Origin: Syntrophaceae bacterium
GTDB lineage: Bacteria; Desulfobacterota; Syntrophia; Syntrophales; PHBD01
Assembly (NCBI GenBank): GCA_013177825.1
Contig: JABLXX010000004.1
Span: 101,990 to 165,989 of the forward strand
Length of the DNA stretch: 64,000 nucleotides
Direction of reading: 5' to 3'
Positions 1 through 64,000 of this stretch are shown one piece after another. Made by a program: the position numbers and the translations under genes. Each line of letters starts with the position of its first letter. Position 1 is the stretch's first letter. The notes under the pieces are model-generated. The model did not search any database. It had not been told where the DNA came from and was given only the letters and a program-made list of their open reading frames with translations.

Positions 1-122
1 TAAAGGCGTTCAGCATCGTGACGCAGCTTCAAAATGGAGAATACAAAAGGCTTTATCCCGCCGAGCTGGCGGATCCGAAAGCAAAGGCCGTGTTCCCCAT
101 GAAACCCTGGGACAAGAGGTAA
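1..122 (+). CDS. 3' end of a CDS cut by the window edge; probably the periplasmic solute-binding protein of the adjacent Liv-type ABC transporter
   Basis: Frame 3 is open from the window edge to TAA 120-122 (...TQLQNGEYKRLYPAELADPKAKAVFPMKPWDKR*). It lies directly upstream of livHMGF-like genes. Function is positional inference only. Confidence 0.4.
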   Translation, partial: KAFSIVTQLQNGEYKRLYPAELADPKAKAVFPMKPWDKR

Positions 123-131
123 GAAGGTGAC

Positions 132-163
132 CCGGGGGGGCGACCGGCCGGTTACCCCCCCGG
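132..163 (+). other. GC-rich intercistronic hairpin (9-bp stem CCGGGGGGG/CCCCCCCGG, 14-nt loop) without U-tract
   Basis: Perfect inverted repeat read at 132-140 and 155-163, between the truncated CDS and livH. There is no T-run, so it is more likely an mRNA stability or processing element than a terminator. Confidence 0.35.
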
Positions 164-274
164 CACATATCCGATATCCGGTTTGCTCACTTCGACAACG
201 GATCGAGTGAACTTTGTACGGGAGCCTTTGGGAGCCCGATACACCGCTCCCAAAGGCTCCTGTTTGTGTATTCA

Positions 275-1135
275 ATGGAAACGGTTCTCCAGGTACTCAT
301 TGATGGGATTTTAAGCGGGCTCCTGTACGCACTGGTGGCCGCCGGTCTATGCCTCATCTGGGGCGTCATGGACGTCATCAATTTCGCCCACGGCGAGTTC
401 CTGATGGTGGCCATGTATGTCAGCTACTGGCTGGGGTTCATGGCCGGCGTTGATCCCCTGGTGTCTGTTCTTGCCGCCGGCGCGTTCGTGTTTCTCCTCG
501 GGGTGCTGACTTACCAGCTGATCGTCAAATACACCGTCGGCAAACCACCGCTCGCGGCGCTCCTGGCCACCTTCGGGCTGGCCATGCTCATCAAGAACTT
601 CTGCCTGAACCGCTTCTCGCCGAACTTCCGCATCCTCTCCGATACGTGGCTGGGCGACAAGACCTATCACCTGGGAGAGCTGATCATCCCCATCCCCCAA
701 CTGGTGACAGGTGTCATTGCGCTGCTCGTCATAGGGCTCATCTACGCACTGATCAACTCCACCCGGTTCGGCTGGGCCGTCCAGGCGACCGCCATGGACA
801 AGGAAGCGGCCGAGCTGATGGGCATCAACACGGAGCGCATCTACCTCCTGATCTTCGGTATCGGTGGGGCGTGTGTGGGCATTGCCGGCGGCATCATGCC
901 GACGTATCTTGCCGTGCATCCCGAGGTGGGCTCGCTTTTCGGGCTCATTGCCTTCATCTGCGTGGCGATGGGGGGGTTCGGGAGCATCCCGGGGGCGCTG
1001 TTCGCGGGCCTGCTCGTGGGGGTTGTGGAGTCGTTCGCGGGGTTTTACATCGCGCCCGTTTTCAAATACGTGGCCGTGTTCGGCCTGTACCTTGCGGTTG
1101 TAGCCTTCAGAAGGAAGGGGCTTTTCGGTTGGTAA
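275..1135 (+). CDS. livH: branched-chain amino acid ABC transporter permease (LivH family)
   Basis: Part of ORF 266..1135. The first ATG at 275 gives METVLQVLIDGILSGLLYALVAAGL..., a multi-TM hydrophobic protein of LivH length and N-terminus. It is followed by livM, livG and livF. Confidence 0.85.
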   Translation: METVLQVLIDGILSGLLYALVAAGLCLIWGVMDVINFAHGEFLMVAMYVSYWLGFMAGVDPLVSVLAAGAFVFLLGVLTYQLIVKYTVGKPPLAALLATFGLAMLIKNFCLNRFSPNFRILSDTWLGDKTYHLGELIIPIPQLVTGVIALLVIGLIYALINSTRFGWAVQATAMDKEAAELMGINTERIYLLIFGIGGACVGIAGGIMPTYLAVHPEVGSLFGLIAFICVAMGGFGSIPGALFAGLLVGVVESFAGFYIAPVFKYVAVFGLYLAVVAFRRKGLFGW

Positions 1136-2151
1136 ATCCGACGAAAAACAGAATCTTCGGCAAGGATGCCGCCTGGCTGCTGTTCCTGGCGGTCGTGGCC
1201 GTCCTGCCCCTTGTGCCGGGTTTTGCGGATAATTCCTTCCGCATGCACGTCTTCATTCTGATCCTGTTGTACGCCAGCATGGCTCAGGCCTGGAACATTC
1301 TCGGCGGTTACTGCGGCCAGGTGTCATTCGGCCATTCGGTGTTTTTCGGGATCGGCGCCTATGGGGCAGCAATGGCCCTGGTGACGTACGGGATGGCGCC
1401 CTGGCCCGGCATCCTGATCGGCATGGCGGCGGCCGGCTTGGTGGCGGTGGTCATCAGTTATCCGTGCTTCAAGCTGAGCGGCCATTATTTCGCCATTGCC
1501 ACCTTCGCCATCGTGGAAATTTTTTTCCGCATGTTCCAGGTATGGGACTGGATCGGTGGGGCCATCGGGCTGGACTATCCCGTGATCGAAGAGGGGCTCT
1601 GGAACCTGGTCTGGTATTCGAAGACCGGGTATTATTACTTCGCCCTGATCCTGTTTGTGGTTGTCTTCGGAGTCGTGCGCTGGCTGGAAGGGCACCGGTT
1701 CGGGTATTACATGAAGGCCGTGCGGGAAGGGCAGGAGACGGCCGAATCGCTGGGCGTCAACAGCGCCATGGTGAAACTCACGGCAATGGCCATCTCGGCG
1801 GTCCTGACGGCCCTTTGCGGTGTTTTCTTCGTGCAGTACAACCTGCGGGTGGACCCGTCCATGGTCATATCCCTTGACATGGCGATGAAGTTTGTCCTCA
1901 TCACCATCCTGGGCGGGGCCGGCACCCTCCTGGGACCCCTGGCCGGTGCGGCAGTCCTCATCCCGCTGCAGGAGTACACCCGGGCGTTCTGGGGCGGACT
2001 GGGCGGCGGCATCGACCTGATCATCTTCGGATTGATCATCATCCTCATGGTCATCAAGCAACCCGCCGGGATCGTAGGGATTTTCCAGGGGATCCGGCAG
2101 CGGATTGCGAAAGCCCGCGGCAAGGGAGGTGCGGAAATTGGCACTCCTTGA
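1129..2151 (+). CDS. livM: branched-chain amino acid ABC transporter permease (LivM family)
   Basis: In-frame 3' part of ORF 646..2151. TTG 1129 sits 8 nt after AAGGAAGGGG (1111-1120) and overlaps the livH stop. Hydrophobic protein with ...AWNILGGYCGQVSFGH.... Start is uncertain (next ATG at 1243). Confidence 0.8.
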   Translation: MVNPTKNRIFGKDAAWLLFLAVVAVLPLVPGFADNSFRMHVFILILLYASMAQAWNILGGYCGQVSFGHSVFFGIGAYGAAMALVTYGMAPWPGILIGMAAAGLVAVVISYPCFKLSGHYFAIATFAIVEIFFRMFQVWDWIGGAIGLDYPVIEEGLWNLVWYSKTGYYYFALILFVVVFGVVRWLEGHRFGYYMKAVREGQETAESLGVNSAMVKLTAMAISAVLTALCGVFFVQYNLRVDPSMVISLDMAMKFVLITILGGAGTLLGPLAGAAVLIPLQEYTRAFWGGLGGGIDLIIFGLIIILMVIKQPAGIVGIFQGIRQRIAKARGKGGAEIGTP

Positions 2152-2893
2152 ACTGAATGAAGTGACTATGAAGTTCGGCGAGCTCGTCGCCAACGACCGG
2201 GTCAGCTTTACCGTGGAAGCCGGTTCGATTGTCGGGCTTATCGGCCCCAATGGCGCGGGGAAAACGACCCTGTTCAATTGTATTTCTGGGCTCTACAAGC
2301 CGTTCAGCGGACGCATTTCCTTCGACGGCAAGGATATAACCGGGCTCACGCCTTATCAAATCGCCCGCAAAGGGGCGGTGCGTACCTTCCAGGTTGTGCG
2401 GCCCCTCAAGGAAATGACGGTTTTCGACAATGTGCTGGTCGGCGCTTTCCTGAAATGCCATGACAACAAAACGGCATTCGAAAAGGCTGCGGAATGCATC
2501 AGGCTGTGCGAGCTTACCCCTTTCCAGGACAAGCTGGCCGGGGGGTTGCCCATCGCCGGGAAGAAGCGCCTGGAAATGGCGAGGGCGCTGGCTGCGGGTC
2601 CCAAGCTGCTCATGCTCGACGAAGTGATGGCGGGCCTCACGTCGACGGAAGTGAAGGCGGCCGTGGAAGTCATCTTGCGCCTGAAAGACAGCGGCCTGAC
2701 CATGATGATCGTGGAACACGTCATGGAGGCCATTATGCCGATCGCCGACAAGGTCGTGGTGCTCGACAGCGGCCTCAAGATCGCCGAAGACGCGCCCGAA
2801 CGCATCGTCAACGATGACAAGGTCATCGAGGCCTATCTCGGGGCGAAATACGCCCAGCGCTTCAAGGAACAGAGGAGTGGAGCCGGTGGCTGA
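2138..2893 (+). CDS. livG: branched-chain amino acid ABC transporter ATP-binding protein (LivG family)
   Basis: ORF 2105..2893. TTG 2138 lies 8 nt after AGGGAGG and overlaps the livM end. Walker A GPNGAGKTT, Walker B LLMLDEVMAG. Start codon choice is uncertain. Confidence 0.85.
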   Translation: MALLELNEVTMKFGELVANDRVSFTVEAGSIVGLIGPNGAGKTTLFNCISGLYKPFSGRISFDGKDITGLTPYQIARKGAVRTFQVVRPLKEMTVFDNVLVGAFLKCHDNKTAFEKAAECIRLCELTPFQDKLAGGLPIAGKKRLEMARALAAGPKLLMLDEVMAGLTSTEVKAAVEVILRLKDSGLTMMIVEHVMEAIMPIADKVVVLDSGLKIAEDAPERIVNDDKVIEAYLGAKYAQRFKEQRSGAGG

Positions 2894-3602
2894 GCCCATC
2901 CTGAAAGTTTCCAGCCTGTATGCGGGCTATGACGGCATCCCCGTCGTCTTTGACGCCTCCCTGGAGGTCATGCCGGGGGAACTGGTCGCGATCGTCGGCG
3001 CGAACGGGGCGGGGAAGTCCACGATCATGCGGACAATCTGCGGTCTCATGCACCCTCTCGAAGGAAGTGTACTCTTCGAGGGTGCCGATATCTCCCGGCT
3101 CCCGGCGAACCGCACCGTTAAGCTCGGCATCAGTTACGTCCCCGAAGGCCGCCGGATTTTCGCCAAGCTCTCGGTTGAGCAAAACCTCGCCCTGGGGGCG
3201 TATGCCGAAGACTCCAAGACGGAGGTCAAGCGCCGCGTGGAGGAGATATTGCAGATATTCCCCGTGCTCAGGGAACGCGCCAGGCAAATCGGCGAAACAC
3301 TGAGCGGCGGCGAGCAGCAGACGCTGGCCATCGCACGCGGCCTCATGTCGCGCCCCAAGCTGCTCATGCTTGACGAGATGTCGCTGGGCCTCATGCCCAC
3401 CATGGTGGAGAAAATGATGGAGACCGTCATTGGCATCAACAAAGCCGGGACCACGATCCTGCTTGTCGAACAGATGGTCCAGGAGACGCTCGAAATCGCC
3501 CACCGCGGCTACGTCATCCAGAGCGGGAATATCGTCCAGTCGGGCACGGGACGCGAACTGCTCGATTCTCCCGATGTCCGCAAGGCATACCTCGGAATGT
3601 AA
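2886..3602 (+). CDS. livF: branched-chain amino acid ABC transporter ATP-binding protein (LivF family)
   Basis: In-frame part of ORF 2814..3602. GTG 2886 follows AGGAGTGGAG and overlaps the livG stop by 8 nt. Walker A GANGAGKST, signature LSGGEQQ, Walker B LLMLDE. Confidence 0.9.
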   Translation: MAEPILKVSSLYAGYDGIPVVFDASLEVMPGELVAIVGANGAGKSTIMRTICGLMHPLEGSVLFEGADISRLPANRTVKLGISYVPEGRRIFAKLSVEQNLALGAYAEDSKTEVKRRVEEILQIFPVLRERARQIGETLSGGEQQTLAIARGLMSRPKLLMLDEMSLGLMPTMVEKMMETVIGINKAGTTILLVEQMVQETLEIAHRGYVIQSGNIVQSGTGRELLDSPDVRKAYLGM

Positions 3603-3650
3603 GCCCTCAACTCCTTTATTAATGAATGTTTAAGCAGGAGGTGGCTTAAG

Positions 3651-4253
3651 ATGAAAAAGCGATTATTTATTGTATTTGGAATTGTATTATTGGTTGCTTA
3701 TCTGTTTGCGAACGCTGCCGCAGCAGAAGCGCAACGCGCCGTTAAGGTAAAAGAAAAGCAAATAATATTAAAAGGTTTAAGTATTGGAATGGATATCAAT
3801 GAAGCACGGAAGATATGTGTAAATTTAATAGGCAAAAACTGGACTGTCAGTCAAGTCGAAGACTCTAATGCTTTGATGTCGCATGATAGGGAGTTTTTCA
3901 AAAAAAACAAGATGCGCATGTTTGGTAAGCAAGGCTTTCTTATGAAAAATAAAGATGGCAATCTGACCGGGTACGGGTTCATCATCGACGATGACGGAAA
4001 CGGCAAGGTTACCGAGATTTTTTTAAGCGGGGAATTAACGGATTACATCTTTCTTACAAATGATGTTCACGCGGATTATTTTGTCGAGGAATTCAAGAAA
4101 AATTTTGGACTGCCGAATCTTCCATGGATCTTTCGCGGATGGCAATACTCAAGTCCACTGGGATATGAGTTAACGATCATGACCGATAAATCAATTGATT
4201 TGAAGAGAAACAAGCCGAATATACCTCGCAGACCGAAAATAAAATTCGATTAA
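3651..4253 (+). CDS. hypothetical exported protein (signal peptide, no recognisable family)
   Basis: ORF 3651..4253 with RBS GCAGGAGG upstream. N-terminus MKKRLFIVFGIVLLVAYLFANAAAA is signal-peptide-like. Low-GC codon usage. Confidence 0.6.
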   Translation: MKKRLFIVFGIVLLVAYLFANAAAAEAQRAVKVKEKQIILKGLSIGMDINEARKICVNLIGKNWTVSQVEDSNALMSHDREFFKKNKMRMFGKQGFLMKNKDGNLTGYGFIIDDDGNGKVTEIFLSGELTDYIFLTNDVHADYFVEEFKKNFGLPNLPWIFRGWQYSSPLGYELTIMTDKSIDLKRNKPNIPRRPKIKFD

Positions 4254-4776
4254 GATGGGCCTTGGCGGAAGGAGGGCAACTCTGACCGCAAGGATGTGCT
4301 TGCACTTGAAGGTGACCTTCTCACCGAAAACGAACAGCATGACTGGACCAGTTTTTAGGAGACCCTCAAAGTGGTTTAAAGTAACATGAAAGGTTGTGCG
4401 AAAGAAGGTGATTGTAATTTCACTTCTATTGGTGGTCTATTTCAATTACTTGGGATGACAGAATACGAATCTCGTGGAGTTTACAGAAAGAAAGATTGAG
4501 AATGGATCCATTATGTATTCAGGGATCCTGCTATTAATAACCTGAAATCTGCAGGCTCCTGCGTTTTCCAGATCCATACCCTTTCATCAACACATACTCC
4601 CTCTCAAAAACACGTTCCTTACGGATCCTCCCCCTATACAACCACCACTTGAGATCTCTTCCCCTGAAGGACTGGAGAAGGCTAGGGAAAGATTCTAAAA
4701 TTTTGTTCACCTCTTGACATCTCCACCAAACTCATTCAGGCTCTTTCCCATACCGTTGCACATAGAGGTCTCCCCC

Positions 4777-5400
4777 ATGAAAAAGAAATACTCCACCTAT
4801 CAGGACGATACCGAAATCAAAAGAATGATTTATAATCTTGTTGGGAGGATAAAGATTTCAGGTGATTGGTTAGTAAAGGTCGTCAAGATAAAATATTTAT
4901 TGGCAACATTGGTTTTGTTATTAACCGGGTGTGTTGGAATACCCGAAAATGTAAAGCCCGTTGATAATTTCAGATTGGAGAGATATCTCGGGACCTGGTA
5001 TGAAATTGCCAGGTTGGATCATCCATTTGAACGAGGTTTGACGCGAGTAACGGCTAATTATAGTATGCGAGATGATGGAGGTGTGAGAGTTATAAATCGC
5101 GGATATTCTGAGAGAGAAAATAAATGGAAAGAAGTTTTGGGGAAGGGCTATTTCGTTAAAGGATCAGACCAAGGTTATCTGAAAGTATCTTTCTTCGGCC
5201 CCTTTTATGGTTCGTATATTGTTTTTGAACTTGACCATGACAATTATCAATATTCGCTTGTGTGTGGTCCTGATAAATCCTATTTATGGATTTTGGCCAG
5301 AAATTCGAAGATTAATGAAGATGTACGAGAAAGGCTGATCGCAAAAGCAGCAGCTTTGGGTTTTGAGACTGGCAAATTAATATATGTCGCTCACGAATAA
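4777..5400 (+). CDS. blc: outer-membrane lipocalin lipoprotein (Blc family)
   Basis: In-frame part of ORF 4714..5400. Lipobox LLLTGC and lipocalin motif ERYLGTWYEIARLDHPFERG. Start is uncertain (ATG 4777 or the later ATG giving MIYNLVG...). Confidence 0.8.
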   Translation: MKKKYSTYQDDTEIKRMIYNLVGRIKISGDWLVKVVKIKYLLATLVLLLTGCVGIPENVKPVDNFRLERYLGTWYEIARLDHPFERGLTRVTANYSMRDDGGVRVINRGYSERENKWKEVLGKGYFVKGSDQGYLKVSFFGPFYGSYIVFELDHDNYQYSLVCGPDKSYLWILARNSKINEDVRERLIAKAAALGFETGKLIYVAHE

Positions 5401-5607
5401 TGATCCGTTTTGGCGAAAGTCCCCGATGACGGATCCGTGGAGGTCAAAAGGCGGGGTGCACGGGAAAACGAGTCCTTTGCTGATCTGGGGGATGATGGAG
5501 GGATTTGCGATCAGGAGGGTGACTGCTCACATAAGCCATTTTCCCCCTTGGTAAACAGGTGTTTGACAGAAGAAAATTATCAATAATCCCTCTGAAGGAG
5601 TAATAAT

Positions 5608-6042
5608 ATGTCTTATCAACAAGAAGAAGTGTCTGTTCGACTGATAAACCAGAAAGTTCAATTTTCAGGGGTATCGAATGCGAATCCCGAGCAGCCAATC
5701 CAGTTTGATTATAACCCTCCAATCGGGGACGGGATGGGTTATAACGGACTTGAATTACTCCTCATGAGCTTTACCGGGTGTAGCGCCACAGCCATCGTTT
5801 ATTTATTGAGAAAAATGAAAAAGACCGTATTTGGATTAGAAGTAAATGCAAGAGGCATAAGGAAAGAGCAGCAGCCAATCAAATTTACAAAGATTTTTAT
5901 TGAATACATAGTTAATTCCAAAGATGTCAGCGATACAGACATTCAAAAGGCGATCCAACTTGCCGAACAATCAGCGTGTCCTGTATGGCAGATGATAAAG
6001 AACAATGTTGAAATTGTTCCGGGATACAAAATCATTGACTAG
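5608..6042 (+). CDS. OsmC/Ohr-family peroxiredoxin-like protein
   Basis: ORF 5608..6042, RBS GAAGGAG upstream. 144 aa with two conserved-looking Cys contexts (FTGCSATAIV and QSACPVWQM) typical of OsmC-fold proteins. Confidence 0.7.
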   Translation: MSYQQEEVSVRLINQKVQFSGVSNANPEQPIQFDYNPPIGDGMGYNGLELLLMSFTGCSATAIVYLLRKMKKTVFGLEVNARGIRKEQQPIKFTKIFIEYIVNSKDVSDTDIQKAIQLAEQSACPVWQMIKNNVEIVPGYKIID

Positions 6043-6260
6043 GAGAATACCAAGAAGAGTTTGACAATTGAAATAAATTGCCAAGAAGGGGAATCTTCTG
6101 TGAACTCCACAAAATACCCAGTGGTGGAGATTATATTGTATTGATTTTTGATGGAATTTAATCTTTCCAATTTTTGATGAAATGTCATAGGAAGAACAAA
6201 CATCGGAATACCCAAGCACATGATATTGATTGTTAGGCTATAACAAAAGGAGATGAATGC

Positions 6261-6641
6261 ATGATCAAACTTGTTTTTTGTGCAAAGCGCCATCCGAATA
6301 TGTCACGGGTTGAATTTCACGACTATTGGTTAAATCATCACGGCCCATTATTTAAGAAGTTTGCTGATACATACAGGGCCGTACGTTATGTGCAGAGCCA
6401 CACCATTGATTCGCCATTAAACGAGAATATCATGAAATCCAGGGGGACAATGGAAGCGTATGATGGTGTTGGTGAGATATGGTGGCAGTCGGAAGAAGAT
6501 TTCCTCGCAGCCATCAATTCACCGGAAGGTCAAAAACTGCGCGTAATGTTTGTTGAAGATGAATCAAAATTCGTTGATCTGAAGGCATCCTCTGTTTTTT
6601 TTACGGTTGAGCACGTTCTCATTGACGGAAAGGTATCGTAA
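6261..6641 (+). CDS. EthD-domain protein
   Basis: ORF 6261..6641, RBS AAAGGAGA upstream. N-terminus MIKLVFCAKRHPNMSRVEFHDYWLNHHGPL matches my memory of EthD-family small dimeric alpha/beta-barrel proteins. Confidence 0.6.
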   Translation: MIKLVFCAKRHPNMSRVEFHDYWLNHHGPLFKKFADTYRAVRYVQSHTIDSPLNENIMKSRGTMEAYDGVGEIWWQSEEDFLAAINSPEGQKLRVMFVEDESKFVDLKASSVFFTVEHVLIDGKVS

Positions 6642-6676
6642 TCAAGGAGAGTGTCAGACAATAGGGTAGCAATTAA

Positions 6677-6716
6677 GAAAAAGGGGGTCACAGAATGTAA
6701 TCTGTGACCCCTTTTG
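6677..6716. terminator. bidirectional rho-independent terminator
   Basis: AAAAA GGGGTCACAGA atgtaa TCTGTGACCCC TTTT. An 11-bp perfect stem (6684-6694 / 6701-6711) is flanked by an A-run and a T-run. It can terminate both the EthD gene (+) and tRNA-Phe (-). Confidence 0.75.
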
Positions 6717-6722
6717 GTGTCA

Positions 6723-6798
6723 TGGTGGGCCAGGGCAGAATTGAACTGCCGACACCCGGATTTTCAGTCCGGTGCTCTACCGACTGAGCTACCGGCCC
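6723..6798 (-). tRNA. tRNA-Phe (anticodon GAA), CCA encoded
   Basis: The reverse complement GGGCCGGTAGCTCAGTCGGTAGAGCACCGGACTGAAAATCCGGGTGTCGGCAGTTCAATTCTGCCCTGGCCCACCA folds as a 76-nt cloverleaf. Acceptor 7 bp (one G-U), D arm GCTC/GAGC, anticodon stem CCGGA/TCCGG with loop CTGAAAA, T arm GGCAG-TTCAATT-CTGCC. Confidence 0.95.
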
Positions 6799-6835
6799 GT
6801 TTTTGCATCGGTTGCTCCCCCGATTGGGGATGCGT

Positions 6836-6864
6836 TTTGTAGTAAATCTCCTTTTCCTTGTCAA
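6836..6864 (-). promoter_or_regulatory. putative sigma70-type promoter for tRNA-Phe
   Basis: Minus strand reads TTGACA (6864-6859), a 17-nt spacer, then TACAAA (6841-6836), about 37 nt upstream of the mature tRNA 5' end. Confidence 0.4.
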
Positions 6865-6871
6865 GCCCTTT

Positions 6872-7375
6872 TTATCCCGCTTCCGGGCCGAAAGGCAGAA
6901 CCATCTGTGGGCTCTCCCTGTGCTCGCCGATCACGATCGTTCCGGCGATCTTGTCGTGCCAGCCCTGCTTCTGGGGATCCACAGCCACCCAGAGGAATCC
7001 CAACAGGAATATGGATGACAGGTGATAGCCCACCCAGCGGAGAAAGGCGAGGCCCGGCGTCATGGGCACGCCGTCCAGCCGGACCACCCGGATCCGGAAG
7101 AGCATCTTGCCGGGGGTCTGCCCGGCGACGCCGTGGAAAAACGTGAAGTAGAAGCAGTTCAGGCACACGAGGGCCAGTCCGTAGAGGACCATGAATGAGG
7201 ATACGGATTCGAAGATGTCCTCCGGCCAGGGGAGCCCCCCCTGAATCCAGGAAAGATTGAGGGCCGCCACCCCTGTGATGAAGAGGAACACGGCGATGGT
7301 GGTGAGGATGAACCAGTCGATGGACATGGCGAACGCCCGCTTCCAGAAGCCGACGTAGGGAATGAGGGAATTCAA
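6872..7375 (-). CDS. RDD-family membrane protein
   Basis: ORF 6872..7375. 167 aa starting MNSLIPYVGFWKRAFAMSIDWFILTTIAV, with 3 predicted TM segments and a WHDKIAGT motif typical of RDD proteins. Confidence 0.7.
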   Translation of the reverse strand: MNSLIPYVGFWKRAFAMSIDWFILTTIAVFLFITGVAALNLSWIQGGLPWPEDIFESVSSFMVLYGLALVCLNCFYFTFFHGVAGQTPGKMLFRIRVVRLDGVPMTPGLAFLRWVGYHLSSIFLLGFLWVAVDPQKQGWHDKIAGTIVIGEHRESPQMVLPFGPEAG

Positions 7376-8157
7376 GATCCTTCCTCCGGAGTTTCTTCTT
7401 CCGCGGCCCTGCCGAGTCCGCCGATCTCGTACTGCAGCATGGCCGCGACGGCCGGGGCGGCCGTCTCTACCTTGAGAACGTTCCTCCCCAGGCTGACGGA
7501 ACGGAACCCCGCCTCCCGGGCCAGGCGGACCTCATCGGCGGTGAGCCCGCCCTCGGGTCCGACGATCAGGCAGTATGCCGCGGCGGTTTTCCGGAGGCTG
7601 CTGATGGTCTCCCGGAACCCCGCCTCCCGCTCCTCCTCCCAGAAGATCAGGCGGCAGGCGTCGTAGGGCAGCGAGGTCCGGACCATCTCCTCGAAAGAGA
7701 GAATGGAATCGACCTCCGGGATGTGGGCCCGCCCCGTCTGGCGGGCCGATTCCTCCGCAATCCGCTGCCACCGGGCGACCCGCGCCGCGCCTTTGTCGGC
7801 GGACAGCCGGGGGACGCTGCGGGCCGAGCGGTAGGGGATGATCCGGCTGACGCCCAGCTCCACGACCTGCCGGATGATGGCGTCCATCTTGTCCCCCTTC
7901 GGGATGGACTGGGCGAGGATGATCGGAACGAATGGATGTTTCCGTGCGGTGCGGTTCAGGATCGTGAGCGTGGCCGAGCTGCCCGAGAAGAAAGAGACGA
8001 CGGCCTCGCACTCGGTGCCGCGGCCGTCGCTGAGAACGATTCCCTCCCCCTCCTTGAGGCGGAGGACATTCTTCAGGTAGTGGCTCTGGGATTCGTCGAT
8101 GATCCGGGCTTCCCCCGGCTCCGGCAGGGAATCCAGAAAGATGCGCGGTCGGGTCAC
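7372..8157 (-). CDS. rsmE: 16S rRNA (uracil1498-N3)-methyltransferase (RsmE family)
   Basis: 3' part of ORF 7372..8775. GTG at 8157 overlaps the prmA stop (GTGA) and gives VTRPRIFLDS.... C-terminal SPOUT motifs IVGPEGGLTADEV and LGRNVLKVETAA. The upstream 200 codons of the ORF are Pro/Arg/Gly-rich read-through. Confidence 0.8.
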   Translation of the reverse strand: MTRPRIFLDSLPEPGEARIIDESQSHYLKNVLRLKEGEGIVLSDGRGTECEAVVSFFSGSSATLTILNRTARKHPFVPIILAQSIPKGDKMDAIIRQVVELGVSRIIPYRSARSVPRLSADKGAARVARWQRIAEESARQTGRAHIPEVDSILSFEEMVRTSLPYDACRLIFWEEEREAGFRETISSLRKTAAAYCLIVGPEGGLTADEVRLAREAGFRSVSLGRNVLKVETAAPAVAAMLQYEIGGLGRAAEEETPEEGS

Positions 8158-9116
8158 GCGCCGCCCCCTCCCTTTTTCAGGGCGAAGCAGATCCATTCCT
8201 TTTCCGTCACGAGCCGCTGGACCGTGAGCCGGTCGGTGATGAAGTGCTCCTCGATGGTGCCCCGCTGCTGTTCCAGGATGCCCGACAGGATGAGCCAGCC
8301 ACCGTCTTCCAGGAGGGACGTCAGGTGGGAGCGCAGCTTGAGGAGGAGCTTGGCGGTCAGGTTGGCCACGATCAGGTTGAAGGAGTCCCGGATGGTGGAG
8401 ACGTCCCGGTTGACGACGGCCACCCGCTCGGAGACCTGGTTGATGGCTACGTTCTCCCGGGCGATCTCGACGGCCTTCCGGTCGACGTCGACGCAGAGGA
8501 CCTTCTCGGCGCCGATCTTGGCCGCGGTGATTCCCAGGATGCCCGTTCCCGTTCCCACGTCCAGGACGTGCCAGGTCATTTCGTGGCGGCCGTGCAGCAT
8601 CAGGTCCTCGATGGCCTCCAGGCACATGCGGGTGGACGGGTGCTGGCCCGTGCCGAAGGCCATGCCCGGATCGATGTCGATGACGATGTCCCGGCCCGAA
8701 GAGGCATAGCGCTCCCAGGTGGGCTTGACGACGATGCTGCGGCTCACCCGGAGGGGCTTGAAATACTTTTTCCACTCCTCCCCCCAGTCGGGGTTCTCGA
8801 TGATCTCCCGGTTCACGCGGACGGCAGGGAGTTCGGGAAACAGCTCCGTTAGGTTTTCCAGGTAGGCCGTCAGCGAGGCGATGCGGTTTTCCGACCGCAC
8901 GTCCAGCGGGAGAAAGGCATAGATGGTCTCTTCGGAAGAGAGGCTGGGGAAATCCTCGTTTTCATCCTGCGTCACGGGGGCTTCCTGATAGACTCCCTGG
9001 ACGCCAAGCTCGGTCATGAAGTTCGACAGGGCGTCCGACAGCTCCGGCGGGCTCTGGAGCGACACCTTCAGCCAGCGTTCGTGCTTTTTTTCCCCCTTGG
9101 ACGATTGTTCCGGCAT
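8154..9116 (-). CDS. prmA: ribosomal protein L11 methyltransferase
   Basis: ORF 8154..9173. ATG at 9116 is preceded by GGGAGAGG. Motifs IDPGMAFGTGQHPSTRMCLE and the SAM site VLDVGTGTGILGI. Confidence 0.85.
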   Translation of the reverse strand: MPEQSSKGEKKHERWLKVSLQSPPELSDALSNFMTELGVQGVYQEAPVTQDENEDFPSLSSEETIYAFLPLDVRSENRIASLTAYLENLTELFPELPAVRVNREIIENPDWGEEWKKYFKPLRVSRSIVVKPTWERYASSGRDIVIDIDPGMAFGTGQHPSTRMCLEAIEDLMLHGRHEMTWHVLDVGTGTGILGITAAKIGAEKVLCVDVDRKAVEIARENVAINQVSERVAVVNRDVSTIRDSFNLIVANLTAKLLLKLRSHLTSLLEDGGWLILSGILEQQRGTIEEHFITDRLTVQRLVTEKEWICFALKKGGGGA

Positions 9117-9274
9117 GGCCTCTCCCTTTCGTGAAGTGAGTCTCCTCATAACCTGTTTCCCATGACATTTCAAGCAGCTTGAATTTTCAAACCCGGCATG
9201 GTAGCGTCTCGACGCGGTTTTTCACCGTCCATGCCGGAGCCCTTCGGGCGCTCCGGCCCTCAGAGGGGTGTTTC

Positions 9275-9922
9275 ATGGCTTACTATCCCGTCAATCTGGA
9301 CATCGCCGGAAGAAGGTGCGTCGTTGTCGGGGGCGGCCAGGTGGCGGAGCGCAAGGTCGAGCGCCTGGTGGAATGCGGCGCCCGGGTCGCCGTCCTCTCC
9401 CGTCGGCTGACGGACCGGCTGGCGGAGATGGCCCGCGCCGGAACCGTGGAGCATATCGATTCCGAGTACGAACCGGAGAAGTTGGGGGAGGCCATGCTGG
9501 TCATCGGGGCGACGGACCGGGAAGACGTCAACGACGCCGTCAGCCGGGAATGCCGCCGCCGGGGCATCCTGGTGAACATCGTGGACGACCCGGAGCGATG
9601 CGACTTCATCCTGCCGTCGATCCTCCAGCGGGGCGACCTGATGGTGGCCGTTTCCACCGGCGGGAGGAGCCCCGCCCTGGCGAAGCGGATCCGGGAGGAC
9701 CTGGAGGAGTGCTTCGGACCGGAATACGCCGTCCTCCTGGAGATCATGGCGGAGCTCCGGCGGAAGGTGACCGCCCGGGGGCGGTCTGCCGACGAGAACA
9801 AGGTCCTTTTCGAATCCGTCGTCCATTCCGAGGTGCTGGACCGGATCCGGACCGGCGACTGGGAGGGTGTCCGGACCCTGGTCCGGGAACTGACGGGGGA
9901 AGAGATCGACGCGAGGCCCTGA
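9275..9922 (+). CDS. sirC: precorrin-2 dehydrogenase / sirohydrochlorin ferrochelatase (siroheme synthase N-terminal-domain type)
   Basis: In-frame part of ORF 9179..9922, ATG 9275. MAYYPVNLDIAGRRCVVVGGGQVAERKVERL is the Rossmann start typical of the CysG-N/Met8/SirC family. It sits at the head of the haem cluster. Confidence 0.75.
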   Translation: MAYYPVNLDIAGRRCVVVGGGQVAERKVERLVECGARVAVLSRRLTDRLAEMARAGTVEHIDSEYEPEKLGEAMLVIGATDREDVNDAVSRECRRRGILVNIVDDPERCDFILPSILQRGDLMVAVSTGGRSPALAKRIREDLEECFGPEYAVLLEIMAELRRKVTARGRSADENKVLFESVVHSEVLDRIRTGDWEGVRTLVRELTGEEIDARP

Positions 9923-9926
9923 ATTC

Positions 9927-10742
9927 ATGGATATCCTGGTCTTCAAGGCGGCGCTGGCCGCCTATCTTTTCAGCGCCCTGGGCTACATCGCCTCGCTCCT
10001 GGTGCGGCGCGTCCATGTCGCCCGGATCGCGACCTGGCTGCTCGGGGCGGCCTTCGTCATCCATGCGGGCGCCCTGGTCCTGCGGTTCATGGCCATCGGG
10101 CGCGCGCCGGTGGTGGGCCTGCACGACATGCACTCCCTGATCGCCTGGATCATGACGGGCGTGTACCTGGCCTTCCAGTTCAAGACGAAAACCAGGGTCC
10201 TGGGGGTCTTCGTGGCCCCGGTGGCCTTTCTCGTGATGGTCACCGCTTCTGCCGGCCTCGGCGGGACGGTCACGGCGTCACCCAAGCTGGAACATTCCCT
10301 GGTCACGATCCACGTGATCCTGTCGCTGGCGGGGGAGGCCCTCTTCGTCCTGGCCGCCCTGGCGGGCATGATGTACCTGATCCAGGACAAGCGGATCAAA
10401 GAGAAGAAGATCAGCCGCTTCAGCCGCTTCCTCCCGCCGCTGACGGATCTCGACCGGATCAACGAACTCTGCCTCCTGTGGGGATTTCCCCTGCTCACCC
10501 TCGGCGTCCTGACGGGGTCCATCTGGGCTCGCGTTGTCTGGGGCAGCGCCTGGCAGTGGGACGCGAAGATGATCTGGACGCTCCTGGCGTGGGTCATTTT
10601 TGCGCTCCTTCTCCACCAGCGCCTGGCCATTGGCTGGCGGGGCCGCAAGGCGGCCCTCTACTCCGTGGCGGCCCTCCTGGTCCTGCTTCTGACCTTTGTG
10701 ATGGAGAAGAGCTTCTTCACCACGGTCCATCGTTTCCTGTGA
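9927..10742 (+). CDS. cytochrome c assembly protein family membrane protein (CcsA/HemX-like) preceding hemA
   Basis: ORF 9927..10742. 271 aa polytopic membrane protein with a Trp-rich segment (WARVVWGSAWQWDAKMIW). It occupies the position hemX takes immediately before hemA in other bacteria. Confidence 0.7.
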   Translation: MDILVFKAALAAYLFSALGYIASLLVRRVHVARIATWLLGAAFVIHAGALVLRFMAIGRAPVVGLHDMHSLIAWIMTGVYLAFQFKTKTRVLGVFVAPVAFLVMVTASAGLGGTVTASPKLEHSLVTIHVILSLAGEALFVLAALAGMMYLIQDKRIKEKKISRFSRFLPPLTDLDRINELCLLWGFPLLTLGVLTGSIWARVVWGSAWQWDAKMIWTLLAWVIFALLLHQRLAIGWRGRKAALYSVAALLVLLLTFVMEKSFFTTVHRFL

Positions 10743-10746
10743 CGCC

Positions 10747-12015
10747 ATGAGCCTGATTCTCGTCGGCATGAACCACAAAACGGCCCCCCTGGAGATCCGG
10801 GAGCGCCTGAGCATCACCTGCGAGGACGGGAGCGATCCCCTGGCGGAGGTCCTGAATACGCCCGGTGTCGAGGAGGCCCTGTTCCTCTCCACCTGCAACC
10901 GGGTGGAGATCCTGGCCCGCGCCGGGAGCCGGGAGGCCGCCGAAGGGCTGTACGGATTCATCTTCCGCTGCGGGAACCTGGAACGCCAGGAGATGGACCG
11001 CTGCCTCTACACGCATTACGACCGGGAGGCGGTGCGCCACCTCTTCCGGGTGACCTCGAGCCTCGATTCCCTCGTCATGGGGGAGCCGCAGATCCTGGGG
11101 CAGGTGAAGGATGCCTACCGCCTGTCGGTGGAGCGGAAGGCCACGGGCGCCGTCCTGAACAAACTCCTGCACCACGCCTTCCGGACGGCCAAGCGGATCC
11201 GCACCGAGACGGGCATCGCCGCCAACGCCGTGTCGGTGAGCTTCGCGGCGGTGGAACTGGCGAAGAAGATCTTCGGGAGCCTCCGGGGAAAGACAATCCT
11301 CCTCATCGGAGCCGGCGAGATGTCGGAGCTGGCGGCGAGACACCTGATGGGCCAGGGGGCCCCGCGGATCCTTGTTGTCAACCGGACCCATGCGCGGGCC
11401 GTCGGCATGGCGGAGGAGTTCCGGGGCGAGGCGGTTCCCTTCGACGAGCTGGCCCGGGCGCTCCAGGAGGCGGACATCGTCATCAGCTCCACCGGCGCGG
11501 CCGGCTGGGTCGTCACGGCCCCGATGGTGGCGTCGGCCCTGCGGCGCCGGAAGAACCGGCTCCTGTTCCTCATCGACATCGCCGTCCCCCGGGACATCGA
11601 TCCCGCCGCGGGTGACATTGACAATGTCTACCTGTACAACATCGATCACCTACAGGAAGTGGTCGACGAGAACGTCCGGGGCCGCCTGGCGGAGGCGAGG
11701 AAGGCCGAGGACATTGTCGCCGAGGAACTGGACCGGTACGAGGGGTGGTACCAGACCCTGGAGGTCGTGCCGACGATCGTCTCCCTCCGGGACAAGGTGG
11801 ACGGCATCGTCCGGGGCGAGATGGAGCGGGTCTCCTCGTGGCTCGAAGGACTGAGCGACGCGGACCGGGAGCGGGTGCAGATCCTGGCTTCCTCGATTGT
11901 GAACAAGATTCTCCACGACCCCATCACGGGGCTCAAGGAGGAGAGCCAGGAAAACGGCGCCGCGGCCTACGCGGAGGCCCTGCGCCGCCTGTTCCGCCTG
12001 GACGGGGAGAAATGA
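10747..12015 (+). CDS. hemA: glutamyl-tRNA reductase
   Basis: ORF 10747..12015. MNHKTAPLEIRE, active-site context LSTCNRVE, NADPH site LIGAGEMSEL. Confidence 0.95.
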   Translation: MSLILVGMNHKTAPLEIRERLSITCEDGSDPLAEVLNTPGVEEALFLSTCNRVEILARAGSREAAEGLYGFIFRCGNLERQEMDRCLYTHYDREAVRHLFRVTSSLDSLVMGEPQILGQVKDAYRLSVERKATGAVLNKLLHHAFRTAKRIRTETGIAANAVSVSFAAVELAKKIFGSLRGKTILLIGAGEMSELAARHLMGQGAPRILVVNRTHARAVGMAEEFRGEAVPFDELARALQEADIVISSTGAAGWVVTAPMVASALRRRKNRLLFLIDIAVPRDIDPAAGDIDNVYLYNIDHLQEVVDENVRGRLAEARKAEDIVAEELDRYEGWYQTLEVVPTIVSLRDKVDGIVRGEMERVSSWLEGLSDADRERVQILASSIVNKILHDPITGLKEESQENGAAAYAEALRRLFRLDGEK

Positions 12016-12073
12016 AGGCAGGCATCGAAAACGGGAATCGGACGCGGTCCGCCCCGGGCGGACGGCAGATATA

Positions 12074-13018
12074 ATGGAGGATGTTCTGGAAACGAACGTT
12101 TTGAGAATCGGGACCCGGGGCAGCGCCCTGGCCCTGAAGCAGAGCGGCTGGGTGGCCGACCGGATCCGGGAGCGACATCCGGGCCTGACCGTGGAGTTGG
12201 TCGTCATCAAGACGAAGGGCGACATCATGCAGGACGTGGCCCTGGTCAAGATCGGCGGGAAGGGGGTCTTCGTCAAGGAGATCGAGGAGTCCCTGCTCCG
12301 GGGAGAGGTGGACCTGGCCGTCCACAGCATGAAGGACATGCCGGCGGAGCTGCCGGAGGGCCTCACGATCTCCGTGACGCCGAAGCGGGAAGACCCGCGG
12401 GACGTTCTGATTTCCAAGGGGAACGTCAAGTTCGAGCGCCTCCGCCGGGGAAGCCGCATCGGCACGGGATCGCTCCGCCGCCGGTGCCAGCTCGTCAGCA
12501 TCTACCCGGACCTGGAGATCGTTCCCCTCCGGGGGAACCTGGACACGCGGATCCGGAAGGTCGAGACGGAGGACCTGGACGGGATCATCGTCGCGGCGGC
12601 GGGGATCCGCCGGATGGGCTGGATGAGCCGGGTGACCCAGTTCCTGCCGGAGGAGGTCATCCTGCCGGCGGCGGGCCAGGGCGTTCTCGCCCTCGAGACC
12701 CGGCAGGGCGACGGGAAGACGGGCGAGGCCCTGGCCTTCCTGAACGACCCGGTCACGTGGGGCGAGGCGGGGGCCGAGCGGGCTTTTCTCCAGCGCCTCG
12801 GCGGCGGATGCCAGGTCCCCGTGGCGGCCCACGCGAAGCAGAAAGGCGGCGACATCGTCATCCAGGGACTCATCAGCAACCTGGACGGCCGGCTGGTTGT
12901 GCGGGACGAGGTACGCAAACCCTTCGGGGAGTTCGAGGCGGCGGGCACCCAGCTTGCCGATAACCTCCTCTCCCGGGGCGGCCGGGCGATCCTGGAGATG
13001 GTCTACCGCCAGTGCTGA
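12074..13018 (+). CDS. hemC: porphobilinogen deaminase (hydroxymethylbilane synthase)
   Basis: ORF 12074..13018. LRIGTRGSALALKQ, HSMKDMP, RGNLDTRIRK. Confidence 0.95.
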   Translation: MEDVLETNVLRIGTRGSALALKQSGWVADRIRERHPGLTVELVVIKTKGDIMQDVALVKIGGKGVFVKEIEESLLRGEVDLAVHSMKDMPAELPEGLTISVTPKREDPRDVLISKGNVKFERLRRGSRIGTGSLRRRCQLVSIYPDLEIVPLRGNLDTRIRKVETEDLDGIIVAAAGIRRMGWMSRVTQFLPEEVILPAAGQGVLALETRQGDGKTGEALAFLNDPVTWGEAGAERAFLQRLGGGCQVPVAAHAKQKGGDIVIQGLISNLDGRLVVRDEVRKPFGEFEAAGTQLADNLLSRGGRAILEMVYRQC

Positions 13019-13051
13019 GAGCCGCATAAAAAAAGAAAAGGAAGGTATCGG

Positions 13052-14569
13052 ATGGCGGAGAAGGGAATCGTCTACATCGTCGGCGCGGGGCCGGGGGACG
13101 CGGGGCTGATCACGCTAAAGGGCGTCCGGTGCATCGCCCGGGCCGACGTCATCGTCTACGACCACCTGGTCAACGAGGAGATCCTCGTCCATGCGAAGCC
13201 CGGCGCGAGGATGATCTACGCCGGAAAGGAGGGGGGCGACCACACCCTTGTCCAGGATGAGATCAACCGGATCCTCGTGGAGGAGGCCCTGCAGGGCCGC
13301 GTGGTGGCCCGGGTCAAGGGCGGTGATCCCTATATTTTCGGCCGCGGCGGGGAAGAGGCGCTGGTCGTGGCGGCGGCGGGGCTGCCCTTCGAGGTCGTCC
13401 CGGGGGTGTCCTCGGCGGTGGCCGTACCGGCCTACGCGGGCATCTCGCTGACCCAGCGGGGATACACGTCCACGCTGGCCTTCGTGACGGGCCACGAGGA
13501 CCCCACGAAGGGCCAGAGCGACATCGACTGGAAGGCCCTGGCGGGTATCGGGACATTGGTCTTCCTGATGGGCGTAAAAAATCTCCACCGGATCGTCGCG
13601 AGCCTCGTCGAGAACGGGAAAAGGCCGGAGACCCCGGCCGCCCTGATCCGCTGGGGGACGACGCCGGACCAGCGGACCCTGGCGGGAACCCTGGGAACCA
13701 TCGTCGAGCTGGCCCAGGAGCGGAAGTTCAAGCCGCCGGCGATTTTCGTCGTCGGCGAGGTGGTCTCCCTGCGGGAGAAGCTCTCGTGGTTCGAGAAGCG
13801 GCCCCTCTTCGGCCGGGGCGTCATCATCACCCGGCCGGAAGCCCAGGCGGAATCCTTCGCCGCCCTCCTGGAGGAGCGGGGCGCCCGGGTCGTTCATTTC
13901 CCCGTCATCCGCATCGCGGAGCCGGAGGATTGGTCGGGCCTGGACCGGGCTCTGGATAACCTGTCCGCCTACGCCTGGATCGTCTTCACCAGCGCCAACG
14001 GCGTCCGGCATTTTTTCGAGCGCCTCCGCGAACGGGGCGGCGACGTGCGGGACCTCCGGGGAATCCGGATCGCCACCATCGGCCCCGCCTCGGCGGCGGC
14101 CGTCGAGGGCCGGGGGATCCGCGTGGACATCGTCCCGGAAGAGTATATCTCGGAGGGCGTGGTGAAGGCGTTCGAAAGGGTGGACCTGAAGGGCGCCCGG
14201 GTCCTCCTGCCCCGGGCGGCGGAGGCCCGGGATGTGATCCCCGACGGGCTCACCGCCATGGGGTCGACGGTGGACGTCGTCACGGCCTACCGGACGGTCC
14301 GCTCGGAGAAGACCCGGGAAGAGCTGGAGGCGGTCTTCGCGGAGGACAAGGCCGACGTCGTCACCTTTACAAGCCCCTCTACGGTCAGGCACTTCCTGGA
14401 CATTTTGGGCGGAGTGGAGGCCCTGCCTCCCGGCCTCAAAATCGCCTGCATCGGCCCCATCACCGCCGCCGCGGCCCGGAAAGCCGGCTTGGCCATCCAC
14501 ATCCACCAGCAGGAGTACACGATCCCCGGCATGGTGGCAGCAATAGAATCTTTCTTCTCAAAGCATTAA
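13052..14569 (+). CDS. cobA/hemD: fused uroporphyrinogen-III C-methyltransferase / uroporphyrinogen-III synthase
   Basis: ORF 13052..14569, 505 aa. The N-terminal SUMT half has VYIVGAGPGDAGLITLKG and KGGDPYIFGRGGEE. The C-terminal ~250 aa is HemD-like (ITRPEAQAESFAALLEERGA...). Confidence 0.9.
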   Translation: MAEKGIVYIVGAGPGDAGLITLKGVRCIARADVIVYDHLVNEEILVHAKPGARMIYAGKEGGDHTLVQDEINRILVEEALQGRVVARVKGGDPYIFGRGGEEALVVAAAGLPFEVVPGVSSAVAVPAYAGISLTQRGYTSTLAFVTGHEDPTKGQSDIDWKALAGIGTLVFLMGVKNLHRIVASLVENGKRPETPAALIRWGTTPDQRTLAGTLGTIVELAQERKFKPPAIFVVGEVVSLREKLSWFEKRPLFGRGVIITRPEAQAESFAALLEERGARVVHFPVIRIAEPEDWSGLDRALDNLSAYAWIVFTSANGVRHFFERLRERGGDVRDLRGIRIATIGPASAAAVEGRGIRVDIVPEEYISEGVVKAFERVDLKGARVLLPRAAEARDVIPDGLTAMGSTVDVVTAYRTVRSEKTREELEAVFAEDKADVVTFTSPSTVRHFLDILGGVEALPPGLKIACIGPITAAAARKAGLAIHIHQQEYTIPGMVAAIESFFSKH

Positions 14570-14573
14570 AAGG

Positions 14574-14610
14574 AAAAGGTGCCAGACACCTTTTCCCATT
14601 TTTTCTTTTC
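14574..14610 (+). terminator. probable rho-independent terminator after cobA/hemD
   Basis: AAAAGGTG ccaga CACCTTTT (8-bp stem 14574-14581 / 14587-14594) followed by the T-rich CCCATTTTTTCTTTTC. Confidence 0.5.
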
Positions 14611-14693
14611 TACCGGGAACTTTTTCCTTCTTCCTCCTGTCCAATCCTCCAAAAGGCAGCACCAAAATCCCAGGATGGAAGAAGGAGGAAGTC

Positions 14694-15488
14694 ATGAAAA
14701 CTCTGTTTGCGATCTTTGCAGCGCTGTTGGTTCTGGCTGGGGGCCCCGCCTGGGCCTCCATCGGCGACTCGGTGGACGTGAGCATCGTTACCGACGACGG
14801 TCGCACCCTGCCCCTCCACATGCAGAAAAACCGGTATGGGCTGAAGAAGGTTTATGCCGAGGCCGTCCGGGGCGATCACTACCGGATCGTCGTCCACAAC
14901 CGGCTGGACCGGCGGGTCGGCGTCGTCGTCGCCGTCGACGGCCGGAACATCATCTCCGGACAGAAATCGTGGCTGAAGAACACGGAGCGGATGTACATCC
15001 TCGAGCCCTACGCCACCAACGAGTACAGCGGCTGGCGGACCGGACAGGACCGGGTGAACCGCTTCTTCTTCACCGACGTGGCCGATTCCTATGCGGCCGC
15101 CTTCGGCGACACCTCCGCCATGGGTGTAATCGCCGTTGCGGTTTATCCTGAAGTCCGGCGCTACGAGCCGCCGATGGACTTCTCCATGTCGGCGCCCATG
15201 GGCAAGGCCAAGGGCGATACGGCCCGCCGGCAGGCGGCTCCCTCTGTGCAGCGGGAAGAATCGAAGAGCGCAGGCACCGGGTACGGCCGCGAAGAGTACT
15301 CGCCCTCGCGGCAGGTGCGCTTCGACCCGGAGGCAAGGGCTGTCGAGACGATCCTGGTGAAGTACGAGTGGCGGGAGACCCTCTGCCGGAAACACGTCAT
15401 CTCCTGCGGCCACGGGTACCGGGAACACGGAAACCGCCTGTGGGACGGCTACGGCTTCGCCCCGCCCCCTCCGGGGCGCCACAGATAG
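14694..15488 (+). CDS. hypothetical exported protein embedded in the haem cluster
   Basis: ORF 14694..15488 with RBS GAAGGAGG. Signal peptide MKTLFAIFAALLVLAGGPAWA. No family motif recognised. Confidence 0.6.
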   Translation: MKTLFAIFAALLVLAGGPAWASIGDSVDVSIVTDDGRTLPLHMQKNRYGLKKVYAEAVRGDHYRIVVHNRLDRRVGVVVAVDGRNIISGQKSWLKNTERMYILEPYATNEYSGWRTGQDRVNRFFFTDVADSYAAAFGDTSAMGVIAVAVYPEVRRYEPPMDFSMSAPMGKAKGDTARRQAAPSVQREESKSAGTGYGREEYSPSRQVRFDPEARAVETILVKYEWRETLCRKHVISCGHGYREHGNRLWDGYGFAPPPPGRHR

Positions 15489-15525
15489 CAGGGCTCTGCC
15501 TATTCCTCCCGGGCGCCGGCTCGAA

Positions 15526-15563
15526 GACGGAGAAGGGGATTGCCGACAGTCCGTTTCTCCGTC
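15526..15563 (+). other. hairpin (9-bp perfect stem GACGGAGAA/TTCTCCGTC, 20-nt loop) downstream of the exported-protein gene
   Basis: Inverted repeat read at 15526-15534 and 15555-15563. There is no clear U-tract. Confidence 0.3.
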
Positions 15564-15673
15564 TCACTTTCCGGTTTCACTGATCGTGATTATCTCGGAT
15601 CGAAGTCCTCGGGGTTGATTTCCCGCCGGGGTTCCGGTAGGTAGATGTTTCCCTTTCGGGACGGGAAGGCGAT

Positions 15674-16855
15674 ATGATCGGAATTTCAAAACTCTACTGC
15701 GGCGCCGTGGAGGCCGCCGACGTCCTCCGCTACAACCGGGAGTCAAAGCGCCTGCCGTCGCACCTGCTCCAGTTCTCCGCCGACAAGCGGCCGGTGGTGG
15801 TCTGGAACATGACCCGGCGCTGCAACCTGAAGTGCATTCACTGCTATTCCAGCTCGCGCAACATCCCCTACCGGGACGAAATGACGACGGAGGAGGGGAA
15901 GGCCCTGATCGCCGACCTGGCGTCCTTCGGCTCCCCGGTGATCCTCTTCTCCGGCGGCGAGCCCCTGATCCGCAAGGATCTGCCGGAGTTGGCGCAGTTC
16001 GCCGTGGACCGGGGCATGCGGGCCGTCATCTCCACGAACGGCACCCTGCTCACGCCGGATCGCATCCGTGTTTTCCGGGAAATCGGCCTGTCCTACATCG
16101 GAGTGAGCCTGGACGGCCTGAAGGAGACCCACGACTTCTTCCGGGGAGTGCCGGGGACCTTCGAGCGGACGATCCGGGGCATCCGGGCCTGCCGCGATGC
16201 GGGAATCAAGGTGGGCGTCCGGTTCACTGTCAACCGCCACAACGTGAAGGACGTCCCCGCGATCTTCGACCTGCTCGAAGAGGAGAACATTCCCCGCTGC
16301 TGCTTCTATCACCTCGTCTATTCCGGCCGCGGCTCGGCCCTCGTGGAGGAGGATCTCTCCCACGACGAAACGCGGCGGCTTCTGGACCTGATCATGGACC
16401 GGACGCGGGACCTCTTCGAGAAGGGCCTCGAGAAGGAGATCCTCACGGTGGACAACCACGCCGACGGCCCTTACATCTACCTGCGCCTTCTCCGGGAAGA
16501 CCCGGCCCGGGCGGCGGAGGTCCTGGAACTCCTGAAAATGAACGAGGGAAACAGCTCCGGCAACGGCATCGGCTGCGTGAGTTGGGACGGCGCCGTCCAC
16601 GCGGACCAGTTCTGGCGAGGCGTCTCCTTCGGGAACGTCCGCGAGCGGCCCTTCAGCGCCATCTGGACGGACACGTCCAACGAGCTGATGGCGAAGCTCA
16701 AGGACAAGAAGCCCCACGTCAAGGGCCGCTGCGCAACCTGCCGATGGCTCGGCGTGTGCGGCGGGAATTTCCGGGCCCGGGCGGAGGCCGTCGCGGGCGA
16801 CATCTGGGCGCCCGATCCGGCGTGCTACCTGACGGACCGGGAAATCGCACAATAA
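15674..16855 (+). CDS. ahbD: radical SAM/SPASM haem synthase of the alternative haem pathway (AhbD/NirJ2-like)
   Basis: ORF 15674..16855. CNLKCIHCY radical-SAM motif and a C-terminal Cys-rich SPASM region ([18 protein letters not shown]...DPACY). The AhbD versus AhbC call rests on synteny (rSAM-hemB-rSAM as I recall for Desulfovibrio ahbD-hemB-ahbC). Confidence 0.65.
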
Positions 16856-16866
16856 AGGAGGCGACG

Positions 16867-17841
16867 ATGCAGTTCCCCCTGTACAGGCCGAGGAGGCTGA
16901 GAAAAAGCGAGAATCTCCGGCGCATGATCCGGGAGACGAGGCTTTCCGTGGACGATTTCGTGTATCCGCTCTTCGCCGTCCCGGGAAAGAGCGTCAAGAA
17001 GCCCATTCATTCCATGCCGGGAAACTTCCAGATGTCCGCGGAGTACCTTGTTCAGGAGGCGAAGGCGGCGAAAGATTTGGGAATCCCGGCGGTCCTCCTC
17101 TTCGGCATCCCCGATAAAAAGGACGAGCTGGCCACGGGGGCCTTCGCGAAGGATGGCGTCGTCCAGCGGGCTGTCCGCGAGATCAAGAGCCGCGTTCCCG
17201 ACCTCCTCGTCATTACGGACGTTTGTCTCTGCGAGTACACGAGCCACGGCCACTGCGGCATGCTGGAGAAAGGCGCCGTGGACAACGACTCGACGCTGGA
17301 GGTCCTGGCGGAGACGGCGGTGTCCCACGCCCGGGCCGGGGCGGACATGGTGGCACCCTCGGCCATGATGGACGGCCAGGTGGGGGCCATCCGGGAAGGG
17401 CTCGACGAGGCGGGCTTCGACGATCTTCCGATCATGGCCTATTCGGCCAAGTACGCCTCCTGCTTTTATGGGCCGTTCCGGGAGGCCGCGGAGAGTGCTC
17501 CGCAGTTCGGCGATCGGAAGGCCTACCAGATGGACCCCGCCAACGGGGACGAAGCCATCCGCGAGATCACCCTGGACGTGGAGGAGGGGGCCGACATCAT
17601 CATGGTCAAGCCCGCCCTGGCCTACCTGGACGTGATCCGCCGGGCCCGGGAGGAGTTCGACCTGCCCATCGCCGCCTACAACGTAAGCGGCGAGTTCGCC
17701 ATGGTCAAGGCCGCCGCCCAGATGGGCTGGCTCGACGGCGAGCGGGCCATGATGGAGTGCCTGACCTCGATCCGGCGGGCCGGGGCGGACATCATCATCA
17801 CTTATTTCGCCCCCGAGGCGGCGAAGGTCCTTGCCCGCTGA
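16867..17841 (+). CDS. hemB: porphobilinogen synthase (delta-aminolevulinate dehydratase)
   Basis: 3' part of ORF 15832..17841, ATG 16867 after [28 protein letters not shown], Cys-rich metal site [14 protein letters not shown], active-site Lys context [12 protein letters not shown]. Confidence 0.95.
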
Positions 17842-17856
17842 TTTTGCGGATAGCGA

Positions 17857-18972
17857 ATGGCTGACACTGGAAAAGAAAGGCGCCTGCCCGTCCTGGAGGA
17901 TACGCTCCGCATGGTGGCCTGGGAGGTCACCCGGCGCTGCAACCTCGCCTGCGTCCACTGCCGGGCCTCCTCCGAGCGGGGCCCTTACCCGGGCGAGTTG
18001 ACCACGGATGAAGGCCTGCGCCTCCTGGACGACATTGCCGCCTTCAGCCGGCCCGTCATCATCCTAACGGGAGGCGAGCCCCTGCTTCGGGAGGACGTCT
18101 ACGACCTGGCCGCTTACGGGACGAAAAAGGGCCTGCGGATGGTCCTGGCCACCAACGGCACCCTCGTAACGGAGACCGTTGCTCGGCGGATGATTGAAGC
18201 GGGCATCCAGAGGGTCAGCATCAGCATCGACGGGGCCGACGCGGCGAGCCACGACGCTTTCCGGTGTGTCTCCGGAGCCTTCGAGGGCGCCATGGCCGGC
18301 ATCGAGGCCATGAGGCGGGCGGGCCTGGAATTCCAGATCAACACGACGATCACCCGGGCGAACCTGGCCGCGATCGGCCGGATCCTCGACCTCGCCGTCA
18401 GGATCGGGGCGGCGGCCCACCACATCTTCCTCCTCGTCCCCACGGGCCGGGGGCGGGAGATGGCCGACCAGGCCATCTCGGCGGAGGAATACGAAGAGAC
18501 CCTGAAGTGGTTCGCCGGACAGGACCGCCGGTCGCCCATCCAGCTCAAGGCCACCTGCGCCCCCCACTATTTCCGGGTCGTGCGCCAGCAAAAGAAGCTG
18601 AAGGCGGGAGACAGTGACTCCGGGTCGGCCGGGGCGGGGGCATCGGGTCCCCAGGGCCATCCCTTCCACGCCATGACCCGGGGATGCCTGGGGGGGAGCG
18701 CCTTCTGCTTCATCTCCCACACCGGCCAGGTGCAGCCCTGCGGCTACCTGGAGGTGGACTGCGGCCGCGTACGGGAGCGGGGGTTCGAGGCGGTGTGGAA
18801 GGAATCGGCTGTTTTCAAGGACCTGCGGGACCTGAACCGCTACGGCGGCAAGTGCGGCCGCTGCGAGTTCATCCGGGTTTGCGGCGGCTGCCGCGCCCGC
18901 GCCTACGAGGCGACGGGGGATTACCTGGCGGAGGAGCCTCTCTGCATTTACGAGCCGGGGGGCAGTCGATAG
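17857..18972 (+). CDS. ahbC: radical SAM/SPASM Fe-coproporphyrin III synthase of the alternative haem pathway (AhbC/NirJ1-like)
   Basis: ORF 17857..18972. CNLACVHCR motif, GGEPLLRED, C-terminal CGRCEFIRVCGGCRARA. Paralogous to the gene at 15674. The C versus D assignment is by synteny only. Confidence 0.65.
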   Translation: MADTGKERRLPVLEDTLRMVAWEVTRRCNLACVHCRASSERGPYPGELTTDEGLRLLDDIAAFSRPVIILTGGEPLLREDVYDLAAYGTKKGLRMVLATNGTLVTETVARRMIEAGIQRVSISIDGADAASHDAFRCVSGAFEGAMAGIEAMRRAGLEFQINTTITRANLAAIGRILDLAVRIGAAAHHIFLLVPTGRGREMADQAISAEEYEETLKWFAGQDRRSPIQLKATCAPHYFRVVRQQKKLKAGDSDSGSAGAGASGPQGHPFHAMTRGCLGGSAFCFISHTGQVQPCGYLEVDCGRVRERGFEAVWKESAVFKDLRDLNRYGGKCGRCEFIRVCGGCRARAYEATGDYLAEEPLCIYEPGGSR

Positions 18973-19058
18973 AGGGCGGGCCGGGAGCATGCCCGGACCG
19001 GGGGAAGAGGAACAACGGGGCGCAGGGAATGCGCCGACTGGGAGAACGGAGCGAGACA

Positions 19059-19457
19059 ATGAAGAGAGTGTGGCTGACGGCGGTGTTGATCCTCACCTTT
19101 CTGGCCGGAACGGCCCTGGCCGCGGGGCCTTCCTTTCAGGACATGGACACGGACAAGGACGGAAAGCTGTCCCGCCAGGAGGTGGATGCCGCGGCGGAAA
19201 AGGTGTTCAAGGAGGCCGACAAGGACCGGGACGGCTACCTGAGCGAGCAGGAGTTCAAGGCCATCCAGGGGGCGCGGTCGAAGTTCAAGGACCTGGACAG
19301 GAACAAGGACGGCAAGCTGTCCATGGACGAGCTCAGGAAGTCGGCGGACAAAAGATTCCAGTACCTGGACCGGAACCGGGACGGCTCCATTGACGCGCCG
19401 GAAAGCAAGATCCGCCGGGCGCCTGAAGTGAGCCCTCTGTTCAGAGTTTATTTCTGA
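19059..19457 (+). CDS. exported protein with four EF-hand calcium-binding loops
   Basis: 3' part of ORF 18684..19457, ATG 19059. Signal peptide MKRVWLTAVLILTFLAGTALA. Loops DTDKDGKLSRQE, DKDRDGYLSEQE, DRNKDGKLSMDE, DRNRDGSIDAPE. Confidence 0.75.
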   Translation: MKRVWLTAVLILTFLAGTALAAGPSFQDMDTDKDGKLSRQEVDAAAEKVFKEADKDRDGYLSEQEFKAIQGARSKFKDLDRNKDGKLSMDELRKSADKRFQYLDRNRDGSIDAPESKIRRAPEVSPLFRVYF

Positions 19458-19468
19458 ACGTTGTTGCG

Positions 19469-19505
19469 ACGGGCGGAGACCGGCCGGAACGGCCGAGCCG
19501 CCCGT
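19469..19505 (+). other. hairpin (8-bp stem ACGGGCGG/CCGCCCGT) between the EF-hand gene and the ahbA/B-type gene
   Basis: Inverted repeat read at 19469-19476 and 19498-19505, followed only by TTT. Possible weak terminator or attenuator. Confidence 0.3.
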
Positions 19506-19517
19506 TTACGGTGAGTG

Positions 19518-19964
19518 ATGATGGACGGCAAGGACCGGGAGATTCTGAACATCCTCCAGAAGGAGTTTCCCCTGGAGGCGGCGCCCTTCAGGGCGGTCGG
19601 GGAGGCCGTGGGCCTCCCGGAGGGCGAGGTCCTGCGCCGGGTCCGCGCGCTCCGGGAGAAGGGGGTGATCCGCCGCATCGGGGCCTCCTTCAACCCCCGG
19701 AAACTGGGGTTCGTCAGCACCCTCTGCGCCGCCCGGGTCCCCGATGAGATGGCCGGCTCCTTCGTGAAGACCGTAAACGCCTATCCCGGCGTCACCCACC
19801 ATTACCGCCGGGATCACGAGTACAACTGCTGGTTCACCTTCATCGCCCCGTCCGAGGAGGCCCTGGAATCTTCGCTCGCGGAGATCCGGGAGAAAACGGG
19901 GATCGAGATCCTGAGCCTCCGCGCGGTCAAAACCTACAAGATCGACGCCACCTTCGAGCTGTAA
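19518..19964 (+). CDS. siroheme decarboxylase subunit (AhbA/AhbB, NirD/L/G/H Lrp-AsnC-like family)
   Basis: ORF 19515..19964 (GTG then ATG ATG). DREILNILQKEFPLEAAPFRAVGEAVGLPEGEVLRRVRALREKGVIRRIGA, then YPGVTHHYRR. Typical of AhbA/B-type proteins. A versus B cannot be decided by eye. Confidence 0.75.
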   Translation: MMDGKDREILNILQKEFPLEAAPFRAVGEAVGLPEGEVLRRVRALREKGVIRRIGASFNPRKLGFVSTLCAARVPDEMAGSFVKTVNAYPGVTHHYRRDHEYNCWFTFIAPSEEALESSLAEIREKTGIEILSLRAVKTYKIDATFEL

Positions 19965-19973
19965 TGCCGGCCG

Positions 19974-20963
19974 TTACGCCAGCGCCCGCCGGCACAGCTC
20001 CGTCACGAAGAGGGGTTCCAGGCCCTCGTCGCGGGCGACCTTCCGCAGATTCAGGAAGCACATGGGGCAGAGGAAGACCATGGCCTGGGCGGCCGCGTCC
20101 TTTGCATCCCTGATGTTCCAGCCTTTCACCTCCGCCGCGCGATCCCGGTCGCGGGCCATCAGGGGCGCGCCGCAGCAGAGGGCATTGATCCGCTCGTACT
20201 TCCGCGGCGGGCGCTCCACGCCGAGGAGCTCAAAGATCCGGTCGAGGTAGTAGTCCTTGCCCGGGGTGTAGCGGGATGCGCAGGGAGCCTGGTAGGCCAC
20301 GCGGAGCGGGATCTTTTTCAGCTGGTCCTTCCGCTTGAGCAACTCCCGGTAGAGGTACTCGAAGATATGGACCGGGTGGAATGGGACCTTCAGACCGTAC
20401 TCCGGTGCAAGGGACGTCAGCAGCGTGTAGCAGTCGTCGTGGAAACAGACGACTTCTTCCGAGTTGAGGGCCGCGAGATTGTCGATGAACCGCTGGGCCT
20501 CCTTCGCGACGGGGCTCGGCCGGCCCAGGTGGATGTAGCCGACGGTGCAGAAGTAGTCGGCCCCCTCGACGACCGTCAGTCCCTCGAACAGCGGGTTCTC
20601 CAGGAGGTCCCGCACCATGTCGCCGACGATGCAGATGTTCATCACCGGCTTTCCCGGGTCGCCCTTCTTCACGACGGTGGGCAGGCCGGACAGGCCGGCG
20701 AAGTTCTTGAAGGCCTGCTCGGGGATTCCGAGGGCTCCCGACGCTTCCTGACGCTCGTTCAGGAGATCGAAGGGATTGGCCTGGGTCGGGCAGACCATGT
20801 TGCAGGAGGCGCAGGTGACACATGCCCCCACGATGGGCGGCGTTCCCCCCGCCACGAGGTCCCGCATCTCCGTTTGGGCGCGCTCCAGATCGTAGTTGAC
20901 ATAGGGACAGAATTCCAGACATCGGCCGCAAAAATCACACCGCTCCGCATGAAACATGACCAT
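19974..20963 (-). CDS. (Fe-S)-binding protein with 2x[4Fe-4S] ferredoxin and CCG domains (HdrD/GlpC/LutA-like)
   Basis: ORF 19974..20963. CDFCGRCLEFCP and CVTCASCNMVCP motifs, plus CCG-type motifs (QAPCASRY, ALCCGAPL, LCPMC). Confidence 0.75.
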   Translation of the reverse strand: MVMFHAERCDFCGRCLEFCPYVNYDLERAQTEMRDLVAGGTPPIVGACVTCASCNMVCPTQANPFDLLNERQEASGALGIPEQAFKNFAGLSGLPTVVKKGDPGKPVMNICIVGDMVRDLLENPLFEGLTVVEGADYFCTVGYIHLGRPSPVAKEAQRFIDNLAALNSEEVVCFHDDCYTLLTSLAPEYGLKVPFHPVHIFEYLYRELLKRKDQLKKIPLRVAYQAPCASRYTPGKDYYLDRIFELLGVERPPRKYERINALCCGAPLMARDRDRAAEVKGWNIRDAKDAAAQAMVFLCPMCFLNLRKVARDEGLEPLFVTELCRRALA

Positions 20964-20972
20964 CCTCCTTAT

Positions 20973-21467
20973 TCACTCCCGTGACCGGCTCTCACCCCGG
21001 TCCTGAATTTTCTTCCGGATCGCCTCCACCGCGCTGTCTTTCATCTTGACGAGTTCGCGCCGCTGCTTCGCCGTGAGCTCCTTCACGGCATTGAACTGGA
21101 TCTCCGTTTCGATCTTCGCGAAGGCCGCCATGGTCGAGAGGACCTTTTCCGTCTGCTTCAGGATGCCCTTCTCGTCCAGCTCGTCCGCCGCCAGAAGCTG
21201 ATCCAGGTTGTCCCGCTCCTGGCGGAAGGTTTTCTTCAGCTCGGCGCTCTTTTTGACGTCGCCTCTGGTCTGTTTCCGGATGCGGCTGATCTGCTCCTCT
21301 GAGATCCCTAACATCTGGACGACCTTCGGGCGTTCCCACCAGTGCCGGTCGGAATCGTCGTCGCTTCGGGCGGGGGCGGCGGAAACGACGGGGTTTGCGA
21401 TCAGGAGGAGCAGTAGTGCCGCCATCAAACCAGGGAGGATTCCCCTTCGATGAATGCCGCTGTGCAT
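20973..21467 (-). CDS. periplasmic Spy/CpxP-family (LTXXQ) protein
   Basis: 3' part of ORF 20973..22199. ATG 21467 is preceded by AAAGGAGGAGAA. Signal peptide, then a helical Lys/Glu-rich protein with LTAKQ and GISEEQ motifs. 164 aa. Confidence 0.6.
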   Translation of the reverse strand: MHSGIHRRGILPGLMAALLLLLIANPVVSAAPARSDDDSDRHWWERPKVVQMLGISEEQISRIRKQTRGDVKKSAELKKTFRQERDNLDQLLAADELDEKGILKQTEKVLSTMAAFAKIETEIQFNAVKELTAKQRRELVKMKDSAVEAIRKKIQDRGESRSRE

Positions 21468-21496
21468 GGTTCTCCTCCTTTCCGTCGGCTTCGGTA

Positions 21497-22414
21497 TCAG
21501 CGCCTGTATTTCTCGTCCAGTTGGGCGTTGATCGCCCTCATGATGACCGCGGTGGCTCCCTCGAACTGTTCCCTGAATTTCTGCTGTGAATCCCGGGACA
21601 GGAGCCGGAATTTCTCGGGGATTCGAAATTCCTTCAACTGGTTGTCCAGCGTGATGGGCTCTCCGATGCGGTAGGTGATCCAGCCGCTCTGTGCGACGGG
21701 ACTGCTGCCGGGATAAACGGCGTCGGAATTGTTGCAGCCCACCGGTATGATCGTCTTCCCCGTGTGCAGGGCCACCTGGGCGATGCCCGTCCGCCCCTCT
21801 CCGAGTTGGGATCCCCGGGTGCCCTCGGGAAAAATGATGACGCTCAACCCCTTCTCGAAGAGAGCGTAAAGGCTCAGGTCCGCCACCTTCTCCATGATCT
21901 TCTCGTACAGGTCGCGGATGAAATCCACGAAGGTATCTCCCATCAGGCCGGCGACTTCCGCCAGGCCTTTCCGGTAGGCTTCCGGGTCGTCGCATTTCCG
22001 GTCGACGACGTCGCGTATCTTTCGGTATTCTTCCCGGTCGATCATCTTCCCGAACCGCTTCTTGTATAATTCCTCGATGAGGTAACCCATGGACGGTACC
22101 GGGATCAGGTTGCAGAGATCCAGGCCCTTGGCGAGCAGGTCGTTCCGGTAGTACTTGCCCTTCACCCAGACCGTCGTGAACGGGAATTTCAACCGCCAAA
22201 GCTTGTACTGAAACGGCCAGTAGTTGAACCGGTCCGTGTGGTTCATTGCGTAGATGACGTTTTCGTTCCGGGGGATCCGCTCGGCGTTTTCCAGGCGGAT
22301 GTCCACATGCCGGAATATTTCGTAGTTCGGTCTCAGGAAGAACGTGCCCAGGAACCGCTGGACCTTTGGGTCCGATACAAGATGGATGTTATTGAGGTAT
22401 TCGAGATCCACCAT
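21497..22414 (-). CDS. lysophospholipid/glycerolipid acyltransferase (PlsC/LPLAT family)
   Basis: 3' part of ORF 21497..22702. ATG 22414 after GGAGGGAACGG. NHTDRFN (HX4D) and FPEGTRG motifs. Confidence 0.75.
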   Translation of the reverse strand: MVDLEYLNNIHLVSDPKVQRFLGTFFLRPNYEIFRHVDIRLENAERIPRNENVIYAMNHTDRFNYWPFQYKLWRLKFPFTTVWVKGKYYRNDLLAKGLDLCNLIPVPSMGYLIEELYKKRFGKMIDREEYRKIRDVVDRKCDDPEAYRKGLAEVAGLMGDTFVDFIRDLYEKIMEKVADLSLYALFEKGLSVIIFPEGTRGSQLGEGRTGIAQVALHTGKTIIPVGCNNSDAVYPGSSPVAQSGWITYRIGEPITLDNQLKEFRIPEKFRLLSRDSQQKFREQFEGATAVIMRAINAQLDEKYRR

Positions 22415-22445
22415 CGCTTCCGTTCCCTCCTTTTTGCAGCCTCGT

Positions 22446-23192
22446 TCAGGATGATATTTCCCCCACCAGGATCCGCCGGATCCGATCCAGCTCCTGGGGC
22501 GTGTCCACTTCGATGGAGTCGTGTTCCGTGACCACGACCCGGATGCGGTAGCCGTGCTCCAGGGCCCGGAGCTGCTCCAGGGATTCGAGATGCTCCAGGG
22601 TCCCCTCGGGGAGCTTCGTGAAGGTGTCGAGAAAGTGCTTCCGGTAGGCGTAGATGCCGTGGTGCTTGTAGTATTCCGCCGTTTTTCCCCGGTCCCGGAC
22701 ATAGGGAATGGTGGAGCGGGAGAAATAGAGGGCGTTTCCGTCCCGGTCGAAGACCGTCTTCACGGCGTTCGGGTGGGTGATTTCCTCGTCCCGCCGGATC
22801 CGGTAGATGAGGGTGGACATGGGCAGGGAGGGATCGCCCACGAGCGGTGCGACGACCTCGTCGATCTGGACCGGTTCGAAGACGGGCTGATCGCCCTGGA
22901 CGTTCACCACGATGTCGTCCTCCCGGAGGCCCAGGATCCCCGCTGCTTCGGCGATCCGGTCCGAGCCGGAGCGGTGCGTGTCCGCCGTCATGACGGCCCG
23001 TCCTCCGAAGGCCTCCACAGCCGCGAAAATGCGCGGATCATCCGTGGCGACGGCAGCCAGGTCGGCCGTTCCGGACATGAGGACGCGCTCGTAGACGTGC
23101 TGGATCATGGGCTTTCCCGCCAGGTCCGCCAGGGGCTTGCCCGGGAACCGCGTCGATTCGTACCGAGACGGGATGATGACGGCGATCGTCAT
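22446..23192 (-). CDS. kdsB: 3-deoxy-manno-octulosonate cytidylyltransferase (CMP-Kdo synthetase)
   Basis: 3' part of ORF 22446..24140, ATG 23192. MTIAVIIPSRYESTRFPGKPLADLAGKPMIQHVYER, NVQGDQP. 248 aa. Confidence 0.9.
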   Translation of the reverse strand: MTIAVIIPSRYESTRFPGKPLADLAGKPMIQHVYERVLMSGTADLAAVATDDPRIFAAVEAFGGRAVMTADTHRSGSDRIAEAAGILGLREDDIVVNVQGDQPVFEPVQIDEVVAPLVGDPSLPMSTLIYRIRRDEEITHPNAVKTVFDRDGNALYFSRSTIPYVRDRGKTAEYYKHHGIYAYRKHFLDTFTKLPEGTLEHLESLEQLRALEHGYRIRVVVTEHDSIEVDTPQELDRIRRILVGEISS

Positions 23193-23194
23193 GG

Positions 23195-24187
23195 TCACTG
23201 AATGGCGCAGCACTGGCCCAGATAGGGGTCGCGCTGCGAGAGATGGTTTGCGACGTAATCCTGCACGGCTTCCTCCAGGGGGGCGGACGGGACGGGACAG
23301 CCCGTAGAGGCGAGGCGGTCCGTTTTCGCTTCCGTGAAGTACTGGTACTGCTCGTCCAGCCCCGGCGGCATGTCGATGTAGTCGATGACTGCGGGCCGGT
23401 CCATGGCCCGGAAGACCGCCGCCATCAGGTCGTTCCAGGTCCGGGCCTTTCCGCTTCCCAGGTTGAAGATCCCGTTGGCCTCCGGGTGGTTCAGGAGCCA
23501 CCACATCGCCTCCGCGCAGTCCTTCACGTAGACGAAGTCCCGCATCTGCCCGCCGTCGGCGTACTCGGGGCGGTACGACTTGAACAGCCGGACCTTCCCG
23601 GTGGCGCGGATCTGGTGGAAGGCCTTGAAGACAACGCTCGTCATGTCGCCCTTGTGGTACTCGTTGGGGCCGAAGACGTTGAAGAACTTGAGGCCCGCCA
23701 TGTGCCGGTCGGCGCCGCGCCGGAGCGCCCAGAGGTCGAAGACCTGCTTCGAGTAGCCGTACATGTTGATGGGCTTGAGAAGCGCCGACGTCGCGTCGTC
23801 GTCGGAGAAGCCCAGGGAGCCGTCGCCGTAGGTGGCCGCGGAGCTGGCGTAGAGGAAGCGGATGCCGTTCCGGATCGCCCAGTCGGCCAGTCGGCAGGAA
23901 TAGAGGTAGTTGTTCGTCCAGAGGTAGTCGGCGTCCTTCTCCGTCGTGGACGAGCAGGCGCCCATGTGGACCACGGCCCGGACGGTGAAGGGCACCTGGT
24001 CGGCGTAGACCATCTTGAGGAAGTCGTCCTTGTGGATGTATTCGACGAACCGCCGGTTCACGAGGTTCTTCCACTTGTCGGAGGTCCCCAGGCGGTCGAC
24101 GACGACGATGTCCTCGATGCCTTCGCTGTTGAGCTTCCACACGAAGGCGCTGCCGATGAAGCCGGCGCCGCCGGTGACGACGATCAT
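23195..24187 (-). CDS. hldD: ADP-L-glycero-D-manno-heptose 6-epimerase
   Basis: 3' part of ORF 23195..24475. ATG 24187 after GGAAGGAAG (alternative ATG 24208). MIVVTGGAGFIGS, catalytic YGYSK, about 330 aa. Adjacent to kdsB. Confidence 0.85.
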   Translation of the reverse strand: MIVVTGGAGFIGSAFVWKLNSEGIEDIVVVDRLGTSDKWKNLVNRRFVEYIHKDDFLKMVYADQVPFTVRAVVHMGACSSTTEKDADYLWTNNYLYSCRLADWAIRNGIRFLYASSAATYGDGSLGFSDDDATSALLKPINMYGYSKQVFDLWALRRGADRHMAGLKFFNVFGPNEYHKGDMTSVVFKAFHQIRATGKVRLFKSYRPEYADGGQMRDFVYVKDCAEAMWWLLNHPEANGIFNLGSGKARTWNDLMAAVFRAMDRPAVIDYIDMPPGLDEQYQYFTEAKTDRLASTGCPVPSAPLEEAVQDYVANHLSQRDPYLGQCCAIQ

Positions 24188-24240
24188 GCCTGCATCTTCC
24201 TTCCGCATGGTTGAAAGGCCTCTCGCGCTTCCCGGCCCCG

Positions 24241-25443
24241 CTACAGGGCCTCGGCCGCCTTCTTCACCGCCGCCCGGATCTGCTCCAGGCGCCCCTCGGG
24301 CATCCGGATCGGGAGGCCCAGGAAGAGGGTCCGCCCCAGGAGGTCGTGGGCCTGCGGGTACTGGCGGATGCTGTAGTCCACCTTCCCCCGGTAGATGGGA
24401 TTCGTGAAGGGGAAGCTCTTCGGGTTGGCCGTGGACCAGGCGATCAGGTGCTCCCAGTTGGCCAGGTAGTGCCACTTGTTCTTCTTGAAACAGACCGTGT
24501 CGACGCCGCCCGCGCCGAGGGCCGCCTGGAAGGCCTCCGCCTGTGCCTCCGTGGGGAAGTTGAAGGCCAGGTGCGTCGCCGTGTCGCCATCCGGGTCCGG
24601 GATCGCCCGGAAGCCGATCACGGGGATGCCCGACAGCATTTCCTTCACGGCGGCCTTGTTCTTCTTCTGCTCCGCGATGATGAAGTCGAGCTTCCGGAGC
24701 TGGGCGAGGCCCAGGGCTCCCTGCAGTTCGTTCATCCGGAAGTTGAACCCGAGGATGGTGCGGCCTTCCATGGCCCGGCTGACGTTCGGGTTGTGGTCGT
24801 GACCGTGGTCGTGGTACCAGTCGGCCCGGTCGTAGAGGTCCTTCCTGTCCGTCAGGACCATCCCGCCCTCGCCGGTGGTCAGGGTCTTGTAATAATCAAA
24901 GCTGAACGTGCCCATCTCCCCGAAGGTGCCGAGCTTTCTTCCCTTGTAGCTTCCGCCGACGGATTGGGCGTTGTCCTCCAGGACCATGAGCTGGGAGCTG
25001 CGGCAGGTCTCCATAATCCGGCCGATGTCCGCCGGGGCGCCGCACATGTGGACGGGAATGACGGCCTTCGTGTAGGGCGTCATCTTCCGGATGATGTCGT
25101 CGGGGTCCATGTTCAGGGACGCGTCGATGTCCGCCGCGACGGGGATGGCCCCCACCTCGAGGACGGCCTCGTACGTTGCGATAAAGGTAAATGCCGGAAC
25201 GATGACCTCATCGCCGGGGCCCACGCCCATGGCGGAGAGAGCCACCGAGAGGGCCGTCGACCCGGACGTGACGCCCAGGGCGTGGGCGGCTCCGTGATAG
25301 CGCTTGAACTCCTCCTCGAACTGGCGGACCTTGAAGACGCCCTTCCGCTCCTTATCGAATCCGTAACGCGCGAAGACGCCCGTTTCCAGGACGTCCAGAA
25401 CTTCCTTTTTCTCCTCGCTGCCGATCAGTTCCATTCCGGACAT
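24241..25443 (-). CDS. DegT/DnrJ/EryC1-type PLP-dependent sugar aminotransferase (KdnA-like candidate)
   Basis: ORF 24241..25443, 400 aa. PLP-lysine context SFDYYKTLTTGEGG. Small-domain pattern typical of sugar aminotransferases. Confidence 0.8.
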   Translation of the reverse strand: MSGMELIGSEEKKEVLDVLETGVFARYGFDKERKGVFKVRQFEEEFKRYHGAAHALGVTSGSTALSVALSAMGVGPGDEVIVPAFTFIATYEAVLEVGAIPVAADIDASLNMDPDDIIRKMTPYTKAVIPVHMCGAPADIGRIMETCRSSQLMVLEDNAQSVGGSYKGRKLGTFGEMGTFSFDYYKTLTTGEGGMVLTDRKDLYDRADWYHDHGHDHNPNVSRAMEGRTILGFNFRMNELQGALGLAQLRKLDFIIAEQKKNKAAVKEMLSGIPVIGFRAIPDPDGDTATHLAFNFPTEAQAEAFQAALGAGGVDTVCFKKNKWHYLANWEHLIAWSTANPKSFPFTNPIYRGKVDYSIRQYPQAHDLLGRTLFLGLPIRMPEGRLEQIRAAVKKAAEAL

Positions 25444-25488
25444 GGCTTTTTCTCCATCCTTGTCGTTTTTGATCGTGGGAAGGGACGC

Positions 25489-26646
25489 TCAGAGAGCATC
25501 CCGGTAAATGTCGATGGCGTCCTCCCGGGTGACTTTCCGGGGGTTGTTGGCCAGCGGGCGCGCCACGGTGAGGGCGACGTCCGCCAGGGCCGGCAGATCC
25601 TTCTCGGCGATGCCGAATTCCTCCAGGGTCATTGCCAGGCCGCAGTCCTCGATGAGGAGCTCTACCGCGTCCAGGGCGAGCGTGGCGGCGTCCCGCATCG
25701 AGACGCCTTCCACCTCCTGCCCCATGACCTCGGCGAGGACGGCGAACTTCTCGATGGCGCCGGGAAGGTTGTAGGCCATCACCGCGGGAAGCATCAGGGT
25801 GTTGGCCATCCCGTGGGGGATGCCCCAGGCGCCGCCGAGGGGGTACGAGAGGGAGTGGACCGCCGTGACGCCCGCATTCGCCAGGCCAAGGCCCGCGTAA
25901 AGGCTTCCCAGGAGCATGCGTTCCCGGGCCTCCAGGTCGCTTCCGTTGTGAACGCAGGTCCGCAGGTTCTCGGCGATGAGGCCAACGGCCTCCAGGGAAA
26001 TCGTTTCGCTCATGGGTGATGCGTTGATGGAGGTGTACGACTCGATGGCGTGGCAGAGGGCGTCGATTCCCGTGGAGGCGGTGGCCTGCGCGGGGAGGCT
26101 CAGGGTCAGTTCCGGGTCCAGGAGGGCGACTTCGGGGTACAGGTAGGGGCTGTTCATGCCCTCTTTCTTCTTCAGGTTCTTTCGGACGAAGACGGCCGTG
26201 AAGGTGACCTCGCTGCCGGTGCCGGCGGTAGTGGGGACCATGATGGTCGGGAGGCCCGGACCGGGGACCTTGTTCAGTCCCAGGTAATCGACGGCCTTGC
26301 CCTTGTTGCCGGCCAGGGCGGCCACGGCCTTGGCCACGTCCATGGAGCTGCCGCCGCCGATCCCCACGACGAGATCGCACTTGCCCTTCAGGGCGGCCTT
26401 GGCGCCCTCGTCGGCCCTCTCCAGGGCCGGTTCCGGCTCCACGCCGTCAAACAGCGAATAGCGCAGGCCGCTCTTGTCGAGCAGGTCCTTCACGGTTTTC
26501 CGGAAGCCTGCCTCGGCCAGGGCGTGATCGAGAACGATCAGGGGGCGTGCCCCCCCCAGTTCCCGGATGTGGTCGGCCAGGCTGCGGAAGGAGCCCGTGC
26601 CGAAAACGATTTTTTTTGCCCCCGTATAGGTGAACGGTCGGATCAT
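25489..26646 (-). CDS. iron-containing (group III) alcohol dehydrogenase family oxidoreductase (KdnB-like candidate)
   Basis: ORF 25489..26646, 385 aa. GGGSSMDVAKAV nucleotide motif and His-rich metal site (HAIESY, HSLSYPLGG...HG). Confidence 0.8.
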   Translation of the reverse strand: MIRPFTYTGAKKIVFGTGSFRSLADHIRELGGARPLIVLDHALAEAGFRKTVKDLLDKSGLRYSLFDGVEPEPALERADEGAKAALKGKCDLVVGIGGGSSMDVAKAVAALAGNKGKAVDYLGLNKVPGPGLPTIMVPTTAGTGSEVTFTAVFVRKNLKKKEGMNSPYLYPEVALLDPELTLSLPAQATASTGIDALCHAIESYTSINASPMSETISLEAVGLIAENLRTCVHNGSDLEARERMLLGSLYAGLGLANAGVTAVHSLSYPLGGAWGIPHGMANTLMLPAVMAYNLPGAIEKFAVLAEVMGQEVEGVSMRDAATLALDAVELLIEDCGLAMTLEEFGIAEKDLPALADVALTVARPLANNPRKVTREDAIDIYRDAL

Positions 26647-26809
26647 CGTTTTTTCCCTCCTGTTCCGCCGCCGAAGCGGCCAAGGTGTTGAAACAAGGGA
26701 TGCTTATACATGATGAGGGACTCGATGGAAAGGGAAAAAACGGGACCGCCGGTTCGGGCAAACCCCGGTTTGCTTTGCCTTTTCCGGGAGGTGTGATAGG
26801 TAGGGACCC

Positions 26810-27982
26810 ATGAATCCCTGGAAAACGTCGCGCCGCATCGTCCTCACCTGCGCCCGGGGCATGGTTCCCTTCCTTCTCACGGAAGTGGCCGGGCTGGGAT
26901 TCCCCGTCCGCACCGAGACGGAGACGGCCGTGGAAACAGAGGGGTCTCTCACGGATTCCCTGCGCCTGAACCTCCGCCTCCGGACGGCCCACCGGGTCCT
27001 CTACCACCTTGCGACCCTGGAGGCCGACGGTCCCGGGAGCCTCTACGGGGGGATCACCGACCTCCCGTGGGAAGAATACATCCGCGAGGACGGCTACCTG
27101 ACGGTGACCTGCACGGTGAATCACCCCACCATCAACGACTCCCGCTTCGTGAACATGAAGGCGAAGGACGCCATCGTGGACCGCATGACGGCCCGCCGCG
27201 GCCGCCGTCCGGATTCCGGGCCGGAGCGGACCGGGGCGGTCGTTCACGTTCACTGGCAGGGAAACCGCGCGGAGATCTTTCTCCACACCTCCGGAGAGCC
27301 GCTGTCCCGCCGGGGGTACCGCCGGATCCCCATGGCGGCACCCATGCAGGAGACCCTTGCGGCAGGAGTCCTGATGGCGGCCGGCTGGAAGGGGGAAGGG
27401 AACCTCGTCAACCCCATGTGCGGGAGCGGCACGCTGGCCGTCGAGGGAGCCCTGATGGCCCTGAACCGGGCCCCGGGACTGCATCGTGAGCATTTCGGGT
27501 TCATGTCCGTCCGGGGTTTCCCGGAAAAGGAATGGGACGTCCTCCTCCGCCAGGCCCGGAAAGAAGGCCGGAGAAGTATTCCCGGCCGCATCGTCGCCAC
27601 CGACATCGAGCGGGAGGCCGTGGCGGCGGCCCGGAAGAATGCCCGGCGGGCCGGGGTGGAGGAGCACATCTCCTTCTCCGCCGGCGACTTCATGAGAACG
27701 GAGGTCCCCCCCGGGGACGGACTCGTGATTTTCAACCCCCCCTACGGAGAGCGCCTGGGGGACCAGGCTGTTCTCGGGGAGCTGTACGGACGCCTCGGCG
27801 ACTTCCTGAAGAAATCCTGCCAGGGATACACCGGCGCCGTTTTCACCGGCAACCTGGCCCTGGCCAAGCGGATCGGCCTCCGCACCAGCCGGAGAATCCC
27901 CTTCTACAACGGGGATATCGAGTGCCGCCTCCTCCTCTACGACCTCTATGGCGGCAGCCGCAAGGGAGACCGCGGGGTTTGA
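26810..27982 (+). CDS. THUMP-domain SAM-dependent RNA methyltransferase (RlmL/UPF0020-like)
   Basis: ORF 26810..27982. N-terminal THUMP-like region, SAM motif VNPMCGSGTLAVE and catalytic IFNPPYGERLG. Confidence 0.75.
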   Translation: MNPWKTSRRIVLTCARGMVPFLLTEVAGLGFPVRTETETAVETEGSLTDSLRLNLRLRTAHRVLYHLATLEADGPGSLYGGITDLPWEEYIREDGYLTVTCTVNHPTINDSRFVNMKAKDAIVDRMTARRGRRPDSGPERTGAVVHVHWQGNRAEIFLHTSGEPLSRRGYRRIPMAAPMQETLAAGVLMAAGWKGEGNLVNPMCGSGTLAVEGALMALNRAPGLHREHFGFMSVRGFPEKEWDVLLRQARKEGRRSIPGRIVATDIEREAVAAARKNARRAGVEEHISFSAGDFMRTEVPPGDGLVIFNPPYGERLGDQAVLGELYGRLGDFLKKSCQGYTGAVFTGNLALAKRIGLRTSRRIPFYNGDIECRLLLYDLYGGSRKGDRGV

Positions 27983-28037
27983 ATTTTCCTCCTCCGTAGG
28001 GTAAGAAGAAGTTCATCGTTTCGGTGAGGAGAATCTC

Positions 28038-28844
28038 ATGGGCGACATGACAAAACATCCCATCGGCGTGTTCGACTCCGGCGTGGGAGGGCTCACGGTA
28101 GTGCGGGCGCTCATGGAGCGGCTCCCCTTCGAGGGCATCGTCTATTTCGGAGATACCGCCCGGGTTCCCTACGGCGTCAAGTCCGTCGAGACGGTGACCC
28201 AGTACGCCATCGAGATCACGGACTTCCTGCTGAAGAAGGGAGTCAAACTCCTCGTCATCGCCTGCAACACCGTCGCCGCCGTGGCCGGTGACGCCGTGCG
28301 GAGCCGCTCGCCCGTGCCGGTCCTGGACGTCATCGACGCCGGCGCCCGTTCCGCCGTCCGGGAGACACGCTCCCACCATGTCGGCGTCATCGGGACCCCC
28401 GCCACGATCAACAGCAACGCCTATGCCCGGGCCATTCATGCCCTCGATCCGGCGACCCGCATCTTTTCCCAGGCCTGTCCGCTTTTCGTGCCCCTCGTGG
28501 AGGAAGGGTGGCTCGATCACACAGTGACGCGGATCACGGCCAACGAATACCTGAAGCCCGTCCTGGCGGAGCACCTGGACACCCTGGTCCTGGGGTGCAC
28601 CCATTATCCCCTGCTGAAACCACTCCTCGGAGAGATCGCCGGTCCCGATGTTCACCTGGTGGATTCGGGGGAGGCGATGGCGGATGCCACGGCGGACCTC
28701 CTGACGGAGCTTCACCTGGGAAACCCGAGCCGGGAGAAGCCCTCCTATTCCTGCTATGTCAGCGACGTTCCTTTCCGGTTCCAGACCATGGCCGAGCGGT
28801 TTCTCGGCAGGACGATCGGCCACGTCGAGCTGGTGAAACTCTGA
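28038..28844 (+). CDS. murI: glutamate racemase
   Basis: ORF 28038..28844. IGVFDSGVGGLTV, the two catalytic Cys contexts IACNTVAA and LGCTHYPLL. Confidence 0.9.
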   Translation: MGDMTKHPIGVFDSGVGGLTVVRALMERLPFEGIVYFGDTARVPYGVKSVETVTQYAIEITDFLLKKGVKLLVIACNTVAAVAGDAVRSRSPVPVLDVIDAGARSAVRETRSHHVGVIGTPATINSNAYARAIHALDPATRIFSQACPLFVPLVEEGWLDHTVTRITANEYLKPVLAEHLDTLVLGCTHYPLLKPLLGEIAGPDVHLVDSGEAMADATADLLTELHLGNPSREKPSYSCYVSDVPFRFQTMAERFLGRTIGHVELVKL

Positions 28845-30080
28845 ATGATGGAACGGGTCGTTGTCACCGGACTGGGAACCCTCAACGCAACCGCCAAGAG
28901 CGCCCCTGTCTTCGCGCAGGCCCTGCGGGAGGGCCGCTGCGGGATCGGGCCGTTTTCGGTCTTCGATCCCTCGACGTTCCGGACACAGATCGCCGCGGAA
29001 GTGAAGGATTTCAATCCCCGCGACCACATCCCCCGGCCGTACCCGATCAAGCGCATGTCCCGGGCGGACCTTCTCGGATTCGCCGCGACCCTGGAGGCCC
29101 TGCAGGACGCCGGGCTAGCCCCGCTTTCGCCGGTACTGGCGGAGGAGACGGGCGTCGTCATCGGCGGAGGCGGGGGGGGGCTCCTGGAGGGGGAGCGGTT
29201 CTACGGCGAATACCTGCGCACGGAGGGCAGGCTGGCCCGCTTCTCTGCCCTGTCGGCGGTCTACTGCGCCTCATCGGCGGACCGGATCGCGAGCCTCCTG
29301 GGGCTCCGGGGACCCAAGACCACCTTCATGACGGCCTGCTCTTCCGGGGCCACCGCCGTCGGCTACGCCCGGGACCTGATCCGGAGCGGAGCAGCCCCGG
29401 TCGTCATCGCCGGCGGGACCGAGCCCCTCTGCCGCATCACCTACGCCGCTTTCAACGCTCTCCAGGCGGTGGACCCGGAACCCTGCAAGCCCTTCGCCGG
29501 AAACCGGGCGGGTCTTTCCCTGGGAGAGGCGGCGGGGATCCTGGTTCTCGAGTCCCTCGGACACGCCCGGGCCCGGGGGGCCCGGATCTATGCCGAGGTG
29601 CTGGGCTACGGCGTCACCTGCGACGCGCACCACATGACGGCCCCCGACCCGGAGGCCTCCGGGGCGGTCCGGTCGATGCGGGAGGCCCTGCGCGACGCCG
29701 GCGTTTCCGCGGAGCGGGTCGATTACGTCAACGCCCACGGCACCGCCACGCCGGCCAACGATGTCATGGAGAGCCGGGCCATCCGGCACGTCTTCGGCGA
29801 CCGGGCCGGGCGAATCCCCGTCAGCTCCACGAAGTCCATGACGGGCCATACCCTGGGCGCCTCGGGAGCCCTCGAGGCGGTCGCGTCCGTCCTGGCGATC
29901 CGCCACCGGTTCATCCCGCCGACGATCCACTGCACCGTGCCGGATCCCGAATGCGATCTCGACTATGTCACCGAGGGGGCGCGGGAAACGGACCTGGCGG
30001 TGATTCTGTCCAATTCCTTCGCCTTCGGGGGGAACAACACCTCGCTCGTCATCGGGCGGTTCGAAGGAGGGAACGGGTAG
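28845..30080 (+). CDS. beta-ketoacyl synthase (FabF/KAS II-like) with intact Cys-His-His triad
   Basis: ORF 28845..30080. The ATG abuts the murI TGA. Active-site contexts TACSSGATA (Cys), NAHGTATPAND (His), SMTGHTLGASG (His). Confidence 0.85.
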   Translation: MMERVVVTGLGTLNATAKSAPVFAQALREGRCGIGPFSVFDPSTFRTQIAAEVKDFNPRDHIPRPYPIKRMSRADLLGFAATLEALQDAGLAPLSPVLAEETGVVIGGGGGGLLEGERFYGEYLRTEGRLARFSALSAVYCASSADRIASLLGLRGPKTTFMTACSSGATAVGYARDLIRSGAAPVVIAGGTEPLCRITYAAFNALQAVDPEPCKPFAGNRAGLSLGEAAGILVLESLGHARARGARIYAEVLGYGVTCDAHHMTAPDPEASGAVRSMREALRDAGVSAERVDYVNAHGTATPANDVMESRAIRHVFGDRAGRIPVSSTKSMTGHTLGASGALEAVASVLAIRHRFIPPTIHCTVPDPECDLDYVTEGARETDLAVILSNSFAFGGNNTSLVIGRFEGGNG

Positions 30081-30081
30081 C

Positions 30082-31317
30082 ATGGACCGGCGCGTCGCGA
30101 TCACCGGCATCGGCATCGTCTCCCCCCTCAGCTCCGGCCGCGAGGCCTTCGGGAAGGCCCTTTTTGCCGGGGAAAGCGGGATCGCCCCCGTGACCGCATT
30201 TCCCGTGGAGGCGCTTTCCTGCCGGCTGGCGGCGGAAATCCGCGATTTCCAGGCGAGGGACTTCATCTCCGTCAAAAACCTCCGGCGCATGGACCGCCTC
30301 TCCGCCGTGGCGACGGCGGCGGCCCGGATGGCCTTGGACGACGCGGGGCTCGCCGTAACGCCGGCCAACCGGGACCGCACGGGCATGATCCTGGGGACGG
30401 CCTGGGGCGGCACCGACGTGACGGTCTCCTTTGCCCGGGTCCTGGTGACGGAGGGACCCGGATCCGCCAACCCGATCCTCGTGCCCAACGTGGTCATGAA
30501 CGCCCCGGCGGGGCATGCCTCCATCGAGCTGGGGTTCCGGGGGATCAATACGACGGTCAACCACTACGCCGTCTCGGCGGAGTCGGCCCTGGCCTACGGC
30601 GCTCAGGAGATCCGGCGGGGCGCCGCGGACGTCCTTCTGGCCGGCGGGGCCGACGTCCTGGCCCCTTTCTACTTCGAGTCCCTGACGCGCTTCAAGGCGC
30701 TGTCGCCCCTCCAGGGCGGGGGCTCCGAAGGCGCCCGCCCCTTCGACCTCCGGCGGAACGGGCCGGTGGCAGGGGAGGGCTGCGGGATCCTCTGCCTGGA
30801 GCCGCTGGATGCGGCCCGGGAGCGGGGCGCAACCGTCCATGCGGAGATCGTGGGGCAGGGCATGGCCTCTTCGCCGGCGCCCATGACCGGCTGGCCGGAG
30901 GACCCGCGGGGCCTTGTCCTGGCGGTCCGCCGGGCGCTCCGGTCCGCCGGTTGCGGGCCGGAGGACGTGGACGCCGTCTTCGCCGCCGCCAGCGGCGGCC
31001 TTCAGCCGGACCTCCTGGAGGCGGAAGGGCTGGAGCAGGTGTTCGGGCCAGGTGGAAAGATGCCGCTCGTGACGGCCCTGAAGGGCGCCCTCGGGGAGAG
31101 CTTCACCTCCGGGGGGATGCGGGCGGCGGCCTTGGCCCTGGCGCTCCGGGACGGCGCCGTGCCCCCCACCCTGGGACTGGAAGACCCGGTCCGGCCACTG
31201 AATATCGTGACGGGGCCGTCCGTCCGGGCGAATGTGCAAAGAGGACTCCTGAACGGGATCTCCCACGGGGGGAGCTACGTCTCCCTTCTGTTTTCCAATA
31301 TCGGGGAAGAATCATGA
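30082..31317 (+). CDS. ketosynthase-fold protein lacking the catalytic triad (chain-length-factor/KS-beta-like partner)
   Basis: ORF 30082..31317, 1 nt after the KS stop. Aligned by eye to the upstream KS: ACSSG becomes AVSAE, AHGTAT becomes AAASGG, TGHTLG becomes KGALGE. Cys, His and His are all replaced. Confidence 0.75.
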   Translation: MDRRVAITGIGIVSPLSSGREAFGKALFAGESGIAPVTAFPVEALSCRLAAEIRDFQARDFISVKNLRRMDRLSAVATAAARMALDDAGLAVTPANRDRTGMILGTAWGGTDVTVSFARVLVTEGPGSANPILVPNVVMNAPAGHASIELGFRGINTTVNHYAVSAESALAYGAQEIRRGAADVLLAGGADVLAPFYFESLTRFKALSPLQGGGSEGARPFDLRRNGPVAGEGCGILCLEPLDAARERGATVHAEIVGQGMASSPAPMTGWPEDPRGLVLAVRRALRSAGCGPEDVDAVFAAASGGLQPDLLEAEGLEQVFGPGGKMPLVTALKGALGESFTSGGMRAAALALALRDGAVPPTLGLEDPVRPLNIVTGPSVRANVQRGLLNGISHGGSYVSLLFSNIGEES

Positions 31318-32837
31318 ACATCGGAGAATGGATTGAAAAGAGGGCCTTTACCCACCCGGACCGGGAATTCCTGAAGGACGGTGAGCGGGCCTTCAGCAAC
31401 CGGGCCTTCAACGAGCGGGTCAACCGGACGGCCCGGGCGCTCCAGAACCTGGACATCGTGAAGGGCGAGCGCCTGGCGCTCATCATGGGCAACACGAGCG
31501 AATTCCTGGAGATCTTCTTCGCCTGCGCCAAGACGGGGGCCATCCTGGTGCCTGTGAACTACAGACTGGCGGGGCCGGAGATCGAATACATCCTCCGCGA
31601 CTCGGCCCCCCGGGGGCTCGTCTACGCCGTCGAGTTTGCCGAAAAGGCGGCTCCCCTCAAGGAGCCGGGCCTGGGGATCCGCCACTGGATCCGCCACGGC
31701 GGAGAGCCCCTTCCCGGGGAATCGCTCCTGTCGGACCTGACGGCGGCCGAGTCGGATGGCGAGCCAAGGCCGATGGAGGAAGTGACGGGCGAGGACCCCC
31801 TCTTCATTATGTACACCTCCGGAACGACGGGCGATCCGAAAGGGGCCGTCCTGACCCATGGGAACATCCTCTTCGGGGCCGTCCATTCCCTCATCGGCTA
31901 CGGCGTCAACCGGACCTACCGGTCCCTCGTCGTGGCGCCCCTCTTCCACATCGGCGCCCTGGCGGCGTCGGTCACGCCGGTCATCTACGCCGGCGGCTCC
32001 GTCGTCCTGTCGGGGTTCTTCAACGCCTCGGAAGTCCTCCTGACCATTGTCCGGGAGCGGATCAACTACATGTTCGCCGTCCCCGTCATGTTCCAGATCA
32101 TGGCGGACACGCCCGAGTGGGCCGGGGCGGACCTGTCCCACGTCCACTTCTTCATTTCCGGGGGGGCGCCGATCCCCCTCCCGGTCATCCGGAAGTACCA
32201 GGACGAGAAGGGGATCGGCTTCGTCCAGGGCTACGCCCTCACGGAGACGGGGCGGCTCACGTCGCTGGACCTGGAGGACGCCGTCCGGAAGGCCGGGTCC
32301 GTGGGCAAGGAGGTCTTCCACGTGCGGCTCCGCATCGTCGACGAGGAAGACCGGGACGTCGCCCCCGGGGAGCCCGGGGAGATCGTCGTGAAAGGTCCCA
32401 ATGTCTTCTCCGGCTACTGGCGGAAGCCGAAGGAAACTGCGGAGGCCAAGAAAGGCGGCTGGTTCCGGACGGGCGACATGGGGCGGCGGGACGAGGACGG
32501 ATTTCTCTACATCATCGGCCGCAAGGTGGAGATGATCATCTCCTCCGGGGAGAACATCTACCCCGCCGAGGTGGAGCGGGCGATCCAGTCCCTCCCGGCG
32601 GTGAAGGAAGCGGCGGCCGTGGGCATGCCGGACCCGAAGCGGGGAGAGGTGGTGGCGGCCTTCGTGCTGCTCAGGGAGGGCGAGGCTGTGACGGAGGAGG
32701 ACATCCTGGCAGGGCTCCAGGGGAAGATCGCCCCCTTCAAGATGCCGAAGCGGATTTTCTTCGTCGACTCCTTCCCGAGGAATCCCGGCGGCAAGATCCT
32801 CAAGCGCATCCTCCAGAAGCGCCTGCGGGAGGGATGA
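31314..32837 (+). CDS. acyl-CoA synthetase / acyl-adenylate-forming ligase (AMP-binding family)
   Basis: 3' part of ORF 30951..32837. ATG 31314 overlaps the upstream stop (ATGA). AMP motif MYTSGTTGDPKGA, TGDMGRRDEDGFLYIIGR, C-terminal PRNPGGKILKR. Confidence 0.85.
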   Translation: MNIGEWIEKRAFTHPDREFLKDGERAFSNRAFNERVNRTARALQNLDIVKGERLALIMGNTSEFLEIFFACAKTGAILVPVNYRLAGPEIEYILRDSAPRGLVYAVEFAEKAAPLKEPGLGIRHWIRHGGEPLPGESLLSDLTAAESDGEPRPMEEVTGEDPLFIMYTSGTTGDPKGAVLTHGNILFGAVHSLIGYGVNRTYRSLVVAPLFHIGALAASVTPVIYAGGSVVLSGFFNASEVLLTIVRERINYMFAVPVMFQIMADTPEWAGADLSHVHFFISGGAPIPLPVIRKYQDEKGIGFVQGYALTETGRLTSLDLEDAVRKAGSVGKEVFHVRLRIVDEEDRDVAPGEPGEIVVKGPNVFSGYWRKPKETAEAKKGGWFRTGDMGRRDEDGFLYIIGRKVEMIISSGENIYPAEVERAIQSLPAVKEAAAVGMPDPKRGEVVAAFVLLREGEAVTEEDILAGLQGKIAPFKMPKRIFFVDSFPRNPGGKILKRILQKRLREG

Positions 32838-33979
32838 TGGAGATCCTGCCCTGGACCGGTGAGCACCGGGCCTTCCGCGAGGAATTCCGCGGGTTCCTCG
32901 CCAGAGAGGTCATTCCCTTCGTGGACCGGTGGGAGGCCGACGGCATCGTTCCCCGGTCGGCCTGGCTGGCCATGGGCGCAGCAGGGTTTCTCTGCACCGA
33001 CGTGCCCCGGGAGTACGGCGGCCGCGGCCTCGATTTCCTCCATTCCGTCATCGTCGTGGACGAGATGGCGAAGACCAACTGCTACGGTCTCTCCCCGCGG
33101 CTCCACAGCAACGTGGTCGTCCCCTACATCACGTCCTTCGCCTCCGAAGAGCTCAAGCACCGCTACCTGCCAGGCTGCATCCGGGGCGAGATCGTCACCG
33201 GCATCGCCATGACGGAGCCCCACGCCGGGAGCGACGTGGCGGCCATCCGGACAAGTGCCGTGGAGGACGGCGATTTCGTGGTCCTGAACGGCCAGAAGAC
33301 CTTCATCTCCAACGGAACCAACGGCGACCTCTTCGTGGTGGCCGCGAAGGACCCGGCGACGGAGGACCCCCACCGGGCCGTGGACATCTACCTGGTGGAG
33401 GGGAAGACCCCGGGCTTCGAAAGGGGGCGCCGCCTGAAGAAGGCGGGCTGGCACAGCCAGGACACGACGGAGATCTTCTTCCACGACTGCCGGGTGCCCC
33501 TGACCCACCGCCTCGGCGGGAAGGGCTCGGGGTTCAAGAACCTGATGCGGCACCTCCAGCCGGAGCGCCTTGTCGTGGCCATCGGCGCCGTCTCCGCGGC
33601 GGAGTGGGTCCTGGAGCACACGATTTCCCACGTGAAGAAGACGGACGTCTCGGGGACGGCCCTGTCGTCGTTCCAGCACGTCCGCTTCGAGATCGCCGAA
33701 ATGGCTACGGAGGTCCAAATCGGCCGGACCTTCGTGGACAAGCTCATCGCCGACCACATCGAGGGGAAGAACGTCGTCCGGGAGGTCTCCATGGCCAAGT
33801 GGTGGACCACCGAGACGGCCTGGCGGATCGCCGACCGGTGCCTCCAGCTCCACGGCCGCCTGGGCCTCGACGAGAGCGGCCCCCTCGCCCGGGCCTGGCG
33901 GGACCTCCGCGTCACCCGCATCCTCGCCGGCACCAATGAAATCATGAAAGGCATCATCGCCCGGATGACGGGGATATAA
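32834..33979 (+). CDS. acyl-CoA dehydrogenase
   Basis: 3' part of ORF 32117..33979. ATG 32834 overlaps the ligase stop (ATGA). TGIAMTEPHAGSDVAA, QKTFISNG, C-terminal RILAGTNEIMKGIIAR. Confidence 0.85.
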   Translation: MMEILPWTGEHRAFREEFRGFLAREVIPFVDRWEADGIVPRSAWLAMGAAGFLCTDVPREYGGRGLDFLHSVIVVDEMAKTNCYGLSPRLHSNVVVPYITSFASEELKHRYLPGCIRGEIVTGIAMTEPHAGSDVAAIRTSAVEDGDFVVLNGQKTFISNGTNGDLFVVAAKDPATEDPHRAVDIYLVEGKTPGFERGRRLKKAGWHSQDTTEIFFHDCRVPLTHRLGGKGSGFKNLMRHLQPERLVVAIGAVSAAEWVLEHTISHVKKTDVSGTALSSFQHVRFEIAEMATEVQIGRTFVDKLIADHIEGKNVVREVSMAKWWTTETAWRIADRCLQLHGRLGLDESGPLARAWRDLRVTRILAGTNEIMKGIIARMTGI

Positions 33980-33988
33980 TGAGAAAAT

Positions 33989-34033
33989 AGGTCGGATTTA
34001 TTTTCTATGTTGCAGTGCAAAATAATCTGACCT
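33989..34033. repeat. imperfect inverted repeat in the only AT-rich spacer of the locus
   Basis: AGGTCGGATTTATTTT (33989-34004), a 14-nt loop, then AAAATAATCTGACCT (34019-34033). It lies between the ACAD stop and the first radical-SAM gene. Confidence 0.5.
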
Positions 34034-34049
34034 ACTTTTCGAGGGAGCC

Positions 34050-35159
34050 ATGAACGTCCGGATCGTCAACCTTCACCCGGGGTGCGAGAACAACGCCCTG
34101 TTTCTTTCCCGGGCCCGGCGCTACTTCGAGTTGAACGGCCACCGGGCCGGTGGCGAGAGGGAGGCGGACCTGGTGTTTGTGGGGGCCTGCGTCGTGACCG
34201 ACTGGATGCGCCGGCGGTGCGAGGAAGCCATCGCCGGGGCGATGCACAGCCATCCGCTGGCTCATTTCGTTGTCTTCGGCTGCCTGGCGGCCTTTCCCGG
34301 GGAACTGCAGGCGTGCCTCGGCGGGGAGGCCGCCCGGATCCGGTTCATCCCGTACGGAGCGAGCGCCGAACTGGACGCCCTCGTCGGGGCGCGCGTTCCT
34401 TTCGAGACCGTCCACGTCTCCCGTCTTGAAGGGCACCGTCCCTACCAGCCCCGCATGGGGCCGGATGACCGCTACCTCCTGATCTCCCAAGGTTGTGTCA
34501 ACGACTGCAGCTACTGCAGCATCCGGCTGGCCAAGGGGCGGGTCCGTAGCCGGCCGGCGGAGGAGATCGAGGCGGATGCCCGCGAACTGTACGATCAGGG
34601 CGTCCGGACCGTGACCCTGCTCGCGGACGACTGCGGCTCCTACGGCCTCGACCGGGACGACGACCTTCCGGGGCTGCTTGGCCGGATCTGCAGGATCGCC
34701 CCGGACCTCCGGATCAAGCTCTACACGGTGTTCCCGGCCCTGTTCCTGCAATACGCCGACCGGCTGGCACCGTTTTTCGCCGCCGGGCGCATCCCCTACG
34801 TCTGCCTGCCCGCCCAATCCGCATCCCCGCGCATCCTGGACCTGATGAACCGCCGCTACGACCCCGGCCGCCTGGCGGATGCGGTTCTCCGGCTCCGTGC
34901 CCTCGATCCCGGCGTCTTCGTCTATTCCCACTTCATCTTTGCCTTCCCAACGGAGACCTGGGAGGAGCTTGCGGAAAGCGTCTCCTTCGCCGGACTCTTC
35001 GATCACTCCGTCTTCATCGGCTATGGTGGAAACCGGGTGACCCGGGCGGCGGCCCTGGCCTCCCGGTGCGACGACGCCGACCGGCAGGCAAAAGCGGATT
35101 ACCTGGGGCGACTGGTGGCGGAAGGAAAGCTCGCCTCGTTCGTGGTGCCCTATGCCTGA
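34050..35159 (+). CDS. radical SAM protein, methylthiotransferase-like (UPF0004 N-domain + rSAM core) without TRAM domain, paralogue A
   Basis: ORF 34050..35159, 369 aa, RBS GAGGGAG. N-terminal Cys at 12, 47 and 78 (MTTase spacing). Core GCVNDCSYCSIRLAKGRVRSR. The protein ends about 30 aa after the barrel. Confidence 0.75.
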   Translation: MNVRIVNLHPGCENNALFLSRARRYFELNGHRAGGEREADLVFVGACVVTDWMRRRCEEAIAGAMHSHPLAHFVVFGCLAAFPGELQACLGGEAARIRFIPYGASAELDALVGARVPFETVHVSRLEGHRPYQPRMGPDDRYLLISQGCVNDCSYCSIRLAKGRVRSRPAEEIEADARELYDQGVRTVTLLADDCGSYGLDRDDDLPGLLGRICRIAPDLRIKLYTVFPALFLQYADRLAPFFAAGRIPYVCLPAQSASPRILDLMNRRYDPGRLADAVLRLRALDPGVFVYSHFIFAFPTETWEELAESVSFAGLFDHSVFIGYGGNRVTRAAALASRCDDADRQAKADYLGRLVAEGKLASFVVPYA

Positions 35160-36318
35160 TCCCGCAGCGGCCCCGAAGCCCGGCATCTTCGTCTTCAACC
35201 CGAGCCGGCGCTGCGCCCCCGGCGCATACCTCTTTACCCAGGCGGTCCGCTTCTTCCTCCTGAACGGCCACCCCCTGGTGCGGGACGTCCGGGACGCCGG
35301 GATCATCCTCGTGAACTCCTGCTGCGTCACGGAGGGAAAGATCGGCACGTCCCTGGCGGCGCTCGAGACGGCCAGGAGTCACGGGAAGGGGAAGAGCGTG
35401 GTTCTCCTGGGCTGCCTGGCCGGCCTGCCGGACACCCCGTTCGATCCGGAGGGGGTGTTGTGCGTCGGGCCGAAGGACCTGGACCTTCTCGATACGCATT
35501 TTCCAAACCGGATCCCTGTCCGGGCGGCCGCGGCGAGCCGCCTGCCGCCGGAGTTCTTCCTGCCGGGACAGCACCTCGGTCCGCAGGACGCCTTCCTCTT
35601 CATCGGCCAGGGATGCGTGAACGCCTGTTCCTACTGCAACATCCGCCGCGCGAAGGGAGGCCTGTCGAGCGTGCCCGTGGAGTCGATCCTCTCCCGGGCC
35701 CGCAGCGGGCTCGAACGAGGCGTGCGGGAATTCGCCCTGCTGGCGGATGACTGCGCCAGCTACGGCCGGGACATCGGGAGCGACCTGGTCGATCTGATCG
35801 GGGGGCTCCTCGGGCTGGACGGCGGCTTGTCGCTCAAGCTGAGCTACGTGTTCCCATCCTTCGTGGAGGATCGCTTCGACGATCTGGCGCCGCTCTTTGC
35901 CACCGGGCGCATCCGCTACGCGAACATCCCGCTCCAGTCGGGCTCGCAGCGCATCCTGGACCTGATGAACCGGCGCTATCCCATCGGCCGGGTCGTGGAG
36001 CGCGTGCGACGGCTCCGGGAGATCGCGCCCCGGTCGCTCCTCTGTACCCATGTCCTCATCAATTTTCCCACGGAGACCCGGGAGGACTTCCGGGCGTCCC
36101 TGGCCCTGGCGGACGCCTTCCGCGACACGTACTTTCTCCACTATTCGGACAACCGGGGGACTCCCGCGGCCCGGCTGGAGCCGAAGGTCCCGCCGGAGGA
36201 GGCGCTGCGGCGGCTGGACGCCGCCTCGGACTTCGTGAACGCCCGGGGGCGGGGGGTGGTGATCCGGGATTTCGACTGCGATCTGCCCTATAACGTCAGC
36301 CGGGATCGGGGTGCCTGA
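35152..36318 (+). CDS. radical SAM protein, methylthiotransferase-like without TRAM domain, paralogue B
   Basis: ORF 35152..36318, 388 aa, with an 8-nt overlap on A. N-terminal Cys at 21, 57 and 88. Core GCVNACSYCNIRRAKGG. Shares LLADDCxSYG, ILDLMNRRY and FPTET with paralogue A. Confidence 0.75.
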   Translation: MPDPAAAPKPGIFVFNPSRRCAPGAYLFTQAVRFFLLNGHPLVRDVRDAGIILVNSCCVTEGKIGTSLAALETARSHGKGKSVVLLGCLAGLPDTPFDPEGVLCVGPKDLDLLDTHFPNRIPVRAAAASRLPPEFFLPGQHLGPQDAFLFIGQGCVNACSYCNIRRAKGGLSSVPVESILSRARSGLERGVREFALLADDCASYGRDIGSDLVDLIGGLLGLDGGLSLKLSYVFPSFVEDRFDDLAPLFATGRIRYANIPLQSGSQRILDLMNRRYPIGRVVERVRRLREIAPRSLLCTHVLINFPTETREDFRASLALADAFRDTYFLHYSDNRGTPAARLEPKVPPEEALRRLDAASDFVNARGRGVVIRDFDCDLPYNVSRDRGA

Positions 36319-37834
36319 CATGGCCCTGCCGCTCATCAAGGTCGTCCAACTCACCCTGACCAACCGGTGCCAGTTGAGCTGCCAACACTGCGGGGTGGCG
36401 GAGCTCAGAAACGTCATGCCCGGCGAGCTGACCCTGGAGCAGATCGACGATGTCTTCCGGGACCTCCGGCTGGCCGGCTGCCTGGTGGTGGATCTCTTCG
36501 GCGGCGAGCCGACGCTCAGGAAGGACCTGTTCGAGATCATCCGGCGCGGAAAGGCCTCCGGATTCATGATGTCCCTGGAGACGAACGGCTGGCTCCTGGA
36601 CGGGGCCTTCGTCCGGGAGCTGGAAGCGGCGGGCCTGAACCAGATCTACCTCAGCCTGGACGATTCCCGCCCGGAGGAGCATGACCGGCGGAGGGGAAGG
36701 GCGGGGAGCTTCGAGCGGGCCGTCCGGGCGTTGGAGCTGGGGGCGGCGACCTCCATGGCCGTGCATGTCTCCATCGTGCCGCAGACGGCCGAATTCTTCA
36801 CCGGCGGTGCCATGAACCGGTTCATGGCCTTCGTCCTGGCGAAGGGGGCCGAAAAGGTGCGGCTCCTCCTGCCCCGCTTTTCCGGCCGGTCGGCCCATCC
36901 AGACGGGACTCCCTTTGCGGCCCGCCGGGAGCGGGATCTCTTCGCCTGCATCGCCCCGGAGTACGCCCCCCACATTTACGTTCACACGCCGGGAACGCCG
37001 TTGGGAGAGACGAATAAGTGCACGGCCAAGAACATCTTCTGCCACATCATGAGCAACGGCTGGATCGCCCCCTGCCCGTACCTTCCCCTCGTCTTTGGCG
37101 ATGCGACCCGGGAATCAGTCGTAGAGGTGTTCGAGCGGATGCAGTCCCATCCGCTGGTTCGGCTGGGCGGCGACACCTGCCCGATGCGGAATCCCGACTA
37201 CATCGAGGAGCACATCCGGCCGATGGGCACGGGACGTCCCTTCTATCCCGTTGCCTCGAAAAACCAGGTGGATCTCGGCGCCCCCTGCCCGCCGGACTGC
37301 CGCGGCTGCGATGCCGCCGGAAGGCCGTCGCGCAGGCCCGCCGAGGCGGTGATCCGCGACCTTCAGGCCGTGGACCCGAACTACCGGAGCATCGAGTTCT
37401 ACGGCGGGGACGCGCTGCTCCGGGCCGATCTGATCGGCATCCTTGGCCGCGTTCCCCCGGGCATGGATATCCGCCTCTGGACCACGGGAAGCTGGCTGCC
37501 GGAGGATCCGGGGTTCCGGGAACAGTTACGTTCCTTTCCCGTCCGCGCCATCCGGGTGATGATGCCGCTTGGCGAGGCGGGGACACCGGGCGGCCTGGGA
37601 GACGCTCTCGGACGGATCCGGGCCGTGCAGGGGCTGGGCATCCCCATCCATCTGTACGCCCCGGCGGACGCCCCGGCGGAGGCGCACCGGATTGTGGCCG
37701 AAAACGCGGCCCGTCTGGGGGTGGAGCGGATCTATCTCTTCCGCCGGGATCCGGTGTCGCCCCTGTCGAACGCAGTCGCCTGTTTCGGCAGGGCCCTCGG
37801 CCGGGCAAGGCTTGCCTGGGCCGCCCGACCATAA
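36311..37834 (+). CDS. radical SAM protein with SPASM/twitch-like Cys cluster and a C-terminal second CxxxCxxC module
   Basis: ORF 36311..37834 (GTG 36311 overlaps B by 8 nt; alternative ATG 36320). CQLSCQHC plus GGEPTL. Auxiliary CTAKNIFCHIMSNGWIAPCPY...GDTCP. A second CPPDCRGC (nt 37286-37309) is followed by YGGDALL. Confidence 0.75.
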   Translation: MPDMALPLIKVVQLTLTNRCQLSCQHCGVAELRNVMPGELTLEQIDDVFRDLRLAGCLVVDLFGGEPTLRKDLFEIIRRGKASGFMMSLETNGWLLDGAFVRELEAAGLNQIYLSLDDSRPEEHDRRRGRAGSFERAVRALELGAATSMAVHVSIVPQTAEFFTGGAMNRFMAFVLAKGAEKVRLLLPRFSGRSAHPDGTPFAARRERDLFACIAPEYAPHIYVHTPGTPLGETNKCTAKNIFCHIMSNGWIAPCPYLPLVFGDATRESVVEVFERMQSHPLVRLGGDTCPMRNPDYIEEHIRPMGTGRPFYPVASKNQVDLGAPCPPDCRGCDAAGRPSRRPAEAVIRDLQAVDPNYRSIEFYGGDALLRADLIGILGRVPPGMDIRLWTTGSWLPEDPGFREQLRSFPVRAIRVMMPLGEAGTPGGLGDALGRIRAVQGLGIPIHLYAPADAPAEAHRIVAENAARLGVERIYLFRRDPVSPLSNAVACFGRALGRARLAWAARP

Positions 37835-37879
37835 AAAAAACAGGCCCGGTTCAATGCCTCTCCTGCAGGAGGAGGCGGA

Positions 37880-37975
37880 ATGGCGCGAATTCACGGGACG
37901 ATGCCCGATTATGCCGCAAGCCGGGGGAATTTTTCATTGTATTTTGGGAGATGGATAGGTATACGGCCATACTAA
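37880..37975 (+). CDS. candidate 31-codon micro-ORF (MARIHGTMPDYAASRGNFSLYFGRWIGIRPY) downstream of the radical-SAM trio
   Basis: Not on the ORF track (too short). ATG 37880 lies 4 nt after a strong AGGAGGAGG (37867-37875), stop TAA 37973-37975. Aromatic-rich, with locally low GC. Coding status is unproven. Confidence 0.3.
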   Translation: MARIHGTMPDYAASRGNFSLYFGRWIGIRPY

Positions 37976-38057
37976 TCGTCCAGGCACACCCGGTCTTCGC
38001 GGTGAGGAATCATCGGCGGAGACCGCAGGAATCCACGCGGGGAGGGAAGGTTCCGAA

Positions 38058-38234
38058 ATGCAGGAAATCTTGACGGCCGTCACCTACCTGTTGGTCTGGC
38101 TCCTCTGCGAGCGGGTCATCGGGATCGAGAGCGGACTGGTGAATCTGGTTGTCTCGCTGGGGGCGGCCGTGGGCGTTTACGTCTTCATCGCCGTCCGGGA
38201 CCACCGCAAGAAGAAAGAAAACGGAGAGCCCTAG
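38058..38234 (+). CDS. candidate 58-aa two-helix membrane micro-protein
   Basis: Not on the ORF track (<60 aa). ATG 38058 lies 7 nt after GGGGAGGGAAGG. MQEILTAVTYLLVWLLCERVIGIESGLVNLVVSLGAAVGVYVFIAVRDHRKKKENGEP has two hydrophobic helices and a basic tail. Codon usage matches the host. Confidence 0.45.
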   Translation: MQEILTAVTYLLVWLLCERVIGIESGLVNLVVSLGAAVGVYVFIAVRDHRKKKENGEP

Positions 38235-38334
38235 CGGACGCCGGTTTCGAATCCACGAAGACCAGTGCCGCCGCCGTCACCGCCGGTCTCATCCGCCGCT
38301 CGGCCGTTTCAGCGGCGAACGCAGGATGAAGGCC

Positions 38335-38363
38335 CGTCCCTGTGCCGGGACGCCGGATTTTTC
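38335..38363 (+). terminator. weak terminator-like hairpin with T5 run closing the plus-strand gene block
   Basis: CGTCCC tgtgcc GGGACG, then CCGGA TTTTT (T-run 38359-38363). The stem is short, so confidence is low. Confidence 0.35.
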
Positions 38364-38389
38364 CGCTGCCGCGGTTGCAGGCCCGTCCT

Positions 38390-39421
38390 TTATCCCCCCG
38401 TCACGAGTACCTTCGCTCCCCGGATTTTTCCTTCCTTCAGCTCCGACAGGGCGTGGTTCGCCTCCGCCAGCGGGTAGGCCTGCACCTCCGGCCGGATCGG
38501 GATCTCCGCCGCCATGGCCAGGAATTCCGCGATGTCCCGGCGGGCCACGTTGGCCGCGCTTTTGATCTCCTTCTCCATCCAGAGATGTTCGGGATACTGG
38601 AGGGCGAGGAGGACCTCCTTGTCGCCCTCCTCCTTGCGGATCGCGTTGATCACCAGGCGGCCCCCCGGTGCCAGGTTTTTCAAGGCCTCCACGACGGGCT
38701 TCCAGGCGGGGGTCGTGTCGATCACGGCGTCGAGCCGTTCCGGGGCCGTATCGGCCGTATCCCCCGCCCAGACGGCGCCCAGCTCCCGGGCGAAGGCCCG
38801 CTCCCGCTCGCTCCTCGCGAAGACGAAGACGGGGGTGTCGGGGTAGCGGTGCCGCACCAGCCGGAGAACCAGGTGGGCCGAGGCGCCGAATCCCGTGAGG
38901 CCGAGCCGTTGACCGTTCCGCAGGCCTGTCAGCCGGAGGGACCTCCAGCCGATGGCCCCGGCGCACAGGAGGGGAGCCGCCTCGACGTCGTTAAACGCCG
39001 GCGGCAGGGGATGGGCGAAAGCCTCCGGAACGGTTATGTATTCGGCGTACCCGCCATCGGTGTCCCGTCCCGTTGCCTCGAAGTCCGGGCAGAGATTCTC
39101 GTTTCCCTCCAGGCAGAATGGACAGCGGCCGCAGGCGCGGTAGATCCAGCCTACGCCGACCCGTTCTCCGACCGGAAACCGCTCCGCCCCGGATCCACGC
39201 CCGACGACGCGGCCCACCACCTGATGGCCGGGGATGACGGGGAAGCGGGGCGGTGGCGTCCGTCCCTCGATCTCGTCCAGCTCCGTGTGGCAGACACCGC
39301 AGGCGGAGACCCGGAGAAGGACCTCGCCTTCTCCCGGAACGGGCGTGGGAACCTCTGCAAACGCCAGGGGACTTCGATTTTCGGTGAAACGGGATATACC
39401 CTTCAGGAACATTGCCTTCAT
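38390..39421 (-). CDS. zinc-dependent alcohol dehydrogenase family (MDR) oxidoreductase
   Basis: ORF 38390..39430 (TTG); the first ATG at 39421 gives MKAMFLKG.... Zn motif ACGVCHTELDE, structural Zn Cys cluster CGRCPFCLEGNENLC, Rossmann LTGFGASAHL. Confidence 0.85.
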   Translation of the reverse strand: MKAMFLKGISRFTENRSPLAFAEVPTPVPGEGEVLLRVSACGVCHTELDEIEGRTPPPRFPVIPGHQVVGRVVGRGSGAERFPVGERVGVGWIYRACGRCPFCLEGNENLCPDFEATGRDTDGGYAEYITVPEAFAHPLPPAFNDVEAAPLLCAGAIGWRSLRLTGLRNGQRLGLTGFGASAHLVLRLVRHRYPDTPVFVFARSERERAFARELGAVWAGDTADTAPERLDAVIDTTPAWKPVVEALKNLAPGGRLVINAIRKEEGDKEVLLALQYPEHLWMEKEIKSAANVARRDIAEFLAMAAEIPIRPEVQAYPLAEANHALSELKEGKIRGAKVLVTGG

Positions 39422-39432
39422 GGGGAGCAACC

Positions 39433-40659
39433 CTACTTTCCCTTCTTCATGGCCAGCTTGAGGGCCGTGAGGAGACCCTTCTCCCGGATGGCCTTCGCGG
39501 CGATCCCCCCGGGGGTGATCTCGAAGAACTTCTCCCCGTAGCGGGCGAGCCTGTCCTCGTCCAGGACGATGCCGAGGCCCGGGGCCTCCGGCAGCGGAAC
39601 GGTGCCGTCGGCGGAGACCCGGATCGGTTCCGCCAGGATCCCGTCGCGGTACTCGGGGATCCAGGCGGGAGGTTCGTAAGGGTACTCGAGAGGGTGTTTC
39701 CGGGGGCCCGCGGCGTAAAGCTGGAGATTGACGAGGAAGCCGATGCCGTTCGTCCAGGTGTGAGGACTGAAGTCCAGGCCCTGGGCGGCGCAGGCGTCCA
39801 TGACCTTCTTCGAGTCGCCGATGCCGCCGCCCATGGTGGCGTCGGGCTGGTAGATGTCGAAGCTCCCCTTCTCCAGCATGATCTTGTACTCCTGCCAGCC
39901 GGCGTTTAGCTCCGCTCCGGCGATGGGAACGTCGGAGCGGCGGCGGAGCTCCGCCAGTTCATCCCAGGCGTACATGTCCAGGGGCTCCTCAAGCCAGGAG
40001 ACGCCCAGGTCTCTGCAGGCCCGGGCGAACTCGGTCGCCCGCTCGAGATCCCAGACCGGAGGCTTCTCGATGATCGTGACGGGCCATCCCTGGTTGGCGT
40101 CGACGCCGATCTCCATGGATTCTCCCACGGCCCGACGTACCGCCTCCACCTGGGCGACGTCCTCCGTGAGGGTGGCGCCGTGGACCCGGAGCTTCACCGT
40201 CCGGAATCCCATCTCCCGGAGGCGGAGCACCTCCTCGGTCCGCTGCGCCGGGGGGTGGACCTCGCCGGTGGAGGCGTAGACAGCGACAGGCCGGTTGTCC
40301 GTGCCGCCGAGAAGCGCCCAGGCGGGCTTTCTCTCCATCTTGCCCCGGATATCCCAGCAGGCCGCTTCGATCCAGTAGTTCCGCCAGCCCAGATAGCTGA
40401 TTTCACGGAGACGCCGGCGGACCAAGTCGATGTCCGTCGGGTCCAGGCCGATCAGATAGGGGCCGATGAGCCCGCCCAGGCCCTCCCGCTCCCGTTCGAA
40501 GGCCATGCCCGCCGCCAGGCCCTGGAGACCCCCGTCGGTGGTGAGGCGGATGAGGGTGAAGCGGTTCACCGTCTGGGGATAGCCGGGAATCCAGGACGGC
40601 CAGAACGGTTTGGGAAGGGGGACGGCGACGTGGAAAAGTTCGATGCGGTCGATTTTCAT
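39433..40659 (-). CDS. enolase-superfamily enzyme (mandelate racemase / muconate lactonizing enzyme family)
   Basis: ORF 39433..40659, 408 aa. MKIDRIELFHVAVPL, TVKLRV, metal ligand contexts GVDANQGW, LEEPL, IAGAE. Substrate unknown. Confidence 0.8.
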   Translation of the reverse strand: MKIDRIELFHVAVPLPKPFWPSWIPGYPQTVNRFTLIRLTTDGGLQGLAAGMAFEREREGLGGLIGPYLIGLDPTDIDLVRRRLREISYLGWRNYWIEAACWDIRGKMERKPAWALLGGTDNRPVAVYASTGEVHPPAQRTEEVLRLREMGFRTVKLRVHGATLTEDVAQVEAVRRAVGESMEIGVDANQGWPVTIIEKPPVWDLERATEFARACRDLGVSWLEEPLDMYAWDELAELRRRSDVPIAGAELNAGWQEYKIMLEKGSFDIYQPDATMGGGIGDSKKVMDACAAQGLDFSPHTWTNGIGFLVNLQLYAAGPRKHPLEYPYEPPAWIPEYRDGILAEPIRVSADGTVPLPEAPGLGIVLDEDRLARYGEKFFEITPGGIAAKAIREKGLLTALKLAMKKGK

Positions 40660-40753
40660 GGCAGCCTCCTTTTCTTCAGGAAAGAAAGCCCGTGATCCCG
40701 CCGTTCCGCGACCAGGCGGTCTTCGCCGCGGGCAGGGATCCGGGGCAAACCCG

Positions 40754-41659
40754 TCAGGCGAGGCGCCTGATCAGCCCCGCCAGTTCCTCCCGGTTGAATC
40801 GATAGGCGATCCGGCAGAAATGGCAGTTCACTTCCGCCTCTCCGGGATTGTCGAGGATCGCCTTGAGCTCGTCGGCCCCCAGGCTCAACAGGACCCGTTC
40901 GATCCGGCTGCGGCTGCAGGAGCACCGGAGGGTCAGGGGCTGGGTCTCCAGGATGCGGAACGGGATTTCGGAGAAGATGTCCCGGAGCAGGTCTTCCGGA
41001 GTCTTTCCTTCCTGGAGAAGCGCGGTTACGGGAAGCATCGCCTCCAGGCGGGAAGCGATGCGTTCCACCGACTCCGGATCCGGCGGGGGGAGTGACTGGA
41101 CCAGGAACCCCCCGGCGGCGGACACTCGGTCGTTGGATTCCACGTAAACGCCAAGGGCGATGGCGGAGGGGATCTGTTCCGATTCCAGGAGGTAATAGGC
41201 CAGGTCCTGAGCGATCTCCCCGGAACGGAGGCGAACGATGCCCTGGTAGGGTTCCTTCAGGCCGAGGTCTTTCAGGACCGTCAGGAAGCCGTTTTTCCCG
41301 AGCGCGCCGGACACGTCCAGCTTTCCATCCCGGTCCGGCACATCGGCCTCCGGGTTCTGGACATAGCCGCGGACGCTGCCGTCCCGTTCCGCCTCCACGA
41401 CGATCTTCCCCAGCGGGCCGTCGGCTTCGAACTTCAGGGCCAGTCCCTGGCCTTCCTTGAGAAGGGACGCCAGGAGCGCCCCGCCCGTGAGCGACCGGCC
41501 AAGAGCGGCGGCGGCCACGGGAGACGTCCCGTGACGGCGGGCGGACCGGGCGACAAGATCCGTGGTGACACAGGCCAGGGCCAGGACCCCGCCGTCGTCG
41601 GAGATGGCTCGGACGAGGTAATTTTCAGGGTGATGGTGTTTTTGAGGCGTTTCCGTCAT
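40754..41659 (-). CDS. hslO: redox-regulated chaperone Hsp33
   Basis: 3' part of ORF 40754..41761, ATG 41659. YLVRAISDDGGVLALACVTTDLV and the C-terminal zinc centre CSCSRSR...CHFC. Confidence 0.85.
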   Translation of the reverse strand: MTETPQKHHHPENYLVRAISDDGGVLALACVTTDLVARSARRHGTSPVAAAALGRSLTGGALLASLLKEGQGLALKFEADGPLGKIVVEAERDGSVRGYVQNPEADVPDRDGKLDVSGALGKNGFLTVLKDLGLKEPYQGIVRLRSGEIAQDLAYYLLESEQIPSAIALGVYVESNDRVSAAGGFLVQSLPPPDPESVERIASRLEAMLPVTALLQEGKTPEDLLRDIFSEIPFRILETQPLTLRCSCSRSRIERVLLSLGADELKAILDNPGEAEVNCHFCRIAYRFNREELAGLIRRLA

Positions 41660-42005
41660 GGTCCCTGCCGAGCGAACGGTGAGCGTTGAGGGCCTCTCCG
41701 GAGACCCCCGCGGGTGGTCGGCGCGCACTGGGGATGTAACAAAAAACCCTTTATGTTGCAAGTGGTTGTTCTTGTTCTGCGGGGTGTGTCATGGATTCCA
41801 TAGGGGGGTGAAATCGACTTGACAGGACGCCCTAATCGTGGTAGCGGCTCCACGGTCCAATCACGCCTCCCTCCAACGGGGGCGGTCGTAAGAGCGGTTT
41901 CATCGCAAGGTCCGCATATCTGCCCGATTCGCGTTCTGATCGATAATCCTGGGTGGAATGACGGGACGGACGAAAACATTCTGAGATATCCCGAGGTGGT
42001 GTCCA

Positions 42006-45000
42006 GTGGCTCAATCAAGCGAAAAAATCGGTGCGGTCATGGTAGTGGGGTCCGGAATCGCCGGCATTCAGGCGTCCCTGGATCTGGCAAACTCCGGCTT
42101 GAAAGTTTATCTGGTGGAAAAAGGCATCAGCATCGGCGGCGTCATGGCCCAGCTGGACAAGACCTTTCCCACCAACGACTGTTCTGCCTGTATCCTTTCC
42201 CCGAAGCTGGTGGAAGTGGGCCGCCATCCCAACGTGGAGATTCTCACCCGGCGGACCGTAGAATCCGTAGAGGGTGAGCCGGGCCGCTTCAAGGTCCGGA
42301 TGACGAAGGCGCCGCGGTTCGTCGACCTCTCCAAGTGCACCGGCTGCGGCGACTGTGCCAATGTCTGCCCCATCTCCGTTCCTTCCGACTTCAACGAAAA
42401 CTTGAGCGAGCGGAAGGCCACCTATCGGCATTTTCCCCAGGCCATTCCCAGCGGCTTCGCCATCGACAAGCTCGGCACCTCCCCCTGCAAGGCGAACTGC
42501 CCCACCCACATCAGCGTGCAGGGCTACGTCGCCCTCATCGCCACGGGGAAATTCAAGGAAGCCCTGAAGCTCATCAAAAAAGACAACCCGTTCCCCATCG
42601 TCTGCGGCCGGGTCTGCAACCATCCCTGCGAGACCGCCTGCATGCGAGGCAAAGTCGACGAGCCCATCGACATCATGCACCTGAAACGGTTCGTGGCCGA
42701 TCTCGACCTGAAGGACGAGACCCGCTACATCCCCGACAAGAAGGAGAGCAAGGGCAAGAAGGTGGCCGTCGTCGGCGCCGGCCCCGCCGGCCTGACCTGC
42801 GCCTACTACCTGGCCGCCGAAGGCTATGACGTCGAGGTCTTCGAATCCCTCCCCGTCGCCGGCGGCTGGCTGGCAGTGGGCATTCCCGAGTACCGGCTTC
42901 CCAAGGATGTCCTGAAGGCCGAGATCAAGGTCATCGAGGACCTGGGGGTCAAGATCCACCTGAACAGACCCGTGGGCAAGGACCTCCCCTTCGCCCAGCT
43001 CCAGAAGGACTTCGATGCCGTCTTCATCGGCTGCGGAACCGTCAACAGCAGCAAGCTGAACATCCCCGGGGAAGACATGCAGGGCGTCATCCATGGCGTC
43101 GATTACCTGAAGCGGGTGAACCTGGGCGAGAAAGTCTTCCTGGGCGACAAGGTCGCCGTCGTCGGCGGCGGGAACGTCGCCATGGACGCCGTCCGGACGG
43201 CCATCCGTACGGGCTCGAAAGACGTCTTCATACTCTACCGCCGGTCCCGGGCCGAAATGCCCGCCTCGCCGGAGGAGATCGAAGAGGCCCTGGAAGAGGG
43301 CATCAAGATGGAATTCCTCGTGGCCCCCAAGCGGGTCGTGGGGGAAGGCGGCAAGGTCACGGGCATCGAGTGCACCCGGATGGAACTTGGCGAGCCCGAC
43401 GCCAGCGGGCGCAGGCGGCCCATCGAGATCAAGGGCTCCGAGTTCATCGTCCCCTGCGACGCCTTGATTCCCGCCATCGGCCAGGAGGCGGACCTTGATT
43501 TCGTGCCTGCCGAGAGCGGCATCTCCATCAACAAATGGAAGAACTTCGACGTCGACGCGGTCACCTTCGCGACGAACGTCCCCGGCGTTTTCGCCGGTGG
43601 CGACGTGGTCACGGGACCCCAGACGGTCGTCAAGGCCGTCTTTGCCGGGAAGGAAGCGGCGGTGTCCATCGACCGGTATCTCCAAGGCGAGGACATGGCG
43701 GCGGGCCGGGCCAAGGACTGGACGAAGGATCTGGCCGACAAGGCCGACGTGAGCGCCGTTCCAAAGGCCCCCCGGGTCAAATATCCCCACATGAAGCCCG
43801 ACGAGCGGCGGACGACCTTCCAGGAAGTCGGCATCGGCTTCGGCGAGGAGGAGGCCGTCCGGGAAGCCCAGCGCTGCCTGGCCTGCGGCATCTGCTCCGA
43901 GTGCTACCAGTGTGTCGACGCCTGCATCGCCGGCGCCATCAAGCATGACGATACATTTGAGGAAGAGACCATCGAGGTCGGCGCCGTCATCGCCGCCCCG
44001 GGCTTCGAGACCTTCGACGCCTCCATCCGTGGGGAATACGGCTTCGGCACCTACGCGAACGTCGTGACGGCCATCCAGTTCGAGCGGATCCTTTCCGCCT
44101 CGGGTCCCTACTTCGGCCACGTCCAGCGCATCTCCGACGGCAAGGAGCCCAAGAAGATCGCCTTCATCCAGTGCGTGGGCTCCCGGGACACCTCCTGCGG
44201 TAACAGCTGGTGCTCCTCCGTGTGCTGCATGTACGCTACGAAGGAGGCCATCATCGGCAAGGAGCACGCCAAGGAACTGGAGCCGACGATCTTCTTCATG
44301 GACATCCGGGCCCATGGAAAGGATTTCGACCGGTTCGTCAACCGGGCAAAGAACGAATACGGGATCCGATACATCCGCTCCATGCCCTCCAGCGTGAAAG
44401 AGCTCCAGCAGTCCAAGAACCTGCTCCTCAAGTACGTCACCGAGGACGGCAAACTCGTCGAGGAAGAATTCGAGATGGTGGTCCTCTCGGTGGGTCTGAC
44501 ACCTCCCCCGGAGGCGGCGAAGCTTGCCAAGGCCCTCGGGATCGACCTCGAAGAGCACGGATTCTGCCGGACCGCCCTTGAGAATCCCGTCGAGACCAGC
44601 CGGAACGGTGTCTTTGTCTGCGGTGCCTTCGGCGGTCCCAAGGACATCCCCGAGACGGTCATGGAAGCATCGAGCGCCGCGGCATGCGCCGCCGGTCTCC
44701 TGTCGGAACGCCGCGGAACGATGATCACCGAGGAGGAATTGCCTCTGGAGACGGACATCCGCGGGGTCGGTCCCCGGACAGGCGTTTTCGTCTGCCACTG
44801 CGGCATCAACATCGGCGGCGTGGTCGATGTTCCGGGAGTCGTTGAGTACGCCAAGACCCTGCCCAACGTGGTCTTCGCCACGGATAACCTCTTCACCTGT
44901 TCCCAGGACACGGCTGTGAAGATGGGCGAGGTCATCAAGGAACAGAACCTGACGCGCGTCGTTGTCGCCTCCTGCTCCCCCCGGACCCACGAGGGTCTTT

Positions 45001-46430
45001 TCCAGGAGAACTGTGAGAAGGCGGGACTCAACCGCTACCTCTTCGAGATGGCAAACATCCGGGACCAGGATTCGTGGGTCCACATGCACGAGCCCGAGGC
45101 GGCCACCGAGAAGGCCAAGGACCTGGTCAGAATGTCCATCGCCAAAGCCCAGTTCCTGAAGCCCCTGAAGCCGGGACAGCTGGGCGTCAACAAGAACGTC
45201 CTCATCATCGGCGGAGGGCTCGCGGGCATTACGGCGGCCCTCTCCTTTGCGGACCAGGGATTCAAGTCCTACATCGTCGAGAAGAAGCCGTCCCTGGGCG
45301 GCAACTACGCGAGCCTCTACTACACCCTCGAGGGGCTGGACACGAAGAAGCACCTGGCCGGCCTGATCGACCGGGTGAAGAAGAGCGAGCTGATCCAGGT
45401 CTATACGGGGACGGAGATCAAGAAGATCGAGGGCTTCATCGGCAACTACAAAACCACCGTCGCCACCCGGGACGGAGAAGAACAGTTCGAGCACGGCGTG
45501 GTCGTCGTGGCCACCGGCGGCTATGAGCTGGAGACCAAGGAATACCTGTACGGCCAGTCTGACCGCGTGCTGACCCAGCGCGACCTGGAGAAGTTGATCG
45601 CGGAGAAGGATGCAAAGGCCGCGGCAGCCAAGAGCGTCACGATGATCCAGTGCGTGGGCTCCCGCATCCCCGAGCGGCCCTACTGCAGCCGCTACTGCTG
45701 CTCCGAGGCGATCAAGAACGCCCTGAAGCTCAAGGAAATGGACCCGGAGAAGGATGTCACGGTCATATACCGCGACATCCGGACCTTCGGTCTCAAGGAA
45801 GACTTCTACAAGAAGGCCAGGGAGCTGAATGTCAAGTTCGTCCGCTACGACGAGGACCGGAAACCCGAAGTGAGGGCCGAGGGGGACAAGCTGGTGATCC
45901 GGCTGCTCGATCCCATCCTCAACGAGACGGTGGAACTGAAGACGGATCTCCTGGCGCTCAGCGTCGGCACTGTTCCGAATCCGGAGAATGAAGAAATCGG
46001 CAAGATGCTGAAGGTGCCGACCAACCAGGACGGATTCTTCCTGGAGGCCCACGTGAAGCTCCGCCCGGTCGATTTTGCCACCGACGGCGTCTTCATGTGC
46101 GGCATGGCCCATGCGCCGAAACTGAGCGAGGATTCGATCGTTCAGGCAAACGCCGCGGTCTCCAGGGCCTGCACGATCCTGACGAAGGACTTCATCGAGG
46201 CCGAGGGCAAGACGGCCTATGTCAACAAAGAGCGGTGCGCCGCCTGTGGGCTCTGCGAGGTCAACTGTCCCTTCAGCGCCATCGCCGTGGATCTTGCCGA
46301 AGGATGCGCGGCGGTCAATACCGTCCTTTGCAAGGGCTGCGGGGTCTGCACGGCCTCCTGCCGCATGAACGCAGTAGACCTCAACGGTTTCAACAACGAA
46401 GAGGTGCTGGCGCAGATCGCCGCCCTGTAA
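42006..46430 (+). CDS. giant HdrA-type flavoprotein with inserted GltD/NfnB-like NAD(P)H module and duplicated HdrA core (HdrL-type)
   Basis: ORF 42006..46430 (GTG), 1474 aa. Domain order read by eye: (1) HdrA FAD start VMVVGSGIAGIQASLDLA. (2) GltD-like insert: CGRVCNHPCETAC, VAVVGAGPAGLTCAYYLA, VAVVGGGNVAMD, VFAGGDVV. (3) HdrA core: IQCVGSRD, CSSVCCMYATKEA, VFVCHCGINIGG. (4) Second repeat: VLIIGGGLAGITAAL, IQCVGSRIPERPYCSRYCCSEA. (5) C-terminal CAACGLCEVNCP and CKGCGVCTASC. Confidence 0.85.
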   Translation: MAQSSEKIGAVMVVGSGIAGIQASLDLANSGLKVYLVEKGISIGGVMAQLDKTFPTNDCSACILSPKLVEVGRHPNVEILTRRTVESVEGEPGRFKVRMTKAPRFVDLSKCTGCGDCANVCPISVPSDFNENLSERKATYRHFPQAIPSGFAIDKLGTSPCKANCPTHISVQGYVALIATGKFKEALKLIKKDNPFPIVCGRVCNHPCETACMRGKVDEPIDIMHLKRFVADLDLKDETRYIPDKKESKGKKVAVVGAGPAGLTCAYYLAAEGYDVEVFESLPVAGGWLAVGIPEYRLPKDVLKAEIKVIEDLGVKIHLNRPVGKDLPFAQLQKDFDAVFIGCGTVNSSKLNIPGEDMQGVIHGVDYLKRVNLGEKVFLGDKVAVVGGGNVAMDAVRTAIRTGSKDVFILYRRSRAEMPASPEEIEEALEEGIKMEFLVAPKRVVGEGGKVTGIECTRMELGEPDASGRRRPIEIKGSEFIVPCDALIPAIGQEADLDFVPAESGISINKWKNFDVDAVTFATNVPGVFAGGDVVTGPQTVVKAVFAGKEAAVSIDRYLQGEDMAAGRAKDWTKDLADKADVSAVPKAPRVKYPHMKPDERRTTFQEVGIGFGEEEAVREAQRCLACGICSECYQCVDACIAGAIKHDDTFEEETIEVGAVIAAPGFETFDASIRGEYGFGTYANVVTAIQFERILSASGPYFGHVQRISDGKEPKKIAFIQCVGSRDTSCGNSWCSSVCCMYATKEAIIGKEHAKELEPTIFFMDIRAHGKDFDRFVNRAKNEYGIRYIRSMPSSVKELQQSKNLLLKYVTEDGKLVEEEFEMVVLSVGLTPPPEAAKLAKALGIDLEEHGFCRTALENPVETSRNGVFVCGAFGGPKDIPETVMEASSAAACAAGLLSERRGTMITEEELPLETDIRGVGPRTGVFVCHCGINIGGVVDVPGVVEYAKTLPNVVFATDNLFTCSQDTAVKMGEVIKEQNLTRVVVASCSPRTHEGLFQENCEKAGLNRYLFEMANIRDQDSWVHMHEPEAATEKAKDLVRMSIAKAQFLKPLKPGQLGVNKNVLIIGGGLAGITAALSFADQGFKSYIVEKKPSLGGNYASLYYTLEGLDTKKHLAGLIDRVKKSELIQVYTGTEIKKIEGFIGNYKTTVATRDGEEQFEHGVVVVATGGYELETKEYLYGQSDRVLTQRDLEKLIAEKDAKAAAAKSVTMIQCVGSRIPERPYCSRYCCSEAIKNALKLKEMDPEKDVTVIYRDIRTFGLKEDFYKKARELNVKFVRYDEDRKPEVRAEGDKLVIRLLDPILNETVELKTDLLALSVGTVPNPENEEIGKMLKVPTNQDGFFLEAHVKLRPVDFATDGVFMCGMAHAPKLSEDSIVQANAAVSRACTILTKDFIEAEGKTAYVNKERCAACGLCEVNCPFSAIAVDLAEGCAAVNTVLCKGCGVCTASCRMNAVDLNGFNNEEVLAQIAAL

Positions 46431-46481
46431 CCGGCGGCGCGGATACGCGGTTGAATTAATCCCAACAGAAACGGAGCCGAT

Positions 46482-46919
46482 ATGTCTGGACAGCAAGCCA
46501 AGGAAAACTGGGAGCCGAAAATCGTGGCCATCGTCTGCAACTGGTGTACTTACGCCGGGGCGGATCTGGCCGGGATCAGCCGGATCCAGTATCCTCCGAA
46601 CGTTCGCATCATCCGCGTCCCCTGCACGGGACGGATCAACCCCTTCTACGTCGTGAAGGCCCTTCAGGAAGGGGCCGACGGCGTTCTGGTTTCCGGCTGC
46701 CACCCCGGTGAATGCCACTATCTGTCGGGCAATCTTTCGGCCCGCCGGAAATTTGCCACACTGAAACGTTTCCTCTCCTACATCGGCCTGGAGGGAGATC
46801 GGACCATTTTTACCTGGGTATCCGCCTCCGAAGGGGAACGGTTCGCCAAGGTCATCAAGGGGGTAACGGAGCGGGTGACCGCCCTCGGGCCGGCGAACAA
46901 GCTGGCGAAGAAGCTCTGA
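46482..46919 (+). CDS. mvhD: MvhD/FlxD-type [2Fe-2S] protein (methyl-viologen-reducing hydrogenase delta subunit family)
   Basis: ORF 46482..46919. IVAIVCNWCTYAGADLAG, RVPCTGRINP, VSGCHPGECHY. Confidence 0.85.
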   Translation: MSGQQAKENWEPKIVAIVCNWCTYAGADLAGISRIQYPPNVRIIRVPCTGRINPFYVVKALQEGADGVLVSGCHPGECHYLSGNLSARRKFATLKRFLSYIGLEGDRTIFTWVSASEGERFAKVIKGVTERVTALGPANKLAKKL

Positions 46920-47046
46920 GCCATTGTGAGCCGTCCCGGCGGATCGGGAGCACCCGGCGGGAGAGCCCGATCCGGAAACGCTTTCGCGGGGCGTAGGTTG
47001 CCAGACGAAATTTCGTATTCAACTCGAAGACGAGGACTCGAACAAA

Positions 47047-48054
47047 GTGGAAAACATTCAGAAAAAGCTGCGGGAAGAGGCAGGTAGACTCCTGGAGGAG
47101 AAGAAGGTGGATGTTATCGTCGGCTACGAGGCGGGAACACTGCCCGCAACGGCGACCCCCTGTTTCATCACCCTTCCGGAAGAAGCTCAGAAGCTGGTAT
47201 GGAATTCCTTCTGCACCCAGAACCTCGCCAAGTTCGTCCATGACCTGATCTCCCAGCACCGGAACGCGCAGAAGCGGGTCAAGCCGGAGGACCGGAAGAA
47301 GAAGGTGGTCGGCGTGGTGGCCCGGGGCTGTACGAGCCGGTCCATCGTCCTGTGTCTCCAGGAGAGACAGTACAATCGGGACGAGGTCGTGATCCTCGGC
47401 GTGCCCTGTACGGGATACGTGGAACGCAAAAAGCTCGCGGCGGCCCTCGGCGGCGAGGAGGTCCTCGAAGCAACCGTCGCCGGCGACTCGATCACCGTGA
47501 AAACGCCCGCCGGCGAAAAGAAACTGGCCCTGAAGGATGCCCTGGCGGACTGCTGCATCACCTGCCGCTTCAACAACCCGGTCATCTCGGACGTGATGCT
47601 GGGAGAGAACGCCGCGCCCATGGACGCCGATAGGGAATACGAGGAAGTGACGGCCTTCGAAAACCTGCCGATCGAGGAGCGCTGGGCCTACTTCGAGAAG
47701 GAGATGGCCAAGTGCATCCGTTGTTATGCTTGCCGTCAGGCCTGCCCGTCCTGCTACTGCGCCGTCTGCTTCATGGACCAGAGCCAGCCCCAGTGGGTCG
47801 GAATCGGCGAGGACGCCACCGACACCCAGGTCTTCCAGTTCATGCGCCTCTATCACATGGTGGGACGTTGTGTGGACTGCGGTTCCTGCGTGTCCGTCTG
47901 CCCCATGGGAGTGGATCTGAGAAAGTTCCTCAAGAAACTCGACAAGGACTGCCTCGAGATGTTCAACAACCGGGTCGGCTCCTCGATGGAAGACGTTCCG
48001 CCGCTGTCGACCTACAGCGAACACGACAAGGACGATTTTATTTTCAACCCGTAG
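47047..48054 (+). CDS. Hdr/Flx-associated iron-sulfur protein (FlxC-like candidate)
   Basis: ORF 47047..48054 (GTG), 335 aa. Cys motifs CIRCYACRQACPSCYC and CVDCGSCVSVCP. It sits between mvhD and hdrC. Confidence 0.6.
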   Translation: MENIQKKLREEAGRLLEEKKVDVIVGYEAGTLPATATPCFITLPEEAQKLVWNSFCTQNLAKFVHDLISQHRNAQKRVKPEDRKKKVVGVVARGCTSRSIVLCLQERQYNRDEVVILGVPCTGYVERKKLAAALGGEEVLEATVAGDSITVKTPAGEKKLALKDALADCCITCRFNNPVISDVMLGENAAPMDADREYEEVTAFENLPIEERWAYFEKEMAKCIRCYACRQACPSCYCAVCFMDQSQPQWVGIGEDATDTQVFQFMRLYHMVGRCVDCGSCVSVCPMGVDLRKFLKKLDKDCLEMFNNRVGSSMEDVPPLSTYSEHDKDDFIFNP

Positions 48055-48129
48055 AGAAATGGGAGAGGCGCCGGTCGGATCCTTCGGGGACGGCCGCTGA
48101 CCGAAGATTTCGAGACGAACGGAGAGGAC

Positions 48130-48657
48130 ATGAAGACATTTCTCGATGAAGTGAACGAAAAAATCCACGGGGTCCCCATCCAGCGATGCTATCACTGCCG
48201 GAAGTGCACCGCCGGCTGCCCCCTGGCCTCCGTCATGGAATACAACCCGAACAAGATCATCAAGATGATCCAGTTGGGCAAAAAGGCGGAAGTACTGGGA
48301 AGCTCCACCATCTGGCTTTGCGCGTCCTGCGAGACCTGCATTACCCGCTGCCCGAACGAGGTGGACATCGCCCGCATGATGGACGCACTCCGCGAGATGG
48401 CCATCACCTCCGGCGTCGGGGCCCGGGAAAAGAACGTTCTCCATTTCCACGAGGCCTTCCTGGCGAACATTCGCTCCAACGGCCGCATCAACGAGACGAT
48501 GATGACGGTCAACTACAAGCTCAAGTCGGGAGATCTCTTCTCCGATGCCGCAATGGGGATCAGCATGTTCATGAAGGGAAAGCTCGCCCTGATCTCTCCC
48601 AAGACGAAGGATATCCAGTCCGTGCGGGGCATCTTCGATAAGACGAAGAACGCCTGA
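48130..48657 (+). CDS. hdrC: heterodisulfide reductase subunit C-like protein
   Basis: ORF 48130..48657, 175 aa. CYHCRKCTAGCP and CASCETCITRCP. Confidence 0.8.
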   Translation: MKTFLDEVNEKIHGVPIQRCYHCRKCTAGCPLASVMEYNPNKIIKMIQLGKKAEVLGSSTIWLCASCETCITRCPNEVDIARMMDALREMAITSGVGAREKNVLHFHEAFLANIRSNGRINETMMTVNYKLKSGDLFSDAAMGISMFMKGKLALISPKTKDIQSVRGIFDKTKNA

Positions 48658-48686
48658 CGCAACAGTCCACCTGAAGGAGGCAAGCG

Positions 48687-49538
48687 TTGAAAGTTCAATA
48701 TTATCCGGGATGTTCCCTCCACGGGACGGCGAAGGAATATGACCAGTCCGTCAAGGCGGTCAGTCGGGCCCTCGGGATCGAGCTGAAGGAAGTGGAGGAC
48801 TGGTCCTGCTGCGGGGCGACATCGGCCCACGCCACCAATTTCAAGTTGTCCGTGGCCCTGCCCGCCCGGAATCTGGCGGCCGCCGAGAAATCGGATCTCA
48901 AGGAAGTCATGGTTCCCTGCGCCGCCTGCTTCAATCGCTTCAAGTCGGCCCAGCACCATCTTGCCGAAGATGCCGCCCTGAAGACGGAAGTGGAAAAGAT
49001 CCTGGGGCGGAAAGTCAAGGGAACGGTTTCCGTCCGCAATCCCATTGATATCTTCTGCAAAGACATCGGGCTGGATGTCCTGGAGGGCAAGGTTGCCCGG
49101 AAACTGACCGGCCTGAAACCCGTTTCCTATTACGGATGCCTCCTTCTGCGTCCGCCGGAAGTGTGCCAGTTCGACGATTACGAAAACCCTGTGCTTCTGG
49201 ACAAGCTGCTCAGGGCGATGGGTGCGGATGTTCGTCCCTGGTCCTACAAGACCGACTGCTGCGGCGGCAGCCTGACTATCAGCCGGACAGACATCGTGAT
49301 CAAGATGGTGGATAAACTGGTTGCCATGGCCCGGGAGGCGGGAGCCAACTGCGTCGTGACCGCCTGTCCGGTCTGCATGGCCAATCTGGACATGAGGGCC
49401 AGCGAGAATGTCCGCCTGCCCGTCTTCTATTTCACGGAACTGGTGGCTCTGGCCATGGGACTCCAGGGGCCCTCGTCCTGGTTCAAGCTCCACAACGTGG
49501 ACCCGACTCCCCTGGTGAGCGGGCTGGGCCTCCTGTAG
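48687..49538 (+). CDS. hdrB: heterodisulfide reductase subunit B-like protein (two CCG domains)
   Basis: ORF 48687..49538, TTG start 6 nt after GAAGGAGG. CCG motifs WSCCGA and TDCCGG, with PCAAC and ACPVC contexts. Confidence 0.8.
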   Translation: MKVQYYPGCSLHGTAKEYDQSVKAVSRALGIELKEVEDWSCCGATSAHATNFKLSVALPARNLAAAEKSDLKEVMVPCAACFNRFKSAQHHLAEDAALKTEVEKILGRKVKGTVSVRNPIDIFCKDIGLDVLEGKVARKLTGLKPVSYYGCLLLRPPEVCQFDDYENPVLLDKLLRAMGADVRPWSYKTDCCGGSLTISRTDIVIKMVDKLVAMAREAGANCVVTACPVCMANLDMRASENVRLPVFYFTELVALAMGLQGPSSWFKLHNVDPTPLVSGLGLL

Positions 49539-49614
49539 CGTATAAGACCCTTTCGGCCGGCCGCCGCGAACCGGCGGTGATAAACATCTTTCATACAGAA
49601 GAAAAAGGGACGTT

Positions 49615-50637
49615 ATGGAAAAACGGTTGATCAAGAAGGACGCCCTCGGGGGCATCATCAGGAAGATCGGTGAGGACGGACCCGTGTTCGCACCGGTGAA
49701 GGTGGAGGACAATGTCCTCTTCAAGCTGCTGGAAAAAGGGGAGGAGCCCCTCACGGCCTTTTCCAACAGCAAGAACGCACCGAAGAACTTCTTCTTTCCG
49801 CGGACGGAAGTGATGATGCGCTACACGCGGACCCCGAAGGGGACGGAATTCGCGAGCCTGGAAGCGGAAAGCGGACAGGCCGTCCTCTTCGGCGTACGCC
49901 CCTGTGACGCCCGGAGTTTTGTCCTCCTGGACATGCTCTTCGATCAGGAGAAGTACAAGGATCCATTCTGGATCGACAAGCGGAATAAAACGACGATCGT
50001 CGCTCTGGCCTGCAGTCGTCCGCCCTATACGACCTGCTTTTGTACGTCCGTAGGCGGGCACCCCGTTTCCTCCGAGGGGGCCGACGTCCTGCTGACCGAT
50101 CTGGGTGATCAGGTCCTGGCTGAGTTCATCACCGAAAAAGGAGCGAAACTCCTGAAGTATTTTGGCGATGCTCAGGCTGACGAGGGAGCCGCGAAAAAGA
50201 AAGAGGAAATCGCCGCCCAGGCGGAGCAGGCCATTTCGTCCAAAATCCCGGCGAAAGAAATCAAGCCGATCCTGGACGAGAACTTCGAGCACCCCTTCTG
50301 GAACACGATCCATCAGAAGTGTCTGGCCTGTGGAACCTGCACCTACCTGTGTCCGACGTGTCACTGCTTCGACATCAGCGATGAGATGAAGTACGGTGAC
50401 GGCCGGCGCTTGCGGAACTGGGACTCCTGCATGTATCCGCTGTTCACGAAGGAAACGTCGGGGCACAACCCGAGGATGACCCAGAAGGAGCGTTGGCGCC
50501 AGCGGACGATGCACAAGTTCAAGTATTACGTGGACAATTTCAACGCCATCGCCTGCGTGGGCTGCGGGCGCTGCGTGATGTACTGCCCTGTGAACATCGA
50601 CATCCGTAAAATTGTTCAGGACATTTCGACATTATAA
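49615..50637 (+). CDS. 4Fe-4S protein of the AsrA / FlxB type
   Basis: ORF 49615..50637, 340 aa. CLACGTCTYLCPTCHCFD and CVGCGRCVMYCP. Confidence 0.65.
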   Translation: MEKRLIKKDALGGIIRKIGEDGPVFAPVKVEDNVLFKLLEKGEEPLTAFSNSKNAPKNFFFPRTEVMMRYTRTPKGTEFASLEAESGQAVLFGVRPCDARSFVLLDMLFDQEKYKDPFWIDKRNKTTIVALACSRPPYTTCFCTSVGGHPVSSEGADVLLTDLGDQVLAEFITEKGAKLLKYFGDAQADEGAAKKKEEIAAQAEQAISSKIPAKEIKPILDENFEHPFWNTIHQKCLACGTCTYLCPTCHCFDISDEMKYGDGRRLRNWDSCMYPLFTKETSGHNPRMTQKERWRQRTMHKFKYYVDNFNAIACVGCGRCVMYCPVNIDIRKIVQDISTL

Positions 50638-50652
50638 TATCGGGAGAGCGCA

Positions 50653-51492
50653 ATGCAGAATCCATACGTACCCTACCCCGTGGAAGTGATCAAGATCGTC
50701 ACCGAGGTGGACACCAAGGACATCAAGACCTTCCGCTTCGCCTTCCTCAATAAGGAGGACGAGGAGAAGTTCCGGTACATCCCGGGCCAGTTCGGAGAAC
50801 TGTCCATCTTCGGCAAAGGCGAATCCCCCATCGGGATCGCGTCTTCTCCCACCCAGAAGGGATATGTGGAATTCACGGTCCAGAAGGCCGGCGTCGTCAC
50901 CACGGCCCTCCACGAAATGGAGGAAGGCACCCGGATGGGGCTCCGCGGGCCGCTCGGAAATTCCTGGCCCATCGAGTTCCTGGAGGGAAAGAATATCGTC
51001 ATCGTGGGTGGCGGCTTTGCCTTCACGACGCTGCGTTCCCTGATCAATTACATGATCCACGGGGACAACCGGAAGCGTTTCGGCAAGATCACCGTGGTTT
51101 ACGGCGCCCGCAATCCGGGACTCCTCATCTACAAGGATGAATTGGAGACATGGTCCAAACGGGACGATATCGATCTCAACGTAACCGTCGACAAGGGAGA
51201 TGCCGGCTGGAAAGGGCGGGAGGGCTTCGTGCCCACGGTCTGCAAGGAAGTGGCGCCCAGTTCTGAAAACGCCGTGACGGTCATCTGCGGTCCCCCGGTC
51301 ATGATCCGCTTCACCCTGCCGGTCTTCTTCGATCTCGGCTTCTCCAAGGAGAACATCATCACATCGCTGGAGATGCGGATGAAGTGCGGCATCGGAAAGT
51401 GCGGGCGCTGCAATGTCGGCAGCAAGTACGTCTGCAAGGACGGCCCCGTGTTTACCCTGGCGGAGCTGGACAAGCTGACGAAGGAATACTGA
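50653..51492 (+). CDS. FAD/NAD(P)H-binding ferredoxin-reductase-type subunit with C-terminal [2Fe-2S] (AsrB / HydG / FlxA type)
   Basis: ORF 50653..51492, 279 aa. RYIPGQFGELS flavin motif, IVIVGGGFAFTTL nucleotide motif, CGIGKCGRCNVG cluster. Confidence 0.7.
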   Translation: MQNPYVPYPVEVIKIVTEVDTKDIKTFRFAFLNKEDEEKFRYIPGQFGELSIFGKGESPIGIASSPTQKGYVEFTVQKAGVVTTALHEMEEGTRMGLRGPLGNSWPIEFLEGKNIVIVGGGFAFTTLRSLINYMIHGDNRKRFGKITVVYGARNPGLLIYKDELETWSKRDDIDLNVTVDKGDAGWKGREGFVPTVCKEVAPSSENAVTVICGPPVMIRFTLPVFFDLGFSKENIITSLEMRMKCGIGKCGRCNVGSKYVCKDGPVFTLAELDKLTKEY

Positions 51493-51552
51493 AGCGGCGG
51501 GCCTTTCGAAAATCGTCGGCTGAATTCTCAAGCCGCAATGGAAGTCGATTCC

Positions 51553-51576
51553 GGGGAGCTTCAGGCTCCCCTTTTT
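51553..51576 (+). terminator. rho-independent terminator/attenuator between the Flx-like genes and nfnA
   Basis: GGGGAGC ttcag GCTCCCC (7-bp GC stem 51553-51559 / 51565-51571) followed by TTTTT (51572-51576). It lies only about 20 nt before the nfnA start. Confidence 0.6.
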
Positions 51577-51596
51577 ATGTCAAGGGGGAAACAGCC

Positions 51597-52433
51597 TTGT
51601 ATGCAGTAGTGGCAGCAAAGCAGTTGTCCGAGGCGGTGTTCCGGATGGACATCCTGGCGCCGGAGATCGCCCGGAAGCGGAAGGCCGGCCAGTTCGTGAT
51701 CCTCAAGATCGACGAGAAGGGGGAGCGGATTCCGCTGACCATTGTCGATTCGGATCCGGTCCGGGGGACGATCACGATCATCTACCAGGTCGTGGGGAAA
51801 ACGACGGCGGCCATGTCCGCCCTGAAGGAGGGCGATGCCTTTCAGGACGTCCAGGGCCCCCTGGGAAATCCCACGGAGATTGAAGTCTTCGGCCACGCCG
51901 TCTGCGTTGGGGGAGGCGTCGGCGTGGGCGTTATTTATCCCATCACGAAGGCTCTCAAGGAGAAAGGGAACCGGGTGACCTCCATCATCGGTGCCCGGAC
52001 GAAGGACTTGATCATTCTTGAGAGCGAGATGCGGGCTGCCAGCGATGAACTCGTGGTCTGTACGGATGACGGCAGCTACGGGTTCAACGGATTTGTCAGC
52101 GCCGTCCTGCAGCAGATCATTGATCGCGGCGAGAAGATCGATCACGTCTTTGCCATCGGCCCGGTGCCCATGATGAGGGTGATCGCCAACCTCACACGGC
52201 CTTATGCGATTCCAACCACCGTCAGCCTCAATCCCATCATGGTGGATGCCACGGGAATGTGCGGAGCCTGCCGGGTGGAGGTCGGGGGCAAAACGAAATT
52301 CACGTGTGTCGACGGCCCGGAATTCGATGGGCACCAGGTGAACTTCGACCTTCTGGCAAGCCGCCTCCGGATGTACTGCGAAGAAGAAAAGCAGTCCTAC
52401 GAAAAACACAGGTGCGGGTGGAATGGAAACTGA
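51597..52433 (+). CDS. nfnA: NADH-dependent ferredoxin:NADP+ oxidoreductase small subunit (NfnA / SudB / PyrK-like)
   Basis: 3' part of ORF 51384..52433. TTG 51597 lies 7 nt after AAGGGGGAA. GQFVILKIDEKGERIPLT, DATGMCGACRVEVGGKTKFTCVDGPEF [2Fe-2S] motif. Confidence 0.75.
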   Translation: MYAVVAAKQLSEAVFRMDILAPEIARKRKAGQFVILKIDEKGERIPLTIVDSDPVRGTITIIYQVVGKTTAAMSALKEGDAFQDVQGPLGNPTEIEVFGHAVCVGGGVGVGVIYPITKALKEKGNRVTSIIGARTKDLIILESEMRAASDELVVCTDDGSYGFNGFVSAVLQQIIDRGEKIDHVFAIGPVPMMRVIANLTRPYAIPTTVSLNPIMVDATGMCGACRVEVGGKTKFTCVDGPEFDGHQVNFDLLASRLRMYCEEEKQSYEKHRCGWNGN

Positions 52434-53841
52434 ACCGAAGAAAGAAAAGAAAGAGAAGGTTCCCCGGCAGAAGATGCCGGAGCAGGCACCGCAGGAAAGA
52501 ATTGCCAATTTTAACGAGGTTCCTCTGGGCTATTCGCCCGAAACGGCGATCCTCGAGGCGAAGCGCTGCATCCAGTGCAAGAAGCCGGGGTGCATCGAAG
52601 GATGTCCGGTCGATGTGCGGATTCCCGAGTTCATCAAACGGATCGCCGAAGGAGATTTCCTGGGTGCCGCCCGCAAGCTGAAAGAGACGAACGGCCTGCC
52701 CGCCGTCTGTGGGAGGGTCTGTCCCCAGGAGGACCAGTGCGAGAAGTTCTGTATCCTGGGGAAAAAAGGCGAGCCGGTGGCCATTGGCCGTCTCGAACGG
52801 TTTGCCGCCGATTACGAGCGGGACACGAACCAGGTGGTTGTTCCGGAAAAGCCGGCTCCGAACGGCAAGAAGATCGCCGTCGTGGGAGCGGGCCCTTCCG
52901 GACTGACCATCGCCGGGGACCTGGTGAAGCTGGGCTACGAGGTGACTATTTTCGAGGCCCTCCATAAGGCGGGCGGCGTCCTGGTGTACGGAATTCCCGA
53001 GTTCCGGCTTCCCAAAGCCATCGTGGAGGCGGAAGTGGACTACCTCCGCGGATTGGGGGTCAAGATCGTCCTGAACGCCCTGGTCGGCCGGATCAAGACG
53101 GTGGACGAACTCTTCGAAGAAGGTTATGACGCCGTCTACCTCGCCGTCGGGGCCGGCGCCCCGGTTTTCATGAACATCCCCGGCGAGAATCTGAACGGCA
53201 TCTATTCGGCCAACGAGTACCTGACCCGCTCGAATCTCATGAAGGCTTACCGGTTTCCCGAGTACGACACGCCCATCGTCCGGGGGAAAAACGTGGCTGT
53301 CGTCGGCGGCGGCAACGTGGCCATGGATTCCGTAAGGACGGCCCTGCGCCTGGGGGCGGATAATGCTTATATCATCTATCGGCGAAGCGAGACGGAGATG
53401 CCCGCCCGGATCGAAGAAGTCCACCACGCCAGGGAAGAGGGCGTGCAGTTCAAGCTGCTTACCAACCCGGTGGAATATCTGGGCGACAAGGACGGCTGGG
53501 TGACGGGGATCCGTTGCCTGCGCATGGAATTGGGTGAACCGGACGCTTCGGGAAGAAGAAGCCCCGTTCCTGTTGTCGGCTCCGAGTTCGTCATCGACGT
53601 CGACACGGTGGTCGTTGCCGTGGGGACCATGGCCAATCCCATTGTGCCTTCCACGACCCCGGGTCTGGAAACGAACCGGTGGGGATACATCGTCACCAAG
53701 GGGGAGTCCGGAGAGACGACGCGGAAAGGCGTCTATGCCGGCGGCGACATCGTTACCGGTTCCGCCACGGTGATTCTGGCCATGGGGGCGGGCCGCAAGG
53801 CGGCCCAGGCGATCGATGCCTATCTGTCAGGGAAGAAGTAG
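52423..53841 (+). CDS. nfnB: NfnB / glutamate synthase small-chain-like NADPH flavoprotein (SudA-like)
   Basis: ORF 52423..53841, overlapping nfnA by 11 nt. RCIQCKKPGCIEGCP, CGRVCPQEDQCEKFC, IAVVGAGPSGLTIAGDL, VAVVGGGNVAMD, VYAGGDIVTG. Confidence 0.85.
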   Translation: METEPKKEKKEKVPRQKMPEQAPQERIANFNEVPLGYSPETAILEAKRCIQCKKPGCIEGCPVDVRIPEFIKRIAEGDFLGAARKLKETNGLPAVCGRVCPQEDQCEKFCILGKKGEPVAIGRLERFAADYERDTNQVVVPEKPAPNGKKIAVVGAGPSGLTIAGDLVKLGYEVTIFEALHKAGGVLVYGIPEFRLPKAIVEAEVDYLRGLGVKIVLNALVGRIKTVDELFEEGYDAVYLAVGAGAPVFMNIPGENLNGIYSANEYLTRSNLMKAYRFPEYDTPIVRGKNVAVVGGGNVAMDSVRTALRLGADNAYIIYRRSETEMPARIEEVHHAREEGVQFKLLTNPVEYLGDKDGWVTGIRCLRMELGEPDASGRRSPVPVVGSEFVIDVDTVVVAVGTMANPIVPSTTPGLETNRWGYIVTKGESGETTRKGVYAGGDIVTGSATVILAMGAGRKAAQAIDAYLSGKK

Positions 53842-53951
53842 AGCCGGCATTTGATACGGGCTGCTCTGCGAGAATGAACAGGGACGTCTGCCGGCACAGC
53901 GAATGATGAAAAGCATGCCCTGACAGAGGCGAAATACAGATGGATGTGGCA

Positions 53952-53986
53952 CAAAAAAAGCGTCTCGAAATGAGACGCTTTTTTTG
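53952..53986. terminator. bidirectional rho-independent terminator (convergent nfnB / atpB)
   Basis: AAAAAAA GCGTCTC gaaat GAGACGC TTTTTTT, a perfect stem with A- and T-runs on either side. Confidence 0.8.
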
Positions 53987-54019
53987 TCTATGGGATGATG
54001 CTTTTGCGTTCTTATCGGA

Positions 54020-54676
54020 TCAATGGTGCTCTTCCATGGCCCCGGCGATGTACATCATGGACAGAAGCATGAAGACAAGTGTCTGGATGAAGGAAATCAG
54101 CACTTTCAGAATGAGGATGGGCAGCGGAATCAGCAGCGGAACCAGGATCAGCAGGACGATGATCACGATGTGTCCGCCTTCGATGTTTCCGAAGAGCCGC
54201 ACGGAAAGGGACAGCGGGCGCGACAGGTGGCTGATGAGCTCGATGGGAAGCATCAGCGGGATGAGCCACCAGACCGGTCCGAGGAACTGCTTGAAATACT
54301 TGAGACCCTGCACCTGGACGCCCACAACGTGGGTCAGTACGAAAACGATGAGTGCCATGGCGATCGTCATGTTAAGGCTCGATGTTGGCGAGATAAATCC
54401 GGGAACAAGGCCGAGGAGGTTCGAAACGAGAATGAAGAGTCCCAGTGTCGCGATCAGGGGAAAGAACCGTTTGCCCTGCTCCCCCATTGTATCAACGAGC
54501 AGGGAATCGAGGGCTCCCACGATGACCTCCATGACGTTCTGAAAACGCCCCGGATAAACGGACAGTCCGCGCGTGGCCAGAAATCCGCAGAGGGCCAGAA
54601 GCACCATGATCAGCCATGTGTGCGCGACATGGTTGGCAACGCCGGGAATGTGGACAAAGAGAAATTCACCGTGCAT
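54020..54676 (-). CDS. atpB: F0F1 ATP synthase subunit a
   Basis: ORF 54020..54676, 218 aa. Polytopic, with the conserved [11 protein letters not shown] (essential Arg) segment. Confidence 0.9.
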
Positions 54677-54679
54677 GTT

Positions 54680-55075
54680 TTATAAAACCTCCTCAACGCG
54701 ATTTTTTTTTGAGAATACCAGAACTGCTGTCAGCACGATGTTCATGACCACCACGGAGAGACCGACAAGCAGGCCGATGATATCCACAAGGGACTGGCTG
54801 ATCAGGATGTACAGCACGACTGCCGTAACGGCCAGACGCAGGTAATATTTCAGCAGGAGGGCGGACTTCGCCTTTCCCGTAAGATTGGAAAATATCCCCC
54901 TCAGGTCCCGGTCCAGCCAGTGGAAATTGATGATGCTGATGAACCCGCCGAGAAGAATTCCGTAGGTAAACGAAGAAGACAGCAGCAAGGCGCTGACGAC
55001 CAGGCAAACGGCCAGAACGAGCCAGTTGGTGATTTCAAGTCTTGCCTGGAGAGGGTCTTTTTCGATGCGGTTCAC
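54680..55075 (-). CDS. atpI: ATP synthase subunit I (AtpI-like small membrane protein)
   Basis: ORF 54680..55075, 131 aa, four hydrophobic segments, immediately upstream of atpB. Confidence 0.65.
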   Translation of the reverse strand: MNRIEKDPLQARLEITNWLVLAVCLVVSALLLSSSFTYGILLGGFISIINFHWLDRDLRGIFSNLTGKAKSALLLKYYLRLAVTAVVLYILISQSLVDIIGLLVGLSVVVMNIVLTAVLVFSKKNRVEEVL

Positions 55076-55349
55076 TTTTTATGTACCGGATGATGGGTTC
55101 ATCATCCTGCGCGCTTTTCTGAATTACCAGGTAGATGTTCCGGAATCCGACGATTACCCCGATCGCCAGAAACAGGAACATGAAGTAATGATGCCCTGTT
55201 TCCAGTCTCCGGTCCAGCCAGGCTCCGAAATAGAGCCCTCCGAAAATGGTCAGCACCATGGCAATGCCGACGGTGCTTGCATAGGCCAACTGAATCAGGG
55301 ACTGTCTGTCTGATCTATCCCATTTCATCGCGCCCCCTATCATGGCCAC
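55035..55349 (-). CDS. atpZ: AtpZ/AtpR-type small membrane protein of ATP synthase operons
   Basis: ORF 55035..55349 (later in-frame ATG at 55328). Two TM helices with the GGLYFGAWLDRRL motif. Overlaps the atpI start by 41 nt. Confidence 0.6.
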   Translation of the reverse strand: MAMIGGAMKWDRSDRQSLIQLAYASTVGIAMVLTIFGGLYFGAWLDRRLETGHHYFMFLFLAIGVIVGFRNIYLVIQKSAQDDEPIIRYIKSEPHRKRPSPGKT

Positions 55350-55559
55350 CGGGGAATGTCAACGAAAAAAAGGTCGATGATTTAAGCTGTCATTTCAGTA
55401 GGATATGAGCGAAAAACAGGGGGCTGGAAAGCCCTTCCGCCGGTCGTTTCGCCTTGCCTGCATCACGGCGGTATGATATTGACGTTTTCCAGTCATGGTG
55501 TAACGAAAACAACCAACATTTTGGAGTAGGGAAAGACCCGCAGCGGGAGGTTATCCAGG

Positions 55560-55880
55560 ATGACTCTGCTCATTGGCGGCGCGATTGCGACCGTATTCGG
55601 TCTTATCGGCATCATGTTCTGGGGACATCAGTTTCTTGTCATCGTCCAGGGCGGGTTGCCGATTGCCCTGATCATGGGCGGAATTCTCGCCATGTACGTC
55701 GGATTTGACGACATCCAGGACAAGATCCGGGAAGACCGCCACAAACACGAGGAAAAACTGGACAAGGCCCGTGAAGAGATCGAACTGGCCAAGGCAAAGG
55801 CCGAACAGTACAAGGAAGAAGTAGAGCGGCTGCGCCGTGAGGTAAGCCACCAGAATCAATCCCGAACAAATAATACTTGA
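55560..55880 (+). CDS. hypothetical small membrane protein with C-terminal charged coiled-coil
   Basis: ORF 55560..55880, RBS GGGAGG. Two TM helices, then KIREDRHKHEEKLDKAREEIELAKAKAEQYKEEVERLRREV. Confidence 0.55.
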   Translation: MTLLIGGAIATVFGLIGIMFWGHQFLVIVQGGLPIALIMGGILAMYVGFDDIQDKIREDRHKHEEKLDKAREEIELAKAKAEQYKEEVERLRREVSHQNQSRTNNT

Positions 55881-56319
55881 CAGCGATACATCGATCCCAT
55901 AGGAGTGAAACCTCATTTTTTGTGATCGAGGAAACGGTCGTGATTCCGGACACCATGCCCCGAGCATCCATGAGTATTCTTCTCGTCCAGCCCTATATGT
56001 ATTGATGCCTGCTTCTCGCCGACCGGCGGGAAAGCAGGCTTCCTCCAGATTTTTTGTCCGTCCCTATCATCCCCGTCAGTAAAAAAGCCCTAAAGCGGGA
56101 AATTATGATTCTATGATGTTTTATGACATCCAGGCTCGATATTATTTCTGTTCTTCATGCTACGCCTACCGACGGCCTGTCTGGTCGTTCATCGGGCGGG
56201 CAGACAGGCCATTCATGAGTGGAGACGGCACCCATGGTATGGGTCCCGGGAATCCTGAAACTGCTGCATCCGGCTGACATGCCGGCAATTCATTCATCAT
56301 CATAAAAAGGAGAACAAAC

Positions 56320-57345
56320 ATGAAAAGAATCGTCTGGATCGCACTGGCAGTCCTGCTGCTGGGGGTAGGCTCCGGCATTCCCGCCGCTTGGGCGGGACCA
56401 ACCCAATTGACGTACAGCATCTTTTTCCCGCCGAACCACGGTCAGAAAAAGGCGGCCGACGCATGGGCCAAGGAAGTGGAGCGCCGTACGCAGGATCGGG
56501 TGAGAATCCAGATCTTCGCCGGGGGATCCCTCACCCAGGCGGATCAGTGCTACGACGGCGTCGTCAAGGGGATCTCCGATATGTGCATGTCCGCGTTCGC
56601 TTACACCCGTGGACGTTTCCCCGTCATGGAGGCCTTGGATCTTCCTCTCGGGTACCCGAACGGCCGGACCGCCACGAGGGCTGCCAACGATTTTTACCAG
56701 AAGATGAAACCCCGGGAACTGGATCAGGTGAAGGTTCTCTATCTGCATGCCCATGGTCCCGGACTTCTGCATACGGTGAAGCCGGTGCGGTCACTCGAAG
56801 ACCTGAAGGGAATGAAGATCCGTTCGACCGGTCTCAGCGCCAAGGTGATTACGGCTCTGGGGGCCGTTCCTGTGGCCATGCCCCAGGGATCGACCTATGA
56901 GTCCCTGCAGAAGGGTGTTGTGGAAGGGACGATCGGTCCCATTGAAGTCCTCAAGGGATGGAAGCAGGCAGAGGTGATTAAATATACGACGGATTGCCGC
57001 AATATCGGATATACAACGGCCATGTACGTTGTTATGAACCTCAAGAAGTGGAATTCTCTGCCGGCAGATGTCCGCAAGGCATTCGAGGATGTCAGCGCCG
57101 AATGGATCGATGTCCACGGCAAGGCCTGGGACGACCTTGATGCGGAAGGCAGGGCTTTCAGTCTCGGACTGGGTAACAAGATCATTCCGCTGTCGAAGGG
57201 GCAGAGCCTACGGTGGCGGAAAGCCGTCAATCCCGTGATCGACGAATACGTGAAAACGGTCAAAACGAACGGCGTGTCGGGAAAGAGTGTGGTCCAGGAA
57301 GCGGAACTCCTGATCAAGAAAGCGGGCCGTTCGGGGAAAAAATAG
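56320..57345 (+). CDS. dctP: TRAP transporter solute-binding protein (DctP family)
   Basis: ORF 56320..57345, RBS AAAGGAGAA. Signal peptide. Followed by Q and M subunits. Confidence 0.8.
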   Translation: MKRIVWIALAVLLLGVGSGIPAAWAGPTQLTYSIFFPPNHGQKKAADAWAKEVERRTQDRVRIQIFAGGSLTQADQCYDGVVKGISDMCMSAFAYTRGRFPVMEALDLPLGYPNGRTATRAANDFYQKMKPRELDQVKVLYLHAHGPGLLHTVKPVRSLEDLKGMKIRSTGLSAKVITALGAVPVAMPQGSTYESLQKGVVEGTIGPIEVLKGWKQAEVIKYTTDCRNIGYTTAMYVVMNLKKWNSLPADVRKAFEDVSAEWIDVHGKAWDDLDAEGRAFSLGLGNKIIPLSKGQSLRWRKAVNPVIDEYVKTVKTNGVSGKSVVQEAELLIKKAGRSGKK

Positions 57346-57381
57346 CGGAGCAGGCGGACCGGCACCACGGAGGGAAAAGGC

Positions 57382-57864
57382 ATGCCCTGGAGAAGGGGAT
57401 ATCTGAAGACGATCGGCTATGCGAACGGCATTGCCTGTGCGGGCATTGTGGCCATGATGCTCCTGACCTGCGCGGATGTGATCCTTCGCCTTGTCCGTTC
57501 TCCCATCCCCGGGACCTATGAGATCGTCGGCTTTCTGGGAACGGTCGTTGCGGCGTTCGCCATGGGTCAGACATCCATTGACAAGGGGCACATTGCCGTG
57601 GAGTTTTTTACTTCCATGCTGCCGGTCCGCTGGCAGTTGTACATCGAAGGCCTGGAGGCCTCGGTCGGCGCCGTTCTTTTCGGGCTTCTGGCCTGGCAAA
57701 GTGCTGTCTATGCCCGGGATCTGCAGGCCAGCGGCGAAGTGTCCCTGACCCTGGCCATGCCGATTTCACCGTTTGCCTGGGGAATCGCCGTCGGCTGCGC
57801 TCTTCTCGTCTGCGTGTTACTGGTCGATTTCGTTCGCTTTGCCAGAAGGGTGGTGTCGTCGTGA
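57382..57864 (+). CDS. dctQ: TRAP transporter small permease (DctQ family)
   Basis: ORF 57382..57864, 160 aa, four TM segments, overlapping the large permease start. Confidence 0.8.
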   Translation: MPWRRGYLKTIGYANGIACAGIVAMMLLTCADVILRLVRSPIPGTYEIVGFLGTVVAAFAMGQTSIDKGHIAVEFFTSMLPVRWQLYIEGLEASVGAVLFGLLAWQSAVYARDLQASGEVSLTLAMPISPFAWGIAVGCALLVCVLLVDFVRFARRVVSS

Positions 57865-59162
57865 CGCCGATCGCCACCGGCATCGCCGGATTCGTCCTGC
57901 TTGTTGTGTTGATGTTTCTCCGGATCCCCGTCGGGTTCACGATGGCCCTTGTGGGCTTCGTCGGCTTCGGAGTCCTGGTTTCCTGGGATGCGGCGCTGGG
58001 TCTCATGGCCCGGGACGTCTTTTCCGTCTTCAGTTCCTACAACCTGACGGTCATTCCCCTGTTCGTACTCATGGGCCAGGTGGCCTTTCACTCGGGAATC
58101 AGCGGGCGTCTGTTCAATGCCGCCCACCTGTTTCTCGGGCATTTGCGGGGTGGGCTGGCAATTGCCACCATCGGCGCCTGTGCCGCCTTTTCGGCCATTT
58201 GCGGTTCAACGAGCGCCACGGCGGCGACCATGGCATCCGTGGCCCTTCCGGAGATGAAGAAGCGCGGGTATGATCCGGCTCTGGCAACCGGCGTCGTGGC
58301 GGCGGGGGGAAGCCTGGGCATCCTGATCCCGCCCAGTACGATCTTCATCATCTACGGGGTGATGACGGAGCAGTCCATCGGGAAGCTCTTCATGGCAGGC
58401 GTTCTGCCGGGAATCCTCCTTTCGCTCCTTTTCGTGCTGGCGGTAGTGATCTGGGTCGCCTTGCGGCCGGATCTCTGCCAGAAGGACAACCGGGCTCCAT
58501 TTCGCGCGATGATCGCCTCGCTGGCCGGCGTGATTGAAACGCTGGTCCTGTTTTTCATGGTCATGGGCGGCCTGTTCGTCGGCATCTTCACACCCACGGA
58601 AGCGGCCGGCATCGGCTCCCTGGGAACGATCCTCATCGCCGTGGTCGGGAAAAACATCACATGGCGAAAATTTGTTCTGTCGTTACAGGAAACGGCCCGG
58701 ATTTCCTGCATGATTATGCTCATCGTGGCGGGGGCCACCGTCTTCGGCCATTTCCTGGCTGTGACGACCATTCCCTCGGAGGTCGGCGGCTGGGTGGCGG
58801 GCGTTGCTCTTCCTCCGCCCCTGATCATGGGCCTCATCATCCTGACCTATCTCCTGCTGGGGTGCCTGATGGATTCCCTGGCGATGATCATGCTCACCAT
58901 CCCCATCTTCTTTCCCGTGGTCATGACGCTCGGCTACGACCCGATCTGGTTTGGCGTCGTCATCGTTCTGATCACCGGCATGGGTGTCATCACACCGCCG
59001 GTCGGTATCAACGTCTATGTCGTGGCCGGTGTGGCCAAGGATGTGCCCCTGCAGGTCATCTTCAGGGGGGCGACGCGGTTTCTCCTGGCGCAACTGGTCA
59101 TGGCGATCCTGCTGATTCTGTTTCCCTCCATTGCCCTGTGGCTTCCAGGTTTAACACAGTGA
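57861..59162 (+). CDS. dctM: TRAP transporter large permease (DctM family)
   Basis: ORF 57861..59162 (GTG overlapping the dctQ stop), 433 aa polytopic protein. Confidence 0.85.
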   Translation: MTPIATGIAGFVLLVVLMFLRIPVGFTMALVGFVGFGVLVSWDAALGLMARDVFSVFSSYNLTVIPLFVLMGQVAFHSGISGRLFNAAHLFLGHLRGGLAIATIGACAAFSAICGSTSATAATMASVALPEMKKRGYDPALATGVVAAGGSLGILIPPSTIFIIYGVMTEQSIGKLFMAGVLPGILLSLLFVLAVVIWVALRPDLCQKDNRAPFRAMIASLAGVIETLVLFFMVMGGLFVGIFTPTEAAGIGSLGTILIAVVGKNITWRKFVLSLQETARISCMIMLIVAGATVFGHFLAVTTIPSEVGGWVAGVALPPPLIMGLIILTYLLLGCLMDSLAMIMLTIPIFFPVVMTLGYDPIWFGVVIVLITGMGVITPPVGINVYVVAGVAKDVPLQVIFRGATRFLLAQLVMAILLILFPSIALWLPGLTQ

Positions 59163-59165
59163 CCC

Positions 59166-59204
59166 AAAAAACGGGGGAGACCATTCGGACTCCCCCGTGT
59201 GTTT
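59166..59204. terminator. bidirectional terminator (convergent dctM / CoA-transferase)
   Basis: AAAAAA ACGGGGGAG accattcgga CTCCCCCGT GTGTGTTT. The 9-bp perfect stem is at 59171-59179 / 59190-59198. Confidence 0.65.
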
Positions 59205-59252
59205 CCCGGCTACCATCATTCCCATGGAGAGGATTTGTCTCTCCAAGCCGGA

Positions 59253-60584
59253 TCAGAAGGTCTTCTTCTTGATCAGGCCCCGCTCCCTGCCGGCTTTTTC
59301 CAGTTCCTCCCGGAATTTCGGATGGGCGATCTTGATAAGTTCCTCCGCCCGCTCCGGTTCCGACCGCCCATACAGGTCCGCCGCCCCGTATTCCGTGACA
59401 ACATAGCCCGCGTAATGCCGCGGTACGGTGACCCGTGCGCCCCAGGAAATGTAAGGAACGATTCTGGATACCGTGTCGTTCAGGGTCGTTGACGGTACCA
59501 GGTTGATGGCCCGGCCGCCCTTGGACCAGAAGGAGCCGATGACGAAGTCCAACTGGCCGCCCGACCCAGTCCGCATCAGGTTCCCTACGGACTCGGAGAC
59601 GATCTGGCCCGTGAGGTCCACCTCGATGGAGCCATTGATAGCCACGAGATTTTCTTCCTGGGCAAGGGTTGGAATGTAGTTCGCGTAGATCGTCGGCCGG
59701 AACTCTACCATGGGATTGTTTGCCAGGAAGTCGTAGAGTTCCTTGTCACCCATCGTGAAGGCCAGGATGATCTTGCCGGTGTTGACCTTCTTGTACTTGC
59801 CGGTGACGACTCCCTTTTCGACCAGCTTGTGGGTTCCTGCCGGGGCCATCTCCGTGTGGATTCCCATGTCCTTCAGTCCCGAGTGTTCCAGGAGCTTGCT
59901 GATCATGGCCGGAACAGCGCCGATGCCCACCTGGATGCAATCGCGGTCCCGGAGAAGCTTCACGACGTTTTCCGCCATCTTGATTTCCACATCGGAAGGC
60001 GGTGGTGTGGGAACGGCGATGATCGGATTGGGATTGTCCACAAAAGCGGTAAAGCGGCTCACATGGAAGCTTGTCTGCCCGTAGGTCCGGGGCATGTTCG
60101 GGTTCACTTCTCCGATGATCCAGTCGGACTGGTCCATGATCTGTTCGGTGTAGAACGTGTCCAGGCCCAGGTTTACGAAGCCATGCTCGTCCGGCGGGGT
60201 AACCTGGAGAATGATTCCTCCGCGGCGCGGATAAGTGCGCTGGCGATGGATGTTCTTGATGGAGATGTCCGAGCTCTGGGCGGGCCAAAAATTGGACCAT
60301 TCCGTTTTGGCGAGTTCCTGAAGGTGCGGCGTGCTGTAGAATCCGCAAACAAGCTTGAAGGTATCCCGGTATTCCGGCTTGAAGATTTTGTAGGGTCTGA
60401 GGACAAGAGCGAAACAGTACTCCACGTCCTTGAGTTCATCCTTCCGGTCTGCGATGGCGTCCATGATCAGCATGGACGGCTGACCCAGAAGCAAGGGGGT
60501 CCAAAAACGGTCGCCTGATTGAACGATTTTTGCCGCTTCCTGTGCCGACATCAACCTGCTGTTGTAGATATCCTTCCAGCTCAT
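59253..60584 (-). CDS. acetyl-CoA hydrolase/transferase family protein (4-hydroxybutyrate / succinyl-CoA:acetate CoA-transferase-like)
   Basis: 3' part of ORF 59253..60608. ATG 60584 after AAAGGAGGGA. MSWKDIYNSRLMSAQEAAKIVQSGD, SGGQLDFVIG motif. Confidence 0.8.
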   Translation of the reverse strand: MSWKDIYNSRLMSAQEAAKIVQSGDRFWTPLLLGQPSMLIMDAIADRKDELKDVEYCFALVLRPYKIFKPEYRDTFKLVCGFYSTPHLQELAKTEWSNFWPAQSSDISIKNIHRQRTYPRRGGIILQVTPPDEHGFVNLGLDTFYTEQIMDQSDWIIGEVNPNMPRTYGQTSFHVSRFTAFVDNPNPIIAVPTPPPSDVEIKMAENVVKLLRDRDCIQVGIGAVPAMISKLLEHSGLKDMGIHTEMAPAGTHKLVEKGVVTGKYKKVNTGKIILAFTMGDKELYDFLANNPMVEFRPTIYANYIPTLAQEENLVAINGSIEVDLTGQIVSESVGNLMRTGSGGQLDFVIGSFWSKGGRAINLVPSTTLNDTVSRIVPYISWGARVTVPRHYAGYVVTEYGAADLYGRSEPERAEELIKIAHPKFREELEKAGRERGLIKKKTF

Positions 60585-60910
60585 GCGATCCCTCCTTTGC
60601 GGTTTCAAATGATCCTGTATGGATTGGTCTACACTGACGGACTGGACGCTTTCCCCTGGCCGGGTGGCTTTTTCCGTGAGGATCCGCTGCCTTTCTCCAC
60701 CTCCTTCCCGAAGCGATTCATGTCTGGCGGTTTATAATGGATGGAAACTGTTTTCTGATGCGAGACGCAGAATGTGATTAATTGTCTTCATAGCACAGGT
60801 GGTTGCCGGCTGTCCAATTTCAGCCGGCGCGCCGTTCACACGGCGCTTCCCTTTCAGGCGGTTTTATAATAGGGGAAATGACATCTTTCCCATTCATCCG
60901 GAGGAGAACG

Positions 60911-63001
60911 ATGGACTTTTTCTTCAACCCCAAGGGAATTGCAGTTGTCGGCGCCACACCGAACCCGGCGAAGGGAGGCAACGCCATCCTGAAAAACCTC
61001 ATCACGGGCTTTCGGGGGGGCATCTGTCCCGTCAATCCGAAATACGGTGAAATCGAGGGAATCCGATGCGTCCCATCCCTTCGGAAAGTTCCAGATTCTG
61101 TGGACCTGGCGATTCTGTTCGTCCCGGCCCCGCAGGTTCTTACGGCCCTGGACGAATGCGCCGGGAAGGGGATCCGGGGCGCCATCATCGAGTCCGGAGG
61201 ATTCGCCGAAACGGGTCCGGAAGGCCGGGAACTGCAGAACAGGATGGTAGTCAGGGCGCACGAACTGGGGATTCGGATCTGGGGTCCCAACTGCATGGGG
61301 CTCGTCGATGCCGTCCGCAGGCATGTTTTTTCCTTTATGGATCCCAATGCTCTCCTGCGGGGACTTGTCCCGGGAGATGTTTCCCTGGTCGTGCAGAGCG
61401 GCCTCCTCTCGGCGGGGTTCCTGGTGGACCTCATGACCCACGGGGTCATGGGTATCAGCAAAGCCTGTTCCATCGGGAACAAAGCGGATGTGGATGAAAA
61501 CGATCTGCTGGAATATCTGGCTGGAGATCCGGATACAAAGGTGATCGGCATGTATCTGGAATCCTTTCGGGACGGCCGCCGATTCCTCGAGTTGTGCCGC
61601 ACATGTCCCAAGCCGGTCGTCGTGCTGAAAGGCGGGAGGAGCAGCCGGGGCGCGAAGGCCGCCATGAGCCATACCGCCTCCCTGGCGGGAAACCATGCCA
61701 TCATCGCCGGCGCCCTGGCCCAGGCCGGCGTCACGGAGGCCAGGGACTTCAAGCAGTGGATGGATCTCTGTCGTTCCATGGCTGTTGCTCCGCCGGCGGC
61801 ATCCGGGAAGGGGAGGATCGCGGTCCTTACTTTCAGTGGCGGCGCCGGGATCCTGGCAGCGGATTTCTTCGAAGACGTGGGACTGGAGGTGGCTGATCTG
61901 TCTGCGGAGACCACCTCCGCTCTGCAGGAAATCTTCCCATCCTGGATGCCTGTTGCCAATCCGGTGGATGTGTGGCCCGCCATGGAAAAGAACATGGGGA
62001 CCGGTGTGGACGTCTACAGCACGGCCCTGCGCTCCATCCTGGCCGATCCGGGTGTGGACGGCGTCCTGCTCCTGGCCTTTGTCGGCAACTTCCGTATCAC
62101 CATGGACCTGGAAGACCTGGCCGCCCAGTCCCGGAAGGCGGGGAAACCCGTCTTTCTGTGGCTCCTGGGAACCCGCGACAACGTCTCCGAGTTTCAGCAA
62201 CAGGCCCGCACCCTGGGCGTGCTCGCGTTTCAGGAGTTGTATCGCGCCGTGGAGTGCATCGAGGCCGTTTTACGGAGGCGGCCCGCTACGACCGCGATTG
62301 CCCGGAAGGTCCCCACCCCGGTAACGGCCGGTGTAACGCCGGAAATCGAGGCTCTGATGCGAGGCGCCCGGGGGACCCTGGACGAGGAGCTTTCCAAGCG
62401 GATTCTCCGCTCCCGGGGGATTCCAGCCGTAGAAGAGGCGCGTGTCGCGGACGAGGAAGCGTGCCTGAGGGAAGCGGAACGAATCGGTTATCCCGTGGTG
62501 CTCAAGGGACTGCAGCCCGGCCTGGTTCATAAGAGCGATGCCGGACTGGTGCATCTGAACGTTACCGATTCCCGGGGAGCCCGGGAGGCGTACGGCATGA
62601 TCCGGAAAGGCCTGACCGACGAAGGAGAGGTTCTGGTCCAGCGTCAGATCCGCGGGAACGGTGAGCTGATCGCCGGCCTGATCCGCGATCCCCAGTTCGG
62701 CCCCTGCGTGCTGTTCGGCCTCGGCGGGACCCTGACGGAAGTGCTTCGGGACACGGCCTTTGCCGTGGCTCCGCTCAGCGAAGAAGAAGCGCTGCAGCTC
62801 ATCGGGCGCATCCGGGGGCAGGCTCTCCTGAATGGACATCGCGGCGCTCCACCGGTGGACAGGGAACAGCTGGCGAAGGTTCTTATCGCTCTGGGAGAAC
62901 TGGGGATGTCCGTCCCGCGGATCCGGGAGATCGACATCAATCCGTTCCTGGTCACGGAGAACGGTCTATGCGCGGTGGATGCCACGATCATCCTGGATTG
63001 A
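60911..63001 (+). CDS. ADP-forming acyl-CoA (acetyl-CoA) synthetase, fused alpha/beta domains
   Basis: 3' part of ORF 60803..63001. ATG 60911 after GGAGGAG. CoA-binding start GIAVVGATPNPAKGG, SHTASLAG phospho-His loop context, C-terminal ATP-grasp (GYPVVLKG...). 696 aa. Confidence 0.8.
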   Translation: MDFFFNPKGIAVVGATPNPAKGGNAILKNLITGFRGGICPVNPKYGEIEGIRCVPSLRKVPDSVDLAILFVPAPQVLTALDECAGKGIRGAIIESGGFAETGPEGRELQNRMVVRAHELGIRIWGPNCMGLVDAVRRHVFSFMDPNALLRGLVPGDVSLVVQSGLLSAGFLVDLMTHGVMGISKACSIGNKADVDENDLLEYLAGDPDTKVIGMYLESFRDGRRFLELCRTCPKPVVVLKGGRSSRGAKAAMSHTASLAGNHAIIAGALAQAGVTEARDFKQWMDLCRSMAVAPPAASGKGRIAVLTFSGGAGILAADFFEDVGLEVADLSAETTSALQEIFPSWMPVANPVDVWPAMEKNMGTGVDVYSTALRSILADPGVDGVLLLAFVGNFRITMDLEDLAAQSRKAGKPVFLWLLGTRDNVSEFQQQARTLGVLAFQELYRAVECIEAVLRRRPATTAIARKVPTPVTAGVTPEIEALMRGARGTLDEELSKRILRSRGIPAVEEARVADEEACLREAERIGYPVVLKGLQPGLVHKSDAGLVHLNVTDSRGAREAYGMIRKGLTDEGEVLVQRQIRGNGELIAGLIRDPQFGPCVLFGLGGTLTEVLRDTAFAVAPLSEEEALQLIGRIRGQALLNGHRGAPPVDREQLAKVLIALGELGMSVPRIREIDINPFLVTENGLCAVDATIILD

Positions 63002-63066
63002 GGAAGCGAACCGGGAAGATCGGTGTCCGGGTGCAGCCGTTGCCGTGAAACGCCGATCTGGACGGT

Positions 63067-63714
63067 TCAATTGATCTTTTCGATGTCCTTGTCCTTGCCC
63101 AACACGACCAGGGCCTCGCCGTCCTTGATCACATAGCCGGCAGCGGGAACCATGGAAATCCGGTCTGTAAGGATGTCCCGCACCGCGATGACCTCGATGT
63201 GGTACTTGCCCCGGAGCTGCAACTCGCCGATGGATTTTCCGAGAAAGCTCGTTGGCGGCGCGATCTCGGAAATCATATAATCGTCGGACAAGGGGAGGTA
63301 ATCCAGCACGTTTGGCGAACGGAGCCCCTTGGCCAGTTTGGCGGCGACTTCTTTTTCGGGGATGATGACCTCGGTGGCACCCACGCGCTCCAGAATCAGC
63401 GCGTGGTCCTCGCTGGGCGCCTTCACGATGATCGTTTTCACGCCCATCTGTTTGAGGTGAAGGGTGATGAGGGTGCTGGCGGCCAGGTCTTCTCCGAAGG
63501 AAATGATAGCCAGATCCTCTTCCTGGATCCCGATCAGGTCCATGATTTCCTTGTCCGTTCCGTCGGCGAGGACGGCCTTGGTGGCGAAGTCGCGAATCCG
63601 CTGGATGGCTTCCCTGTTCTTGTCGACGGCAATGACTTCAAAGCCGTTTTCGAAGAGTTCCTTAGCGATATTGAAGCCGAAAATGCCCAACCCGATCACG
63701 ATGACCCGCTTCAT
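63067..63714 (-). CDS. ktrA: K+ uptake system NAD-binding regulatory subunit (KtrA/TrkA, RCK domain)
   Basis: ORF 63067..63714. MKRVIVIGLGIFGFNIAKEL Rossmann start, 215 aa. Confidence 0.85.
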   Translation of the reverse strand: MKRVIVIGLGIFGFNIAKELFENGFEVIAVDKNREAIQRIRDFATKAVLADGTDKEIMDLIGIQEEDLAIISFGEDLAASTLITLHLKQMGVKTIIVKAPSEDHALILERVGATEVIIPEKEVAAKLAKGLRSPNVLDYLPLSDDYMISEIAPPTSFLGKSIGELQLRGKYHIEVIAVRDILTDRISMVPAAGYVIKDGEALVVLGKDKDIEKIN

Positions 63715-63726
63715 CTCGACACCTCC

Positions 63727-64000
63727 TTATCCCACCATGACCGATTCTTCCGCATAGGTGATGCCCCGTTTGGTCTGGCTCCAGGAGAAGGCCAGCGTCA
63801 GGGGGCCCACTCGCCCTGCGAACATCATGATAACAATGGCCAGTTTCTGCAGATCGCTCAGTTTGGGCGTTATGCCCATGGACAGCCCGACGGTCCCGAA
63901 GGCGGAGACCGTCTCGAATATGTACTCGACGAAGAAATGGCGGGTCAGGGCGGGGTCATGTCCCGGATTGGATCCCACCAGCAGGAGAAAGGACGTGATG
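63727..64000 (-). CDS. ktrB: K+ transporter membrane subunit (KtrB/TrkH family), 3' part only (5' end beyond the window)
   Basis: The frame is open to the window edge. The C-terminal sequence ...FETVSAFGTVGLSMGITPKLS...MFAGRVGPLTLAF is typical of TrkH/KtrB. It lies upstream of and co-oriented with ktrA. Confidence 0.75.
   Translation of the reverse strand, partial: ITSFLLLVGSNPGHDPALTRHFFVEYIFETVSAFGTVGLSMGITPKLSDLQKLAIVIMMFAGRVGPLTLAFSWSQTKRGITYAEESVMVG

Follow-up and report, generated by a model that had tools for sequence, protein, structure and literature searches.

A KdnA-Type Aminotransferase and an Iron Alcohol Dehydrogenase-Family Protein in a Predicted 8-Amino-Kdo Operon of an Anaerobic Syntrophales Bacterium

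In a 64,000-nucleotide stretch of a Syntrophaceae genome (the whole of which is referred to here as the window), we identified an operon that probably encodes a pathway for 8-amino-3,8-dideoxy-D-manno-octulosonate (Kdo8N), with an iron alcohol dehydrogenase (Fe-ADH)-family protein of a type that we call FeADH-I as the Kdo 8-dehydrogenase. According to this prediction, Kdo8N would be both produced and activated by the operon for the lipopolysaccharide (LPS) inner core. FeADH-I would be a slower-evolving relative (i.e., a sister group or an ancestral grade) of the Shewanella-type KdnB, and it would do the job of KdnB in most of the KdnA-bearing genomes of the phylum.

The operon runs in the order Fe-ADH, kdnA, hldD, kdsB, and a PlsC-type acyltransferase gene (Table 1), with gaps of 45, 53, 2, and approximately 30 nt, and a sequence scan found no terminator-like sites on the minus strand within it. 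The order and positions of the first four genes, as proposed in the initial annotation, were confirmed. That annotation gave no coordinates for hldD, which we located as listed in Table 1. A Shine-Dalgarno sequence (GGAGG) lies 5' of the Fe-ADH start codon (ATG), and a GGAGG also accompanies the start of the PlsC-type gene past the kdsB stop codon. Since a search of the divergent intergenic region for the sigma-70 consensus returned no match, the operon promoter is placed by position only. The true KdsB start is the ATG located 2 nt past the hldD stop codon; a 564-amino-acid (aa) open reading frame (ORF; 22446-24140) in the mechanical ORF list was rejected, since it extends too far, into hldD in a different frame. 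In searches of the same genome, hldD was the only match with >30% identity, and no second kdsB was found. With no kdsB other than the operon copy, the genome must rely on the product of this gene to activate whichever form of Kdo is made. The PlsC-type acyltransferase gene is cotranscribed with kdsB; it is syntenic in Syntrophaceae-type loci (including L007, L009, L012, L013, and L017).

Table 1. Positions and profile matches of the operon genes and the adjoining intergenic region in the window
Feature	Positions	Strand	Length, matches, and remarks
Fe-ADH (FeADH-I)	25489-26646	minus	385 aa; Pfam Fe-ADH, 167 bits; ADH_Fe_C, 190 bits
DegT aminotransferase (KdnA-I)	24241-25443	minus	400 aa; PF01041, 288 bits
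hldD, ADP-L-glycero-D-manno-heptose 6-epimerase	23195-24187	minus	330 aa; TIGR02197, 401 bits (cut-off, 274.6)
kdsB, CMP-Kdo synthetase	22446-23192	minus	NF003952, 316 bits (cut-off, 193); TIGR00466, 237 bits (cut-off, 155)
PlsC-type acyltransferase	21497-22417	minus	~306 aa; PF01553, 42.6 bits; downstream of kdsB
Divergent intergenic region, rlmL (plus)/Fe-ADH (minus)	26647-26809		163 bp; presumed operon promoter region

Judged by its sequence, the aminotransferase is unambiguously KdnA-type. It matched Shewanella KdnA (PDB 5k8b) at 44% identity (354 bits; E value, 1.1e-104; residues 1 to 396 on 1 to 392), and the runner-up in the PDB comparison matched residues 39 to 261 only (178 bits). In a quick tree, for which the outgroup came from the same genome only (six DegT paralogues), 56 KdnA-type sequences formed one clade (support, 100) apart from these paralogues. 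This clade includes KdnA of Shewanella and Thiomicrorhabdus together with the window aminotransferase, which belongs to clade KdnA-I (support, 94), the sister of the Shewanella-containing clade KdnA-II (support, 100). The window protein retains the Schiff-base lysine (Lys186) and all of the 19 invariant residues that are common to KdnA-I and KdnA-II and absent from the DegT paralogues; the KdnA-specific invariants include Y27, F29, R33, D183, D212, H215, H217, R279, and D287, as well as W324, W330, and H332. The two clades differ consistently at only two positions, both conservatively. Clustering of the KdnA-type gene with kdsB and a gene for an Fe-ADH-fold oxidoreductase was observed in the window, in Shewanella, in Thiomicrorhabdus, and in the phylum sample.

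The best PDB match of the Fe-ADH was a methanol dehydrogenase (8zrl; 262 bits), and KdnB (5k8c; 90 bits) ranked approximately 38th. Identities were approximately 37 to 40% to methanol dehydrogenase, DhaT, and FucO (248 to 262 bits) versus 28% to Shewanella KdnB (BLASTP). None of the NCBIfam equivalogs reached its cut-off for this protein (e.g., SarD, 334 bits versus 700; FucO, 311 bits versus 523), and a search of the same genome found no closer KdnB homologue. In public annotations, FeADH-I is named alcohol dehydrogenase or 1,3-propanediol dehydrogenase. The window protein keeps the metal ligands (D195, H199, H264, and H278), the GGGS motif (residues 97 to 100), and D40. In both FeADH-I and KdnB, Thr is invariant at the position of FucO N151, a residue that contacts the substrate (PMC10087678); the position of FucO F254, which is Phe in the generic enzymes, is Leu or Ile in both. 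FeADH-I and KdnB differ from each other at the pocket-region positions F149, F153, and L124.

In an unrooted tree of the Fe-ADH family (LG+C20), a branch with a support of 100/99 separated FeADH-I and KdnB from FucO, DhaT, and Mdh. The generic side of this branch also held four paralogues from the same genome and the eleven best matches in genomes that lack KdnA, together with four second copies. KdnB was monophyletic (100/100) with the window Fe-ADH outside its clade, and the KdnA-independent FeADH homologues formed a separate, strongly supported clade. In this tree, FeADH-I is a distinct, KdnA-linked clade that groups with KdnB rather than with characterised alcohol dehydrogenases. The internal branch on which this grouping depends is short and that of KdnB is long, which makes the placement of KdnB approximate; in such an unrooted tree, the root may fall on the KdnB branch. 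Strict orthology with KdnB was rejected for the window Fe-ADH on the basis of its identity to KdnB, its length (385 versus 356 aa), its location upstream of kdnA, and its place outside the KdnB clade.

Among 401 sampled genomes of the phylum, 107 (about a quarter) were KdnA positive, and the gene was carried by 12 of the 13 sampled relatives in this order. In 69 of the 107 genomes, the gene immediately upstream of kdnA, in the same orientation, encodes FeADH-I (gaps, 21 to 543 bp, with one of 2.4 kb). Another 24 have true KdnB as the partner, its gene adjoining kdnA on the downstream side in 15 and being unlinked in 9. In the other 14, several of which are contig ends, no adjacent partner was present; these counts are not phylogenetically independent. 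The orientation was consistent in all adjacent cases (FeADH-I upstream in 69/69; KdnB downstream in 15/15). In 73 of 80 Syntrophales loci, an orthologue of the Fe-ADH also precedes the kdnA-like gene in the same orientation, and with the counts across the phylum this shows that the arrangement is not due to chance. All 25 of the genomes with KdnB contain KdnA, and none of them had an FeADH match among the approximately 150 best listed (E < about 1e-87). Thus, among the matches listed, FeADH-I and KdnB are mutually exclusive. In one KdnA-I subclade (L106, L127, and L111), the partner has been swapped: KdnB is encoded elsewhere in the genome and FeADH-I is absent. The downstream location of kdsB seen in the window recurs in many families, and several of the loci have waaA nearby.

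In the pathway that we propose, FeADH-I would act on free Kdo, oxidizing the primary alcohol at C8 with its metal centre and NAD+ to yield 8-oxo-Kdo. The KdnA-family enzyme, as its family membership suggests, would then transfer the amino group of L-glutamate to C8, giving Kdo8N. By the Shewanella precedent, the single KdsB would convert this product into the CMP-sugar, and WaaA, encoded elsewhere, would transfer it to lipid IVA. We infer the functional equivalence of FeADH-I and KdnB because of their alternating distribution and their shared pocket substitutions. The initial annotation had suggested an aminated Kdo, or a related sugar modification by oxidation and transamination, in this LPS, with the DegT protein and the Fe-ADH as members of the same families as KdnA and KdnB. 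The aminotransferase assignment is borne out by the full-length match to 5k8b, the KdnA clade, and the 19 signature residues. The assignment of the Fe-ADH holds in part: the protein groups with KdnB at 100/99, but it is not a KdnB orthologue and is nearer to Mdh, DhaT, and FucO by similarity. The trees did not place both proteins in unrelated subfamilies, the outcome that the initial annotation had set against its own proposal, and the suggestion of an aminated Kdo gains support from a KdnA-type aminotransferase with a KdnA-linked Fe-ADH that groups and alternates with KdnB.

It is rather improbable that the same oxidation and transamination act on an acceptor other than free Kdo (i.e., heptose, given the adjacent hldD; CMP-Kdo; lipid A-attached Kdo; or another ulosonic acid) and yield a different amino sugar. 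The location of hldD between kdnA and kdsB, which the window shares with Syntrophaceae-type loci, is consistent with such an acceptor, as are the pocket-region differences between FeADH-I and KdnB and the occurrence of a KdnB-like group (41 to 46% identity) in KdnA-negative genomes. However, linkage to hldD occurs only within part of a single order, while linkage to kdsB recurs in many families. The 19 family-specific invariants common to KdnA-I and KdnA-II, with only two conservative differences between the clades, also argue against another acceptor, as do the KdnA-I subclade that works with a genuine KdnB and the absence of any NeuB-type gene from the operon.

Alternatively, the Fe-ADH could be an ordinary alcohol dehydrogenase of catabolism or aldehyde detoxification that does no more than share a promoter with the LPS genes; the oxo substrate of the aminotransferase would then come from a different enzyme, or the aminotransferase would have some other role. 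This alternative would fit the similarity to methanol, propanediol, and lactaldehyde dehydrogenases and the public labels. It would also fit the close homologues (44 to 49% identity) in KdnA-negative genomes and genome G210, which retains FeADH-I, hldD, and kdsB with no kdnA between them and has only a divergent KdnA-like gene (38% identity) elsewhere. Nevertheless, FeADH-I still adjoins kdsB in G210 and in G008, it remains a neighbour of kdnA in at least 15 family-level groups, and the KdnA-independent homologues belong to a clade of their own. Together with the mutual exclusion of FeADH-I and KdnB among the matches listed, these observations make an ordinary dehydrogenase unlikely, even more so than a different acceptor. 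A silent or decaying remnant in a cell with plain Kdo in its LPS is very improbable: neither ORF is disrupted, all catalytic residues are present, both genes have good ribosome-binding sites, the pair heads the operon that holds the only kdsB and hldD of the genome, and orthologues are kept at 64 to 97% identity across the order.

Kdo8N has been termed exclusive to Shewanella (PMC4402001). The statement of the initial annotation that this modification has been treated as a Shewanella hallmark agrees with that literature, but KdnA homologues outside Shewanella have already been annotated automatically. They are found in other Gammaproteobacteria, and the JGI annotation names the Syntrophales homologues as Kdo8N transaminase. 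Such homologues are thus already part of public annotation, while the role of FeADH-I is not. FeADH-I is most likely a relative of KdnB that has been overlooked, as its label in databases is no more specific than "alcohol dehydrogenase." In the literature searched, we found no report of Kdo8N from any member of the phylum. More tentatively, and at slightly less than an even chance in our estimation, Kdo8N might be a common inner-core modification of the anaerobes of this phylum, made mostly via the NAD+-linked FeADH-I, with KdnB as a fast-evolving derived offshoot. If so, Kdo8N would be no speciality of Shewanella, FeADH-I would be a previously unrecognised Kdo 8-dehydrogenase, and the "oxidase" chemistry ascribed to KdnB would have arisen secondarily in a single branch and would not be the mechanism with which the pathway began.

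The window aminotransferase shares a pyridoxal phosphate fold-type I core and the Schiff-base lysine with the DegT enzymes that act on nucleotide sugars (e.g., perosamine synthetase; 3bn1, 3dr4, ArnB 1mdo, and QdtB 3frk). However, these structures align only with residues ~39 to 300 of the window protein (≤178 bits) and lack the N-terminal R-Y-x-F and C-terminal W-H-Y...W-x-H elements of KdnA. FucO, DhaT, and methanol dehydrogenase (1rrm/7qnj, 3bfj, and 8zrl, respectively) resemble FeADH-I in length, metal ligands, and NAD-binding motif; in the window protein, FucO N151 and F254 are replaced by Thr and Leu, and the context is LPS biosynthesis rather than diol or alcohol metabolism.

For Shewanella oneidensis, we take KdnA to be EC 2.6.1.109 (PDB 5k8b) and KdnB to be EC 1.1.3.48 (PDB 5k8c). 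The Kdo8N pathway of this species was reportedly described by Gattis et al. in 2013 and by Zachman-Brockmeyer et al. in 2016. Both Shewanella and the window combine a KdnA-family aminotransferase and a group III Fe-ADH-fold oxidoreductase in a cluster with kdsB. The KdnA signature residues of the Shewanella system are fully kept in the window, and the window dehydrogenase is like KdnB in its metal ligands, its NAD motif, the Thr at FucO N151, and the small aliphatic residue at FucO F254. In contrast, the aminotransferase belongs to a sister clade, and the dehydrogenase is of another lineage, is longer, and is encoded on the upstream side of kdnA instead of the downstream side. The gene order also differs, with hldD between kdnA and kdsB in the window and kdnA-kdnB-kdsB in Shewanella and Thiomicrorhabdus (followed by waaA in the latter). 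Finally, the host of the window is an anaerobe (an uncultured Syntrophales bacterium), and O2-dependent "oxidase" turnover is therefore unlikely, which favours an ordinary NAD+-linked dehydrogenase.

Domain and family profiles confirmed the gene order proposed in the initial annotation, namely, Fe-ADH, DegT aminotransferase, hldD, and kdsB on the minus strand, at the coordinates in the table. The gaps between the five operon genes measure 45, 53, 2, and ~30 nt, Shine-Dalgarno sequences are present, and no terminator-like hairpin was found on the minus strand inside the five-gene run; a promoter scan yielded no match to the sigma-70 consensus. A 564-aa ORF from the mechanical ORF list (22446 to 24140) was rejected, being kdsB over-extended through another hldD frame. 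The window corresponds to positions 101990 to 165989 of contig C20 in the source genome (4.24 Mb; 100% complete; G+C content, ~65%), and its nearest public loci are in uncultured Syntrophaceae/Syntrophales MAGs (93% identity in the aminotransferase). Next to the operon, the 408-aa ORF has a C-terminal match of 31.6 bits to Pfam Metal_resist (Spy/CpxP-like), and the HdrD-like protein carries CCG and 4Fe-4S domains. The 408-aa ORF is syntenic in part among Syntrophaceae loci; since its matches overlap the acyltransferase frame, the true gene is probably far shorter. On the divergent side, the second FabF scores much more weakly on the C-terminal ketosynthase domain.

Features in the window and at the comparison loci (L, locus; G, genome of the phylum sample; C, contig)
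Location	Feature	Position	Strand	Remark
Window	Group III Fe-ADH, 385 aa	26646-25489	minus	Pfam Fe-ADH and ADH_Fe_C
Window	DegT aminotransferase, 400 aa	25443-24241	minus	
Window	hldD	24187-23195	minus	TIGR02197, 401 bits (cut-off, 274.6)
Window	kdsB	23192-22446	minus	NF003952, 316 bits (cut-off, 193)
Window	PlsC-type acyltransferase	22417-21497	minus	Downstream of kdsB
Window	408-aa ORF and HdrD-like protein	19974-22199	minus	Co-oriented, directly downstream of the acyltransferase
Window	rlmL, murI, FabF pair	26810-31317	plus	Divergent from the operon
L132 (G210:C8)	FeADH-I, hldD, kdsB	5995-8964		kdnA cleanly absent, 60-bp gap
L166 (G210:C1)	Divergent KdnA-like gene	5923-7101		38% identity
L105 (G360:C18)	FeADH-I and kdnA	1462-6197		2.4 kb apart
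L008	FeADH-I orthologue	2515-3665		Two overlapping tblastn pieces
L080	FeADH-I orthologue	893-1879		Two tblastn pieces 100 bp apart

Compared with all PDB sequences, the window aminotransferase best matched Shewanella oneidensis KdnA (5k8b) from end to end (E = 1.1e-104; 354 bits), while the next matches, perosamine synthetases, reached 178 bits over residues 39 to 261 only. The ten other DegT paralogues in the same genome gave core-only matches with identities of ≤40%. When the tree was rooted on six of the genome's DegT paralogues, the KdnA-type sequences formed one clade (support, 100) with two branches: KdnA-II (support, 100), where Shewanella and Thiomicrorhabdus fall, and KdnA-I (support, 94), where the window protein falls. 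Conservation analysis of KdnA and KdnB residues revealed 19 positions that are invariant in both KdnA clades and missing from the paralogues (among them Y27, F29, R33, D183, the D212-H-G-H215-D-H217 motif, R279, D287, W324, W330, and H332). KdnA-I is set apart by two conservative positions only, and the residue comparison with KdnA-II gave no sign of a specificity change. As judged from sequence, the window aminotransferase belongs to the KdnA family; the full-length match, the clade, and the 19 residues bear out the KdnA identity suggested initially for the DegT-type protein. Elsewhere in this genome, a stretch of ~57 kb on contig C2 (~37.9 to 95.0 kb) contains six DegT paralogues along with two additional cytidylyltransferase-like genes and probably represents a large region for a surface glycan (O-antigen or nonulosonic acid).

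The dehydrogenase is less easily named. In the PDB, it scored 248 to 262 bits against methanol, 1,3-propanediol, and lactaldehyde dehydrogenases and 90 bits against KdnB (5k8c; 28% identity to the Shewanella enzyme), and it reached none of the NCBIfam equivalog cut-offs. Its public homologues all bear generic names (e.g., "alcohol dehydrogenase class IV" and "1,3-propanediol dehydrogenase"), and a search of the genome for a true or closer KdnB homologue found none. The phylogeny against generic Fe-ADHs (IQ-TREE, LG+C20 PMSF; 57 sequences; unrooted) nevertheless placed it with KdnB. A branch with support of 100/99, found in 100% of the bootstrap trees, separates KdnB and all KdnA-linked sequences of its clade, FeADH-I, from a generic side comprising FucO, DhaT, Mdh, four paralogues of the window's genome (one of them very distant), 11 best matches from KdnA-negative genomes, and four second copies from KdnA-positive genomes. 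A larger quick tree, with 18 such best matches and 7 second copies, gave an identical split. KdnB matches FeADH-I sequences at 94 to 150 bits and any solved generic Fe-ADH at ≤87 bits, which is consistent with this grouping. KdnB itself is monophyletic (100/100) on a long branch whose attachment point inside the FeADH-I group is not fixed by the tree. The grouping of FeADH-I with KdnB thus appears well supported, as read from an unrooted tree with a short separating branch and possible long-branch effects.

The metal ligands D195, H199, H264, and H278 are conserved in the window enzyme and correspond to D196, H200, H263, and H277 of FucO. Also conserved are the GGGS motif (residues 97 to 100) and D40, the position that favors NAD+ in this family. 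Four residues (E72, D79, T150, and N165) are invariant in FeADH-I and KdnB and different in the generic enzymes. T150 aligns with FucO N151, which has been modelled as hydrogen bonding to the substrate hydroxyl (PMC10087678). At the position of FucO F254, 91% of the generic sequences have Phe, whereas FeADH-I has Leu and KdnB has Ile. These parallel changes are compatible with a common substrate that is larger and more polar.

Genomic context connects the two enzymes. Of the 80 Syntrophales loci, 73 have an orthologue of the window's Fe-ADH (64 to 97% identity) upstream of kdnA and in the same orientation. In the phylum sample of 401 genomes (KdnA presence, E ≤ 1e-90), a KdnA-family gene occurs in 107 genomes (57 of 255 genera; 12 of the 13 relatives sampled from the order), these and the following genome counts being raw, with shared ancestry included. 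Coordinate tables place FeADH-I immediately upstream of kdnA and co-oriented with it in 69 of the 107 (gaps of 21 to 543 bp and one of 2.4 kb). A genuine KdnB, 53 to 64% identical to the Thiomicrorhabdus enzyme, is found immediately downstream of kdnA in 15 and unlinked in 9. An adjacent partner is absent in 14 genomes, several of these cases being contig ends, and three genomes (G017, G279, and G008) have a FeADH-I-clade gene elsewhere. KdnA accompanies KdnB in 25 of 25 genomes, and none of these 25 appeared among the ~150 best FeADH matches listed (E below ~1e-87). One KdnA-I subclade (L106, L127, and L111) has lost FeADH-I and encodes KdnB at another site in the genome. Such an exchange of partners is expected if FeADH-I and KdnB do the same job. 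Genomes without any KdnA-family gene (G141 and, in family f48, G079, G146, G207, G237, G265, G293, G367, and G391) encode a second KdnB-like group, 41 to 46% identical to the Thiomicrorhabdus enzyme, that presumably represents a KdnB paralogue acting on another substrate. Two ORFs, one of 399 aa in the opposite orientation and one of 252 aa, occupy the 2.4-kb gap at L105, which looks like an insertion into an otherwise tight pair. The two-piece FeADH-I orthologues on two MAG contigs (L008 and L080) result from misassembly or else are frameshifted pseudogenes.

Bit scores could not serve as a threshold between FeADH-I and generic homologues, since their ranges overlap (~315 to 440 bits versus values as high as 372 bits outside the order); adjacency and trees were therefore used to tell them apart. 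Another oxidoreductase might replace Fe-ADH upstream of kdnA where no Fe-ADH is adjacent, but the neighbors there are unrelated housekeeping genes (TatC, PanC, a sigma-54 activator, a PBP, and a permease), and the partner sits elsewhere in the genome. A possible counterexample to the FeADH-I/KdnA link is G210, a member of the same order whose FeADH-I operon lacks kdnA (L132). This genome encodes a divergent KdnA-like gene elsewhere (L166), standing alone among unrelated housekeeping genes, that keeps most signature motifs, including DHGHVH and WHY..HW, and may represent a third KdnA clade; the link is weakened, not broken. In G008, FeADH-I adjoins kdsB and kdnA is on another contig. Both genomes bind FeADH-I to kdsB, yet they show that FeADH-I and kdnA can be uncoupled. 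As for the enzyme being KdnB proper, its nearest relative, clade, and gene order are not those of KdnB, and we therefore describe it as a separate but related lineage that is predicted to fill the role of KdnB. The suggestion of a KdnB-type enzyme in the initial annotation is supported, in that the enzyme groups and alternates with KdnB, and needs correction as to its low score, its position outside the KdnB clade, and its gene order. The Fe-ADH is a predicted counterpart of KdnB, not KdnB proper.

With these corrections, we consider it fairly probable that the operon encodes a Kdo8N pathway. FeADH-I would use NAD+ to oxidize free Kdo at its C8 alcohol, and KdnA-I would aminate the resulting aldehyde with glutamate as the donor. 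The product would be activated by KdsB, the only one in the genome (a search for a second kdsB found none), and transferred to lipid IVA by WaaA, encoded on contig C25. That free Kdo is used and that KdsB and WaaA accept Kdo8N is adopted from work on Shewanella, as summarized in PMC4402001. The literature consulted describes Kdo8N as exclusive to Shewanella (PMC4402001), in line with the initial annotation, and our literature search found no report of Kdo8N from the organisms studied here. At the gene level, this hallmark does not stand: the JGI automatic name of the Syntrophales homologues is [quoted passage not shown] and homologues 70 to 82% identical to Shewanella KdnA occur in Corallincola, Aliikangiella, Paraferrimonas, Thiomicrorhabdus, Hydrogenovibrio, and others. 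KdnA outside Shewanella was thus already visible in databases. What is assigned here is the first Kdo8N step in the phylum, to a clade that every pipeline labels generic alcohol dehydrogenase.

Among lipopolysaccharide sugars, Kdo is the most conserved. The 8-amino form alters the charge adjacent to lipid A and influences the resistance of Shewanella to polymyxin and bile salts (PMC4402001). If confirmed, our assignment could give a specific function to thousands of "alcohol dehydrogenase" entries, provide an oxygen-independent Kdo8N route of use in the chemo-enzymatic synthesis of Kdo analogues, and offer a natural comparison for the tight cofactor binding by KdnB. It also calls for caution in metabolic models of syntrophs, in which a FeADH-I gene may be counted as an alcohol-oxidizing enzyme.

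KdnB was reportedly characterized at first as a metal oxidase that depends on O2, and crystals obtained later contained tightly bound NAD(H) and zinc. Since an anaerobe cannot rely on O2, a dehydrogenase with an exchangeable cofactor is naturally expected for FeADH-I. We do not adopt the view of FeADH-I as an anaerobe-specific substitute for O2-dependent KdnB, because the same phylum, presumably anaerobic for the most part, includes 25 genomes with genuine KdnB. In Shewanella and Thiomicrorhabdus, the loci are arranged differently, as kdnA-kdnB(356 to 357 aa)-kdsB, followed by waaA in Thiomicrorhabdus. On sequence grounds, the system in the window is predicted to work like the Kdo8N pathway of Shewanella.

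Follow-up and report, generated by a model that had tools for sequence, protein, structure and literature searches.

A 10-kb run of same-strand genes in a Syntrophaceae genome raises the question of whether its condensing enzymes and its radical-SAM enzymes serve one pathway or two. The initial annotation of the window, by which we mean the whole 64,000-nt stretch of DNA analysed, had proposed that whatever the ketosynthase, ligase, and dehydrogenase genes make is tailored by the radical-SAM enzymes or, as a fallback, that the radical-SAM sub-operon has a role of its own. Comparative data favour the fallback. We propose, with a probability of roughly 0.6, that the run brings together, in this lineage only, two conserved cassettes that are independent of each other: a condensing cassette A and a radical-SAM cassette B. 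The features concerned are as follows.

28038..28844, + strand: murI (glutamate racemase); TIGR00067, 230.9 bits against a cut-off of 146.65
28845..30080, + strand: KS1, active FabF-type ketosynthase; Pfam ketoacyl-synt N and C domains
30082..31317, + strand: KS2, chain-length-factor-like inactive ketosynthase paralogue; KS fold, triad lost
31314..32837, + strand: AMP-forming acyl-CoA (or acyl-carrier) ligase; AMP-binding and AMP-binding_C domains
32834..33979, + strand: acyl-CoA dehydrogenase (ACAD), LCAD/IVD type; all three ACAD domains
33980..34049, no strand: variable AT-rich junction between the cassettes; 70 nt in the window
34050..35159, + strand: rs1, TRAM-less methylthiotransferase-like radical-SAM enzyme; UPF0004 and Radical_SAM
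35152..36318, + strand: rs2, second TRAM-less methylthiotransferase-like radical-SAM enzyme; UPF0004 and Radical_SAM
36320..37834, + strand: rs3, tandem double radical-SAM protein with a twitch/SPASM-like Cys-rich insert; frame opens at GTG 36311
38058..38234, + strand: 58-aa small membrane protein; no family match, clade-specific
38335..38362, + strand: terminator-like hairpin and T-run found by scan; closes the same-strand run

The same-strand open reading frames and their domains were confirmed from murI to rs3 (28038-37834), with the SPASM domain of rs3 falling below its profile cut-off. Most of the junctions first described also hold: the murI TGA abuts the KS1 ATG at 28842-28847, a single nucleotide (30081) separates KS1 from KS2, ATGA overlaps join KS2 to the ligase (31314-31317) and the ligase to the ACAD gene (32834-32837), and rs1 and rs2 share 8 nt (35152-35159). 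The exception is the 8-nt rs2/rs3 overlap (36311-36318) that results from opening rs3 at GTG 36311, which is probably not real. All rs3 orthologues begin with 'MALPL', and the most likely true start is therefore ATG 36320, leaving a 1-nt gap past the rs2 stop. Close spacing is not a distinctive property of the run; in a haem operon at 9.9-15 kb, unrelated to it, the genes lie equally close together.

Purifying selection acts on each of the nine genes within the window's clade (dN/dS of 0.10-0.22), with dN/dS of 0.35-0.41 for the 58-aa reading frame. At the upstream end, murI is a housekeeping neighbour that belongs to neither cassette; in Syntrophus and at other loci, the KS cassette is not preceded by it. 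Two micro-ORFs had been noted beyond rs3. One, the 58-aa membrane protein, is 86-95% identical in three clade relatives (L001, L006, and L007), is preceded by a conserved non-coding block, and is lacking at all other trio loci; it lies outside the conserved trio. The other, of 34 aa (37855-37959), is disrupted by indels in relatives and is not conserved. The terminator-like hairpin is retained in L007 and lost in L001 and L006, and a Zn-ADH gene that converges on the run ends at 38390.

Cassette A (28845-33979) is a type II condensing module, and KS1 is its catalytic subunit. The Cys-His-His triad of KS1 is intact (motifs TACSSG, DAHH, and NAHGTAT); the protein scored 417.8 bits against PRK07314 (cut-off, 387) and 424 bits against the fabF equivalog, below the cut-off of 493.75, and its top PDB matches were FabF and 9s5h_B. 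KS2 had been called a dead ketosynthase, and alignment bears this out, with Val/Pro/Ala in place of the Cys/His/His triad. Orthologues of KS2 (~60% identical) are in every case paired with a KS1 orthologue. The Cys-to-Val substitution is that of amxFabFmut (bioRxiv 10.64898/2026.05.19.726425), and the analogous FabF2/FabFmut pair has been shown to form a functional KS/CLF-like heterodimer (10.64898/2026.05.19.726425). The ligase scored 465.7 bits against NF004837, slightly under the cut-off of 476, and its nearest solved structures are the feruloyl-/fatty-acyl-CoA synthetase 8wev/8weu and FadD13. Its orthologues (64-69% identity) occur with the KS pair in all six of the other loci, adjoining it in four and lying 5-6 kb downstream in two. 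The dehydrogenase, whose top PDB matches were 2pg0 (415 bits) and human LCAD, retains the Glu in 'QPERLV' and has Ala at the position of MCAD Glu376. Within cassette A it counts as accessory, being found in the stand-alone quartets L027, L028, and L109 and missing from the aryl-polyene-like loci L029, L107, and L108.

As first reported, genes for an ACP, KR, DH, LolA, or MMPL protein were not found in the 64-kb window, tblastn searches included, and no ACP gene accompanies cassette A there. The window itself also lacks the aryl-polyene layout, as had been stated, whereas KS1, KS2, and ligase orthologues in other Desulfobacterota do belong to aryl-polyene/flexirubin/ladderane-like lipid clusters, with neighbours that include ACPs, an ApeP-like dehydratase, an FlxB-like ketoreductase, LolA2, an MMPL transporter, a phytoene-desaturase-like protein, and B12 radical-SAM enzymes. 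KS1 and the inactive KS2 may pair as a KS/chain-length-factor-like heterodimer. The ligase would activate a carboxylic-acid starter, the KS pair would prime and/or extend it with malonyl-ACP drawn from housekeeping fatty-acid synthesis, and the LCAD-type dehydrogenase would then desaturate or reduce the acyl thioester.

Cassette B (34050-37834) is an autonomous radical-SAM trio. Its first two members, rs1 and rs2, are 40% identical to each other and carry only UPF0004 and Radical_SAM domains, which agrees with their earlier description as a TRAM-less pair. Against TIGR00089 (cut-off, 251 bits), rs1 scored 153.8 bits, with the match stopping at model position 361 of 429, and rs2 scored 180.9 bits; the rs2 family profile matched RimO (4jc0) and MiaB (7mjz) over the MTTase and radical-SAM domains only. 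All 25 rs1 orthologues compared keep Cys12/47/78 of the auxiliary cluster and Cys149/153/156 of the radical-SAM cluster, and Cys21/57/88 and Cys155/159/162 are likewise invariant among rs2 orthologues. At every locus with sequence upstream of rs3, rs2 directly precedes rs3, except in L048 (rs2 undetected) and L058 (rearranged). The two are fused in P0322, P0365, and P0366, and the fusions seen comprise rs2+rs3, rSAM+rs2+rs3, and rs3+B12-rSAM.

The third member, rs3, had been described as a SPASM enzyme, an assignment consistent with its predicted fold but short of the profile cut-off. Pfam SPASM was not called on the whole protein, and an excised segment reached 19.5 bits, below the 21.5-bit cut-off; the AF2 model (pLDDT, 88.4) resembles SPASM/twitch enzymes, with SkfB, BlsE, SuiB, MoaA, and CteB as top Foldseek matches. 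Residues ~319-476 form a second radical-SAM half-barrel with an invariant CX3CX2C motif and GGD. When the C-terminal third was compared with the N-terminal radical-SAM domain, hhalign gave a probability of 97.9% (E = 5e-13) and superposed both CX3CX2C motifs. The three radical-SAM genes originally counted therefore supply four radical-SAM domains. Invariant cysteines of rs3 are Cys20/24/27, Cys237/244/255/290, Cys326/330/333, and Cys491, and full-length rs3 is represented by only about a dozen 50%-cluster representatives among 1.84 billion proteins.

Beyond the window's clade, the two cassettes were not found together. The rs1-rs2-rs3 trio, strictly syntenic across phyla, is present with 50-65% identity at 19 non-identical loci of other lineages, each extending upstream by 3 kb or more, and in none of the 19 was a KS, ligase, or ACAD gene found nearby. 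Conversely, six other loci carry the KS/dead-KS/ligase(/ACAD) set at 60-69% identity, and at none of them does the trio lie within 10 kb of the KS2 orthologue. Only in the genus-level Syntrophaceae clade of the window, at ~90% identity (L001/2/6/7/8 and L030/31), are the two halves neighbours. Of 185,579 species genomes, only about a dozen yielded the trio in scans based on short exact peptide patterns, which may miss diverged loci; the taxonomy labels of MAGs are unreliable.

In most lineages, the trio lies inside a cluster of ~10 genes with peptide-maturation (RiPP)-like features, including an HxsC-like radical-SAM enzyme, a B12 radical-SAM enzyme, an O-methyltransferase (Methyltransf_2 with a dimerisation domain), a SecA-like protein, a daptide-type M50/HlyD protein, and multi-copy DUF3467. 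None of these accessory genes was found in the 64-kb window or at the loci of clade relatives, and four or more other lineages likewise have trio-only loci. Neither in the window nor at those other loci was a precursor peptide, RRE, or protease found beside the trio; a peptide or protein substrate is therefore something we infer from the extended clusters. We suggest that rs1, rs2, and rs3 would work as a single multi-[4Fe-4S] complex, targeting unactivated carbons in a peptide or protein encoded elsewhere for crosslinking and for insertion of sulfur or methylthio groups; in most lineages a larger RiPP-like cluster would process this substrate further.

A small-metabolite substrate for this complex is less likely. 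That the trio, independently of cassette A, makes or modifies a thiolated or methylthiolated cofactor, a quinone, or another metabolite would fit the lack of a candidate precursor or protease at trio-only loci, the small-molecule-type O-methyltransferase, weak U32-like segment, and two enzyme-sized families of unknown fold in the extended clusters, and the small-molecule substrates of the rs3 structural neighbours BlsE and MoaA. We nevertheless consider it unlikely, since the HxsC-like enzyme, the SecA-like ATPase, the daptide-type intramembrane protease-HlyD fusion, and the multi-copy ~110-aa DUF3467 protein belong more typically to the maturation of peptides or proteins, and no conserved pathway-specific small-molecule gene accompanies the trio.

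Still more doubtful is the single pathway first proposed, in which the trio would functionalise the acyl chain built by the ligase, KS pair, and ACAD through sulfur or methylthio insertion or crosslinking, in parallel with the FabF pair and radical-SAM logic proposed for ladderanes. Lipid clusters combining KS/dead-KS pairs with radical-SAM enzymes do exist, the arrangement is present in all sampled clade members, and in three clade genomes the cassettes lie on the same strand just 31-70 nt apart (~31 nt in L006 and L007), with no terminator or strong promoter found by scan in 33980..34049. Against this stand not only the separation of the halves beyond the clade but also a 2.2-kb HEC-01A/B defence cassette inserted at the junction in L001, L030, and L031, with both halves under purifying selection regardless. 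The usual partners of the trio are moreover peptide-type, none of them a lipid gene, and radical-SAM enzymes of KS-linked lipid clusters are B12-type rather than methylthiotransferase-type.

It is very improbable that the trio consists of a helper enzyme and housekeeping methylthiotransferases of the MiaB/MtaB/RimO type that act on tRNA or ribosomal proteins: rs1 and rs2 have MiaB, RimO, and MtaB as top family and structure matches, and JGI automatic names for homologues are MiaB, RimO, or CDKAL1, but scores fall far under all curated cut-offs (154 and 181 versus 251 bits for the general family), TRAM is absent, distribution is sparse and patchy, and linkage to rs3 and secondary-metabolism-type genes is obligatory. 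A functionless, decaying remnant of a larger cluster, which the clade's lack of accessory genes might suggest, is hardly credible given rs1-rs3 dN/dS values (0.14-0.22) equal to those of housekeeping murI, retention of all cluster-binding cysteines except the non-essential Cys22 of rs3, and the trio-only loci of other lineages.

In sum, two independent cassettes appear to have come to lie side by side in one lineage, where co-transcription of both and a locally recruited function may have followed. No NCBIfam cut-off is reached by rs1-rs3, and a literature search found no paper covering the trio; the radical-SAM sub-operon is, as originally claimed, undescribed, and it is the more interesting half of the run.

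ORF listing, translation and profile searches established a compact run of genes in which murI is followed by a ketosynthase half (KS1, KS2, an AMP-forming ligase and an acyl-CoA dehydrogenase, ACAD) and a radical-SAM half (rs1, rs2 and rs3, here called the trio).

Features of the gene run, in window coordinates (genes identified by ORF and profile unless stated)
28038-28844, same strand, murI
28845-30080, same strand, KS1, FabF-like ketosynthase
30082-31317, same strand, KS2, second KS-fold protein
31314-32837, same strand, AMP-forming ligase
32834-33979, same strand, ACAD
70 nt, AT-rich spacer between ACAD and rs1
34050-35159, same strand, rs1, radical-SAM
35152-36318, same strand, rs2, radical-SAM
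36320 (probable ATG start)-37834, same strand, rs3, radical-SAM
38058-38234, same strand, 58-aa ORF, membrane protein, conserved among close relatives only
38335-38362, terminator-like hairpin, from a scan

The gene junctions of the initial annotation were correct except at rs2/rs3, where rs3 had been started at GTG 36311. This start is less likely; every rs3 orthologue opens with MALPL, and thus the real start is probably ATG 36320, 1 base past the rs2 stop codon. Two micro-ORFs had also been placed at the end of the run. The 58-aa ORF is kept in close relatives and encodes a clade-specific membrane protein, but the 34-aa ORF (37855-37959) is disrupted there by indels and is not conserved. 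In each of the four clade members compared, a conserved noncoding block at 37925-37995 (GGGGAATTTTTCNTTGNNTTTTGG...TAGGTATACGGCCATACT) precedes the 58-aa ORF and may be its own promoter or regulatory element. A promoter and terminator scan of 33.7-38.5 kb gave no signal at the ACAD/rs1 junction, and the sole match in Rfam and tRNA scans was tRNA-Phe at 6.7 kb, with none in the locus itself. Compact packing is general in this DNA, the haem operon at 9.9-15 kb being just as tight. That sirohaem-dependent operon (9927-18972), which is unrelated to the KS/trio finding, encodes a cytochrome c assembly protein, hemA, hemC, a cobA-hemD fusion and two AhbC/AhbD-like radical-SAM/SPASM proteins. Elsewhere, the gene at 42006-46430, which is kept beside the locus in relatives, encodes a 1474-aa multi-domain flavoprotein/Fe-S oxidoreductase with GltD/HdrA-like Pyr_redox, Fer4_20 and FAD_oxidored domains. 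A low-GC stretch at 4001-6800 (41%, against about 65% elsewhere), beside tRNA-Phe (6723-6798), carries a lipocalin-like gene (4714-5400) and an ORF without a family and may be a horizontally acquired islet.

A FabF/dead-FabF pair beside radical-SAM genes mimics ladderane-type tailoring logic, and the working hypothesis of the initial annotation was a single locus in which the trio tailors the acyl product of the KS half, a separate peptide-modifying role for the trio being judged equally likely. According to a 2026 review, ladderanes and jawsamycin are the sole ketoacyl lipids for which modification by radical-SAM enzymes has been proposed (PMC13459092). Each half was followed separately through gene neighbourhoods extending up to 10 kb on either side. 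Trio loci came from the neighbourhoods on encoding contigs, a scan of one genome per GTDB species and a metagenome scan, and were mapped by tblastn with the window proteins; the collection scans used short exact peptide patterns, for which absence is no proof. Relatives of the window's KS, AMP-ligase and ACAD were found in none of the 19 non-identical trio loci outside the clade with at least 3 kb upstream, and no trio lay within 10 kb of KS1-KS2 in the six sampled neighbourhoods of KS2 orthologues. The halves adjoin only in Syntrophaceae metagenome-assembled genomes (MAGs) with about 90% protein identity to the window (L001/2/8, L006, L007, L030 and L031). In the neighbourhoods covered outside this clade they essentially never co-occur, the very pattern that the initial annotation had named as refuting its one-locus reading, and thus their co-location is a recent, lineage-specific juxtaposition; the adjacency of KS and radical-SAM genes here is an accident of this lineage. 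With the halves apart in 19 trio and six KS loci, the tempting idea of lipid tailoring by KS and radical-SAM enzymes is unsupported.

Even within the clade the ACAD/rs1 junction varies, from about 31 nt in L006 and L007 to the 70 nt of the window, which include 45 additional, AT-rich nt. In L001, L030 and L031 the junction is interrupted by a 2.2-kb insertion (L001:6843-8730; about 5.6-7.7 kb in L030 and L031) encoding a candidate anti-phage system made up of a HEC-01A ATPase (567 bits) and a HEC-01B/DUF4276 protein (293 bits). Both halves are under purifying selection (dN/dS 0.10-0.22), and murI, upstream of the KS cassette here, is missing at the other KS loci. In one close relative's JGI assembly, KS1 is broken into two ORFs (L002:1573-2807, also L031), and KS1 and ACAD each align in two pieces in L006 (3381-4768 and 7525-8867). 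Such splits are errors, of assembly or frameshift, or else the first signs that the KS cassette is decaying in some strains.

Considered on its own, the KS cassette resembles known condensing pairs. KS1 retains the Cys-His-His triad (motifs TACSSG, DAHH and NAHGT), and KS2 is indeed the dead KS first proposed, with Val, Pro and Ala at the triad positions in an alignment to T. thermophilus FabF. An active KS gene adjoining a triad-less paralogue, an arrangement kept in all six outside loci, is likewise seen in amxFabF2/amxFabFmut, Iga11/Iga12, ApeO/ApeC and ActI. Both proteins missed the FabF equivalog TIGR03150 (424.4 bits for KS1 and 285.6 for KS2, against a cut-off of 493.75), and KS1 passed the looser PRK07314 subfamily cut-off (417.8 versus 387 bits). 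Chains B and C of PDB 9s5h, a KS and a triad-less KS, were among the best matches for KS1 and KS2, respectively; we infer a link between this entry and the anammox FabF preprint from the Cys-to-Thr position described for Scalindua. In that work, anammox FabF2/FabFmut form a KS/chain-length-factor (CLF)-like heterodimer that decarboxylates malonyl-ACP, and FabFmut has in most species a Cys-to-Val change, the same as in KS2 (10.64898/2026.05.19.726425). Bit scores of KS1 and KS2 against canonical FabFs are about equal to those against 9s5h and KS-CLF proteins, so the likeness to the anammox pair is one of analogy and not orthology. The KS cassette would add a new member to the KS/CLF-type condensing pairs of aryl-polyene/ladderane-like clusters. 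Among the matches listed were more than 120 KS2 orthologue clusters (56-64% identity), one of them from the isolate Syntrophus gentianae.

The partners of the pair differ between lineages. A ligase orthologue is present in all six sampled KS neighbourhoods, adjacent in four and 5-6 kb downstream in L107 and L108. The quartet stands alone, at 60-67% identity, in S. gentianae and two other genomes (L027, L028 and L109), and the genes lie without ACAD inside large lipid/pigment-type clusters in three other Desulfobacterota (L029, L107 and L108). The L029 cluster has an ApeP-like dehydratase, a FlxB-like ketoreductase (296 bits against a 340-bit cut-off), a LolA2_flexi-like protein, a thioesterase, a glycosyltransferase, an MMPL-methyltransferase fusion, an LpxL-type acyltransferase and B12 radical-SAM proteins. 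Those of L107 and L108 have an ApeP-like dehydratase, two acyl carrier proteins (ACPs), a phytoene-desaturase-like oxidase, a PlsC-type acyltransferase, a third KS (PRK09116 type), a ketoreductase and LolA, to which L108 adds B12 radical-SAM enzymes. These three settings belong to the aryl-polyene/flexirubin cluster family, and their layout resembles that of the anammox 'Cluster I' proposed for ladderanes. As in Cluster I, the orthologues in L107 and L108 are accompanied by ACPs, a dehydratase and a phytoene-desaturase-like protein, and in L108 by a B12 radical-SAM as well. The B12 radical-SAMs neighbouring the KS orthologues were rejected as members of TIGR04072, the 'ladderane' B12 radical-SAM family (46 bits in L029 and 81 in L108, against a 360-bit cut-off); the window has no B12 radical-SAM gene, and rs1 scored 22.5 bits.

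The window itself presents a different picture. In other genomes KS1, KS2 and the ligase have orthologues (61-69% identity) that sit among the typical genes of aryl-polyene/flexirubin clusters, whereas such genes are missing from the 64-kb window: as the initial annotation had noted, no ACP, ketoreductase, dehydratase, LolA or MMPL gene was found there, also by tblastn with L108 proteins, and a dedicated set of these with acyltransferases is not part of the locus. In contrast to Cluster I, the window cassette lacks an ACP, dehydratase, desaturase and B12 radical-SAM and has an AMP-ligase and ACAD instead; ACAD is likewise its addition relative to the aryl-polyene/flexirubin clusters. Individually, these two enzymes look ordinary. 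The ligase is nearest to feruloyl- and fatty-acyl-CoA synthetases and FadD13. ACAD, whose N-terminal, middle and C-terminal Pfam domains all scored above their cut-offs, is nearest to Geobacillus 2pg0 and human LCAD; the Glu in 'QPERLV' aligns with the LCAD/IVD-type base, Ala occupies the position of MCAD Glu376 as in 2pg0, and no equivalog cut-off was reached. The ligase might activate a carboxylic-acid starter, which KS1/KS2 would prime or extend with housekeeping malonyl-ACP, and ACAD could introduce or remove an alpha,beta double bond. In Syntrophales, the KS/CLF-ligase(-ACAD) cassette is widespread and unstudied, and it is related to the condensing pairs of aryl-polyene/ladderane clusters.

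The radical-SAM trio is a genuine, conserved and uncharacterised system. Its first two members, rs1 (369 aa) and rs2 (388 aa), are paralogues with 40% identity whose best family and structure matches are MiaB, MtaB and RimO. They share with these methylthiotransferases (MTTases) a UPF0004 domain with three invariant cysteines and a central CX3CX2C. The UPF0004 matches are weak in Pfam (22.8 bits for rs1 and 25.5 for rs2), and no change was seen in Cys12/47/78 of rs1 across 25 orthologues or in Cys21/57/88 of rs2 across 34. Pfam also detected Radical_SAM, and the cysteines of CVNDCSYC (rs1) and CVNACSYC (rs2) are invariant. Thus, each protein is predicted to bind the two clusters typical of methylthiotransferases. 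The three-domain architecture of this family comprises an N-domain, a radical-SAM domain and TRAM (PMC10702137). The TRAM-less state first ascribed to the pair held: rs1 and rs2 have no Pfam TRAM match, their TIGR00089 matches stop at model position 354-361 of 429, and their alignments cover the first two domains of RimO 4jc0 and MiaB 7mjz and stop before TRAM. Unlike MiaB, MtaB and RimO, the two proteins are linked, and sometimes fused, to rs3, and they fall below every curated cut-off, including that of TIGR00089 (153.8 and 180.9 bits, against 251). Membership in MiaB/RimO was rejected on the absence of TRAM and the scores under cut-off.

The third protein has a more unusual architecture. 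In an AlphaFold2 model built from 30 homologues (pLDDT 88.4), the N-terminal two-thirds of rs3 resemble SkfB, BlsE, SuiB, MoaA, CteB and anSME by Foldseek (E values of 1e-13 to 1e-9, with TM-scores of just 0.34-0.46 over the query). The barrel of rs3 and the Cys-rich, putative auxiliary-cluster segment after it superpose on these SPASM/twitch enzymes and PqqE. In the segment Cys237/244/255/290 are invariant, with a CX5GX4C-like motif; Pfam SPASM scored 19.5 bits on the excised segment, near but below its cut-off of 21.5. Where rs3 departs from them is its C-terminal third, a second radical-SAM-like half-barrel (residues ~319-476) with an invariant CX3CX2C (Cys326/330/333) followed by 'YGGDALLR'. 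The SPASM CX2CX5CX3C is a poorer fit to these cysteines than a second radical-SAM motif. In hhalign this third aligned onto the N-terminal radical-SAM domain, motif on motif (probability 97.9%, E = 5e-13), and Pfam Radical_SAM gave a weak match there in the correct register. Given this alignment, rs3 is a tandem double radical-SAM protein, and the trio encodes four radical-SAM domains and probably holds six or more [4Fe-4S] clusters. No NCBIfam family was reached by rs3, which missed every SPASM equivalog (best score, 102 bits against a cut-off of 500). An AhbD/NirJ-type haem enzyme was rejected on that score and on the presence of true Ahb-like genes upstream, and a Tes/GDGT-MAS or Mss-type lipid synthase was rejected as well, the likeness being confined to the generic radical-SAM core (79 versus 450 bits; query TM-score, 0.34).

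An exhaustive HMMER search of 1.84 billion 50%-cluster representatives returned only about a dozen full-length relatives of rs3 and 45 matches below 1e-30. Several are fusions: an rs2-like domain with rs3 (P0322, 881 aa; P0365, 897 aa), a radical-SAM domain with an rs2-like domain and rs3 (P0366, 1260 aa), and an rs3-like domain with a B12 radical-SAM domain (P0461, 934 aa). These natural fusions argue that the trio enzymes work as one assembly on one substrate. Both rs2 and rs3 form clear orthologue families (50-65% identity) and are adjacent in nearly all loci (exceptions, L048 and L058), and the order is 1-2-3 or, in Geobacteraceae-like loci, 2-3-1. The hosts are anaerobic bacteria, among them Syntrophales, Desulfatiglandaceae, Geobacteraceae, Methylomirabilis and Ignavibacteria. 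Several taxonomic labels derive from MAG bins and may be wrong; the genes of L015/L054 ('Pedobacter sp.') and L010 ('Methanobacteriota archaeon') are 70% identical to Geobacteraceae-type loci, and these trio contigs are therefore probably mis-binned.

Of the 19 outside loci, 14 have the trio within an extended cluster of about ten genes (e.g., L024:5772-15442, L026:4821-13125, L016:94-14557, L034, L044, L059 and L062). It comprises an HxsC-like radical-SAM enzyme of 300 aa; a 288-aa protein (X288) lacking any family or PDB relative; a protein consisting of an orphan domain ('XC') in one or two copies, which is often fused to DUF3467; a B12-binding radical-SAM enzyme; a Methyltransf_2-type O-methyltransferase (fused to DUF3467 in one locus); and one or two unfused DUF3467 proteins (~110 aa). 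Geobacteraceae-like loci add a daptide-type M50 intramembrane protease-HlyD fusion, a second HlyD-like protein and a SecA-like ATPase. Giant proteins (>4000 aa) are encoded beside the cluster in L024 and L026. Searches found no match for X288 in PDB, for X288 or X596 in Pfam sequence searches, or for XC in Pfam, NCBIfam or PDB, and no homology between X288 and XC by hhalign. The neighbours are features of peptide or protein maturation and export, with no lipid genes among them. HxsC-like and B12 radical-SAMs and a methyltransferase recall the His-Xaa-Ser (HxsB/HxsC) cassettes and the proteusin-type ones with their B12 radical-SAM methyltransferases, and the extended cluster also has the intramembrane metalloprotease/HlyD and multi-copy small proteins. 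Unlike those cassettes, it has no recognised precursor family, RRE or maturase equivalog, with scores far under cut-offs, and its accessory genes are absent from the window. In four lineages (L003, L005, L012 and L025) the trio stands alone, as in the window, where tblastn found no DUF3467, O-methyltransferase or XC protein. In L025, from Thermodesulfobacteriota (7566-13756), a third MTTase paralogue (410 aa) is followed by an EFR1-type ferredoxin/flavodoxin fusion, a plausible dedicated reductant.

To our knowledge, all characterised methylthiotransferases act on tRNA or ribosomal protein S12. A housekeeping role in tRNA or S12 modification, in keeping with the family to which rs1 and rs2 are closest, is unlikely for a TRAM-less pair tied to rs3. 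A small-molecule product is a serious rival: small-ORF listings around ten trio loci revealed none conserved across loci and none flanking trio-only loci, and the window and trio-only loci hold no conserved candidate for a precursor peptide beside the maturases, while the extended clusters offer DUF3467 proteins as candidate precursors only, in a setting of maturation and export genes. Our best inference is that the substrate is a peptide or protein encoded elsewhere, on which the trio would install sulfur or methylthio groups together with radical crosslinks; in its mode of action it would resemble known multi-radical-SAM maturation systems. Stated in full, the tentative proposal, to which we assign a probability of about one in three (0.35), is that the trio is the conserved catalytic core of an undescribed biosynthetic system in which TRAM-less MTTases act beyond tRNA and S12, the product being a peptide, protein or cofactor that is multiply thiolated, methylthiolated or crosslinked, and which is completed in most lineages by X288, XC and DUF3467, the last possibly serving as a carrier, recognition or substrate domain. 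NCBIfam, Pfam, PDB and the literature searched (DUF3467; methylthiotransferase with RiPP; methylthiotransferase with SPASM and TRAM) gave no description of the trio or extended cluster.

In sum, tracing the halves separately corrects a tempting inference from gene adjacency. If the proposal for the trio is true, a conserved TRAM-less pair tied to a double radical-SAM partner and to genes of secondary-metabolism type would carry MTTase chemistry over to a new class of substrate, and environmentally abundant anaerobes would possess a new multi-radical-SAM maturation system.

Follow-up and report, generated by a model that had tools for sequence, protein, structure and literature searches.

The two adjacent genes P0001 and P0002 of a Syntrophaceae bacterium most likely encode the two subunits of an obligate ketosynthase/chain-length-factor-type heterodimer, in which an active FabF-like ketosynthase (KS) would be paired with a full-length partner of the same fold that has lost its catalytic residues (KSmut). 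The pair was found in a window of 64,000 nucleotides (the whole stretch of DNA that was analysed, part of contig C20; Table 1), and it was compared with the remainder of the genome and with the corresponding loci of relatives. Taken jointly, the evidence makes it likely that this heterodimer is the displaced elongation core of a lipid cluster, the other parts of which are encoded on contig C1 and supplied in trans. The pair is new, but it would belong to the known heterodimers of the KS/chain-length-factor type.

Table 1. Features of the KS/KSmut block and its flanking genes (positions in the window)
Feature	Position	Strand	Evidence or remark
Glutamate racemase (murI), neighbour outside the module	28038..28844	+	TIGR00067, 231 bits (cut-off 147)
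P0001, active FabF-like ketosynthase, 411 aa, putative catalytic subunit	28845..30080	+	Pfam ketoacyl-synt N and C domains
P0002 (KSmut), inactive KS-fold partner, 411 aa, chain-length-factor-like	30082..31317	+	Cys/His/His lost
Adenylate-forming acyl/aryl-CoA (or ACP) ligase	31314..32837	+	Pfam AMP-binding; proposed starter-activating enzyme
Acyl-CoA dehydrogenase family flavoprotein (ACAD), fourth gene of the block	32834/32837..33979	+	Pfam Acyl-CoA_dh N, M, and C
Three radical-SAM genes	34050-37834	+	Downstream of ACAD across a 70-nt spacer (33980-34049)

Both reading frames of the pair are intact, and their products are 33% identical over the full length, in agreement with the original prediction of two proteins of equal length that can be aligned throughout. 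The KS stop codon (TAG, 30078-30080) is separated by a single base from the P0002 ATG at 30082, as had also been predicted, and a GGAGG lies 11 nt 5' of this ATG, within the KS gene. According to a MAFFT alignment of both proteins with the FabF enzymes of B. subtilis and T. thermophilus and with the anammox pair discussed below, P0001 keeps the Cys, both His, the Lys, and the gate Phe (TACSSG, AHGTAT, and TGHTLG), so that the KAS II triad read from the sequence is indeed present. In P0002, the Cys column is occupied by Ala163 (the A of HYAVSAE), the first His column by Ala (AAASGG), and the second His column by Glu (KGALGES); Thr302 is replaced by Gly, and the Lys is retained. Alignments of P0002 to FabF structures in the PDB by phmmer have the identical register. 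The reported loss of Cys, His, and His thus stands and no hidden set exists, but the nucleophile position, given as Val, had been read one residue out of register, since the alignment puts Ala at the Cys column.

The substitutions in P0002 are typical of its family. Among 121 KSmut homologues, the Cys column is Ala in 104 and Gly in 11, the first His column is Ala in 101 (with other residues besides in both columns), and the second His column is Glu in all 121; across the family, the first two columns vary between Ala, Gly, Glu, Ser, Cys, and Phe. Cys/His/His is intact in each of the 19 upstream KS partners that were aligned. Because of these columns and the intact partners, the loss of the triad cannot be ascribed to chance. 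Neither protein reaches the 494-bit cut-off of the FabF equivalog model TIGR03150 (P0001, 424 bits; P0002, 286 bits). With 418 bits, P0001 is above the 387 cut-off of the FabF subfamily model NF005589, and its best PDB matches are BsFabF (332 bits) and amxFabF2 (9s5h_B, 328 bits). The TIGR03150 score argues against P0001 being the housekeeping FabF (KAS II homodimer), and the genuine acpP-fabF genes lie elsewhere in the genome, on contig C3. An AlphaFold model of P0002 has the FabF fold (TM 0.80); as a monomer, it is of low confidence exactly at the interface segments 45-70 and 108-140, which is suggestive only. A Foldseek search with this model returned only ordinary FabFs (TM 0.80), with 9s5h absent among the 50 matches listed, and is informative for the fold alone.

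KSmut is found in approximately 190 species, mostly Syntrophales, and in 50 of 151 Syntrophales genomes. It is always single-copy and always directly 3' of a P0001-type KS, which precedes it immediately in all 78 loci with enough upstream sequence. The mean column identity is 66% (25 homologues), the dN/dS ratio of 0.19-0.22 indicates purifying selection, and the subtrees of KS and KSmut agree in shape. The conservation of the family and a dN/dS of about 0.2 rule out that P0002 is a decaying copy or a degenerating pseudo-enzyme. Apparent fusions of KSmut with the ligase (ORFs of 943 aa in L033 and 920 aa in L037) contain an internal stop. A KS pair of a Desulfovibrio biotin cluster was considered as the identity of P0001/P0002 and dropped, as the host is a member of the Syntrophales.

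The nearest characterized counterpart is the anammox "Cluster I" FabF heterodimer, amxFabF2/amxFabFmut (KustE3605/3606; PDB 9s5h/9s5i), which co-purifies, is active solely when both subunits are together, and has been solved by crystallography (Granatino et al., bioRxiv 10.64898/2026.05.19.726425). The preprint describes it as the first chain-length factor in a fatty-acid pathway, and its cluster as unique to ladderane producers. As in the pair studied here, an active FabF-like KS adjoins a full-length FabF-like partner without Cys/His/His. KSmut and amxFabFmut (Kuste3606) share the derived states His333 to Glu and Thr302 to Gly (PMC2649909, Table 2), the retained Lys, and the helix-loop-helix motif PN.V.NAPA. 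They form one clade with support of 100/98, in which two long branches are joined, and an origin of the dead partner within anammox bacteria only is rejected (AU test, p = 0.015). P0002 thus appears to be related by descent to amxFabFmut. For the active subunits, P0001 and amxFabF2 have three indels in common relative to FabF, and the tree gives no resolved link. These comparisons place P0002, and probably the pair as a whole, in the same family as the anammox heterodimer, with several differences. The KS comes first here, whereas the mutant comes first in anammox bacteria; the nucleophile column is Ala rather than Val or Thr, and the first His column is Ala rather than Asn. The host belongs to the Syntrophales and is not known to produce ladderanes; its pair precedes a ligase and an ACAD and is separated from its carrier protein. 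No ACP, dehydratase, desaturase-like flavoprotein, or B12 radical SAM gene accompanies it within the window. A simple charge count on the pair failed to recover the asymmetric electrostatics reported for the anammox heterodimer.

The original prediction had invoked the logic of KS-alpha/KS-beta partners, and this is supported because of the 78/78 adjacency, the matching tree shapes, the purifying selection, and the kinship to amxFabF2/amxFabFmut. The pair resembles the heterodimers of type II PKS (actinorhodin, 1tqy; ishigamide Iga11/Iga12, 6kxd) in its proposed logic of heterodimerization, chain-length control, and translational coupling. P0002 scores 143 bits against the actinorhodin chain-length factor (CLF) and 235 bits against FabF, its nucleophile column is Ala163 and not Gln (the absence of Gln had been noted from the start), and no cyclase or aromatase genes were seen; by sequence, P0002 is FabF-derived and no type II PKS CLF. 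The aryl-polyene systems of Xenorhabdus and Acinetobacter (PMC8358021) offer a further likeness in ApeO/ApeC, a KS and an inactive partner beside a second, homodimeric KS. Unlike ApeC, P0002 is full-length and FabF-like, and no ApeO/ApeC chain was among the best 60 PDB matches of P0001 and P0002. Gene clusters related to those of anammox bacteria have been described before. For instance, Desulfotalea psychrophila and other non-anammox anaerobes have FAS-like clusters syntenic with the anammox lipid clusters, and polyunsaturated hydrocarbons were observed in D. psychrophila (Rattray et al., 2009, PMC2649909). As with the present family, these deltaproteobacterial clusters contain extra FabF paralogues, some without active-site residues, as well as radical SAM and phytoene-desaturase-like genes. 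However, in that study the inactive paralogue was not viewed as one half of a heterodimer, and neither the Syntrophales family, nor the ligase and ACAD companions, nor a split cluster were described.

The racemase stop (TGA) is immediately followed by the KS ATG, the KSmut and ligase genes share 4 nt at their junction, where the KSmut stop lies, and the ACAD start overlaps the ligase stop. The racemase gene is probably co-transcribed with the KS block, an adjacency restricted to the five closest relatives (L013 and L015-L017). The ligase and ACAD genes were not part of the original prediction. In the PDB, the ligase best matches feruloyl-CoA synthetase (8wev/8weu, 362 bits) and FadD13, and the ACAD best matches 2pg0 (416 bits) and long-chain ACAD. 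Of 47 large loci, 33 have a ligase orthologue at most 8 kb from the pair, mostly directly after KSmut, and 18 have an ACAD orthologue within this distance, usually after the ligase.

The pair had also been described as lying outside a PKS context, without carrier protein or reductive enzymes. This is correct for the window, and a search for carrier proteins (PF00550) found no match in it or in the whole of contig C20, but it is not correct for the clusters of relatives or for contig C1. In most relatives, KS, KSmut, ligase, and ACAD are embedded in a larger cluster, which is type II FAS/PKS-like and aryl-polyene-like and also encodes carrier proteins, a ketoreductase, a dehydratase, a thioesterase, an ammonia-lyase, B12 radical SAM enzymes, LolA, and MMPL. 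Its canonical order is ApeP-DH, KR, LolA, PDH, ACP, KS3, AT, KS, and KSmut, followed by Lig, ACAD, B12, lyase, TE, DegV, GT, MMPL, and LipA-AT, and polyene/lipid cluster genes flank the block in at least 40 other loci. A Smithellaceae genome (L082), for example, has the cluster in one piece, and the genome of the cultured Syntrophus gentianae (GCA_900109885.1) contains KS-KSmut-ligase-ACAD. In the present genome, the rest of the cluster is on contig C1 (766-807 kb), with all parts except the phytoene-desaturase-like gene (PDH), which has no orthologue in this genome. The C1 cluster has no KS, KSmut, or ligase of the type found in the P0001/P0002 block. Its four carrier-protein genes are at 786728, 793256, 800632, and 806695, and it also encodes a ketoreductase, an ApeP-like dehydratase, thioesterases, a third KS, and acyltransferases, as well as an aromatic-amino-acid ammonia-lyase, B12 radical SAM enzymes (one TIGR04072), and LolA/MMPL export parts. 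The suggested check of the remaining genome for ACP genes thus recovered carrier proteins on C1 besides acpP on C3; fabH is found at another site, beside an ACP-like gene. By eye, the selectivity pair of the ammonia-lyase is Phe-His, a combination that is not known to match the Tyr, Phe, or His selectivity patterns.

The gene content of an aryl-polyene-type cluster, namely two ACPs, KR, ApeP-type DH, TE, LolA/MMPL, acyltransferase, glycosyltransferase, and aryl-acid-forming and adenylating enzymes, is present in cis in relatives and split between C20 and C1 here. The likeness to described aryl-polyene clusters covers the two ACPs, KR, ApeP-type dehydratase, thioesterase, LolA/MMPL, acyltransferase, glycosyltransferase, and adenylating starter enzyme (PMC8358021); on the other hand, the B12 radical SAM enzymes, a DegV/FakA-like protein, and the ammonia-lyase are additional here. 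If the C1 cluster were of anammox kinship, matches to amxACP and amxFabZ would be expected. Instead, the C1 ACP matches 9ls6_A and the C1 dehydratase matches 6qsr_B only, the latter of which we take to be the ApeI/ApeP entry. In this respect, the accompanying dehydratase and ACP are unlike those of anammox bacteria, and the link to the latter within this genome consists of two elements, the KS pair and a B12 radical SAM gene of the "ladderane-type" TIGR04072. As judged by sequence comparison, the overall character of the C1 cluster is aryl-polyene-like, and nothing but these two elements points to anammox bacteria.

On the model of the homologous anammox heterodimer, P0001 would carry out the chemistry, i.e., acyl transfer to the Cys, decarboxylation of malonyl-ACP, and Claisen condensation, and P0002 would form the second half of the dimer without catalytic residues. 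A helix-loop-helix of P0002, containing the invariant NP..VPN.V.NAPA, may line the acyl tunnel of P0001 and thereby set chain lengths. Val134 and Val138 of P0002 correspond to Phe135 and Val139 of amxFabFmut. Synteny in relatives suggests that the pair serves as elongation core to a lipid cluster of type II FAS/PKS-like and aryl-polyene-like make-up, and that KS, KSmut, ligase, and ACAD moved behind murI in this genus, with the C1 carrier proteins and other cluster enzymes acting in trans. The probable task of the ligase is activation of the starter acid, which could be of the hydroxycinnamate type or a fatty acid, and the ACAD probably alters the alpha,beta saturation state of the starter before or during extension.

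Other explanations were weighed against this likely role as a displaced elongation core. It is unlikely that the block and the three downstream radical-SAM genes form a self-contained pathway, independent of C1 and served by the housekeeping AcpP, for a sulfur-modified or radical-tailored acyl product. The two groups do lie on one strand with just the 70-nt spacer between them, their order is conserved in the closest relatives L013, L016, and L017, and the first two radical-SAM genes are of a TRAM-less MiaB/RimO-like type. However, radical-SAM genes stand alongside the block in just 5 of 80 loci, all of this genus-level clade, and even there L015 has approximately 2.2 kb inserted between the ACAD and the first of them and L016 is without the second. 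In the 40 or more loci with polyene/lipid genes noted above, the latter take their place at the flanks.

The chemistry of the anammox heterodimer, which in vitro was confined to malonyl-ACP decarboxylation and acetoacetyl-ACP formation (bioRxiv 10.64898/2026.05.19.726425), and the NF005589 score of P0001 would also suit another way of initiating ordinary fatty-acid synthesis, with the pair as a malonyl-ACP decarboxylase giving acetyl- or acetoacetyl-ACP rather than a dedicated secondary-lipid elongase. This is very unlikely, given that the genome has its own fabH and acpP-fabF, that the pair occurs in only a third of Syntrophales genomes, and that it travels with the ligase and cluster genes and without fab genes. 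Little probability is likewise left for a new catalytic or binding role of P0002 itself (for instance decarboxylation, thioester hydrolysis, or starter-unit selection) built on His161, Glu167, and Glu339. These three residues are invariant in 25 homologues, the Glu of the second His column also recurs in the anammox protein, and the conservation of the old pocket, including the retained Lys, is above the need of a pure scaffold; yet the Cys and first His columns are variable in the family, and amxFabFmut by itself has no activity and does not crosslink to probe-loaded ACP (bioRxiv 10.64898/2026.05.19.726425).

A wider reading is put forward tentatively and is itself doubtful, namely that the Syntrophales KS/KSmut corresponds directly to the anammox "ladderane" heterodimer while residing in an aryl-polyene-like cluster. 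If true, Cluster I of anammox bacteria would no longer be exclusive to ladderane producers. It would have branched off, in derived form, from a pathway widespread among anaerobes that makes an unusual lipid, unsaturated or cyclised, by means of a FabF-type KS/CLF pair, desaturase-like flavoproteins, and B12 radical SAM enzymes. Syntrophus gentianae and other cultured carriers would then be an accessible model for chemistry that is out of reach in anammox bacteria. Apart from this reading, a KS pair with the derived Glu and Gly of the anammox partner occurs frequently among Syntrophales (one third of the genomes of the order, and ~190 species overall), and its normal home is a large aryl-polyene-like lipid cluster. 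The family provides comparative material on which residues of a dead partner matter, and it identifies cultured organisms in which the product of the pathway can be sought. For annotation, it cautions that an "orphan" KS pair may belong to a cluster from which it was displaced and whose other genes lie at a different site of the same genome.

GC3 filtering, applied in this high-GC window (GC ~0.66 around the locus), picks out one clear plus-strand gene string, in which the intact FabF-like ketosynthase (KS, P0001) and its full-length partner lacking the catalytic triad (KSmut, P0002) are followed by an adenylate-forming ligase and an acyl-CoA dehydrogenase (ACAD). The murI stop abuts the KS start (TGAATG). 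The KSmut ATG lies 1 base after the KS stop and is preceded, at 11 nt, by GGAGG; the junction sequence bears out the spacing originally predicted. An ATGA overlap joins KSmut and the ligase, and the ACAD start overlaps the ligase end. Among 80 loci carrying KSmut relatives, murI adjacency and the radical-SAM trio are confined to the five closest relatives, and the number and spacing of the radical-SAM genes differ even among these; at L015, ~2.2 kb is inserted at the radical-SAM side of the block, and at L016 the second radical-SAM gene is absent.

Features of the KS/KSmut locus and of the related cluster on contig C1 of the same genome
Feature	Position	Strand	Remarks
murI-like racemase	28038-28844	+	GC3-filtered gene string
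KS (P0001)	28845-30080	+	both ketoacyl-synthase Pfam domains; 411 aa
KS-like KSmut (P0002)	30082-31317	+	both ketoacyl-synthase Pfam domains; 411 aa
Adenylate-forming ligase	31314-32837	+	GC3-filtered gene string
ACAD	32834/32837-33979	+	GC3-filtered gene string
AT-rich spacer	between ACAD and first radical-SAM gene		70 nt
Three radical-SAM genes	34050-37834	+	downstream of spacer; two tandem TRAM-less MiaB/RimO-like genes and a 507-aa radical SAM protein
C1 cluster (L098, L093, L094)	C1, about 766-807 kb		~40 kb; lipid/polyene-like

Elsewhere in the window, positions 4001-6000 have a GC of 0.41 (0.6-0.68 in the remainder) a dip that could reflect foreign DNA or a stretch with RNA genes. At 15674-19964, two radical SAM/SPASM genes together with an AsnC/NirDL-like gene resemble the alternative haem (ahb) pathway; weak AhbC/AhbD model matches fall on the gene at 36311-37834, not on these genes. 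Upstream of the string, on the minus strand, lie Fe-alcohol dehydrogenase, DegT-type aminotransferase and NAD-epimerase genes (23195-26646), a set that also adjoins rlmL-murI in the closest relatives, and a 1474-aa ORF with coding-like GC3 spans 42006-46430.

P0001 and P0002 are of equal length, alignable throughout as first noted, and share 33% identity from end to end. When they are aligned by MAFFT to the anammox pair and two FabFs of known structure, P0001 retains the Cys, His and His ascribed to it, along with Lys and the gate Phe. In P0002 the three catalytic positions read Ala, Ala and Glu, and Thr302 is replaced by Gly; the Lys is kept. The original prediction had placed Val at the nucleophile position, but this is the next residue; the true change is Cys to Ala163, in a register that phmmer against PDB FabFs reproduces identically. 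The loss of the nucleophile and of both decarboxylation histidines holds despite this correction. Among the KS homologues of the genome whose motifs were read (the pair and four at 786-802 kb on C1), P0002 is the only one lacking the triad; the four on C1 have intact motifs, as read by eye in the translations. The genome also has a housekeeping FabF on C3 and a further KS homologue at 904 kb on C1.

A search of 5.8 billion proteins returned >1000 KSmut homologues; of those listed, the ones ranking under the closest clade show ~55-64% identity and come chiefly from Syntrophales and other Thermodesulfobacteriota. Across 25 aligned homologues, mean column identity is 66% and many positions are invariant, including His161, Glu167, Glu339 and the stretch P131-V134-P135-N136-N140-A141. 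In a set of 121 homologues, Glu replaces the second His in 121/121, and the Cys column holds Ala in 104, Gly in 11, Glu in 4, Ser in 2 and Cys in none. Against three close relatives, dN/dS is 0.19-0.22 for KSmut, 0.12-0.17 for KS, 0.13-0.14 for the ligase and 0.11-0.15 for ACAD; purifying selection thus acts on the dead partner and is only slightly relaxed. With one genome scanned per species, 192 species hold a KSmut relative, the best 80 being nearly all Syntrophaceae, Smithellaceae or other Syntrophales MAGs. Sampling of the window's own order finds exactly one copy in 50/151 genomes (24/62 genera), and in its own genus KSmut is single-copy in 7/7 genomes. A P0001-type KS (60-94% identical) lies immediately 5' of KSmut in every one of the 80 loci with at least 1.3 kb upstream, the full catalytic set is present in 19/19 KS partners checked, and the KS subtree mirrors that of KSmut in shape (own locus with L016; L020 with L018 and L025; L033, L049 and L069; the Smithellaceae group).

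Paired ketosynthases of this kind are already known: type II PKS KS/CLF (chain-length factor), ApeO/ApeC, the KS/CLF pair of aryl-polyene clusters (PMC8358021), Iga11/Iga12, and the anammox FabF heterodimer, which is the closest known system to P0001/P0002. The best PDB matches are B. subtilis FabF (332 bits) and 9s5h_B (328 bits) for P0001, and T. thermophilus FabF (235 bits) and 9s5h_C (221 bits) for P0002; entries 9s5h/9s5i match the Brocadia fulgida amxFabF2/amxFabFmut heterodimer of a 2026 preprint (bioRxiv 10.64898/2026.05.19.726425). According to that preprint, the two subunits co-purify and are each inactive alone, while together they decarboxylate malonyl-ACP and form acetoacetyl-ACP; Phe135 and Val139 of the inactive subunit shape the preference for substrate length, and the 110-140 helix-loop-helix is the dimerisation motif. 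P0002, amxFabFmut and Kuste3606 (PMC2649909 Table 2) share Glu at His333 and Gly at Thr302 as derived states, all keep Lys328, and have PN.V.NAPA in place of the FabF P(M/I)M(I)xxMA segment. The tunnel residues correspond to Val134 (invariant) and Val138 (at least 90% conserved) of P0002. Maximum-likelihood analysis (LG+C20 PMSF) places amxFabFmut as sister of the KSmut family (support 100/98), at a point where, as the program warns, two long branches meet; constraining both anammox proteins together is 14.1 log-likelihood units worse (p-AU 0.015). The tree gives the active anammox subunit no firm position; relative to FabF, this subunit shares three indels with P0001. The AlphaFold model of P0002 has a FabF fold (pTM 0.83; TM 0.80 to many FabFs), with low confidence at 45-70 and at 108-140, the latter covering the dimerisation-motif region. 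The pair's family is akin to a heterodimer whose biochemistry has been characterised.

The ligase and ACAD are part of the same unit. In relatives their orthologues recur near the pair: within 8 kb, the ligase is found in 33/47 loci of at least 15 kb, mostly directly after KSmut, and ACAD in 18/47. The best solved relatives are feruloyl-CoA synthetase (362 bits) and FadD13 for the ligase, and 2pg0 and long-chain ACAD for the dehydrogenase. The 4.2-Mb genome holds an unusually large family of ~70 adenylate-forming ligase paralogues, 25-37% identical to the cluster ligase. In Syntrophus (L008 14041-14869; L012 6728-7553), ACAD is followed by two small proteins (130 and 150 aa) with signal/lipoprotein-like N-termini and no Pfam match, whose own-genome homologues lie elsewhere (C1 220589-221378). 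Most relatives carry the block within a large conserved cluster. On one complete Smithellaceae chromosome (L082), the genes run ApeP-like dehydratase, SDR ketoreductase, LolA-like, amine-oxidase/phytoene-desaturase-like, ACP, third KS, acyltransferase, KS, KSmut, ligase, ACAD, B12-binding protein, aromatic-amino-acid ammonia-lyase, 4HBT thioesterase and DegV/FakA-like; in related loci, a glycosyltransferase, an MMPL-methyltransferase fusion and a lipid-A-type acyltransferase come next.

The pair had been placed outside a PKS context without a carrier protein, which stands for the window and its contig, where no carrier-protein gene is found, but not beyond them, given the orthologues' cluster and four ACPs on C1, within the 766-807 kb cluster. 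Best own-genome matches to the genes of the relatives' cluster lie there, most at 50-79% identity (~40% only for the ApeP-like and a 243-aa protein), alongside the ACPs, the four intact KSs and PlsY/PlsC-like acyltransferases; the desaturase-like gene is the sole one of the set without an orthologue in the genome. Between the LolA and B12-binding genes, L082 carries PDH, ACP2, KS3, AT, KS, KSmut, ligase and ACAD. On C1 only a 218-aa gene parts the two, ACP2-KS3-AT lies ~18 kb away, and for KS, KSmut and ligase the window genes, on C20, are the unique best matches. Hence the pair is no orphan but a portion displaced from a cluster that has been split. The C1 cluster also contains two B12 radical SAM enzymes, one of which scores above the cut-off of the TIGR04072 "ladderane-type lipid biosynthesis" equivalog (389 against 360 bits), two other radical SAM genes, a HAL/TAL-family ammonia-lyase, a KR, an ApeP-like DH, two 4HBT thioesterases, a BtrH_N/DUF4872 protein, a LolA-like protein, an MMPL-methyltransferase fusion and an ABC transporter; its middle is interrupted by ClpA and aat.

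By homology to the anammox pair, P0001 and P0002 probably form a heterodimer, with P0002 in a chain-length-factor role. Judging by the synteny in relatives, they would draw in trans on the ACPs, KR and DH encoded on C1. The ligase may activate the starter, and its sequence kinship would suit either a fatty acid or a hydroxycinnamate supplied by the ammonia-lyase of the cluster; ACAD would carry out an alpha,beta (de)saturation step. A role in bulk lipid synthesis is unlikely, since the housekeeping pathway has its own fabH and acpP-fabF in the genome. Deltaproteobacterial clusters syntenic with anammox lipid clusters, and active-site residues missing in some FabF paralogues, have been described previously (Rattray et al., 2009; PMC2649909). 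To this is added that the Syntrophales family is large and its dead partner has derived substitutions in common with the anammox protein, that the pair normally travels with the ligase, and often ACAD, inside an aryl-polyene-like cluster, and that in the window's own genus the block is detached from that cluster.
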